Below, in pieces: positions 1 through 64,000 of a stretch of 64,000 bases of DNA; the stretch's first letter is position 1; the number at the start of each line of letters is the position of its first letter. The stretch comes from Eledone cirrhosa (taxonomy: Eukaryota). The notes under the pieces are model-generated. The model searched no databases and was not told where the DNA came from. It saw only the letters and a list, made by a program, of their open reading frames with translations. The DNA lies in the NCBI GenBank assembly GCA_964016885.1, contig OZ024740.1, forward strand, positions 92,938,001-93,002,000. The letters are read 5' to 3'. The position numbers and the translations under genes were made by a program.

Positions 1-1000
1 GGAGTGTAATGCTTACGTGGAAGAATACAGCTTTCATCTTAGGACAAGATAGTTTAACTAAGTGAGCGAGGGAAGTGGATCTCTCCTTCACCAGCAATTC
101 TTGATATCCGTTCTTGTTTTCATTAAAGGAGTTGGTGTTCTTTGTTTAGGTAAACTCAATCACATGACACTGTGTACTCAGAATTGATGTTTTGATGTTT
201 TCCCAACGTATTTTCTGATAGGGACTGTGGGGACGTGTGTATATTGAAGGACCAACTGACAGGCTGTCTGTATGTCAGTTTACGGAATAGCTAACTGGAA
301 ACTACCAGCCTGGCAGTTCTTTGCTGATCTTTCATTCAATTCTTTGGTTTTAAATTGGAGATTGAATTTGAAGTTACTGAGCCGGTCGTATGTGTGATAT
401 TCCGCACTGACCATCACTGCTGTATGCATCAAGTCTTTTAAGTCACGTTTGTCAGACAAAAATATAGTCAAAAGTTCTCTATTATAACTTTAGTTAGATG
501 TTTAGTTACTTTGCAACTAAATGTATTTTCCTTGCTGTAGGTTTTGAGTAAAATAATTTTTCTTTAATCCCCCAACCACACTTTTGCTAATAGCGGTCAA
601 TTTTAACTGATATCACTACAAGCTTTAGTTTGCTGCACTTATTGTATACAGCTTCTAGTGTTAGACATTTTATTTCGTGTCTTTTATGTTTGGAATGGGA
701 GTTCATCAGCTGATGACGTATTACAACACGCAGTTACGTAATGTCTTCAGATATATAACTAATGTGAAATACAAACATGTAATTGAGAAAATATCGATAA
801 CCCGAATTTATGATATTGAAATATCGTTACGTGTGCTGCATTTTACTTATAAATGTTTGGTCTGCTCTCTGAGTAATTAGTTTACAAGTTTGTCATTCTA
901 ACATTTACACATTATACACTCGTTATGTAAGAAAGTAGCAGTCTACGTGGCGTATATTCTCATAGGAATCTCTATAAATGTATATATATATATATATATT

Positions 1001-1380
1001 GTATACAAAGGTGATGTCATCTCAGGCCCTGATAAAGAGAGAAAGACGTATATCGCGATGACCTACAACAATTTTAACACCCGTTGGTACGCACACATCC
1101 ATTCTTTCCGACGCCCGGACAAGTCCAACCAAACAACACTCGCCGCCCATGTCTGGGACCTAAAAAGGATCAAAGGATCTCCATCCCTTTTATGCTCAAA
1201 TTGAAACTAGTCCAGAGAGCGCGGTCTTACACAGGAGACCATAATTGTTGTGACCTTTGTATTTCCGAGAGTTACGAAATACTATTCGCCAAAGGACCCT
1301 TACACAATTGACTCTCAGAACATGCCCGAACTGCATGCACAAAAACTATGCAACTTCCAAGTCATATAGACCAGTTCTTC
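1001..1380 (+). pseudogene. 5'-truncated Penelope-like element, GIY-YIG endonuclease remnant
   Basis: Frameshifted ORFs read KTYIAMTYNNFNTRWYAHIHSFR...TTLAAHVWDLK...RARSYTGDHNCCDLCISESYEILFAKGPL. This aligns by eye with the PLE endonuclease at 23102-23455. It starts directly after an (AT)n tract. Confidence 0.8.
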
Positions 1381-1619
1381 CCCCTGAACGATGATCCCAT
1401 ATGACAACGGAATCGACATTAAACATTAAACACTACACCGCGCCCCCTCCCTTTTCAACCCTACCTTCGTTTTGTTACCTTTCAAACTTATAACTTATAC
1501 TTTACGTTTCTCTACTTGTATTTTATGTTACTTAATTTTAATTTATATTATTTGATGTTTTTTCATACATTGATTGTTTCCTTAAATTTTCCCCTTTGTG
1601 TATTTTTATATTTACTTTT

Positions 1620-1918
1620 ATATGTGTTTATAAGTGCATATATATATATATAAATATATATATATATACGCATACATATGTGTATGTGTGTATGTATATA
1701 TGTATGTATGTATGTATATATATGTGTGTATGTGTGTGTGTGGGGGTCTGTAAATGTATGTATGTATATGTATGTGTATGAATATATATATATATATGTA
1801 TATATATATGTATATATATGTATGTGTATGTATATATATACAAGTGCGTGTATATGTATATATACATATAGAGAGAGAGAGATTTTGAATATCTGTTGGT
1901 GCTTGAAGCGCTCATCCC

Positions 1919-2003
<85 letters not shown>
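1620..2003. repeat. Compound (AT)n/(GT)n/(ATGT)n microsatellite
   Basis: Directly visible. It is the source of the spurious YI-repeat ORFs. Confidence 0.95.
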
Positions 2004-2007
<4 letters not shown>

Positions 2008-2124
2008 TTAGTTAAGCAAAAGAAGACTACCAATTTCACAAGGAAGACATTATTAAGAGATTGTCAACATATTTTAGTTTGATGTAAGGAATGTAGAGAA
2101 TAATAATAATAATATTAATAATAT

Positions 2125-2300
2125 TTGTTCTACTTTTGGCACAAGACCAGCAATTACACAGCATTACTGTTACTTTATTTTTATCGATCCGTAAGGATGA
2201 AAGGCAAAGTCAACCTCGGCGGGATTTGAACTCAGATCGTAAAGGGACGTAACTATGCTGGAAAGCATGGCGTCCGACCCTCTACCGATACTGCCAATCC
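2125..2300 (-). mobile_element. Octopus-type SINE remnant
   Basis: tttatcgatccgtaaggatgaaaggcaaagtcaacctcggcgggatttgaactcag resembles, from memory, the abundant octopus SINE core. The minus strand has a B-box-like gagttcaaatcc and an (ATT)n tail at ~2100-2122. Confidence 0.6.
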
Positions 2301-2387
2301 ATTTATAATGTCCGTTTACAATTGTTTCGCTACTCCATATAATATTTCTGGATCAGATGACTATATATCATTATTGATCTGGGTCAG

Positions 2388-2434
<47 letters not shown>

Positions 2435-2831
2435 TGTATATAAGTATATGTATGTATATATATACACATGTGTGTATGTGTGTCTGTATATATGTATTTG
2501 TATGTATATATATCTGTTTATGTGCGTATGTGTGTGCGCGCGCGTGGGCGATGTGTGTTGGCGTGTGTGCTTGTACTAACCTACCATCTCCACAGATGTT
2601 CGATCAACTACTTGATACCTTTTGTTCTAAATTGTACTATACAATAGGGTAGTGTTTATTTCAATTGCAACTTGCCAGTAAACTTCTTTCTCTAAATAAA
2701 TTTAGTTTTTTCTAAGAATCCACATCCTATAATCACACCCTAACCTCTACTGACCCCCCCCCCCAACTCAATACCTACCCTTCCCTTACCACGAGAAAAT
2801 GTATAAATACCAGAAACTTACATTGGCAGTC

Positions 2832-2882
2832 GGCTTTCTGATGATTTTCTCTGAATGAAACAGTTCTAGTCCTGTAGAAGCC
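2832..2882 (+). ncRNA. Type I hammerhead ribozyme motif (weak stem II)
   Basis: ggcttt CTGATGA ttttctctgaat GAAAC ag-ttctagtc-ct GTA gaagcc. Stem I is ggcttt/gaagcc, stem III is acag/ctgt, and the triplet is GUA. Confidence 0.6.
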
Positions 2883-3480
2883 ATTTCTTTTGTCAGAGTT
2901 CAACGACCTGCGCATGTATTGTTTATGGCAGTAGCCTCCTTCCTCCCCTTTTCAGAACAGTGTGAGATTTTCTTTATAACTGTTGGACTAACAACCTAGC
3001 AGCTCCCTCAAACACTGATGGCGATTATCGCTAAATATTGATGTTGATTTGGTTATCAATATTAATATTATTGGGTTACCCACTGAAGATTTATAATAGC
3101 CCAATTGAATATGTATCGTTTGATCATATACAAGCTTCTACATAACTTGGTATATTTTCACCCAACTTTTAGAAAAATTATAATGAAACGAGTCTTCTGG
3201 GAAATGATATATTTGATATATCTCATATGAAATAATACAGCCGATTATATACAAAATACAATATAGTTAGCACCCCAAACGTTTAATTGGGAATATACTT
3301 AGGTATTTCCTAATGTGTGTTGAGTGAGTTGGAATTTGGCCGGAGTATCGCTGTTAACTTTCTCCGATTATGTATTTATATATATATAAAAGTACTCACA
3401 TACATAAAGCCATGCACACACACGCACATATACGCACACACACCACACACACATATACGCACCCACATATGTATATATTT

Positions 3481-3564
<84 letters not shown>

Positions 3565-3755
3565 ATTTATATTGGTAAACGGAAAAGAAAAGCTGACAAA
3601 TTGTTCACAGTGAAAAATAGTTTAATTAGGAATAAGTGAGAATTAGTAATAGTATTGGTTAGTATTCAGTTTTGGTTTTAAGTTTTACCGGTTGCGCATT
3701 TCTAATGGTATTCCAAAATAATTTTGAGATAGAGTGTCCGTGATGTTTTCTCTAA

Positions 3756-3811
<56 letters not shown>

Positions 3812-5186
3812 AAACAGGGAAAAAGAGTCGATTATGAGGAAGAAAAAAAAAAAAAAATGTTTCCCTTTTTTTTGTCTCTCACTTTTTTCTGGGTTAGGAA
3901 ATGATTAAAACGAAATCTTTTACTTTGTGTGAAGTGTTAAGGTATTAGTTGATTTGTTTATTATTTAACAATGGCATTTATTTATCTATTTATATATTTA
4001 ATTATTGTCTATTACCGGTTTCTGCATTTATATGCATTATCAAATGATAGTGAAATGTATTGGTGTGGTGTAGCACATGTTAAACAGAAGGTTCAGAAAG
4101 AATAATATTATATACAAACAAGGTTTAAGAAGTGAAAAGAAAAAAGAAAAAGGAAAAAAAAACATGTATATATATAGATTATATGTTATTTTCTTGACAT
4201 TCACATAAATAGTTATACATATTTTCTTTTACAGTTTACTTTGTTCGCATTGTAATGTGAATAAAGTCGTCTCTAATCATACTATTCTTAAAATAAGTTT
4301 TATTATCATTTTCAACTTTGCAAACGTCTCTATTTATAATCACGTTTTGCTTATTATTTCCAGATTGATGAGATTGACGTTTGAGGCACTGTGTTGTAGC
4401 AAAAGGATTATTGCTTCTTTATGTAACTTTGAAATGACGGAACAAATATCTATAAATTAATCATGTTGACGAACAAATGTGCTAGAACCAGAGAAGTGGA
4501 AAATTATCGATATTATATATGACATTAACTTTGAAAATCACAGAATTATCGAATATCATTGCTTTGGTATTTACACAGCATTTCTACTTAGTGCATAGAT
4601 AATAAATTCACTTGGAATAAAGAAATTAATAATATGAAAAAATCTGTAGAATATAATTTGTATAAATAAACGAACGTATGTGCAAAATCGCGAACTCATT
4701 CGTAAAAAATCTTACTATACATCTCAGTGCAAATATAAAAGTAGCGAATGTTTTTAGCATGACCGATGTGTACACTCACAGATAGAAACTTCACACATGC
4801 TCCCCATCATAAACGAGTATTATACATTAGCATTCACTGATATATGACTATATAAATATATATGAGTGTGAGGGGATGTGTGTGATTGTACGCCTATGTA
4901 TTTGTGTGTATGTCAGTGCATATGTATGATTATTTGAGTTTGTGATTTTGTGTATGTGTGGAAAGCTGCCGAGCTACATCACCTATTCACCTGTCACATA
5001 AATGGACTACAATGATTAAAATGCATATATATTTAGGTAAACAGTGGTATTCATGAATAAATTAAGCGGTGAACATAGTTCTACTCAACCTCAGTGTTTT
5101 ATGTTGATTTCACTTTTATATCATTTATATACACGCCAACATATATAAAACCCAACACTAATGTAATACATAACACGCACATGTAC

Positions 5187-5191
<5 letters not shown>

Positions 5192-5241
<50 letters not shown>
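5192..5241. repeat. (AAT)n microsatellite at the 5' boundary of the Dong-type unit
   Basis: Pure (aat)n tract. Confidence 0.95.
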
Positions 5242-5243
<2 letters not shown>

Positions 5244-8200
5244 GAGGTGACGGACGAGGTGACGGAGGTCATGAAATCGCTCCCGTAAGATTTGAATTTT
5301 TAACATATTTAAATCATTTGTGAAATAACAACTCTTAGTACAAATGCTACGGAAAGCACCCGGCTGGAGCCCAAAAAAGTTCGGACCCAAAATATATTGT
5401 TATAAGGCTCAAATATTCAAATATTCAACTTTGTATTGTACACTGTATATCCAAAAAAAAAAATGGCTATAAATGGAAGAAGAAGACCCCCCCCTCCTCT
5501 CCTCTGGCTACACTATATAGGACAGCTAAACTCACCAACACCAGAAACTAGATACACCACCCACCCCATCATCTGTGTACACTAAACACAACAGCCAGAT
5601 AACGACATTTTCACCTTCACCGCCACCGCTCACTACGGCCATCATTACCACCACTATCCCATCACCGCCGCCACCACCCCTTGACTCCTTCACTGCTGCC
5701 ACCGCTACAGCACCATCACTACAGTAATACGGTCGCATCACCGCCACCACTGCCTCGGTATCGACATCACCACCACCACTGTCTCAGTATCGCTACCGCC
5801 GCCAGTCTCCCACTTCTCCCTGCTGGCTGCTACTTCCACATTATAGAATTCCTACTACTAACAAAGAGGAAGGCATCAAAATATATAGATAGACTCAAAA
5901 GAAAAAAGAAAAAACAAACAACAAAACCAAAGCAGCACAGCAACAACAGCAAAAACGAGAAAAACAAACAGAGAAAAACAAAAACAAAAAAAAGAAACCC
6001 CAAAAACGTAAAGAAAATAAGAATGAAGAGAGAAGCAGGCGGACGGACAGAGAAGAGGGGGGAAAAAGTAAAACTTAAAAAACAAAAACTAAGTCAGACA
6101 TTCGAATACTACATTACAATGAAACTTATGCTTATTCATTTTTGGGGCCCTTTCTGCCCGTGTGTTTGTTTGTTTATGTGTGTTCGTATACAGCGTGGTG
6201 ATAATGCCACACAAGGGCCAAGTGGGATGGCGGATCCACAGATGGCTATGTAAACATACATTCGCCAATCCTCGATAAGAGTGTTTAAATATCGAACATA
6301 AACAGTTCGAATAACGGTGAAATGGAGACTAGAAGGTCATGTGACAGACTCTCACCCAACAGGTGCCCCCTGGCTCAGCAGCAGGAACCTGACTGTCAAC
6401 CAAATACTGCTGATGTTGGAGGAAGAAGAAGAAGGAAAGGGGCCAGAACCAACTGGACGAAAGAATTGAATAGAACTGTTATGCAATACTACCTGAAAAG
6501 TAACCCCAAGGAGAGGGGCTACAGGAGACGGATGCATAACATCTGGAACGAGATTGGTTTATTTAAATTAGATGAACAAAAATTGGCCGGGCAGGCTCGG
6601 GTAATAAGAACTAATGGGTGGATAAGCGAGCTGGAACTGGAGGAACTGAGCAGAGAGAATGGCTTGGAGATGGCGGGTGTAGTATGCCAGACAAGCGAGC
6701 CGGTGGGAAATGAAGGTGAGGAGGTCCTGAGAACGGAGAAACCACCCGAAGCAGACAATGATCTGAATACTGAGATAAATAATACCTGGAACAGAGATAC
6801 GGCCACTGAGGAGATGAATGCTGACGGGCTAGGACAAGATTCGGTTGACATCCTAAATTTAGTGGTAGATGAATTGAACAATGATAGTGGGAGACCTATG
6901 AACCTAAGATTTGTAGACAGGAAAAAGTTAAAAGAAACAACAGCTAAGGTAAACAAAGTCATCCCATACCTTGAGGCGAGGAGCCTTCACCAGTGCAACA
7001 ATATCCTCAAAGCAACAGCAAATACGGTGAGGAAACTACTTGGTATAAAAGCGAGAGGAAACAACAGACAAGAAAGAGCAGAGCCGTGGTGGAAGAAGCG
7101 ACTGAGTGGGCAAATCGGGGAAATGAGAAATGACATAGGAAAGCTTGAGTCACTACTGAATGGGACACTAAAAAACATAGGCACTAAAAATAGACTGGAA
7201 ATAAAATACAAAACTAGGAGTAAAAAGCTAAATATTATCATAGAGGAATTGAAGCAACGCATTGTAGCAAAGAGTGCCAAAATCAGGCGATACGAGAACA
7301 GAGTCAGTCAGTATAAACAGAACCGCATGTTCGACAACAACCAGAAGATGCTGTTTGGACAGCTTGAGGGGAAAGAAAGAGGCAACGACTTGATCCCTGG
7401 GGCGGAACAAGCTAAAACATTCTGGAGAGGAATATGGGAGCAGGATGTTAAACACAATGCCCAGGCAGGGTGGATTGAGACAGTACAGAGGGAGATCGGT
7501 GAGCAGGCACAACAACAGACTGATTTGAGTATCACAGTTGAAACTCTTAAGGGGCAAGCCAAAAAACTAACCAACTGGAAATCACCAGGCTCAGATGGTG
7601 TGCAGGGGTATTGGATTAAACATTTAACATCCCTTCACCCGAAGCTGACGGCCATGTTCAATGACTGCTTGGTGTCGGGTGAGGTGCCAGAGTGGTTGAC
7701 AAAAGGTACCACAGTTCTGATAATGAAAGACCGAATCAAGGGTAATGATGTTACCAACTATAGACCTATCACATGTCTGCCCGTAATGTGGAAACTGTTG
7801 ACGAGCATTGTGTCTGAGGAAATCTACCATCACCTCCACACAAACAACTTGTTACCGGACGAACAGAAAGGATGCCGAAAGAAGTCACGTGGTACAAAGG
7901 ACCAGTTGCTTATTGATAAGATGGTAATGGGGAATTGCAGGAGGAGACACACTGATCTTGCCATGGGATGGATAGACTACAGAAAGGCATTTGACATGGT
8001 GCCTCATTCCTGGATCACCAAAAGCCTGGAGATCTTCAGGGTGGCAGATAACATCAGACAGTTGCTGGGCAGGAGTATGGGGTCCTGGGAGACAGAGTTG
8101 ACATCAACTGGAGTATCCTTGGGAAGCGTGAAGATCAAGAGAGGTATCTTCCAGGGAGATAGCCTGTCCCCTCTGTTGTTTGTCCTTGCCCTGATGCCCT

Positions 8201-9790
8201 TGACCATTATGCTGCGAAAAGTGAGAGCAGGATACAAGTTGGGAAGGGGAGAGCTTACCATCAATCACCTCCTCTTCATGGACGATCTTAAGCTCTTCGG
8301 GAAAAGTGAGAAGGAGTTGGATGTGCTTGTTGACACTGTCCGTATTTTCAGCAGTGATATATGTATGCAGTTTGGTATTGGTAAATGTGGAGTCATTGTG
8401 ATGAAGAGGGGTAGGTTGAGCAGAAGTAACGGGATCCAGATACCAACAGGTGAGATGATAAAGGAAATTGACTATGAGGAAGGATACAAGTATTTGGGCA
8501 TTCTGGAGGCTGATGGCATAAAGAACAAAAAAATGAAGGAATTGTTAAGAACTGAATACATTCGGAGAGTAAGGAGCGTATTGAAGTCACATCTGAACAG
8601 CACAAATGCCATAAGCGCAGTAAATTCCCGAGCTGTGTCTATTATTAGGTACAGTGCGGGAATTCTGAGATGGAATGTTGCTGAACAAAAAGAAATGGAT
8701 AGGAAGACTAGGAAGCTATTGACTATCTACAACATGTTCCACAAGAGGAGTGATGTCGATAGACTCTACCTAAGGAGATCTGAGGGTGGAAGAGGTCTTA
8801 TCAGCATAGAGGACTGTGTTCAGATGGAGAAAAAGAACCTATACAAATACGTGACCTATAGTAAGGAGCCAATGCTCAGGACTGTACTGAAGGAGGGGAC
8901 AGTAGGCCAGGGGATGTCCAAGGAGGAAATAACATCAAGGAGGAAGAGCAGCCTTAAGGGAAAATCCCTTCATAGTACCTTCTTTGAGAAAACTGAATTT
9001 AGAGATCCACAGACATGGAACTGGTTGAGAAGAGGAGACCTCAAAAAGGCTACAGAAGGAATGCTAATGGCTGCGCAGGAGCAGGCCCTCAAAACGAAGT
9101 GGTTGAAGCACCATATCTACAAGGAGGAGGCTAGCCCACTGTGCAGGATCTGTGGAGAGAGAGAGGAGACTGTGGCTCACATTGTGTCCGAGTGTAAACA
9201 CCTAGCCCAGACCCACTATAAGGGCTGGAGACACGATGTGATGGGCAGGGCGATCCACTGGCACCTGTGCAAAGTAAACAATCTACCACATTCTGAGAAA
9301 TGGTATGAGCATAGGCCAGAGGCGGTGATGGAGAACAGTCAGGTGAAGGTGCTGTGGGATTTTAGGATACAGACGGACAAAAAACTGGAACACAATAGAC
9401 CTGACCTGGTGGTTGTGGACAAAGAAAAAAGATCGTGCCTGATTGTGGATGTGGCCTGCCCGTTCGACACGAGAGTGCAAGAGAAGGAGAGGGAGAAAAT
9501 TAACCGATACCAGGACCTAAAGTGGGAGGTGAAAAGGATTTGGAACTGCCATGATGTCAAAGTGATCCCGATTGTCATAGGCGCACTGGGGACTATCTCC
9601 AAAGGTTTCCAGGGATGGTTAAAGAAAATTGGCCCCTTCACGCTTTTTGAAACGCTTCAAAAGGCATGCTTGCCGGGAACAGCAAGAACCCTCCGATACG
9701 TCCTGAATATCTGAGGCTGCAGGTAGTGTCTTGATATTCAATCCAACGGACTTTCCAGTTAACCAACATCAATGACTGAGATTCAAGGAA
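5242..9790 (+). mobile_element. R4/Dong-clade RLE non-LTR retrotransposon, copy 1, including a ~1 kb leader shared with copy 2
   Basis: Single ORF with RT, CCHC and RLE, a short 3' UTR, and (TAA)n on both sides. Dong elements are known to target (TAA)n. The true 5' end within the leader is uncertain. Confidence 0.85.
6322..9714 (+). CDS. Intact 1130-aa R4/Dong-type ORF: reverse transcriptase, CCHC finger, restriction-like endonuclease
   Basis: Motifs: [87 protein letters not shown]...IVDVACP...KINRY, PIVIGALG, LQKACLPGTARTLR. Confidence 0.93.
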   Translation: METRRSCDRLSPNRCPLAQQQEPDCQPNTADVGGRRRRKGARTNWTKELNRTVMQYYLKSNPKERGYRRRMHNIWNEIGLFKLDEQKLAGQARVIRTNGWISELELEELSRENGLEMAGVVCQTSEPVGNEGEEVLRTEKPPEADNDLNTEINNTWNRDTATEEMNADGLGQDSVDILNLVVDELNNDSGRPMNLRFVDRKKLKETTAKVNKVIPYLEARSLHQCNNILKATANTVRKLLGIKARGNNRQERAEPWWKKRLSGQIGEMRNDIGKLESLLNGTLKNIGTKNRLEIKYKTRSKKLNIIIEELKQRIVAKSAKIRRYENRVSQYKQNRMFDNNQKMLFGQLEGKERGNDLIPGAEQAKTFWRGIWEQDVKHNAQAGWIETVQREIGEQAQQQTDLSITVETLKGQAKKLTNWKSPGSDGVQGYWIKHLTSLHPKLTAMFNDCLVSGEVPEWLTKGTTVLIMKDRIKGNDVTNYRPITCLPVMWKLLTSIVSEEIYHHLHTNNLLPDEQKGCRKKSRGTKDQLLIDKMVMGNCRRRHTDLAMGWIDYRKAFDMVPHSWITKSLEIFRVADNIRQLLGRSMGSWETELTSTGVSLGSVKIKRGIFQGDSLSPLLFVLALMPLTIMLRKVRAGYKLGRGELTINHLLFMDDLKLFGKSEKELDVLVDTVRIFSSDICMQFGIGKCGVIVMKRGRLSRSNGIQIPTGEMIKEIDYEEGYKYLGILEADGIKNKKMKELLRTEYIRRVRSVLKSHLNSTNAISAVNSRAVSIIRYSAGILRWNVAEQKEMDRKTRKLLTIYNMFHKRSDVDRLYLRRSEGGRGLISIEDCVQMEKKNLYKYVTYSKEPMLRTVLKEGTVGQGMSKEEITSRRKSSLKGKSLHSTFFEKTEFRDPQTWNWLRRGDLKKATEGMLMAAQEQALKTKWLKHHIYKEEASPLCRICGEREETVAHIVSECKHLAQTHYKGWRHDVMGRAIHWHLCKVNNLPHSEKWYEHRPEAVMENSQVKVLWDFRIQTDKKLEHNRPDLVVVDKEKRSCLIVDVACPFDTRVQEKEREKINRYQDLKWEVKRIWNCHDVKVIPIVIGALGTISKGFQGWLKKIGPFTLFETLQKACLPGTARTLRYVLNI

Positions 9791-9819
9791 TAACAATAAC
9801 AATAATAATAATAATAATA

Positions 9820-12800
9820 GGGAAGAAGACGCACATGGTGGATAGAAGGTCGTGAAATCGCTCCCGTAAGTTTTGATTTTTAACATATTTAAATCAATTG
9901 TGAAATAACAATTCTTAGTACAAATGATACATAAAACATCCGGCTTGAGTCCAAAAAAAATTCGGATCCATAATATATTGTTATATCGCTCAAATATTCA
10001 ATTTTGTATTATATATTTTATATTCAAAAAAGAAAATGGTTATAAATGGAAGAACACCCCCTCTGTCTACACTATATAGAACAGCCAAATAACAGCAATT
10101 TCACCAACACCAGAAACTAGATACACCACCTACCCCATCACCCCTCTGTGTACACTAAACACATCAGCCGGATAACGGCAATTTCACCACCACCACCACC
10201 CCCAATCTCAGCATAATAATAGTAATTACTATTATTATTGTCTCAAGTTTAAACAAAATGTTTAATTCCAATATTAAGAAATATGTCAACACATATACGC
10301 GACTAACCCCGTAGATTCACCGATCAAACAAAAATACAGTTCATTCAACAAAACTCAGTAACGACAACACCATCACTACAGTCACCGCCACAGCCGCCCA
10401 TCCATCATTACTACCACTATCCCATCACCGCCGCCACCACTCCTTCATTGCTACCACCGCTATTACCTTCTGTTAATTACAAAAGGGGAAGATGACGGTA
10501 TCACTAGACAATATTAATAAACAAGATTAATATTTAATTTTGGATCAGGAATGTTAGAGTCGAAAAGGAGGAAAATGACAAAATGACTAAATAACTAAAG
10601 ATAATTTCACTACCAACACCACCACCACTACCACGATGAAAACTCTGGTTAAGTCGACTCAACCGCTATTTCTACTCCAACTTCAACACCATCACTACAG
10701 TAATACGATCACATCACCAACACCACTGCCTAATAATGATTTATCGCTACCACCGCTATTCTGTCCAAATACCCCCAGCTACATCGTAGAACCCCCACTA
10801 AAAGAGGAAGGCATCAAAATATATAAATAGACTGAATTGATGACCCGGTCAAAATCGAAAAAAACAAAAATCAAAATCAAAGCAGTACAGCAACAACGAA
10901 AAACGTCAAGAAAATAAGAATGAAGAGAAAAACAAACAGACGGACAGAGAAGGGAAGGGAAAAACTAAGTCAGACATTCAAACACTACATTACAATGAAA
11001 CTTATGCATATTCATTTTTGGGGGATTTTTTGCCTGTTTGTTTGTTTATTTATGTTCGTCTACAGCGTGATAATGCCACACAAAAATCACCTGCAGTGAC
11101 GGAACCACCGGAGACGATGAATTCACCGGTGGTTATGTAACCATACATTCGCTAGATAAGAGTGTTTAAATGTCGAACCTAAAGAGTTCGAATAACGGTG
11201 AAGTGGAGACTAGAATGGCATGTGACAGACTCTCACCCAACAGGTGATCCCTGGCTCAACAGCAGGGCTGTCAACCAAATACTGCTGGTGTCGGAGGAAG
11301 AAGAAGAAGGAAAGGGACCAGAACCAACTGGACGAAATAATTGAATAGAACTGTTATGCAATGTTACCTGAAGAGTAACCCCAAGGAGAAAGGCTATAGG
11401 AAACGGATGCATAACATCTGGAACGAGATTGGTCTATTTAAATTAGATGAACAAAAATTGGCCGGGCAGGCTCGGGTAATAAGAACTAATGGGTGGATAA
11501 GCGAGCTGGAACTGGAGGAACTGAGCAGAGAGATTAGATTGGAGATGGAAAGTGGAGTATGCCAGTCAAACGAGCCAGTGGGAAATGAAGGTGAAGAGGT
11601 CGAGAGAACGGAGGAGCCACCCGAAACAGACAATGAACTGAATGCTGAGATAAATAATACCTGGAACAGAGATACGGCCACTGAGGAGATGAATGATGAT
11701 GGGCTAGGACAAGATTTGGTTGATATACTAAACTTGGTGGTAGATGAATTGAACAATGATAGTGGGAGACGTATGAACATAAGATTTGTAGACAGGAAAA
11801 AGTTAAAAGAAACAACAGCTAAGGTAAACAAAGTCATCCCATACCTTGAGGCGAGGAGCCTTCAGCAGTGCAACAATATCCTCAAAGCAACAGCAAATAC
11901 GGTGAGGAAACTACTTGGTATAAAAGCGAGAGGAAACAAAAGACAAGAAAGAGCAGAGCCTTGCTGGAAGAAACGACTAAGTGGTCAAATCAGGGAAATG
12001 AGAAATGACATTGGAAGCTTGAGTCCCTACTGAATGGGACACTAAAAAACATAGACACTAAACATAGACTGGAAATAAAGTACAAAACTAGGAGGAAAAA
12101 GCTAAATAGTATCATAGAGGAACTGAAGCAACGCATTGTAGCAAAGAGAGCAAAAATCAGGCGATACGAGAACAGAGTCAGCCATAATAGACATAACCGA
12201 AAGTTCGACAACAACCAGAAGGTGCTGTATGGACAGCGTGAAGGGAAAGAAAGAGGCAACGACTTGATCCCTGAGGCGGAACAAACTAAAACATTCTGGA
12301 GAGGAATATGGGAGCAGGATGTTAAACATAATGACCAGGCAGTGTGGATTGAGACAGTACAGAAGGATATTAGTGAACAGGCACACCAACAAACTGATTT
12401 GAGTATCACAGTTGAAACTCTTAAGGGGCAGGCCAAAAAACTAACCAACTGGAAATCACTAGTCCCAGATGGTGTGCAGGGGTATTGGATTAAAAGTGTA
12501 ACATCTCTCCACCCGAAACTGACAACCATGTTCAATGACTGCTTGATGCCAGGTGAGGTACCAGAGTGGTTGACAAAAGGTACCACAGTTCTGATAATGA
12601 AAGACCGAATCAAGGGTAATGATGTTACCAACTATAGACCTATCATTTGTCTGTCCGTGATGTGGAAGCTGTTGACAAGCATTATGTCTGAGGAAATCTA
12701 CCATCACCTCCACACAAACAACCTGTTACCGGACGAACAGAAAGGATGCCGAAAGAAGTCACGTGGTACAAAGACCAGTTACTTATTGATAAGATGGTAA

Positions 12801-14655
12801 TGAGGAATTGCAAGAGGAGACACACTGGTCTTGCCATGGGATGGATAGACTACAAAAAGGCATTTGACATGGTGCCTCATACTTGGATCATCAAAAGCCT
12901 GGAGATCTTCAAGGTGGCAGATAACATCAGACAGTTGTTGGGCAAAAGTATGAAGTCCTGGGAAACAGAGTTAACATCAACTGGAGGATCCTTGGTAAGA
13001 TTAAGAGAGGTATCTTCCAGGGAGATAGTCTGTCCCCTCTGTTGTTTGTCCTTGCCCTGATGCCCCTGACCAGCGTACTGCGAAAAGTAAGAGCAGGATA
13101 CAGGTTGGGAATGGGAGGGCTTACCATCAATCACCTCCTCTTCATGGACGATCTTAAGCTCTTCGGGAAGAGTGAGAAGGAGTTGGATGTGCTTGTTGAC
13201 ACTGTCCGTATTTTCACCAATGATATATGTATGCAATTTGGTATTAGTAATTGTGGAGTCATTGTGATGAAAAGGGTATGTTGAGCAGAAGTAACGGAAT
13301 CCATGTACCAACGGGTGAGATGATAAAGGAAATTGACTCTGAAGAAGAATACAAGTATTTGGGCGTTCTGGAGCCTGATGACATCAAGAACAAGAAAATG
13401 AAGGAATTGATAAGAACTGAATACATTCGGAGAATAAGGAGCGTATTGAAGTCACATCTGAACAGTAGGAATGCCATAAGTGCGGTAAATTCCCGAGCTG
13501 TGTCTATTATTAGGTACAGTGCGGGAATTCTGAGATGGAATGTTGCTGAACAGAAATATATGGATAGGAAGACTAGGAAGCTATTGACTATCTACAACAT
13601 GTTCCACAAGAGGAGTGATATCGATAGACTCTACTTAAGGAGATCTGAGGGTTGAAGAGGTCTTATCAGCATAAATGACTGTGTTCAGATGGAGAAAAAC
13701 AACCTACAAAAATACGTGACTGATAGTAAGGAGCCAATGCTCAGAACTGTACTGAAGGAAGGGACAATAGACCAGGGGATGTCCAAGGAGGAAATAACAT
13801 CAAGGAGAAAGAGCAGCCTTCAGGAAAAATCCCATCATAGTACCTTCCTTGAGAAAAATGAATTTAGAGAACAACAGACATGAAATTTGTTGAAAAGAGG
13901 AGACCTTAAAAAGGCTACAGAAGGAATGTTAATGGCTGCGCAGGAGCAGGCCCTCAAAACGAAGTGGTTGAAACACCATATTTACAAGGAGGAGGTTAGC
14001 CCACGGTGCAGGATCTGTGGAGAGAGAGAGGAGACTGTAGCTCACAGTGTATCCGAGTGTAAACACCTAGCCCAGACTCGCTATAAGGGCTGGAGACATG
14101 ATGTGATGGGCAGGGTGATCCACAGGCACCTATGCAAAGTAAACAATTTACCACATTCTAAGAAGTGGTATGAGCATAAGCCAGAGTCGGTGATAGTAAA
14201 CGAGCAGGTGAAGGTGCTGTTGTATTTTAGGATACAGACGTACAAGAAACTGGAACACAATAGACCTGACTTGGTGGTTGTGGACAAAGAAAAAAGATCG
14301 TGCCTGATTGTGGATGTGGCCTACCTAACCGACACGAGAGTGCAAGAGAAGGAGAGGGAGAACATTAACCGATACCAGGACTTAAAGTGGAAGGTAAAAA
14401 GGATTTGGAACTGCCATGAAGTCAAAGTGATCCCGATTGTTATAGGCGCACTAGGGACTATCTCAACAAGTTTCCAAGGATGGTTAAAGAAAGTTGGCCC
14501 TTTCACGCTTTTTGGAACGCTTCAAAAGGCATGCTTGCCGGGAACAGCAAGAGCCCTCCGATACGTCCTGAATATCTGAGTCTGCAGGTAGTGGCCTGAT
14601 ATTCATTTCAACAAACTTTCCAGTTAACTAACATCAATTACTGAGACTCAAAGAG
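9820..14655 (+). mobile_element. R4/Dong-clade retrotransposon, decayed copy 2, head-to-tail with copy 1
   Basis: Colinear with 5270-9790 including the leader (gaaatcgctcccgtaag...) and 3' UTR. It ends in (TAA)n at ~14656. Confidence 0.85.
11203..14579 (+). pseudogene. Disrupted Dong-type ORF
   Basis: Fragments 11341-12033, 12222-12800, 12746-13060, 13042-13284, 13251-13655, 13689-13883 and 13887-14579 match the 1130-aa ORF. The start ATG has become GTG, and there are several stops and frameshifts. Confidence 0.92.
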
Positions 14656-14948
14656 TAATAACAACAATAATAATAATAATAATAATTATAATAATAATGA
14701 TTTCTTTATTAACCACAAGGCTTTACATAAAGTAGACATTAAGGACGGTGAAGTACAATACAGGATGGTACAAATGGGCATTTCTGCGTCTAAAAAACAA
14801 AAACAGAGGATGTAAAAAAAATTAACAAAGAAAAATTCCCCAATAGGGGGGAGACTTCGTAGGGACATTTGTGGAGAAAGCCCAGTAAAAGGCCACAGTG
14901 ATCCTGACCACCAGGGCAAGTGCCCTCTCCCACTTTGCCACCTTTAAT

Positions 14949-17900
14949 TTACAGACACATACTCAGAGTAGGCCCATTCACTCGGGCCATACTTGCTTCT
15001 CTCACCCATCTTTCAACAAAATGCTGTGAAGCGAGCACTTCCCTTTCTACCCTGATTTTCCTTTTCAAATGAAATTTGAAACAGTTAATCAGGGCATTAC
15101 CGAAGAGGTAAGAGCTCGTTTTCAGCCCTTTCAAACGTGTCCACCATGCTATCTCTTTCGCCATGGCCACCAGCCAGATAAAAACTGGCTGCCCTTCCCG
15201 GCTAAAGGAAGAGGGAGGGGCAATCCTCACGATGGACGCAGCTGATAGCCGGATCCGTCCCACAAGTCAGCAATGCTCGGACACTGGACGAGTGCGTGCA
15301 GGACGGTTTCGTCGCCCTGCGCGCATCTAGGACATGCCCGGCTGACGGCACGTCCATGCCTGTAGAGTTTATCCCGAACTGGCAAGGCTTCTTGGTAGGA
15401 CTGCCAGGCCAGGGATTTCTGGAAGTTGTCCATTGGCCCCGGCCCGAAATTTCTTCCGAAGAGATTAGCTAGTTGATATTCGTTGACGCCTAGAGTTTTC
15501 CCCAAGTACGTCGTCGCTCTTCCCCTCCACTAATCATCTATAGAACCCCAAGCTGGAGTTTCCACCGATCACATTGCCCGATTGGTCTAGGGCTGTCTGC
15601 GCATGAAGACATTCCAGTCTCCAAGCGCTCCCTCTCGGTCTTCGCTTGACCCAGGACTGCAGCTCCGTCAAGGAGACGAGCTGGGGAAAGACACGTCTAG
15701 CAAACGGAGACCACACCTGATAACCGTCAAGGAAGAGGTGGAGATGTAGCCTGAGCGCGTGTCTGCGCAACAACAGCCACGGCATTCCCAGTCCTCCACG
15801 TAGCGGGTGTTGACAGCAGATGGACCGCCTGACCATCGGAGCGCGTCCCTTCCGCAAAAAGCGAGAGAGTATATGCTCCAGCGCAGTCAGGCGCGGTTTA
15901 GGACAAGGTACGACGGTGAGGCGGTAGTAGCTGACGGACGCGATATACGCGTTAGCCACCTCCGCTCGACCTTTCAGGGAAAGCTTCCTCTCAGCCCATT
16001 TCTGGGTGAGAGCAGCCACCCTGCTCGTCACCTCGTCCCAGTTTGTGTCCGTCTGGAGATCCGGAACGAACCAGACCCCGAGCAATTTAACTGGTCCATC
16101 CGTCCAGCGCCCGACAACACTGTTGGACGGCATGGACCTGCCTCTCCAGGTGCCGAGCTGCAGGCCCTCTGACTTTTCACGGTTGATCGTTGTTCCTGTC
16201 ACCGCTTCGTATTCTCTTAGTGTAGTGCCGATCGCCTCGATGTGTTTGGCGTTCGACACCACTACGGTGACATCGTCCGCATATGCTGACACGGATCTTC
16301 CGCATCCTAGTTCGCGGGGGACCCCCTCAACGTCTCCAGTTTGTGCAGTAATGGCTCGAGAGTCAATACGTACAAGAGGGACGAGAGGAGAAATCCTTGG
16401 CGGACCGAGCGCATGATCTTGAACGGTTCCGAAAGGTGACCGTTCACTCTCACCACAGAGCAGATATCGCTGTGCATGGCAGCGATCCAACCTCTGAAGA
16501 CGGGCCCAAAGCTAGCCGCCCTCAGGACTGCCGCTAGGTAACGATGGTCGACCATATCGAAAGCTTTCGACTGATCTAAATTGATCAAGGACCCACCCGT
16601 TCCAGGTTCCATAGCTACCCTCTCTACGATGCATCGCATGAGGTGGATGTTGTCGTGGATGGATCTGTCGGGAATGGCGCATGTCTGAGCCTCTCCCAGC
16701 AGACCACCAACGACAAGCGCCAACCTCTTTGCTAGCACCTTGACCAAAATCTTGAACTCTGTGTTTAACTGTGTTATGGGCCTAAAATTATCATGTTATC
16801 CCCCTTGTTCGGATCCTTTCTCAGCAGCGACACAGCTTCTCGTCTCACAGAGCTGGGAATTCTCCCGTTCTGTTGCCAGTTGCAGTAGACGTCTGCCAAG
16901 AGGCCTCCGAACAATCTGGCATCTGTACGTAAAGTTCATAGGGCATACCATCCAAACCAGGTGATTTACCCCTTGTGCAGCTAGTCATTGCCTCCCGTAC
17001 TTCAGCGGCTGTTATCGGCTTTTTGCAACACTCCGCCTCAGTTGTCAAGAGCCGCGGCTGACCGTCGAGGTAGACACTAAAGTCCATCCCTCGATCCGGC
17101 CTGCAGCTGCCCCCGAACAACTGAGCGAAGTGTCGCTGAAAAGCTTCACACATTTTCCCGGGATTGAGTAGCATGCGACGTCGTGGTCCACCAAAGACCG
17201 GATCGTGGCTTTGTTGCCACGACGCGCCTCCGCCACTCGGGCCCATTGAACGGCTTTCGTTCCTTCGTGTCTGAGAGCACGTACCCTAGCTCTGACAACG
17301 CAGCCCTCGTGCATTGCATTGAATAATTGGTCAAGGGCCAATTTCGCCGCAAGTACGTCGGTCGCGATCCCTTTGCTAAGCGCCTCGTCTAATTTCCTAA
17401 CTAGTTCTCCCTCTGCTCTATATTTCTGTATTGCTAAAGCCTTACTAAACCTAATGGACTCTATTCTAATTGCCCTTTTCAGAGCAAACCACCCTTGTCG
17501 ACGATGATCCCGTCAACGCCCGCTTAACTAGTTCGCTAATCCGGTCTCTGTAGGCCTTGCGCGCTGGTAAGGACGCGTTTAGATTCCAGTAGCCGGGTCC
17601 TCGTCTATGAAGCCTATCAACGTCAAGCACACAGATGACGAATGTGTGTTCCGTGTAGCTGACTATCTTGAATTGTGGACAGCCTATGCTAGACCTATCT
17701 ATTTCTTTACAAAATACTCTATCTAGATATGATCTGGATGACCTTATGCGATTTGTCCAAGTCCACATTGACACATTCGGCAAATCCAAGCGGTACCTGT
17801 CAGGCAGTTCAAAACGCCTAATCAGGTTGGTGAGGCTCTTGCACCCTCCTCCCCTATCCGATAATCCCACACAGTCCCAGCGTGCATCTAAGATCCCGTT

Positions 17901-18326
17901 CCAGTCGCCCACTAACACTAAAGAGCAGGACGTTTCAAGAAAGGTCTCCAGACGCCGGACGATATCTGGCCGCCCTAGTCCTGTCGGGGCATAGACGGCC
18001 ACTAGCCTGAAAGCTTGCCCGTCTCCGCTGGTCATGTCTAGCAGCACCAACTTACCTTCAGGGTCCAGGAAGATGGCCCGTATGGCGAGATCCAAACCTC
18101 TCCACAAAGGCACAGCAACTCCACACCCCGATCCTGGACGGCTAGGAGATGCGTACACATCGTAGCCGCCGAAGATGGGTGCGAAGGCCCGTGCTTCGGA
18201 GATTTTGGTCTCGTTGATTGCCACTACATCTATGTTTAGTGACCTGAGGTCGTTGAGCAGGTAGACCTGCTTCTATGACGACCACAAGCCACGCGCATTT
18301 ATGCTGCCTATTCTGAGTGAGGTCAT
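14949..18326 (-). pseudogene. L1/Tx1-type ORF2 (APE endonuclease, RT, C-terminal Cys-His), frameshifted
   Basis: MTSLRIGSINARG, AINET, LVAVYAP, LVGDWN, SYLDRVF, KSPGLDG, KVLAKRL, LDQSKAFDMVDH, SVRQG, SAYADDVT, GGLGMP, CPRCAQGDETVLHALVQC. Confidence 0.9.
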
Positions 18327-18359
18327 GTTGAAATGGAGTGGAAAAGATGGGAAATACCA

Positions 18360-20265
18360 CTTACCTTACTTCTCGTAGAGGAAGGATGGTTTGTCCATCA
18401 TTTTCACTGCTTGTGGCCTCCTCCGGAAGGATGTCCTTATAAATCCTCCTGGAGAGTGTTTGTCGGAAGTCTCCGATGTCTTTGAGGAATTTTTGTGTTA
18501 GTGTCGTTTACGTTTTCTGTGTGATGCCTGTGATCTGTATGTGTGGAGGTGGTGTGAACTTTTGTGTTGTTGTGCAGTCTTTTTCTGTGATGCTGGTGTT
18601 GTGTTGCATGTAGTGTAATAATTGGTTGTTGTTCAAATTTAATGATGTGTAGTGTGCATCGTTTTGGTTGTTTTGTTTTGTTTGCGTTTGTTGTGGGTTT
18701 GTTTCTGTTACGCTTTTTTGTGACTTTTGTGGTGTTGGTGATGGTGGTGTTGGGGTTAATGATGGTGATGGTGTTGGTGTTTGTGGTGATGGGGTAGGTG
18801 ATGCTGGTGTGGATGGTGGTATATATGTCTTAACTTTCTTGTTTGATAATTTATTTGTTTCCCGCTGTATTTTGTTTTTGGATGGGAAGGGATACGGTTT
18901 CCCACTCCTAGTCGTCACAATCTGTCTCCAGTTGCGATAATCCGGGAAGTGGAAAATCCTCCACGCGTTGGTTTTTGGTTGTGGCGTGGTGGATGGTGTA
19001 GGCCCTGGTACTAGTTCTGGGGCGTTGGGTGGTGGTGGTGTTGGTTTTGCTACTGTTGCTGGGGTTGTTGCTGTTACAGTTGATTCTGGTGTTGCTGCTG
19101 CAGTTGTTGCTGCCATTTCTGCTGGTGGTGGTGTTGATGGTTGAGTCACTGGGGTGGGTAAGAGAGATGGCCTCAACCTTTTAGCCTGAGGGCAGAAAGC
19201 CCTTAAGTGGGTTCCTTCACCACAAACGACACACCTAGGTCTTCTGCCCTCGACGATTACGGTGAGGTGGCTGCCGTCAGTGAGGTTTATTACCTCTGGG
19301 ATCTCCTCAATGCTTGTATGGTCGCTTGGATCAGGAGCTCCATCCCAGATCCGGAGCAGTTCTCCTGCTTTTCTTTTGCTATTTCTATTATTTTGGTGTT
19401 GGCCTCGATGCCTACGAGGACGGCAGCCATTAGCCAGGGAATTTCGATGGCCGGTGGAACGTGGGTCACCCTGATCTTCACAAGTCTCTGGCTACAATAG
19501 CTTGGGATGAGTGTGAAGTCGTCACTTCTTAATGGGGCCATGGAATGTTCTCTGGCCTCCTGTGGTGTTTCAAAGAACACGTCCACGGTTCCATACTGCT
19601 GCCCACGTCTGATGTGGGCTTTTTTTGCCCAAACATGTCCCAAAGGTTTTTGGATTTGTAACTCGATTGCCCGTTCCACTCGGCGCGATTTTATGTTAAT
19701 TGTTCGATAAGACGCGGTGCATAGGCGACGTTGCTCCATGTTATTAGGTGTGTGTATGGGGGGGGGGCTGACCCTGTACCCATCTTTCTTTACCATTCCT
19801 TTGGCTTCTTCTAATTCCTCCTGAGTTACCTGGATCGCTTCGCGCGTTTTTGCTACTCTGGCAAACTCAAGGTAGTTTTCTTAATTTCATTGTTTCTGTT
19901 GTTGTGATCGTTATTTTTACTGTTGTTAATTTTAGTTTCAGTTGTGGTGGTGGTAGCGTCAGTGGTGTTCGGTGTGGAAGAGTTCATTTTGGTTGAAATC
20001 ATTTCGATATCACGAGTTAATTTATTTTTTTCTTTTGTTTCTGTTGTCGCTGTGGTGGTGGTGCGGGTGGTGGTTTTCGCGGTGGTGGTGGTGGCGGCTT
20101 TAAAACCTGCAGTCATTGGTAATGGCGGGAAATGAACGTCTGCCTGAGACAAATTTAAAATATTGCTACTGCTTACAATACCAGTGTTGGCAAACGTAGC
20201 AATATTTACAATGGTGGTGTCGGTGTGAGATGTTGCATTGTGAGGAAGGAGTGACTCTGAGTCAT
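18360..20265 (-). pseudogene. L1/Tx1-type ORF1, fragmented
   Basis: Lies upstream of ORF2. VIVEGRRPRC is followed after a frameshift by VCGEGTHLRAFC (CX2CX4HX4C) at ~19190-19260, with Pro/Thr-rich low-complexity segments. Confidence 0.65.
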
Positions 20266-20487
20266 CTATTATTTTTGAAAGAAAAATTTTTGTTTGATAA
20301 TTATAAAAAGTTTAAATTTTGGGCTCAAGGCCCCAATATTTTTGAGTGTCCTTTTCAGAAATCAATGTATGTGCACTTATATACAGTTAACGATAAACAA
20401 TTTCCATGAATGGCAATTTTAAAGAACTGAAAATAACAAACCTTTGCGGAGCTCACGATGATACGATTTACTACGCAGGTCGCCAAA

Positions 20488-20573
<86 letters not shown>

Positions 20574-20662
20574 TTTCTTTATTAGCCACAAGGGTTTACA
20601 TAAAGTAGACATTAAGGACAGTGCAGGACAATACAGGATGGTACAAATGGGCATTTCTGCGT
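20488..20662 (-). mobile_element. ~90-bp 3' stub of the same L1/Tx1 family with a long (ATT)n tail
   Basis: 20570-20662 matches 14698-14790 (tgatttctttatt...gggcatttctgcgt). Confidence 0.85.
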
Positions 20663-20665
20663 GTA

Positions 20666-20843
20666 AATTGGAGCTCTGAAATAGCAATATATATATGGAT
20701 GTGTATATAATGTATTTTGCAATACACTTAATGCTTAATTAAAAGCTTACGGTCTTCAAAATGCTTTTAATTAAGCATAAAGTGTATTGCAAAATACATT
20801 ATATATACATCCATATATATATTGCTATTTCAGAGCTACAATT
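20666..20843. repeat. Hairpin with ~80-bp arms and a ~16-nt loop
   Basis: gctctgaaatagcaatat...ttaattaaaagc pairs with gcttttaattaa...atattgctatttcagagc. The arm resembles 40795-40837. Confidence 0.9.
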
Positions 20844-20846
20844 CAA

Positions 20847-20886
<40 letters not shown>

Positions 20887-21020
20887 TACTGGGGAGAGGA
20901 TCAGGGGTGTATAATACTCCACTTATCTAACAGGCAGTATGAGGTTAGCTCGATGTCTGAGGACAGAGCGGTGATATAATCAATAAGAAAGAACGCCTAT
21001 TGCATATGCATATCTTTACT

Positions 21021-21066
21021 TGCTAACATTGTTTCATCCGCACTATAGGTGGGACTCATCAGAGCA
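21021..21066 (-). ncRNA. Minimal type I hammerhead ribozyme in the PLE 3' end
   Basis: Minus strand: tgct CTGATGA gtcc-cacctatagtgc-ggat GAAAC aat GTT agca. Confidence 0.75.
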
Positions 21067-23101
21067 TAAAGGTTAATTACATACCACACAAGCAATAACA
21101 AATCCAAGACATTGAAGAAATAAAGAATGAAAAATAATAAAAGATAAAAGATATTGAGGAAGTAAAAATGAAAATAAAAATAAAAATAAACATTGAAAAA
21201 TAAACAATGAAAAATAATTGAAAAATAAGGGGTACTATCAGTCACAGTTGGGCGGGGTGCTGTCAACATATAGTTACATACAAGCATACACATGGATAAG
21301 AGAACAGACAAGAATAGATAAGATAGATAGGATTAGGTAAGAGTAGACAAAAAATAGGTGAAAAATAGGTAAAAAATAGACTTATAATATATATAAGAAA
21401 ATATAAAAAAACATACATATAAAATATAAAATATACAGATAATAGTGATACAGGGTAAGGAATGAAATAAAATAGAATAAAATAATATAAAATTAAAATT
21501 AAAATTATATAAAATAGAATATAATATAATATAATAATAAAATAAGATAAAATAAAATAAAATAAAATAAAATAAAATAAAATAAACTAAAATAAACTAA
21601 AATAAACTAAAATAAAATAATATAATATAAGATATAATTAAATAAATAAAATTAAATAAATAAAATTAAATAAAATGAAATGAAATAAAATAAAATAAAA
21701 TAAAATAAAGTAAATTGAGATAAGATATATATTTTTTTAGAATATATTTCTTGAATATATCAGGGGCCCACGAAGGCACTAAGTGTCACAGTTATCAGTA
21801 TCACTTGACCATTGCAATGCAATGGGGACGTCCCAGGTTGGGCAGTCTCAAAAGTTCACTCGAAAGTCACGGGTGTGCATTCACACAGTTGAGCGGTGGG
21901 GTAATCACAAACCGGTTCACACCCGGGCAGGAGTCCAATGGTCAACAGAGGTACATCGAAGGAATGTAGGAGAATTCACGTGCAGCAGCAAGAGGCAGAC
22001 AGGTGGGCCGAAAGCAAGCAGGTGCAGGCGGGCTAGCCGAAAGCAAGCAGATACAGTTGGGTCAGGCGGGTTAATATGCATACTCAACAGCGCATACAAA
22101 AGATATATAAAAAATAAAAGATATATAAAAAATAGCTTCAAGAGCCAATATCATGAAGTCACCGCATTGGGACATCTCAAGATTATACACACCAATATGT
22201 TCAGCACGTATATCCACATATACACACCACATGCATATGCAGAGACGGTATACATATATATATATTTTTATATACAGACATATACAACCACCTACACCCA
22301 TACACATATAAATGTATACACAGACACACACGCACACGCACACAGCGTCAAAGCTGATATTAAACACAGAAATACCACATTAGGCAAGACCCACCACCAC
22401 GGATAATACATTCAAAATAAATACATACGATGAGATGCAGTAAAATAAATCAAATTGCAATCCTACGGAGATAATCATATCCGCACGTGCCATTGCCCGA
22501 TTCAAGTGTACACAGACCGTTAGTAACTACGGAGGGCTATCGGGGCCAAAACGTTACTTTCGGGATAATAACAACGACCGTCAATATATGGAAGGCCAAT
22601 CGTGCTAGAAAGACTACAACCCCGGGCAAGAGCTCCCAGAAGTCAGCCTGTAGATCTTAAACCACAGAATAGGAGGGTAACACGTACATGTGCCACGTAT
22701 CTACTGCTTACGGCGAGATGGCACAGGTCCGCCCACAGTTACAGGCTAAATTTCTATTTGTGCAGCCTATATCACAGTACACGCTCTACATAGATACATT
22801 ACATCATAACTCATGCGCATACAGAGGTACAGATCCGCAAGATACACGTCGGGATAGACCCACCAATGCACCAATGGTGGGTAGGCGAACGTGGATGGGT
22901 TACATCCGCTGTGCCAAAGAGGGGTGCTTATTAACATACACACCCACTCACCTGTACACCGCAATATCCAGATCAATATTCTCCCGCAGGCATACGTATA
23001 CACTCACTGACTCATATACATAGAAGACAAACAATAGGAGACAGTTACACACAATAAGAGACAGTTACACAAGATAGCCCAACTGGAGAATTAAGGAAGT
23101 G

Positions 23102-25050
23102 CTAGCTAATAGGTTTAAAGTAGAAGAAAGAGCTTAATATTCGGTGGGGGCAAGAGAAAAATATTTCTGACTTTCTGTTTAGTAGAGGGCATTTAGCAAA
23201 TATAATAGAGTGGGATTCGGCAAAGCATAGGTTACATACTCTATTATGAGGAGTATATGGATGGGATTTAGCAACCTGCCGCCAAGTAAGTGTGTAATGT
23301 GTTCGTGCATTTTTTAAATTGTGGACGTACGCTGCCAAGGAGGTGGAGTTCCTCAGTTTATTGTGTCTAAAAGTGCACTGGTGAGAGTTAAACCTGGTCT
23401 TAAAGGGGGTGGAGGTTGATCCTATATAGGTTTTAGTGGACGCCGTAGTTACCACATCACACGCGTAAACTATGTTTCTAATAAGGCAGAAACCATTCAG
23501 GGGGGAGCCTGAAGCCCTTCTACAGTTACAATTTCTGGTGATGCTATTCTCAGAATGATCAGCACTTGTGTTCCGGGCCCCCTCTGTCCACTACCGTGTT
23601 TTCCCCTAGGCTTAGGTTGTCCAGGCCTTCCTTTATTTTCCTATTATTAGTAATGGCCAGATGAGAGGCCAGATTTTGGGTTGTAGAATACGAAAGTTTA
23701 ACAACATTCTTATTGAGGATAGAGTGGTACCTATTACCAGGAGGGAAGTTCCTTTCTAACACAGAGAAGAAGGCCCTAGGAATATTTATAGCCACTTCAG
23801 AGTTAAAAGGGGGGTTGAAGTATGTATTCAATCTTCTTCTATTCTTTTTATTCTTTTTATTTCCTTCACTATTATTAGCATTATTGTTTCTACGGTTACT
23901 ATGCTCACCTAGTTTATGCGGGGAGCTGCGAGGCCTACCATTGCTATTACTTAGACTAATGGTGCCCTGATGGTTCATTCCACCGGCATTTAGAACCCTC
24001 CCATTCGCGACACCTCTATTACCAATGGACATATTATGTGTTATAACAACACTGGTAGAGCTACTATTAGGACTATTATTTCCCTGGGTATAATACAATT
24101 TGTCCCTAAAGCCGGATCTAACTAAGGCATCATTATAGTTATCAGCCTGCGAGTCAAACGCCGCTTCACTATGTGAGAGTGAACTTATTCTGTTAGATAC
24201 GCCCTTCAGTATACCGCTGATGACCGACATAGGGTGGTTAGAGTTAGTATCCACGTAAGTCAGCAATTCATTAGGCTTATGGTACGGTGTTTACGTATGG
24301 TTATCCAAGTCTAATGTAACATCCAGGAAGTTCACAGTTCTATCATTTATATCCATAGTAATGGATAGGTAAAAGGTTTTAAAAAACTATGCAGCTTTTT
24401 CCTAATGCGCACTATATACTTACTAGTATATATGGAGAGTTGGGCGTCATCCCGGTACATCCCGCCCCTAAGGAATGGGAAGTTACTATGCAGTTCATTG
24501 AGGAGGTATAGCCCAACTAAGTCGGTGACCTGGGCAGAATCACTCGACTCCATAGTAATGTCAAAATTATCAGGTGTGTTTTTTCTCGTCCATAGATTAT
24601 CCTCAAACATGATAATGGTTTTACGTGCAGCGAGAACAATATCTATCTGTGGCCTTGTAATTGCCCCCTCTGCATGGCTAGGATAAGGGCCTTATTGAGG
24701 ATAATAGGAGATATAGATGTATAATAAGCATCAATATCAAATTGGATGAATCTGAGTGAGTCACGACCACAATCCGTAGAGAACCACCTAATGACTTCAC
24801 TAGTGTTACCCCAAAGCTCAAGGAAAGTTTTTTTCTCTAACCAGGGGAATAACGATATCCATGATTCCCTTACTAATAATCCCCAGGTCAGACTTGGAGG
24901 GGCAGATAAGCCTAACTGAGGGTCTGCTAATAAAATTTTCCTTGTGGTCCTTGAGGGTGAATCTAGGATGCTTGGGGTAATAAGGCTGAGTGTGTTTATC
25001 CAGACCTAATTTTACCACTATGTTATACCCCTCCAGATTAATATTATTTA
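23102..25050 (-). pseudogene. PLE reverse transcriptase and C-terminal GIY-YIG endonuclease, disrupted
   Basis: FTLKDHKENF, VRLICPSKSDLG, FDITMESSDSAQVTDLVGLYLL, GGMYRDD, YVDTNSNHP, YFNPPFN, KLSYS, TYIGSTSTPFKTRFNSH, CNLC...CPH. Confidence 0.88.
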
Positions 25051-25605
25051 AATTACTCTGCGTTGTTATTTTATATTATTATATTATATTATATTCTATT
25101 TTATATAATTTTAATTTTAATTTTATATTATTTTATTCTATTTTATTTCATTCTTTACCCTGTATCACTATTATCTGTATATTTTATATTTTATATGTAT
25201 GTTTTTTTATATTTTCTTATATATATTATAAGTCTATTTTTTACCTATTTTTCACCTATTTTTTATCTACTCTTACCTAATCCTATCTATCTTATCTATT
25301 CTTGTCTGTTCTCTTATCCATGTGTATGCTTGTATGTAACTATATGTTGACAGCACCCCGCCCAACTGTGACTGATAGCACCCCTTATTTTTCAATTATT
25401 TTTCATTGTTTATTTTTCAATGTTTATTTTTATTTTTATTTTTATTTTTATTTTTATTTTTATTTTTATTTTTATTTTTATTTTTATTTTTATTTTTATT
25501 TTTATTTTTATTTTTACTTCCTCAATATCTTTTATTATTTTTCATTCTTTATTTCTTCAATGTCTTGGATTTGTTATTGCTTGTGTGGTATGTAATTAAC
25601 CTTTA

Positions 25606-25651
25606 TGCTCTGATGAGTCCCACTTATAATGCGGATGAAACAATGTTAGCA
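25606..25651 (+). ncRNA. Minimal type I hammerhead ribozyme in the inverted pLTR
   Basis: tgct CTGATGA gtcc-cacttataatgc-ggat GAAAC aat GTT agca. Confidence 0.75.
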
Positions 25652-25691
25652 AGTAAAGATATGCATATGCTATAGGCGTTCTTTGTTATTG

Positions 25692-25740
<49 letters not shown>

Positions 25741-25746
<6 letters not shown>

Positions 25747-38483: not shown

Positions 38484-40658
38484 AACGAAGGAAACGGGGT
38501 AAGGAACCAGATGGACCATAACGCACCAAAGTACTCAATACTTAGGGTAGTTGAGTGGGTAATAAGAACAAGTAGAACCCCGAATACTGAGCTCAAACCT
38601 TTTCGGCGGCTAATTCTGGACTAAATGAACATTTTTATTCTGGTAAATGAATAGCCGATACTCTCAGGGGGTAATATTCCATATATGGTAAATGTGATTG
38701 TCACAAGGATTGGTCAAAAGTTTGTTGTTGAGACACACAATTATATCATGCCATTTTGTGGAAGGAAGGGGTAGCTGAACTTGCCAGTAGAAGAAAGAGG
38801 GAGAGGGAGTGTAGGTAACCCAGTCGCGCGTTGAAAGTGACGACTACAGCAAAATCCTAAGGATAATAGGTGTAGAGGGGGAGGGGAGGGGGGAAGTCGA
38901 AACAATAAGTAGATCTATATGGAGTAAATCTATATAGAAAAATACGCATTTAAAAATATCAAAAAACAATTTCTGGTTACTATTCCCCTACCACAATCAT
39001 CAAATGTCTCACTGGTACTGCTAAATAATAGAAAAGTTTAATAGGTGGGGCGGGATACTAAATACGAGATTGTAGTGAAAGCATTTTATGAGTTAGTAGT
39101 ACTCGGCCTAATCTATCTTACAATGACAGGTCAACAAGTAGGGGGGCAAAATACTGAAAAAAAAAAACCTAATACGAAATAATAATTCAGAGTAGCGAAA
39201 TTAATACGAAATATTAATTCAGAATCCTGAAAATGAATACTAATATGATATATAAGAGTACCGCTACAATACAGAAATTCTACTGCAAACTACATAAATG
39301 CTCGTATGATATATAAGAAAAAATGAATACGAAAAATTAATTCAGAATCTCTCCCCCCCCAAAAAATAAAATACTGATATACGAGAAACTAAAGCAGAGA
39401 TATCACTAAGAAATCTAGAAATCACGGAAATGGGGCAGCAATCAGATAAGAAAGCAAGTATCTGGGGTCTAACACATCTGCTATAAAAACCGGAGTCGGC
39501 CAATTCTATCATAGAATGGGGGGGGGGGGGGTACTGAGGCTACGTAGGGCCGAAGGACTGCTCGTGGTGGGCGAGAATGTGAAAAGAACGACGACAAAGA
39601 AGGAGAACTGGGGTGGAAGGACTAGGAAGAGATGGGGGAAGGAGGAAATATAGAGGAGACGATCAAAAATATATAAGAAAATATTACGTCTTCCTTTGTA
39701 AACAGTGTTTACCCATTACAAAGTCGGCAAGTGGAGTGTTACAGCCCTTGTCTACCCCCCCCCCCCTCCCCCCGGGTCATTATGGGGTTTGAGGGCGAGG
39801 TAAGTCCTACGCAATATGTGTTTGAATGCAGTTACCAGTTCGTATTACTTGTTTAAGAGTTGGTCCGTCGAAAACAGATTCTGAATTACTTTTTCGTATT
39901 AATTTTTTCTTATATATCATACGAGCATTTATATAGTTTGCATTAGAATTTATGTATTGTAGCGGTACTCTTATATATCGTATTATTATTCATTTTCGGG
40001 ATTCTGAATTAATATTTCGTATTAGTTCCGGGACTCTGAATTATTATTTCGTATTAGGTTTAGTTTTTTTTAGTATTTTGGCCCCCTACTTGTTGACCTG
40101 TCATTGTAAGATAGATTAGGCCGAGTACTACTAACTCATAAAATTCTTTCACTACAATCTATCTCGTATTTAGTATCCCGCCCCACCTATTAAACGTTTC
40201 TATAGTTTAGCAGTACCTATGAGAGATTTGATGATTGTGGTAGGGGAATAGTAACAGAAATTGTGTTTTTTTTATATTTTTAACATTTTTATATATCTAT
40301 ATAGATTTACTCCATATAGATCTACTTATTCTTTCGACTCCCCCCTCCCCCTGTTGAACTCTTATCCTTAGGATTCTGCTGTAGTCGTCATTTTCGACGC
40401 ACGACAGGGTTTCCTCCACTCCCTCTACCTCTTTCTTCTACTGGCAAGTTCAGCTACCCCTTCCTTCCACAAAATGCCATGATAAAATGATGTGTCTCAA
40501 CAACAAACTTTTGACCAATGCTTGTGACAATCACTTTTACCATATATCGAATATTACCCCCTGAGAAACTCAACTATTCATTTACCAGGATAAAAATGTT
40601 CATTTAGTCCAGAATTAGCCGTCGAAACGGCTTGAGCTCAGCCGTCGGGGTCCTACTC

Positions 40659-40660
<2 letters not shown>
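38484..40660 (-). mobile_element. Non-coding fold-back insertion with ~780-bp arms
   Basis: Diverged inverted arms ~38570-39345 and ~39878-40660, with a unique tail at 38484-38570 next to (AT)n. Both arms have HHR-like motifs. Confidence 0.8.
40556..40651 (+). ncRNA. Hammerhead-like motif with a shortened core (CUGAGA); inverted copy at 38577-38672
   Basis: acccc CTGAGA ... tagccgtc GAAAC ggcttgagctcagcc GTC ggggt. Stem I is acccc/ggggt and stem III is a near-perfect palindrome. Stem II cggcta/tagccg is retained in the other arm. Confidence 0.5.
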
Positions 40661-41642
<982 letters not shown>

Positions 41643-41644
41643 CC

Positions 41645-42890
41645 AGCGCTCTGGTTAGATACCATTAACAACAAAAAACAAATCCTCCATTCCCATTATG
41701 CCAAACCCATGACTTCCAAACATCTGATCCACCGAAACTCGGCCGTTTCGGACCATACCAAAATCAACATACTGATTGCGGATTTGGTACGGGTGATGAG
41801 AAATGTGTCCCGCATGTGCAACCCCGAAGAACTAGAGAGACACATACAACACTTCATCAACCGTATGCAGTTCTCTGGCTACAATCAGAGAGATAAAATC
41901 AGAGTGTATAGAGGAGCCAGAACCAAATGGGAAAAAATGGTAAATAATGACATAAATGGGACCTGCCCCTTGTATAGGAGCAAATTTTGGAATAGAATAG
42001 AAAGAACTAGAAACAAGGCTAATAGAATAAACTCATGGTATGATAGCAATAAATACTAGAGTGTAATGTTCATCGATACAACCCCTAGAGGTGAATTAGC
42101 TTACAAATTTAGAAGGTCCCTAAATAAACATAAACTCACTATTAAGATAGTAGAAAGACCAGGTACCTCCGTAAAAACACTTATTAGCAAGACATACTCT
42201 TTTCAAAGACCCTCATGTATAGATAAGAAATGTATAACCTGTAAAATAAGCCCCCATATTAACTGTAAAACTAGAAATGTAGTGTATAGCATAAGATGTA
42301 CTGAAGGACAATGTAGAGACAAACATATAGTATACATAGGTGAGACAGCTCGTATTGTAGGGGAACGGATAAATGAACACTGGCGAGACCTTCAAGATAG
42401 TAAATAATCATCTGTACTCTACCAACATGCTAAAATAGAACACAAGGGTAAATTAGAGAACATAGAAATAAAAATAGAATCTACACACAGAAAAGACGCA
42501 ACGTTTAGACAAATTACAGAGGCAATAAACATAAAAGAATTACAACCAAAATTAAATAGAAAATATGAGTGGAACAGCAACATCACAACTTACAATTAAG
42601 GACAAAATGAAAACACACACACACATAGAAAAAACAACCAACCAGTAACATGTAAATAAACAAATAAATAAATGAACATAAACACACACAGACACCCGGA
42701 TGTGGCGCATGCGCAGACTAAGCACACAACACACACACAGAAACAAAATGGCGTAGGACAGAACAAAAGAGAGGCACAGAAACAAAGAAAGGAACCCCCA
42801 GTCACTGAAGAGGTCACAGAGTGTGTGACGAAAGAACTATGACTATATATAAACAACTCTCTGGTTGTGGAACGAACCAACCAACCAGAA
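41645..42890 (+). mobile_element. 5'-truncated Penelope-like element (RT thumb, GIY-YIG, 3' UTR)
   Basis: HYAKPMTSKHLIHRNSA...LVRVMRNVS...RMQFSGY...PLYRSK, then IVERPG...CIDKKCITC...CKTRNVVYSIRC...YIGETAR...RINEH, with in-frame stops. There is an HHR in the 3' UTR. Confidence 0.85.
42800..42844 (+). ncRNA. Minimal type I hammerhead ribozyme in the PLE 3' UTR
   Basis: agtca CTGAAGA g gtcaca-gagtg-tgtgac GAAA gaac TA tgact. Stem I is 5 bp, stem II is 6 bp, and the triplet is CUA. Confidence 0.72.
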
Positions 42891-43054
42891 ATTTATAAAT
42901 TTATAAATTTATTATAAATTTATTATAATAAATTGAAGTGAAAGCACCTGGTGCGTGTGTTTCTTATTGGAAACATGACCCTCCCAAAGTATAACAATAT
43001 CGGTTTCAACACACGATTTCAGATAAAGAATCTTGCTAAACAAATTCAAAAACG

Positions 43055-43169
<115 letters not shown>

Positions 43170-43514
43170 CATATATATATATGTATATATATATATATAC
43201 ATAGTATATTTGGCGGCAATAAAGCGTATGTACATATATATTTGTATATATATATTAAGAGCCTGGGGACATATGTCCCAAGGCTCTAAAACCATTAACA
43301 CCATAAACATGAGGTCATAGACATTCAATAGCTATCATCGAAATATATATAACAGTAAATAATGGATTATGATCATGCAATTGACTTATGTTTCGTCACT
43401 ATTACAACTCCGGAATGTATATCTTCGTTGAGTGCTCCCTATCCGCATATTGAAGTACTCAATACTTAGGGTAGTAGAATGGGTAATAGGAACAAGTAGG
43501 ACCCCGACCTACAT

Positions 43515-43567
43515 ACATACATGTATACATACGTACAGTAGTGTGTAGATATATATATACATGCACA

Positions 43568-43608
<41 letters not shown>

Positions 43609-43885
43609 GCATGGATTCACCGAACATTTATTATAATGCTCGGTATACGGTATACGGTGCTGACGATAGCTAATAAGCTTGAAACTAGTACATCGTTCTT
43701 TTGTCAGTGTTGAACACAAGGGCAACGATGGTTTCTAAACACTGGACGGCTTAAATCGTGATGTTTGTTTACAAAGACACCGAGCATTATAATGAATATT
43801 AGGTGAATCCATACGTACATATATATCTATGTGTGTGCATTTATGTATATATATACATACTACTGTACGTCTGTATACATATATG
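43515..43885. repeat. Diverged inverted repeat with ~120-bp arms
   Basis: atgtacgcatggattcacc...ttataatgctcggt pairs with accgagcattataa...ggtgaatccatacgtacat. Confidence 0.8.
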
Positions 43886-43989
43886 CATGTACGTATACAT
43901 ACTTATATTTAAGTAACAGCCGTACTAAGAGTGTGAAATGAAATTTCGTTTCAGTTTCCGTTTATATATATATATATATATATACAGTA

Positions 43990-44044
43990 TATGTTTAGAG
44001 TGGGAGGGATGGGGAGAGAGAGAAAGAGAGGGAAATAGAGAGAG

Positions 44045-44084
<40 letters not shown>

Positions 44085-45344
44085 ATAAATAAAATAAAGA
44101 GGGGGGAGGAGAAGAAAATAAAAGACATCAAAAGAAAAAGGAGAGAGAAAAAAGGAAGAAAACGAAAATGAATAGAAAAGGAATGAAGGAGAAGGGTGGG
44201 ATATAGGTATTGGTTTTTGTGGGTAATTAAAGAGGTTGTATACAATAAGAGGGTAGAAAGTCTAAGTATATGCATTTTGTCAGGTGGTAGCAAGAGGTTA
44301 AGGGTTAGATTTGGACTTGTAGTGCATATCGGAGTGGTATGAGAAGCTGTCGATTATGTGACTTTGATCTGTTCCACATTTTCAGTTCGAAGAATGAGTT
44401 ACTCAAAAATACAATCGAAAGATCCATTTATTGTAACCATAGCCTCAAAGAAAATGTTCGCACTACAAGTGAAAATCGAACCCTTAACCTCTTACTACCA
44501 CCTGACAAACTGCATATACTTAGACTTTCTACCCTCTTATTGAATACAACCCCTTTAATTACAAACAAAAAACAATACCTATATCCCTCCAATCTCCTTC
44601 ATTCCTTTTCTATTTCTTTTCGTTTTCTTCCTTTCTTCTCTCTCCTTTTTTTGTCTTTTATTTTCTTCTTTCTCTCCTCTTCTCTCTTTATTTATTTTTG
44701 TTTTTTTAAATATATATATATTTATTTATCTATCAATCTCTCCCCTCCCCTTCACGCTCTCTCCGTCTCTCTCTCTCTCTCTCTCCATCCCTCCCAATAT
44801 AAACAATTTAATTCCCTTTAACTCACTACACACTAAATCGACGACATCATGTCTACATATATCAAAACTGATCAAAGATTCCTTCCACCTCTACCCCTCC
44901 CCATCGCAGTTTGTCACCCTACTGCCTATTTCTTCTCCCCATCTCTCTATCTATAATATTCCCTTTGTCCCTCCATTTTCTAATTCCTCTGCCTCTCTCT
45001 CGCTATACTAGCAAATACAATTCCAAAAAATGTTTTATATTAAGAACGTGTTAAGAGTAACTTATTCACTATTTTAAAAACTGGACGTGTACAACAATTA
45101 TTATTGAGTGGCTGCTATTTGCAGTATAGCAATATAAGGTTGCACTTACCAATGAAACGGTCGAAAATACCTGGATAAAATCCTTCTATTTTTTAATGCT
45201 TACCTGTGTTTTCTCTTTTATCCTTTACACTCGAAGATTGAACGTGACTCCTACAAACTTGTGAAGTTAGCCCTAACAGTACATTGACACCGTCCATCAA
45301 ACTTAACCACGAGCTGGATTTCAGTAAGCAATTTTCTGCTTCCC

Positions 45345-45348
<4 letters not shown>
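43990..45348 (+). mobile_element. Heavily truncated PLE with a 5' inversion
   Basis: Inverted arms ~43990-44325 and ~44460-44805. The spacer encodes RSCRLCDFDLFHIFSSKNELLKNTIERSIYCNH, similar to the CNLC...LLN...CPH end of the PLE at 23102-23455. (AT)n lies on both sides. Confidence 0.65.
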
Positions 45349-45385
<37 letters not shown>

Positions 45386-45671
45386 AAATAACGAAACGAA
45401 ATTAAATTTCGTTTCGTTTATAACTCACTTTTGTATGACTGACGCTTAAACAATTAAGTTAAAAATGTACATCCACATATGTATACTGAAATACTAGTAT
45501 GCATATGAATACACACACGTGTACATATGTAGATGTACCGAGTTTTCACTGGTCACTTTACTGTGAGTGTCCAGCTATTCTGTATGTAAACACACAGACA
45601 AACCGGTTTTTAGAGTCATAATGGTTTTTGAGGAAACACCTTTCCTCTATTCTCCAGAAAGCCAGACAAGG

Positions 45672-45716
45672 AATATTGGACTAGTTTCGATGTTGTTACA
45701 TCTCATCAGCAATATT
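45672..45716 (-). ncRNA. Canonical minimal type I hammerhead ribozyme
   Basis: Minus strand: aatattg CTGATGA gatgt-aaca-acatc GAAAC ta GTC caatatt. Stem I is 7 bp, stem II is 5 bp, stem III is the palindrome ACTAGT, and the triplet is GUC. Confidence 0.9.
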
Positions 45717-46136
45717 TACCTATCTTCCGGCCTCTCTAGAGAATCGTGAAAGCACATATCGTTATATGCTTTTTCTATGAAAATTAGTAGTGGGCAGACC
45801 AACTTGCATAGAGTGTGAGTACGTACCGGTTCAACGGAGACGATAAAAACAAATAACGAAACGAAATTAAATTTCGTTTCGTTTGTAACTCACTTTTGTA
45901 TGACTGACGCTTAAACAATTAAGTTAAAAATGTGCATCCACATATGTATACTGAAATACTAGTATGCATATGAATACACATACGTGTACATATGTAGATG
46001 TACCGAGTTTTCACTGGTCACTTTACTGTGAGTGTCCAGCTATTCTGTATGTAAACACACAGACAAACCGGTTTTTAGAGTCATACTGGTTTTTGAGGAA
46101 ACACCTTTCCTCTATTCCCCAGAAAGCCAGACAAGG

Positions 46137-46177
46137 AATATTGGACTAGTTTCGATGTTGTTACATCTCATCAGCAA
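46137..46177 (-). ncRNA. Hammerhead copy with stem I truncated by the inversion junction
   Basis: Same core as 45672-45716, but only ttg of the 5' strand of stem I remains. Confidence 0.75.
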
Positions 46178-46553
46178 AAACCAGTATGACTCTAAAAACC
46201 GGTTTGTCTGTGTGTTTACATACAGAATAGCTGGACACTCACAGTAAAGTGACCAGTGAAAACTCGGTACATCTACATATGTACACGTGTGTGTATTCAT
46301 ATGCATACTAGTATTTCAGTATACACATGTGGATGTACATTTTTAACTTAATTGTTTAAGCGTCAGTCATACAAAAGTGAGTTACAAACGAAACAAAATT
46401 TAATTTCGTTTCGTTATTTGTTTTTATCGTCTCCGTTGAACCGGTACGTACTCACGCTCTATGCAAGTTGGTCTGCCCACTACTAATTTTCATAGAAAAA
46501 GCATATAACGATATGTGCTTTCACGATTCTCTAGAGAGGCCGGAAGATAGGTA

Positions 46554-46598
46554 AATATTGCTGATGAGATGTAACAACATCGAAACTAGTCTAATATT
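46554..46598 (+). ncRNA. Canonical minimal type I hammerhead ribozyme
   Basis: aatattg CTGATGA gatgtaacaacatc GAAAC ta GTC taatatt, with a G-U pair at the base of stem I. Confidence 0.88.
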
Positions 46599-47019
46599 CC
46601 TTGTCTGGCTTTCTGGAAAAATAGGGGAAAGATGTTTCCTCAAAAACCAGTATGACTCTAAAAACCGGTTTGTCTGTGTGTTTACATACAGAATAGCTGG
46701 ACACTCACAGTAAAGTGACCAGTGAAAACTCGGTACATCTACATATGTACACGTGTGTGTATTCATATGCATACTAGTATTTCAGTATACATATGTGGAT
46801 GTACATTTTTAACTTAATTGTTTAAGCGTCAGTCATACAAAAGTGAGTTACAAACGAAACGAAATTTAATTTCGTTTCGTTATTTGTTTTTATCGTCTCC
46901 GTTGAACCGGTACGTACTCACGCTCTATGCAAGTTGGTCTGCCCACTACTAATTTTCATAGGAAAAGCATATAACGATATGTGCTTTCACGATTCTCTAG
47001 AGAGGCCGGAAGATAGATA

Positions 47020-47064
47020 AATATTGCTGATGAGATGTAACAACATCGAAACAAGTCCAATATT
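47020..47064 (+). ncRNA. Minimal type I hammerhead ribozyme (loop 3 variant)
   Basis: aatattg CTGATGA gatgtaacaacatc GAAAC aa GTC caatatt. Confidence 0.85.
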
Positions 47065-47281
47065 CCTTGTCTGGCTTTCTGGAGAATAGAGGAAAGGTGT
47101 TTCCTCAAAAACCAGTATGACTCTAAAAACCGGTTTGTCTGTGTGTTTACATACAGAATAGCTGGACACTCACAGTAAAGTGAACAGTGAAAACTCGGTA
47201 CATCTACATATGTACACGTGTGTGTATTCATATGCATACTAGTATTTCAGTATACATATGTGGATGTACATTTTTAACTTA

Positions 47282-47353
<72 letters not shown>

Positions 47354-47438
47354 GAAACATTGAACGGGAACAAAACAGAGAGGCAGTACAACAAGTGTTT
47401 ATTAATTTCACGCTCTTGATAGTGGGGTGGTGGTGGGG

Positions 47439-47472
47439 AACGACGTTTCGAGCATAAGCCCTTCTTCAGGTT
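47439..47472 (-). ncRNA. Minimal PLE-type hammerhead in a ~240-bp island between (AT)n tracts
   Basis: Minus strand: aac CTGAAGA a gggc-ttat-gctc GAAAC GTC gtt. The ACGT stem III can only form as a dimer. Confidence 0.65.
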
Positions 47473-47586
47473 AAAAGTGTGTGGGAATAGAGTTCAAAGG
47501 GTGTGTATAGGGAGTGGTGGAGAGACATATAGCAAAATGGGGGTGAGAGGAAACGGTGCAAATGAAATTAAAAATAAAGGCATGAT

Positions 47587-47621
<35 letters not shown>

Positions 47622-47626
<5 letters not shown>

Positions 47627-48430
47627 GTTAACATATACATAAAGTTATAGATATATACATGGTGCAACTGGTCACTTTTAAGCTCTATGAAGAATTAATA
47701 AATTAAAAATCAGAGCAATATATCATAAATCATGTCTTTAGAATCATCAGATAAAATATATAATATTTCTTCATCTAATTAGCATAATTAAGCATATAAA
47801 AAATCAATTTTGACCAAGCTATAAGAATAAAGGCTCTTATGGAGAAATCTCCGACAAATAGCCGAACGTAGCTCTTCGCGGTGGCCCCGATCGAGTATTT
47901 ATCCAACATTTCGACAGCATGTAGAAACTGACTAAATATATCATCAACCTTACTCAATTAGGTGTAAAATTAAACTTAGAAGAAATGCGTACATACCGTA
48001 ATTATATCTCTACCATGGTTTCATCCGTATTTTTAGACATCCAAATAATAGGAATGTCCTGAGTTAGGATTCATCAGGAGACAAACTCAGAATCAGACAT
48101 CTAGTTTTTCAATCCGATCCCGCCAAAAATATATTCAAAAATGGCTAAAAATCGCTATGTGGCTGTGGTGAAGCCAGAAAGAATGTGATTGATTGCTTAC
48201 GGCGGCTAGGCTTGCTGCTAGAAAGAGCAGCCACATATTGCCAAATTTAATCTCAACCTATCGGGAGATTATTAAATATAAAGGTTAACATATACATAAA
48301 GTTATAGATATATACATGTTGCAACTGGTCACTTTTAAGTTATATGAACAATTAATAAATTAAAAAATCAGAGCAATATATCATAAATCATGTCTTTAGA
48401 ATCATCAGATAAAATATATACTATTTCTTC
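47622..48430 (-). repeat. Inverted ~1.2 monomers of the 660-bp satellite at the array start
   Basis: Reverse complement of the array monomer. aaaggttaacatatacat recurs ~658 bp apart, and the block abuts (AT)n at 47590-47622. Confidence 0.92.
48007..48081 (-). ncRNA. Type I hammerhead ribozyme, best-paired copy of the satellite motif
   Basis: Minus strand: tctc CTGATGA atcc[taactcaggacattcctattatttggatgtctaaaaatac]ggat GAAAC catg GTA gaga. Confidence 0.78.
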
Positions 48431-49291
48431 TGGCGATATTTAGTATCATAAAATAAAATATATACTATTTCTTTTGGCGATATTTGGCTGCGCTTTCTTG
48501 CAGCAAGCCTACCCGCCGTAAGCAAACAATCACATTCTTTCTGGCTTGACCACAGCTACATAGAGATTCTTAGCCATTATTGAATCTATTTTTGGTGGGA
48601 TTGGATTGAAAAGCTATATGTCTGATTTTGAGTTTCTCTCCTGTTGAATCCTAACTCAGGACATTCCTATTATTTGGATGTCTAAAAATAAGGAAGAAAC
48701 CATGGTAGAGATATAATTACGATATGTACCCATTTCTTCTAAGTTTAATTTTACACCTAATTATGTATGGTTGATGATATATTTAGTCAGTTTCTACATG
48801 CTGTCAAAATGTTGGATAAATACTCGATCGGGGCCACCGCGAAGAGGCTACGTTCGGCTATTTGCCGGAAACTTCTCCATAAGAGCCTTTCTTCTTAAAG
48901 CTTGGTCTAATTGATATTTTATATGGTTAATTATGCTAATTAGAAGAAAAAATAGTATATATTTTATCTGGTGATTCTAAAGACATGATTTATGATATAT
49001 TGCTCTTATTTTTAATTTATTAATTCTTCATAGAGCTTAAAAGTGACCAGTTGCAACATGTATATATCTATAACTTTATGTATATGTTAACCTCTATATT
49101 TAATAATCTCCCGATAGGTTGAGATTAAATTTGGCGATATTTGGCTGCGCTTTGTAGCAGCAAGCCTACCCGCCGTATGCAACCAAACACATTATTTCTG
49201 GCTTGACCACAGCCACATAGCGATTCTTAGCCATTATTGAATGTATTTTTGGCGGGATCGGATTGAAAAGCTAGATGTCTGATTTTGAGTT

Positions 49292-49370
49292 TGTCTCCTG
49301 ATGAATCCTAACTCAGGACATTCCTATTATTTGGATGTCTAAAAATAAGGAAGAAACCATGGTAGAGATA
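49292..49370 (+). ncRNA. Representative satellite hammerhead motif
   Basis: tgtctc CTGATGA a tcct[...gacattc-ctattattt-ggatgtc...]agga a GAAAC catg GTA gagata. Stem III is the palindrome ACCATGGT. Confidence 0.7.
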
Positions 49371-52300
49371 TAATTACGGTATGTAACATTTATTCTAAGT
49401 TTAATTTTACACGTAATTGTGTATGGCTGATGATATATTTAGTCAGTTTCTACATGCTGTCGAAATGTTGGATAAATACTCGATCGGGGCCACCGCGAAG
49501 GGGCTACGTTCGGCTATTTGTCGGAGATTTCTCCATAAGAGCCTTTCTTCTTATAGTTTGGTCTAAGTGATTTTTTATATGGTTAGTTATGCTAATTAGC
49601 AGAAAAAATAGTATATATTTTATCTGATGATTCTAAAGACATGATTTATGATATATTGCTCTGATTTTTAATTTATTAATTCTTCATAGAGCTTAAAAGT
49701 GTCCAGTTGCACCATGTATATATCTATAACTTTATGTATATGTTAACCTCTATATTTAATGATCTCCCGATAGGTTGAGATTAAATTTGGCGATATTTGG
49801 CTGCGCTTTCTAGCAGCAAGCCTACCCGCTGTAAGCAACCAATCACATTCTTTCTGGCTTGACCACAGCCACATAGCGATTCTTAGCCATTTTTGAATCT
49901 ATTTTTGGCGGGATCGGATTGAAAAACTAGATGTCTGATTTTGAGTTTGTCTCCTGATGAATAGTAACTCAGGACATTCCTAATTATTTGGATGTCTAAA
50001 AATAAGGAAGAAACCATGGTAGAGATATAATTACGGTATGTACGCATTTCTTCTAAGTTTAATTTTACACCTAATTGTGTATGGCTGATGATATATTTAG
50101 TCAGTTTCTACATGCTGTCGAAATGTTGGATAAATACTCGATCGGGGCCACCGCGAAGGGGCTACGTTCGGCTATTTGTCGGAGATTTCTCCATAAGAGC
50201 CTTTCTTCTTATAGCTTGGTCTAAGTGATTTTTTATATGGTTAATTATGATAATTAGCAGAAAAAATAGTATATATTTTATCTGATGATTCTAAAGACAT
50301 GATTTATGATATATTGCTCTGATTTTTAATTTATTAATTCTTCATAGAGCTTAAAAGTGACCAGTTGCAACATGTATATATCTATAACTTTATGTATATG
50401 TTAACCTCTATATTTAATAATCTCCTGATAGGTTGAGATTAAATTTGGCGATATTTGGCTGCGTTTTGTAGCAGCAAGCCTACCCGACGTAAGCAACCAA
50501 TCAAATTATTTCTGGCTTGACCACAGCCACATAGCGATTCTTAGCCATTTTTTAATCTATTTTTGGCCGGATCGTTTTGAAAAGCTAGACGTCTGATTTT
50601 GAGTTTGTCTCCTGATGAATCCTAACTCAGGACATTCCTATTATTTGGATGTCTAAAAATAAGGAAGAAACCATGGTAGAGATATAATTACGATATGTAC
50701 GCTTTTCTTCTAAGTTTAATTTTACACCTAATTGTGTATGGTTAATGATATATTTAGTCAGTTTCTACATGCTGTCAAAATGTTGGATAAATACTCGTTC
50801 GGGGCCACCGCGAAGAGGCTACGTTCGGCTATTTGTCGGAAATTTCTCCATAAGTGCCTTTCTTCTTATAGCTTGGTCTAAGTGATTTTGTATATGGTTA
50901 CTTATGCTAATTAGAAGAAGAAATAGTATATATTTTATCTGATGATTCTAAAGACATGATTTATGATATATTGCTCTGATTTTTTATTTATTAATTCTTC
51001 ATAGAGCTTAAAAGTGACCAGTTGCACCATGTATATATCTATAACTTTATCTATATGTTAACCTCTATATTTAATAATCTCCCGATAGGTTGAGATAATA
51101 TTTAGGCGATATTTGGCTGCGTTATGTAGCAGCACGCCTACCCGACGTATGCAATCAAACACATTATCTCTGGCTTGACCACAGCCACATAGCGATTCTT
51201 AGCCATTTTTGAATCTGTTTTTGGCGGGATCGGATCTAAAAACTAGATGTCTGACTTTGAGTTTTTCTCCTGATGAATAGTAACTCAGGACATTCCTATT
51301 ATTTGGATATCTAAAAATAAAGAAGAAAACTTGGTAGAGATATAATTACGGTATGTACGCATTTCTTCTAAGTTTAATTTTACACGTAATTGTGTATGGC
51401 TGATGATATATTTAGTCAGTTTCTACATGCTGTCGAAATGTTGGATAAATACTCGTTCGGGGCCACCGTGAAGAGGCAACGTTCGGCTATTTGTCGGAGA
51501 TTTCTCCATAAGTGCCTTTCTTATAGCTTGGTCTAATTGATATTTTATATGGTTAATTATGCTAATTAGAAGAAGAAATAGTATATATTTTATCTGATGA
51601 TTCTAAAGACATGATTTATGATATATTGCTCTGATTTTTTTTTTTTTTTATTTATTAATTCTTCATATAGCCTAAAAGTGACCAGTTGCAACATGTATAT
51701 ATCTATAACTTTATATATATGTTAACCTTTATATTTAATAATCTCCCGATTGGTTGAGATAAAGTTTGGCCATATTTGGCTGCGCATTCTAGCACCAAAC
51801 CTACCCGCCGTAAGCAACCAATCACATTCTTTCTGGCTTGACCACAGCCACATAGCGATTCTTAGCCAATTTTGAATCTATTTTTGGCGGGATCGGATTG
51901 AAAAGCTAGATGTCTGATTTTGAGTTTGTCTCCTGATGAATCCTAACTCCGGACATTCCTATTATTTGGATGTCTAAAAATAAGGAAGAAACCATAGTAG
52001 ATATAAAATTACGGTACGTACGCATTTCTTCTAAGTTTAATTTTACAGCTAATTTTGTATGGTTGATGATATATTTAATCAGTTTCTACATGCTGTCGAA
52101 ATATTGGATGAATACTCGATCGAGGCCACCGCGAAGAGGCTACGTTCGGCTATTTGTCGGAGATTTCTCCATAAGAGCCTTTCTTCTTATAGTTTGGTCT
52201 AATTGATTTTTTATATGGTTACTTATGCAAATTAGAAGAAGAAATAGTATATATTTTATCTGATGATTCTAAAGACATGATTTATGATATATCGCTGTGA

Positions 52301-53255
52301 TTTTTTAATTTTTTAATTCTTCATAGAGCTTAAAAGTGACCAGTTGCACCATGTATATATCTGTAACTTTATGTAATGTTAACATTTATATTTGATAATC
52401 TCCCGATAGGTTGAGATTAAATTTGGCGATATTTGGCTGCGCTTTCTAGCAGCAAGCCTACCCACCGTAAGCAACCAATCACATTATTTCTGGCTTGACC
52501 ACAGCCACATAGCGATTCTTAGCCTATTTTGAATCTATTTTTGGCGGGATCGGATTGAAAAGCTAGATGTCTGATTTTGAGTTTGTCTCCTGATGAATCC
52601 TAACTCAGGACATTCCTATTATTTGGATGTCTAAAAATAAGGAAGAAACCATGGTAGAGATATAATTACGGTATGTAACATTTATTCTAAGTTTAATTTT
52701 ACACGTAATTGTGTATGGTTGATGATATATTTAGTCAGTTTCTACATGCTGTCGAAATGTTGGATGAATACTCGATCGAGGCCACCGCGAAGAGGCTACG
52801 TTCGGCTATTTGTCGGAGATTTCTCCATAAGAGCCTTTCTTCTTATAGTTTGGTCTAATTGATTTTTTATATGGTTACTTATGCAAATTAGAAGAAGAAA
52901 TAGTATATATTTTATCTGATGATTCTAAAGACATGATTTATGATATATCGCTCTGATTTTTAATTTATTAATTCTTTATAGAGCTTGAAAGTGACCAGTT
53001 GCAACATGTATATATCTATAACTTTATGTATATGTTAACCTTTATATTTAATAATCTCCCGATAGATTGAAGTTAAATTTGGCAATATTTGGCTGCGCTT
53101 TCTAGCAGCAAGCCTACCCGCCGTAAGCAACCAATCACATTATTTCTGGCTTGACCACAGCCACATAGAGATTCTTAGCCATTTTTGAATCTATTTTTGG
53201 TGGGATCGGATTGAAAAGCTAGATGTCTGATTCAGAGTTTGTCTCCTGATGAATA

Positions 53256-56200
53256 GTAACTCAGGACATTCCTGTTATTTGGATGTCTAAAAATAAGGAA
53301 GAAACCATGGTAGAGATATAATTACGGTATGTACGAATTTCTTCTAAGTTTAATTTTACACCTAATTGTGTATGGTTGATGATATATTTAATCAGTTTCT
53401 ACATGCTGTCGAAATATTGGATGAATACTCGATCGAGGCCACCGCGAAGAGGCTACGTTCGGCTATTTGTCGGAGATTTCTCCATAAGAGCCTTTCTTCT
53501 TATAGTTTGGTCTAATTGATTTTTTATATGGTTACTTATGAAAATTAGAAGAAGAAATAGTATATATTTTATCTGATGATTCTAAAGACATGATTTATGA
53601 TATATCGCTCTGATTTTTAATTTATTAATTCTTCATAGAGCTTGAAAGTGACCAGTTGCAACATGTATATATCTATAACTTTATGTATATGTTAACCTTT
53701 ATATTTAATAATCTCCCGATAGATTGAAGTTAAATTTGGTAATATTTGGCTCCGCTTTCTAGCAGCAAGCCTACCCGCCGTAAGCATCAATCACATTATT
53801 TTTGGCTTGACCACAGCCACATAGCGATTCTTAGCCTATTTTGAATCTATTTTTGGCGGGATCGGATTGAAAAGCTAGATGTCTGATTTTGAGATTGTCT
53901 CCTGATGAATCCTAACTCAGGACATTCCTATTATTTGGATGTCTAAAAATAAGGAAGAAACCATGGTAGAGATATACATACGATATGTACGCATTTCTTC
54001 TAAGTTTAATTTTAGACCTAATTGTGTATGGTTGATGATATATTTAGTCAGTTTCTACATGCTGTCGAAATGTTGGATAAATACTCGATCGGGGCCACCG
54101 TGAAGAGGCAACGTTCGGCTATTTGTCGGAGATTTCTCCATAAGGGCCTTTCTTCTGATAGCTTGGTCTAATTGATATTTTATATGGTTAATTATGCTAA
54201 TTAGAAGAAGAAATAGTATATATTTTATCTGAATTCTAAAGACATGATTTATGATATATTGCACTGATTTTTTTTTTTTTTATTTATTAATTCTTCATAT
54301 AGCCTAAAAGTGACCAGTTGCAACATGTATATATCTATAACTTTATATATATGTTAACCTTTATATTTAATAATCTCCCGATAGGTTGAGATAAAATTTG
54401 GCGATATTTGGCTGCGCATTCTAGCACCAAACCTACCCGCCGTAAGCAACCAATCACATTCTTTCTGGCTTGACCACAGCCACATAGCGATTCTTAGCCA
54501 ATTTTGAATCTATTTTTGGCGGGATCGGATTGAAAAGCTAGATGTCTGATCTTGAGTTTGTCTCCTGATGAACAGTAACTCAGGACATTCCTATTATTTG
54601 GATGTCTAAAAATAAGGAAGAAACCATGGTAGAGATATAATTACGATATGTACGCATTTCTTCTAAGTTTAATTTTAGACCTAATTGTGTATGGTTGATG
54701 ATATATTTAGTCAGTTTCTACATGCTGTCGAAATGTTGGATAAATACTCGATCGGGGCCACCGTGAAGAGGCTACGTTCGGCTATTTGTCGGAGATTTCT
54801 CCATAAGAGCCTTTCTTCTTATAGATTGGTCGAATTGATTTTTTATATGGTTAATTATGCTAATTAGAAGAAGAAATAGTATATATTTTATCTGATGATT
54901 CTCAAGATATGATTTATGATATATTGCTCTGATTTTTTTTTTAATTCATTTATTAATTCTTCATATAGCCTAAAAGTGACCAGTTGCAACATGTATATAT
55001 CTATAACTTTATGTATATGTTAACCTTTATATTTAATAATCTCCCGATAGATTGAAGTTAAATTTGGCAATATTTGGCTGCGCTTTCTAGCAGCAAGCCT
55101 ACCCGCTGTAAGCAACCAATCACATTATTTCTGGCTTGACCACAGCCACATAGAGATTCTTAGCCATTTTGGAATCTATTTTTGGTGGGATCGGATTGAA
55201 AAGCTAGATGTCTGATCTTGAGTTTGTCTCCTGATGAACAGTAACTCAGGACATTCCTGTTATTTGGATGTCTAAAAATAAGGAAGAAACCATGGTAGAG
55301 ATATAATTACGGTATGTCCGAATTTCTTCTAAGTTTAATTTTACACCTAATTGTGTATGGCTGATGATATATTTAGTCAGTTTCTACATGCTGTCGAAAT
55401 GTTGGATAAATACTCGATCGGGGCCACCGCGAAGGGGCTACGTTCGGCTATTTGTCGGAGATTTCTCCATAAGAGCCTTTCTTCTTATAGCTTGGTCTAA
55501 GTGATTTTTTATATGGTTACTTATGCTAATTAGAAGAAGAAATATTATATATTTTATCTGATGATTCTAAAGACATGATTTATGATATATTGCTCAGATT
55601 TTTTAATTTATTAATTCTTCATAGAGCTTAAAAGTGACCAGTTGCAACATGTATATATCTATAACTTTATATATATGTTAAGCTCTATATTTAATAATCT
55701 CCCGATAGTTTGAGATTACATTTGGCGATATTTGGCTGCGCTTTCTAGCAGCAAGCCTACCCGACGTAAGCAACCAATCACATTCTTTCTGGTTTGACCA
55801 CAGCGACATAGCGATTCTTAGACATTTTTGAATCTATTTTTGGCGGGATCGGATTGAAAAACTAGATGTCTGATTTTGAGTTTTTCTCCTGATGAATAGT
55901 AACTCAGGACATTCCTATTATTTGGATGTCTAAAAATAAGGAAGAAACCATGGTAGAGATATAATTACGATATGTACGCATTTCTTCTAAGTTTAATTTT
56001 ACACCTAATTGTGTATGGTTGATGATATATTTAGTCAGTTTCTACATGCTGTCGAAATGTTGGATAAATACGCGATCGGGGCCACCGCGAAGAGGCAACG
56101 TTCGGCTATTCGTCAGAAATTTCTCCATAAGAGCCTTTCTTCTTATAGCTTGGTCTAATTGGTTTTTTTATATGGTTAATTATGCTAATTAGAAAAGAAA

Positions 56201-59200
56201 TAGTATATATTTTATCTGATGGTACTAAAGACATGATTTATGATATATTGCTCTGATTTTTAATTTATTAATTCTTCATAGAGCTTAAAAGTGACCAGTT
56301 GCAACATGTATATATCTATAACTTTATATATATGTTAAGCTCTATATTTAATAATCTCCCGATAGTTTGAGATTACATTTGGCGATATTTGGTTGCGCTT
56401 TCTAGCAGCAAGCCTAGCCGCCGTAAGCAACCAATCACATTATTTCTGGCTTGACCAAAGCCACATAGCGATTCTTAGCCATTTTTGAATCTATATTTGG
56501 TGGGATCGGATTGAAAAGCTAGATGTCTGATCTTGAGTTTGTCTCCTGATGAATCCTAACTCAGGACATTCCCATTATTTGGATGTCTAAAAATAAGGAA
56601 GAAAACATGGTAGAGATATAATTACGGTATGTACGCATTTCTTCTAAGTTTAATTTTACACCTAATTGTGTATGGTTGATGATATATTTAGTCAGTTACT
56701 ACATGCTGTCGAAATGTTGGATAAATACTCGATCGGGGCCACCGCGAAGGGGCTACGTTCGGCTATTTGTCGGAGATTTCTCCATAAGAGCCTTTCTTCT
56801 TATAGCTTGGTCTAAGTGATTTTTTATATGGTTACTTATACTAATTAGAAGAAGAAATAGTATATATTTTATCTGATGATTCTAAAGACATGATTTATGA
56901 TATATTGCGCTGATTTTTTTTTTTTTTATTTATTAATTCTTCATAGAGCTTAAAAGTGACCAGTTGCAACATGTATATATCTATAACTTTATCTAAATGT
57001 TAACCTCTATATTTAATAATCTCCCGATAGGTTGAGATTAAATTTGGCAATATTTGGCTGCGCTTTCTAGCAGCAAGCCTACCCGCCGTAAGCAACCAAT
57101 CACATTATTTCTGGCTTGACCACAGCTATATAGAGATTCTTAGCCATTTTTGAATCTATTTTTGGTGGGATCGGATTGAAAAGCTAGATGTCTGATCTTG
57201 AGTTTGTCTCCTGATGAACAGTAACTCAGGACATTCCTGTTATTTGGATGTCTAAAAATAAGGAAGAAACCATGGTAGAGATATAATTACGGTATGTACG
57301 AATTTCTTCTAAGTTTAATTTTACACCTAATTGTGTATGGTTGATGATATATTTAATCAGTTTCTACATGCTGTCGAAATATTGGATGAATACTCGATCG
57401 AGGCCACCGCGAAGAGGCTACGTTCGGCTATTTGTCGGAGATTTCTCCATAAGAGCCTTTCTTCTTATAGTTTGGTCTAATTGATTTTTTATATGGTTAC
57501 TTATGAAAATTAGAAGAAGAAATAGTATATATTTTATCTGATGATTCTAAAGACATGATTTATGATATATCGCTCTGATTTTTAATTTATTAATTCTTCA
57601 TAGAGCTTGAAAGTGACCAGTTGCAACATGTATATATCTATAACTTTATGTATATGTTAACCTTTATATTTAATAATCTCCCGATAGATTGAAGTTAAAT
57701 TTGGTAATATTTGGCTCCGCTTTCTAGCAGCAAGCCTACCCGCCGTAAGCATCAATCACATTATTTCTGGCTTGACCACAGCCACATAGCGATTCTTAGC
57801 CTATTTTGAATCTATTTTTGGCGGGATCGGATTGAAAAGCTAGATGTCTGATTTTGAGATTGTCTCCTGATGAATCCTAACTCAGGACATTCCTATTATT
57901 TGGATGTCTAAAAATAAGGAAGAAACCATGGTAGAGATATACATACGATATGTACGCATTTCTTCTAAGTTTAATTTTAGACCTAATTGTGTATGGTTGA
58001 TGATATATTTAGTCAGTTTCTACATGCTGTCGAAATGTTGGATAAATACTCGATCGGGGCCACCGTGAAGAGGCAACGTTCGGCTATTTGTCGGAGATTT
58101 CTCCATAAGGGCCTTTCTTCTGATAGCTTGGTCTAATTGATATTTTATATGGTTAATTATGCTAATTAGAAGAAGAAATAGTATATATTTTATCTGAATT
58201 CTAAAGACATGATTTATGATATATTGCACTGATTTTTTTTTTTTTTATTTATTAATTCTTCATATAGCCTAAAAGTGACCAGTTGCAACATGTATATATC
58301 TATAACTTTATATATATGTTAACCTTTATATTTAATAATCTCCCGATAGGTTGAGATAAAATTTGGCGATATTTGGCTGCGCATTCTAGCACCAAACCTA
58401 CCCGCCGTAAGCAACCAATCACATTCTTTCTGGCTTGACCACAGCCACATAGCGATTCTTAGCCAATTTTGAATCTATTTTTGGCGGGATCGGATTGAAA
58501 AGCTAGATGTCTGATCTTGAGTTTGTCTCCTGATGAACAGTAACTCAGGACATTCCTATTATTTGGATGTCTAAAAATAAGGAAGAAACCATGGTAGAGA
58601 TATAATTACGATATGTACGCATTTCTTCTAAGTTTAATTTTAGACCTAATTGTGTATGGTTGATGATATATTTAGTCAGTTTCTACATGCTGTCGAAATG
58701 TTGGATAAATACTCGATCGGGGCCACCGTGAAGAGGCTACGTTCGGCTATTTGTCGGAGATTTCTCCATAAGAGCCTTTCTTCTTATAGATTGGTCGAAT
58801 TGATTTTTTATATGGTTAATTATGCTAATTAGAAGAAGAAATAGTATATATTTTATCTGATGATTCTCAAGATATGATTTATGATATATTGCTCTGATTT
58901 TTTTTTTAATTCATTTATTAATTCTTCATATAGCCTAAAAGTGACCAGTTGCAACATGTATATATCTATAACTTTATGTATATGTTAACCTTTATATTTA
59001 ATAATCTCCCGATAGATTGAAGTTAAATTTGGCAATATTTGGCTGCGCTTTCTAGCAGCAAGCCTACCCGCTGTAAGCAACCAATCACATTATTTCTGGC
59101 TTGACCACAGCCACATAGAGATTCTTAGCCATTTTGGAATCTATTTTTGGTGGGATCGGATTGAAAAGCTAGATGTCTGATCTTGAGTTTGTCTCCTGAT

Positions 59201-61305
59201 GAACAGTAACTCAGGACATTCCTGTTATTTGGATGTCTAAAAATAAGGAAGAAACCATGGTAGAGATATAATTACGGTATGTCCGAATTTCTTCTAAGTT
59301 TAATTTTACACCTAATTGTGTATGGCTGATGATATATTTAGTCAGTTTCTACATGCTGTCGAAATGTTGGATAAATACTCGATCGGGGCCACCGCGAAGG
59401 GGCTACGTTCGGCTATTTGTCGGAGATTTCTCCATAAGAGCCTTTCTTCTTATAGCTTGGTCTAAGTGATTTTTTATATGGTTACTTATGCTAATTAGAA
59501 GAAGAAATATTATATATTTTATCTGATGATTCTAAAGACATGATTTATGATATATTGCTCAGATTTTTTAATTTATTAATTCTTCATAGAGCTTAAAAGT
59601 GACCAGTTGCAACATGTATATATCTATAACTTTATATATATGTTAAGCTCTATATTTAATAATCTCCCGATAGTTTGAGATTACATTTGGCGATATTTGG
59701 CTGCGCTTTCTAGCAGCAAGCCTACCCGACGTAAGCAACCAATCACATTCTTTCTGGTTTGACCACAGCGACATAGCGATTCTTAGACATTTTTGAATCT
59801 ATTTTTGGCGGGATCGGATTGAAAAACTAGATGTCTGATTTTGAGTTTTTCTCCTGATGAATAGTAACTCAGGACATTCCTATTATTTGGATGTCTAAAA
59901 ATAAGGAAGAAACCATGGTAGAGATATAATTACGATATGTACGCATTTCTTCTAAGTTTAATTTTACACCTAATTGTGTATGGTTGATGATATATTTAGT
60001 CAGTTTCTACATGCTGTCGAAATGTTGGATAAATACGCGATCGGGGCCACCGCGAAGAGGCAACGTTCGGCTATTCGTCAGAAATTTCTCCATAAGAGCC
60101 TTTCTTCTTATAGCTTGGTCTAATTGGTTTTTTTATATGGTTAATTATGCTAATTAGAAAAGAAATAGTATATATTTTATCTGATGGTACTAAAGACATG
60201 ATTTATGATATATTGCTCTGATTTTTAATTTATTAATTCTTCATAGAGCTTAAAAGTGACCAGTTGCAACATGTATATATCTATAACTTTATATATATGT
60301 TAAGCTCTATATTTAATAATCTCCCGATAGTTTGAGATTACATTTGGCGATATTTGGTTGCGCTTTCTAGCAGCAAGCCTAGCCGCCGTAAGCAACCAAT
60401 CACATTATTTCTGGCTTGACCAAAGCCACATAGCGATTCTTAGCCATTTTTGAATCTATATTTGGTGGGATCGGATTGAAAAGCTAGATGTCTGATCTTG
60501 AGTTTGTCTCCTGATGAATCCTAACTCAGGACATTCCCATTATTTGGATGTCTAAAAATAAGGAAGAAAACATGGTAGAGATATAATTACGGTATGTACG
60601 CATTTCTTCTAAGTTTAATTTTACACCTAATTGTGTATGGTTGATGATATATTTAGTCAGTTACTACATGCTGTCGAAATGTTGGATAAATACTCGATCG
60701 GGGCCACCGCGAAGGGGCTACGTTCGGCTATTTGTCGGAGATTTCTCCATAAGAGCCTTTCTTCTTATAGCTTGGTCTAAGTGATTTTTTATATGGTTAC
60801 TTATACTAATTAGAAGAAGAAATAGTATATATTTTATCTGATGATTCTAAAGACATGATTTATGATATATTGCGCTGATTTTTTTTTTTTTTATTTATTA
60901 ATTCTTCATAGAGCTTAAAAGTGACCAGTTGCAACATGTATATATCTATAACTTTATCTAAATGTTAACCTCTATATTTAATAATCTCCCGATAGGTTGA
61001 GATTAAATTTGGCAATATTTGGCTGCGCTTTCTAGCAGCAAGCCTACCCGCCGTAAGCAACCAATCACATTATTTCTGGCTTGACCACAGCTATATAGAG
61101 ATTCTTAGCCATTTTTGAATCTATTTTTGGTGGGATCGGATTGAAAAGCTAGATGTCTGATCTTGAGTTTGTCTCCTGATGAACAGTAACTCAGGACATT
61201 CCTGTTATTTGGATGTCTAAAAATAAGGAAGAAACCATGGTAGAGATATAATTACGGTATGTACGAATTTCTTCTAAGTTTAATTTTACACCTAATTGTG
61301 TATGG
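53256..61305 (+). repeat. Higher-order repeat: a 3965-bp six-monomer unit in two apparently identical copies
   Basis: Identical spurious ORFs are offset by 3965 (54055/58020 and 54685/58650). Monomer-specific variants recur at the same offset from ~53256 to ~57340. Confidence 0.9.
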
Positions 61306-64000
61306 CTGATGATATATTTAGTCAGTTTCTACATGCTGTCGAAATGTTGGATAAATACTCGATCGGGGCCACCGCGAAGGGGCTACGTTCGGCTATTTGT
61401 CGGAGATTTCTCCATAAGAGCCTTTCTTCTTATAGCTTGGTCTAAGTGATTTTTTATATGGTTACTTATGCTAATTAGAAGAAGAAATATTATATATTTT
61501 ATCTGATGATTCTAAAGACATGATTTATGATATATTGCTCAGATTTTTTAATTTATTAATTCTTCATAGAGCTTAAAAGTGACCAGTTGCAACATGTATA
61601 TATCTATAACTTTATATATATGTTAAGCTCTATATTTAATAATCTCCCGATAGGTTGAGATCAAATTTGGCGATATTTGGCGGCGCTTTCTAGCAGCAAG
61701 CCTACCCGCCGTAAGCAACCAATCACATTCTTTCTGGCTTGACCACAGCCACATAGCGATTCTTAGCCATTTTTGAATCTATTTTTGGCGGGATCGGATT
61801 GAAAAGCTAGATATCTGATTCTGAGTTTGTCTCCTGATGAATTCTAACTCAGGACATTCCTATTATTTGAATGTCTAAAAATAAGGAAGAAACCATGGTA
61901 GAGATATAAGTACGGTATGTACGCATTTCTTCTAAGTTTAATTTTACACCTAATTGTGTATGGTTGAAGATATATTTAGTCAGTTTCTACATGCTGTCGA
62001 AATGTTGGATAAATACTCGATCGGGGCCACCGCGAAGAGGCTACGTTCGGCTATTTGTCGGAAATTTCTCCTTAAGAGCCTTTCTTCTTATAGCTTGGTC
62101 TAATTGATTTTTTATATGGTTAATTATGATAATTAGAAGAAGAAATAGTATATATTTTATCTGATGATTCTAAAGAAATGATTTATGAAATATTGCTCTG
62201 ATTTTTAATTTATTAAATCTTCATAGAGCTTAAAATTGACCAGTTGCAACATGTATATATCTATAACTTTATGTATAAGTTAACCTCTATATTTAATAAT
62301 CTCCCGATAGGTTGAGATTAAATTTGGCGATATTTGGCTGCGCTTTCTAGCAGCAAGCCTACCCGCCGTAAGCAAACAATCACATTATTTCTGGCTTGAC
62401 CACAGCAACATATTGATTCTTAGCCATTTTTGGATCTAATTTTGGCGGGATCGGATTGAAAATCTAGATGTCTGATTTTGTGTTTGTCTCCTGATGAATG
62501 CTAACTCAGGACATTCCTATTATTTGGATGTCTAAAAATAAGGAAGAAACCATGGTAGAGATATAATTACCGTATGTACGCATTTCTTCTAAGTTTAATT
62601 TTACACCTAATTGTGTATGGTTGATGATATATTTAGTCAGTTTCTACATGCTGTCGAAATGTTGGATAAATACTCGATCGGGGCCACCGCGAAGGGGTTA
62701 CGTTCGGCTATTTGTCGGAGATTTCTCCATAAGAGCCTTTCTTCTTATAGCTTGGTCTAATTGATTTTTTATATGGTTAATTATGCTAATTAGAAGAAGA
62801 AATAGTATATATTTTATCTGATGATTCTGAATACATGATTTATGATATATTGCTCTGATTTTTTAATCTTTTCATTTATTAATTCTTCATAGAGCTGAAA
62901 AGTGACCAGTTGCAACATGTATATATCTATAACTTTATCTCTGTTAACATCTATATTTAATAATCTCCCGATAGGTTGAGATCAAATTTGGCGATATTTG
63001 GCTGCGCTTTCTAGCAGCAAGCCTAGCCGCCGTAAGCAACAAATCACATTCTTTCTGGCTTGACCACAGCAACATATTGATTCTTAGCCATTTTTGAATC
63101 TAATTTTGGCGGGATCGGATTGAAAATCTAGATGTCTGATTTTGAGTTTGTCTCCTGATGAATCCTAACTCAGGACATTCCTATTATTTGGATGTCTAAA
63201 AATAAGGAAGAAACAATGGTAGAGATATAATTACGATATGTACGCATTTCTTCTAAGTTTAATTTTAGACCTAATTGTGTATGGTTGATGATATATTTAG
63301 TCAGTTTCTACATGCTGTCGAAATGTTGGATAAATACTCGATCGGGGCCACCGCGAAGGGGCAACGTTCGGCTATTTGACGGAGATTTCTCAATAAGAGC
63401 CTTTCTTCTTGTAGCTTGGTCTAAGTGATTTTGTATATGGTTACTTATGCTAATTAGAAGAAGAAATAGTATATATTTTATCTGATGGATCTAAAGACAG
63501 TATTTATGATATATTGCTCTTATTTTTAATTTAATAATTCTTCATAGAGCTTAAAAGGGACCAGTTGCAACATGTATATATCTATAACTTTATGTATATG
63601 ATAACCTCTATATTTAATAATCTCCCGATAGGTTGAGATTAAATTTGGCGATATTTGGCTGCGCTTTCTAGCAGCAAGCCTACCCGCCGTAAGCAACCAA
63701 AAACATTCTTTCTGGCTTGACCACAGCTACATAGCGATTCTTAGCCATTATTGAATCTATTTTTGGTGGGATCTGATTGAAAAGTTAGATGTCTGATTTT
63801 GAGTTTGTCTCCTGATGAATCCTAACTCAGGACATTCCTATTATTTGTATGTCTAAAAATAAGGAAGAAACCATGGTAGAGATATAATTACGGTATGTAC
63901 GCATTTCTTCTAAGTTTAATTTTAGACCTAATTGTGTATGGTTGATGATATATTTAGTCAGTTTCTACATGCTGTCGAAATGTTGGATAAATACTCGATC

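Follow-up and report, generated by a model that had tools for sequence, protein, structure and literature searches.

A retrozyme-like repeat of Eledone cirrhosa inserted as two inverted arms with the signature of Penelope-like elements

The locus and its neighborhood

In a 64,000-nucleotide stretch of Eledone cirrhosa DNA (the window), 4.1 units of a non-coding repeat lie between two (AT)n runs, 1.7 units on the minus strand (arm A) and 2.4 on the plus strand (arm B) (Table 1). The period is 465/466 nt, and the units are 98% identical to one another. The element starts at 45378/45382 in arm A and ends at 47285/47289 in arm B. Phases were numbered from the base after the predicted ribozyme cut in the natural 465-nt unit of locus L033; on this scale, site A is phase 301 (301 nt after the predicted cut) and site B lies 227 to 232 nt after the cut. 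The segment between the two sites, called the tail below, contains a 13-bp hairpin with a U-rich stretch after it and varies least of all parts of the unit. The longest stop-free frame of the unit is 57 codons in the sense and 64 in the antisense direction, its GC content is 36.6%, and a frame scan of the unit found no reading frame with the reverse transcriptase (RT) and GIY-YIG parts of an autonomous Penelope-like element. The predicted fold (−156.3 kcal/mol; z = −9.1) was equaled by 0 of 100 shuffles, and z was about −9 to −10 against shuffles for the linear and the circular form. A preliminary description, made from the letters of this DNA, had reported about four near-identical, non-coding monomers with (AT)n at both ends, and all of this was borne out.

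Table 1. Features of the two-armed locus (window coordinates)
Feature	Position	Strand	Details
Left (AT)n target run	45349..45382		Last bases overlap the element end (ATATA versus ATAAA, 4/5)
Arm A	45378..46177	−	800 nt, 1.7 units; outer end at site A; inner end at phase 432
Tail	45378..45451	−	69 to 74 nt between site B and site A; at one end only
Intact type I hammerhead	45672..45716	−	Predicted cut after GUC, between 45679 and 45678
Truncated hammerhead	46137..46177	−	3/7 stem I pairs left
Junction of arms	46175..46177		3-nt microhomology CAA, common to both arms
Arm B	46175..47289	+	~1,110 nt, 2.4 units; inner end at phase 49; outer end at site B
Hammerhead, one stem I change	46554..46598	+	C-to-T, turning G-C into G-U; predicted cut after 46591
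Hammerhead, broken stem III palindrome	47020..47064	+	ACAAGU for ACUAGU; predicted cut after 47057
Right (AT)n target run	47286..47351		

Four type I hammerhead cores of this repeat were found in the window, and only one is fully intact. It consists of stem I (AAUAUUG/CAAUAUU), CUGAUGA, stem II and its loop (GAUGU-AACA-ACAUC), GAAA, and a palindromic stem III (ACUAGU). The other minus-strand core is short of stem I pairs because the arm junction cuts that stem. The hammerhead that had been quoted for every monomer is exact in only one of the four cores. Its reported presence on both strands did not hold, since the scan found zero hammerheads on the opposite strand of the unit, and the minus-strand matches are inverted copies of the same hammerhead. 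A viroid-like ambisense circle was rejected on the same ground, as it would carry ribozymes in both polarities of the unit. Rfam gave no match in the element at the gathering score; below the cut-off, Hammerhead_HH9 scored 38.9 bits (E = 8e-8; family cut-off, 52). Rfam matches to FasX, sraA, and miRNAs were discarded: all score far under the respective cut-offs and stem from the inversion and from hairpins rich in AT.

The window is a nest of (AT)n-bounded insertions. Six further stretches lie between (AT)n runs (25734-27531, 28410-31998, 34760-36973, 38567-40661, 41069-43209, and 44079-44706); five have inverted arms, and two contain pieces of Penelope-like RT. A broken coding Penelope-like element occupies 20889-25698, with a C-terminal GIY-YIG, a Hydra-type linker, inverted ends, hammerheads at 21062 (minus) and 25610 (plus), and a tail of ~90 nt; intact relatives of 844 to 873 codons lie elsewhere. 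An intact 1,141-codon non-LTR retrotransposon frame with RVT_1 and a C-terminal nuclease-like part (6289-9714) is accompanied by a broken tandem copy of 90% identity (10850-14684), and a separate L1/Tx1-like element lies on the minus strand at ~15500-19900. On the other side, a 657-bp array runs from 47616 to 64000 and ~14 kb beyond the window (L066-L067), reaching ~46 units with higher-order repeats. It is laid out as an 816-nt arm and a 29.6-kb inverted arm, with (AT)n at both ends and the ends 102 nt apart. A canonical hammerhead was absent from this array, which is probably a ribozyme-less non-autonomous Penelope-type element turned satellite.

The window also holds a copy of a sister retrozyme family (43510-43951; others are at L046:1328-2487 and L174:8776-9451), which is 59% identical to the 465-nt unit over 442 aligned bases. 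Its units are about 420 to 540 nt, with a GUA triplet, and its 24,001 exact hammerhead matches are about eight times those of the family studied here. Stems I and II of the sister hammerhead are replaced yet still paired, and loop II and the ACUAGU palindrome are the same. Among 15 loci inspected, the sister family was two-armed, with ends homologous to sites A and B where readable. In a whole-unit covariation test, the sister family scored no better than shifted controls.

Copies, outer ends and junctions across the genome

Searching the 3.0-Gb genome with the whole unit gave 357 matches from the best 37 of 334 candidates, 150 of them among the matches listed. The first set comprised 28 loci, namely, the window copy and all 27 other loci among the matches listed, and was assembled without regard to ends. 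In 21 of the 28, one outer end was at site A and the other at site B, with both RNA 3′ ends facing outward (A+B). Four of the remainder were single-armed, ending at A or B, and three were cut by other sequence; A+A or B+B loci numbered zero among the 28. The second set, 80 stretches around the first listed site-A junctions of contig C1, was chosen on site A. Seven of these arrays ran off their stretch, leaving 73 resolvable loci, and 58 of the 73 had their other end at B (57 without one duplicate pair; six assignments rest on very short arms). The other 15 were 8 single arms and 7 cut loci, the latter counting L107, which is one distant false match. None of the 73 had its other end at A. Variation is thus confined to the inner ends, whereas the outer (priming) ends keep to two fixed sites.

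Genome-wide, the (AT)n/site-A junction had 2,020 exact matches (control, 0), so the family numbers at least 2,020 dispersed loci; the site-B junction had 1,216 matches on the forward strand (control, 28). (AT)n flanked at least one side of 27 of the 28 first-set loci, and L038 lies in non-repeat DNA. In 91 of 108 loci, (AT)n or a target duplication closes both ends, with unit sequence only inside, and the element is therefore not attached to an open reading frame of its own. In L099, L107, and L086, a short piece of another element stands immediately between an arm and the (AT)n; these are either mixed-RNA insertions or later deletions. At L063:4458-5295, two units that lack phases 332 to 445 alternate with full ones in a single arm.

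These counts bear on several earlier claims. The repeat had been called non-autonomous, multicopy, and (AT)n-targeted, and other genomic copies had been expected; the junction matches and unit-only loci agree with all of this, and also with the expectation that the monomer is not always joined to a Penelope-like reading frame as its pseudo-long terminal repeat (pLTR). The outer ends do stop at different phases, as noted, but the same two phases recur in nearly all loci, so they are not random, and the proposed sign of a circle, variable start and end phases among genomic copies, failed because the ends are fixed at A and B. What had been described as an internal inversion is indeed a pair of inverted arms; it is the normal form of insertion rather than an accident. 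The family is young, with internal divergence of 0 to 0.3% at many loci, but the window copy, at 1.4 to 1.6%, belongs among its older members.

Fourteen loci with G or C near the left junction were informative for target duplication. Nine had one, versus 2.2 in shuffled pairings (maximum, 5 in 300), although three of the nine are uninformative periodic matches. The six clean duplications measure 11 to 13 nt when up to ~4 bases shared with the element are counted in (9 to 13 nt overall); L038, in non-repeat DNA, provides an example (AACAAAGGAACTA). Together with the tail and the inverted arm, these duplications upheld the machinery class proposed in the preliminary description, Penelope-like.

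Among 73 mapped arm junctions, 61 were simple: 37 had overlaps of 0 to 5 nt, 8 had overlaps of 6 to 11 nt, and 16 had short inserts. Arm lengths were independent (A longer in 33 of 61; rho = 0.21, P = 0.10), with medians of 563 and 626 nt. Unmatched phases were joined at 60 of 70 junctions, while 10 of 70 were near-perfect matching-phase junctions in hairpins or palindromes, versus 3.3 by permutation (P = 0.0014).

One hammerhead core variant had 3,096 exact genome matches. In 23 of 84 loci, a stem II A-U pair is swapped to U-A, and the triplet is GUC or GUU. Hammerhead pairing is maintained by compensatory change, as judged from these alignments, and cleavage itself is predicted. Conservation of the hammerhead alone was not significant (6 of 32 columns variable; P = 0.11). 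Outside the ribozyme, covariation was weak (5 double changes, 36 single changes, and 34 breaks), and pairing is loosely kept. The least variable region surrounds both priming sites (15 of 93 columns versus 108 of 328; P = 0.002), a figure inflated by the choice of the second set, which required an exact match to 29 bases of this region.

Template and mode of insertion

Arms of one locus resemble each other more than arms of different loci. Ranked by closeness to arm A, the arm B of the same locus fell within the first 5% in 47 of 55 loci (the 8 that missed this rank include the window copy), and divergence is 2 to 11% between loci against mostly under 2% within them. Nine private variants were present in every unit of both arms, and 203 of 248 were confined to a single unit; at L141, two variants were on both arms yet not in all units. 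The best reading is that one RNA per insertion templated both arms. Haplotype sharing alone is no proof of a circle, because homogeneous donor arrays would give the same pattern. In addition, the long arrays L036, L073, L113, and L138 carry periodic variants, so that arm length overstates what one enzyme copied.

The cut site was crossed by 96 of 122 arms. Of 252 passages, 11 stopped within 20 nt of the cut (4.4%, versus an average of 2.1%). Inner ends just 3′ of the cut numbered 13 of 122, versus about 5 expected; this excess was first noticed in the first set and was then seen in the second set alone (8 of 92 versus 3.0; P = 0.01). An excess just 5′ of the cut was looked for in the inner ends, and none was seen. 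Ends just 3′ of the cut would be expected in excess if some RNAs are cut there in vivo. A template that is usually continuous across the cut and sometimes begins there fits a circle together with some linear monomer. The circular template of the preliminary description remains a proposal, on another basis than the variable phases it had invoked: one haplotype per locus and arms that cross the cut point to it.

Two observations came from sequencing runs. A closed loop in an assembly graph shows up as a contig of unit length plus a short overlap. Contigs of unit length plus 30 nt were found once each in X4 and X5 (495 and 496 nt) among the four examined of six runs listed, and the X4 contig has the L036 haplotype; we did not count them for a circle, since a homogeneous DNA array gives the same result and the kind of run is unrecorded. 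When X6 was compared with window positions 46008-46115, A-to-G and T-to-C made up 30 of 56 differing places, compared with 6 of 24 in X1, and some of these were absent from X1. They could be RNA editing of double-stranded arms; the kind of run is unrecorded, and the samples differ.

Intact Penelope-like frames in the genome include those of 844 to 873 codons with a Hydra-type CxCX5C-like linker, a 775-codon family, and a third family with a hammerhead; clade names follow motifs described in PMC8557442 rather than a tree. All three families have two arms in (TA)n and tails of 46 to 94 nt. The search for a partner covered these three families in 12 short and 17 long stretches, and first-look candidates genome-wide numbered 60,420, 14,050, and 16,433, many of them beyond the three families. 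Local alignment scores of the unit against the 3′ ends of the three families were within the shuffle range, with 5 of 11 automatically cut ends falling in AT runs and hence uninformative. The 775-codon family (L161-L168) is very young, with many identical copies and a tandem period of ~4.2 kb; a hammerhead scan of it found none, and its enzyme is a candidate for being active. One L086 arm leads into a fragment of RT that lies on the arm's own strand. A co-inserted chimera was not accepted there, because the fragment is decayed by frameshift while the units differ by 0.6%.

We favor, with modest confidence, the view that the element is a non-LTR retrozyme for which a borrowed Penelope-like RT/endonuclease primed from the two ends of a staggered target cut, with a single and probably circular RNA monomer as template. 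Penelope-type twin priming as such is highly probable, and, given twin priming, a circular template is likely. A tandem array would be transcribed, its hammerheads would cut the transcript, and the monomers would circularize; cutting probably occurs as dimers because stem III is a 6-nt palindrome. To judge from the target duplications, the enzyme would nick both strands of (AT)n 9 to 13 nt apart, leaving two 3′ overhangs. At the positions observed for the outer ends, one overhang would prime at site A and the other at site B, 10 to 20 nt 3′ of a hairpin, on U-rich RNA, and with 1 to 5 nt of pairing. Both cDNAs would extend toward the RNA 5′ side, mostly through the cut/ligation site and to independent lengths. 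The antisense cDNAs would then be joined, by the 0- to 5-nt microhomology and short inserts seen at the junctions or by hairpin annealing, and second strands would be completed by the host. Tandem duplication later lengthened some of the long arrays. More tentatively, and with somewhat less than even expectation, we suggest that a dimeric Penelope enzyme holds one ribozyme-made circle, on which two conserved RNA sites 70 nt apart dock, one per nicked strand, and that the two RTs chase each other around by strand displacement. If true, this single step would account for the tail, the inverted arm, and the tandem pLTRs of Penelope elements, and retrozyme circles would be a structural, not a sequence, mimic of Penelope RNA.

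The main rival to a monomer circle retains twin priming but has as its template a linear multimer, uncleaved or cleaved in part, that was transcribed from long donor arrays of homogeneous units. Homogeneous arrays of 13 to 18 units exist as possible donors, the stops in excess just 3′ of the cut suit linear RNAs whose 5′ end was made by the ribozyme, and, in vitro, unprocessed RNA was the main substrate of a Penelope-like enzyme and ribozyme mutants left insertion unchanged (PMC11167929). However, a partly cleaved multimer always begins at the cut, where only the 11 of 252 passages stop, and no donor inversion junction or flank appears in any arm among the 73 mapped junctions. The single-unit confinement of most private variants (203 of 248), a partial variant common to both arms only in L141, and the compensatory upkeep of ribozyme pairing also argue against a linear multimer, which we regard as rather unlikely. 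Quite improbable is a single target-primed arm whose inverted partner arose by fold-back self-priming at a palindrome, as proposed for rotifer Penelopes (PMC3846280). The palindromic, matching-phase junctions speak for it; the 60 of 70 junctions with unmatched phases, the fact that either arm may be the longer, and the separate fixed site, paired with the target, at which each outer end lies speak against it. Antisense cDNAs that anneal only at hairpins would also account for the palindromic subset.

That the unit is the pLTR of a coding Penelope-like element, and the loci its truncated copies, draws on the match of Xenopus retrozymes to pLTRs (bioRxiv 10.64898/2026.07.22.740005) and on the L086 arm that continues into a same-strand RT fragment. 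We consider it very improbable, given the 91 of 108 loci with unit sequence only between the target ends, arms of up to 18 units, the frameshifted state of the L086 fragment beside units that differ by 0.6%, and the dissimilarity of the unit to the three sampled coding families, although the unit may descend from a pLTR long ago. Least credible of all is a satellite or MITE-like repeat that spreads by DNA-level recombination with a passive hammerhead. Later tandem duplication, seen as periodic variants in some arrays, and the growth of the neighboring 657-bp array to about 46 units are of the kind such a repeat predicts, but the fixed yet unequal A+B ends largely refute it, and dispersed loci, target duplications, variable inner ends, one haplotype per locus, and compensatory changes in the ribozyme also count against it.

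Relation to known systems

At the sequence level, the element has every feature by which a non-LTR retrozyme and a Penelope-type insertion are recognized: one hammerhead per short, non-coding tandem unit of <50% GC, dispersed multicopy loci with target duplications of >4 bp, an inverted 5′-truncated arm with a tail at one end, and (TA)n targets. Non-LTR retrozymes were defined, their circles shown, and Penelopes proposed as movers by Cervera and de la Pena in 2020 (PMC7229834). Li et al. (bioRxiv 10.64898/2026.07.22.740005) describe co-occurrence with Penelopes and kinship to pLTRs, with 24 of 57 Xenopus retrozyme families matching a known transposable element, nearly all of them Penelope-like elements (PLEs), and cleavage in 1 of 9 dimers tested; their text leaves the mechanism open. 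The mover enzyme and the circular template of animal retrozymes are hypotheses in both papers. Like the metazoan non-LTR retrozymes described there, the Eledone repeat consists of non-coding tandem units with one type I hammerhead each, has low GC (36.6%), thousands of copies, and target duplications over 4 bp, and coexists with Penelope-like elements. Stem III is short, as in amphibian retrozyme ribozymes that cut as dimers, and the 465-nt unit is slightly above the 150 to 450 bp given in PMC7229834 and within the 51 to 972 bp given in bioRxiv 10.64898/2026.07.22.740005. Unlike part of the Xenopus retrozymes, it has no pLTR homologue in the three coding families sampled. Two-armed insertions and fixed ends are not among the features these accounts describe for metazoan non-LTR retrozymes; the word "inverted" occurs 0 times in the main text of PMC7229834 and once in bioRxiv 10.64898/2026.07.22.740005. 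A literature search, mostly without subscription journals and supplements, likewise found no description of two-armed, fixed-end retrozymes.

In L1 twin priming, both target ends prime cDNA on one RNA, at the poly(A) end and a variable internal site, and the resulting 5′ inversion is joined by microhomology. One L1 site is thus variable, whereas here both sites are internal and fixed. Inverted arms, tails of 30 to 40 bp, (TA)n targets, and duplications of 8 to 10 bp are known from Penelope-like elements (PMC8557442, PMC3846280), and the origin of the inverted arm and tail is called open in PMC8557442. The Eledone element shares with Neptune, Hydra, Naiad, and Penelope/Poseidon the inverted 5′-truncated arm, one-end tail, (TA)n targets, partial tandems, and a hammerhead upstream of the 3′ end; unlike them, it is without an RT or GIY-YIG frame, and its arms are many-unit concatemers. 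Its tail is 69 to 74 nt, versus 30 to 40 in those groups and 46 to 94 in the coding families of this genome. Chlamys elements such as MRC1 are likewise non-coding, Penelope-type, and inserted as multicopy head-to-tail arrays, but their 3′ ends are generally similar to those of an autonomous family, and canonical hammerheads are missing from most of them (PMC8557442).

The closest experimental parallel is the Poseidon PAc element of Anolis, studied in vitro by Frangieh et al. in 2024 (PMC11167929), in which two internal start sites bound the tail and both strands of an AT-rich target are cut and extended. There, start sites did not differ between the strands and uncleaved linear RNA was the main template; here, each insertion uses each site once, with slight run-off at the ribozyme cut. 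The strict one-site-per-arm rule is not among the in vitro results described in PMC11167929. What links retrozymes to the Penelope mechanism is the combination of the A+B rule, the target duplications, and a single template for each insertion. In this family, natural products that carry the Penelope signature are available by the thousand, and the RNA of 465 nt has two defined priming sites; together with the one-site-per-arm rule, this makes a small reconstitution straightforward. Set beside these systems, the element is a member of a known retrozyme class and stands out for its unusually clear mechanistic footprint.

Follow-up and report, generated by a model that had tools for sequence, protein, structure and literature searches.

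A satellite array with hammerhead motifs and an inverted, (TA)n-anchored end in Eledone cirrhosa, and its likeness to Penelope-like insertions

Penelope-like elements (PLEs) carry an inverted, 5'-truncated copy at their 5' end and often target (TA)n, and how their tandem and inverted structure arises is still to be explained (PMC8557442). In vitro, both strands of AT-rich DNA were cut and extended by a PLE protein in purified form, which mainly used uncleaved RNA (PMC11167929). Non-LTR retrozymes, which adjoin PLEs, are low-GC tandem repeats that code for no protein; a type I hammerhead whose stem III is palindromic is present in every unit (PMC7229834; bioRxiv 10.64898/2026.07.22.740005). Their mobilisation by PLE proteins has been proposed from co-occurrence and terminal-repeat homology, with the mechanism still to be worked out (bioRxiv 10.64898/2026.07.22.740005). 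The start of their arrays has been modelled either as tandem cDNA made from a circle (PMC7229834) or as local amplification of one terminal repeat (bioRxiv 10.64898/2026.07.22.740005). Long satellite arrays with type I hammerhead units are also described for newt satellite 2 and the Schistosoma W-elements (PMC7229834, PMC8490949).

The locus described here lies in a window of 64,000 nucleotides from Eledone cirrhosa, AT-rich animal DNA that is rich in (TA)n tracts and retroelement remains and whose repeat landscape may be like that of cephalopod assemblies, and consists of the left end of a 657-bp satellite array. Like the non-LTR retrozymes, the array is composed of tandem, non-coding, low-GC units (33-35%), in each of which a type I hammerhead motif is combined with a palindromic stem III, and it adjoins PLEs; its unit size is within the 51-972 bp given in bioRxiv 10.64898/2026.07.22.740005 and above the usual 150-450 bp of retrozymes. 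With the endonuclease-bearing PLEs (Neptune, Naiad and others; PMC8557442, PMC11167929) it shares the inverted 5'-truncated copy, the (TA)n, the tandem units and the hammerhead in the repeat. Unlike them, the array has no RT or GIY-YIG ORF, and no PLE terminal repeat related to the 657-bp monomer was found at positions 1-47600 of the window beyond AT-rich noise. The PLE tail of 30-40 bp between outer ends compares with an offset of ~69 nt in a neighbouring 466-bp element. As in L1 twin priming (PMC2912911, PMC11702581), the locus has what can be read as a head-to-head cDNA join, microhomology at the outer junction and internal breakpoints that may be near each other on one template. Unlike L1, it has no poly(A) and no visible target-site duplication, its template is tandem and its junction doubled, and the internal breakpoints are 30-38 nt apart, compared to 1-10 bp for L1 (PMC11702581). 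The likeness to newt satellite 2 and the Schistosoma W-elements is one of description; in comparison with these, the array edge and its younger neighbour display insertion structure.

The ingredients have all been published separately: satellites made of retrozymes, inversions in PLEs, the targeting of (TA)n, and twin priming. With every part on record and a layout that is frequent in this genome, the locus would not surprise a PLE specialist. Inverted, (TA)n-anchored array ends are not described in the main texts of PMC7229834, where the word "inverted" does not occur, and of bioRxiv 10.64898/2026.07.22.740005, where it occurs once, in the title of a reference. Nor did we find a description of such ends, or of doubled junctions, on retrozyme arrays in the literature searched, which consisted of main texts rather than supplements and included few subscription papers. 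The locus is valuable because it allows the origin of retrozyme arrays to be tested directly: the PLE insertion signature is found on a hammerhead repeat that encodes no protein, in two neighbouring forms, one young and complete and the other old and expanded, and the array-start models can be tested on sequence alone.

The left array end and its duplicated seam

The preliminary description of this DNA had reported an (AT)n tract, about 1.2 inverted monomers and a junction, and this order is borne out: (AT)16 is followed by an inverted arm of 808 bp, equal to 1.23 monomers, and then by the forward array (Table 1). Compared with the forward array in reverse complement, the arm shows 91-95% identity. 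The tract at the left array end is of the (TA)n type that PLE-type insertions target. When the ribozyme strand is taken as sense, the arm adjoins the (AT)n with its 3' end, and the array starts directly at the arm's truncated 5' end. The hammerhead strand thereby sets the orientation as that of an inverted 5'-truncated copy adjoining the 5' end, as in a PLE-type insertion. On the monomer, the first base of the array and the outer end of the inverted arm are 30-38 nt apart, as one template primed twice would give; such closeness has a chance of ~12% by simple arithmetic (76/657). The notion that a special hairpin in this gap stalled synthesis was rejected, since 41% of 39-nt windows were equally stable in folding and an equally stable end-to-end hairpin occurred in 60 of 658 cases.

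Table 1. Positions of the features discussed, numbered from the first letter of the window
Feature	Position	Strand	Remarks
Decayed PLE	~20889-25698		RT remnant with YRDD motif, C-terminal GIY-YIG remnant, inverted terminal arm
(TA)17, left end of 466-bp element	45349-45382	strandless	
Inverted arm of 466-bp repeat	45383-46177	-	1.7 units
Forward 466-bp repeat	46175-47289	+	2.4 units, the full ones each with a type I hammerhead
(TA)33, right end of 466-bp element	47286-47351	strandless	
Single-copy 239-bp fragment	47352-47590	-	Minimal hammerhead-like motif at ~47442-47469, read by eye
(AT)16 target microsatellite	47591-47623	strandless	TATAT (5-nt) microhomology with the monomer at the junction
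Inverted arm, 657-bp family	47624-48431	-	619-nt monomer (47624-48242) and 189-nt part of the preceding monomer (48243-48431)
Predicted type I hammerhead, inverted copy	48005-48083	-	Motif scan
Duplication, copy 1	48395-48438	+	Contains first inversion breakpoint (48431/48432)
Duplication, copy 2	48439-48482	+	Four differences; contains the "filler" (48442-48452) and second breakpoint (near 48473)
Forward array, 657-bp family	48476-64000	+	23 full monomers of 656-666 bp and one partial; runs beyond the window end
Six-monomer (3965-bp) period duplication	53738-61010	+	Monomers 9-13 and 15-19 differ by 0-0.16%

A string that had been noted twice at the junction is 33 nt long and occupies 48409-48441 and 48453-48485; the two occurrences differ by one mismatch and are separated by 11 nt. 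These 11 nt, previously taken for a short filler, are in register with the 11 nt preceding the first string and represent the mutated start of a second 44-bp copy, which rules out random untemplated sequence. The seam as a whole is a head-to-tail tandem duplication of 44 bp, with 40 of 44 positions identical and a 3-nt TTT microhomology, and the switch from inverted to forward sequence is present inside each copy. All four differences lie in the second copy, the first having the family sequence; under later mutation alone, four changes in the second copy and none in the first have a P of 0.01-0.03. One of the four could be explained without mutation, provided that the microhomology of the second join was slightly different. 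The remaining three make a 9-mer that recurs exactly at 48379-48387 (chance ~0.017 by simulation), which hints weakly at one more template switch.

In the 15.5 kb of the forward array, a scan for duplications with a period of 20-99 and at least 30 of 33 matches found nothing comparable. Because of this absence, the seam on the breakpoint is not background, and it very probably formed together with the junction. The position of the scar supports its having been made during joining, but the aborted and repeated priming proposed earlier is indistinguishable from repair synthesis: the seam may have been synthesised by a reverse transcriptase or by a host repair polymerase, as the sequence fits either. 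None of seven other inversion centres examined has a comparable duplication, save one 16-bp palindromic case at 33495. There, a 16-bp near-duplication (33495-33526) is centred in a 650-bp palindrome (33184-33834), possibly a second junction scar.

Hammerhead motifs of the satellite and its neighbours

The hammerhead predicted in the inverted copy is composed of a 6-bp stem I, CUGAUGA, a 4-bp stem II, GAAA, a palindromic CCAUGG stem III and a UA site, with an unusually long, structured loop II of 39 nt; its folding energy is -15.8 kcal/mol when constrained to the hammerhead and -16.1 kcal/mol when free. The pattern scan found the hammerhead layout on the plus strand of the monomer. A strict form of the motif, with cut-offs chosen once the motif had been seen, occurred in 0 of 20000 dinucleotide shuffles of one monomer, and a loose form in 17 of 20000. 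In the forward copies, the core is preserved in 23 of 24, GAAA and UH in all 24, and full stems I and III in 19 of 24 each. The base pair at the foot of stem II is kept in the inverted copy only; all 24 forward copies have A.A at this site, and half of them (12) have lost further stem II pairs.

The usual metazoan hammerhead has a short palindromic stem III, is functional in dimers and shows a highly conserved G10.1-C11.1 pair (PMC4209133). This pair is missing in the satellite, where it is replaced by A-U in the inverted copy and A.A in the forward copies, and is G-C in the 466-bp neighbour. The long loop II, the missing G10.1-C11.1 pair and the unpaired stem II base in 24 of 24 forward copies set the array apart from the non-LTR retrozymes as described (PMC7229834; bioRxiv 10.64898/2026.07.22.740005). 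Rfam returned no match at gathering thresholds in the whole window. At E values up to 10 in positions 43000-50500, the 657-bp motif was again undetected and the hammerheads of the 466-bp element stood out among microsatellite-driven miRNA noise. The ribozyme activity of the 657-bp motif is uncertain because Rfam is silent and the G10.1-C11.1 pair is missing. The stem II base provides a one-base prediction for cleavage.

As in the non-LTR retrozymes, the units are head to tail (24 monomer starts), low in GC (0.32-0.36) and non-coding, with a hammerhead core and stems I and III per unit. The array contains no ORF of at least 120 aa, and accordingly neither the RT nor the GIY-YIG ORF of an autonomous PLE. 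In active retrozymes, as defined in bioRxiv 10.64898/2026.07.22.740005, a complete hammerhead occurs in at least two consecutive units, and here none of the 24 forward copies pairs at the stem II base. The satellite resembles a decayed non-LTR retrozyme array, because its monomer carries a type I hammerhead motif, and judged by its sequence it is likely to be one; we filed it as a decayed retrozyme-derived satellite rather than an active retrozyme because stem II pairing survives in the single inverted copy alone. A 30-nt probe of the family had no match in bacterial and archaeal genomes, as expected.

The 466-bp repeat, to which the preliminary description had assigned the same layout, does show the order of (TA)n, inverted and forward parts, but not the scar: inverted and forward parts are joined cleanly at 46175-46177 on 3 nt of microhomology, and the seam is not duplicated. 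Rfam HH9 matches were obtained at 45656-45727 on the minus strand (E 2.9e-7, 38.9 bits, under the gathering score of 52) and at 46543-46614 and 47009-47080 (E 6.5e-6 and 7.1e-7, also under the gathering score). The copies are 98% identical; all of the 17 variable columns reflect a change in a single copy, which is the pattern expected from one template. This count covers 3-5 copies per column and ignores misaligned end residues of two partial copies. The internal breakpoints are ~214 nt apart, and the outer-end offset is ~69 nt. The sequence features are those of a complete, young retrozyme-like insertion with a canonical-looking type I hammerhead, and as such the 466-bp element is better evidence for PLE-type mobilisation than the 657-bp array.

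Between the two lies the 239-bp fragment, of which no second copy was found at positions 1-47600. Its motif has a stem I of 3 bp and is absent from the pattern-scan and Rfam results. The fragment probably represents a PLE terminal repeat that was truncated and lies within the same microsatellite. From 45349 to 47623, the 466-bp element, the 239-bp fragment and the 657-bp array follow in series, all of them hammerhead-bearing, and the three serial insertions probably share what was one (TA)n tract.

The inverted, (TA)n-flanked layout is routine in this region. Upstream, between 20.7 and 47 kb (20666-47289), there are 13 inverted pairs or palindromic structures, 12 of which have an outer end within 100 bp of a (TA)5 or longer tract (P 2e-4), a count in which palindromic alignments may extend into the (TA)n tract itself. 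The decayed PLE upstream has opposed hammerheads near both of its (TA)n ends, at 21025-21062 (minus strand) and 25610-25647 (plus strand), and an extension of ~85 nt at its left end. Relative to the hammerhead strand, its inversion has the same orientation as those of the 657-bp array and the 466-bp element. The GIY-YIG remnant gave a weak Pfam match (E 0.008), an Atlas feature score of 0.97 to GIY-YIG clusters and no match among 136 candidates. Taken together, the sense strand fixed by the hammerhead, the complete 466-bp neighbour and the decayed PLEs of the same layout upstream support and strengthen the reading of the inversion as PLE-style, within a preliminary interpretation that holds in part.

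Additional remains were observed in the window. Further PLE-like ORF remnants occur at ~29214-30180 (minus strand) and ~41610-42560 (plus strand), and more hammerhead-like motifs at 37981-38057 (minus strand) and at 42805-42839, 43660-43690 and 2838-2876 (plus strand). An intact non-LTR retrotransposon ORF of 1141 aa (6289-9714; RVT_1, E 1e-22), the closest database relatives of which are ~60-66% identical, is accompanied by a decayed tandem copy of that element (10850-14684, 90% identity). A fragmented non-LTR retrotransposon on the minus strand (15534-19880) includes endonuclease-like, RT-like and ORF1-like pieces, as judged by eye from translations. A 93-bp tandem repeat (32296-32558) has 2.9 copies with 86% matches.

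Proposed double priming and its alternatives

Judging from its layout, the array's left end probably marks where the enzyme of a Penelope-like element made the original insertion. We consider it reasonably probable that PLE-driven double priming seeded the array and that unequal crossing-over then expanded it. The events whose order, enzyme, RNA and cleavage we infer would lead to the observed layout, duplication, motif with its decay and DNA-level array growth as follows. A PLE endonuclease/reverse transcriptase acting in trans would cut both strands within the (TA)n tract. Both ends would then prime cDNA synthesis, with sense RNA in multimeric or circular form as the template; the left end would do so via TATAT, with 808 nt copied. 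The two cDNAs would meet head to head and be joined a first time, whereupon synthesis would proceed for 10 nt along the forward strand; a 44-nt slip back on TTT, error-prone recopying and a second join at almost the identical base would then produce the seam. The forward copies would subsequently multiply and recombine as DNA, losing stem II pairing, and the inverted copy, being in the wrong orientation for unequal crossing-over, would retain it. Because a PLE protein extends both strands and uses uncleaved RNA, it could supply the two cDNAs and permits a multimeric template.

Against double priming stands the fact that the product would be identical if the DNA had been inverted in place and a small deletion had occurred; moreover, the internal gap is wider than in L1 and unlike that of the 466-bp element. 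Also weighing against it are the silence of Rfam on the 657-bp motif, with its A-U pair and long loop II even in the inverted copy, the lack of a related PLE terminal repeat at positions 1-47600, the ordinary divergence of the inverted monomer, and the want of a like duplication at the other inversion centres examined, save the 16-bp case. In the rival account, the left end of an existing array was inverted by a microhomology-mediated, polymerase-theta-like process, either during the repair of a break or through a template switch in replication. Such a process would also yield the 44-bp duplication and would require no retroposition here. Such an origin appears unlikely to us, even though arm and array are almost contiguous on the monomer, with only the 30-38 nt missing, both breakpoints show microhomology, and the filler 9-mer is repeated nearby like a templated insertion. 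In addition, 10 of the 23 substitutions of the inverted monomer are common to forward monomers (2.6 expected, P 6e-5), and three of the six substitutions by which the two inverted monomers differ in 160 nt are alleles present in the forward array (P 0.024-0.054). The common alleles, however, are equally expected if the inverted copy retains ancestral states, and inversion in place leaves unexplained both the (TA)n ends of 12 of 13 neighbours and the polarity match to the ribozyme strand, which this locus has in common with the 466-bp element and the upstream PLE. Since the arm is close to no internal monomer, the nearest being 4.7% away, it cannot have arisen by recent inversion of any of the 24 visible monomers.

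It is more doubtful still that two events or templates were involved, the arm being a separate cDNA of a cleavage-competent member that was joined to a forward cDNA, or to an array edge, from a ribozyme-dead source. This would account for the stem II difference without a sweep across 24 monomers and for the 12 columns that set the inverted monomer apart from all forward monomers, but 7-12 such columns are also found in each of the seven forward monomers examined, and the near-contiguity of the breakpoints is reduced to a coincidence (at the ~12% computed above). We regard as very improbable that the seam has nothing to do with the origin of the inversion and goes back to slippage at a later time or to a fault of the assembly: it is an in-register tandem unit with 3-nt microhomology, known here from the assembly rather than from reads, but 15.5 kb of the same repeat contain no other such duplication and its two copies differ at four sites. 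A fold-back read artefact in particular is ruled out by divergence, as the arm differs by 4.7-7.8% from every forward monomer.

Double priming by a PLE enzyme could be extended, tentatively and with considerable doubt, to a satellite life history preserved in place. A PLE enzyme would have double-primed a retrozyme RNA into (TA)n, the forward copies would have lost the ribozyme and turned into ordinary satellite, the inverted seed, its orientation protecting it against homogenisation, would have kept a working ancestral ribozyme, and the 466-bp neighbour would represent the same process before expansion. If this is true, inverted array ends would form a genome-wide archive of satellite founders.

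The inverted monomer and growth of the forward array

The junction had been proposed as the founding junction of the satellite, which is not established: the tree is unrooted, the inverted monomers may have been already diverged, and DNA inversion yields the same product. At most, the junction is the seed of this array, and not of the family. By distance, the inverted monomer nests with no young internal monomer (nearest 4.7%), and the monomer tree, a check put forward with that proposal, does not resolve it as basal. The tree has 18 rows and no outgroup, with 11 of its 15 inner branches open; it omits monomers 15-20, which are duplicated or recombinant, as well as monomer 24, which is partial, and the inverted part of 189 nt. 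The inverted monomer stands out neither in mean distance (6.25%, compared to 4.4-7.4%) nor in private changes (13, compared to 0-12 in others).

Without CpG and three common sites, 6 of 18 substitutions of the inverted monomer are still common to forward monomers (P 0.01). Common alleles of this kind fit retained ancestral states or one recombining pool alike, and were therefore set aside as proof against a basal inverted copy. The stem II base pair, a single site at which back-mutation by chance is ~1-2% by arithmetic, favours an inverted copy that would be older or separately templated. The differences between the two inverted monomers suggest instead an already diverged template or later conversion, and the two signals argue in opposite directions on the founder question.

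Growth and recombination of the array took place at the DNA level. A period of six monomers is duplicated almost without change (Table 1), monomer 20, at 61011, is a recombinant, and 586 of 1596 pairs of informative sites in the 18-row alignment are incompatible. The near-identical six-monomer block and the recombinant monomer (53738-61300) represent either a nascent higher-order repeat or an assembly join.
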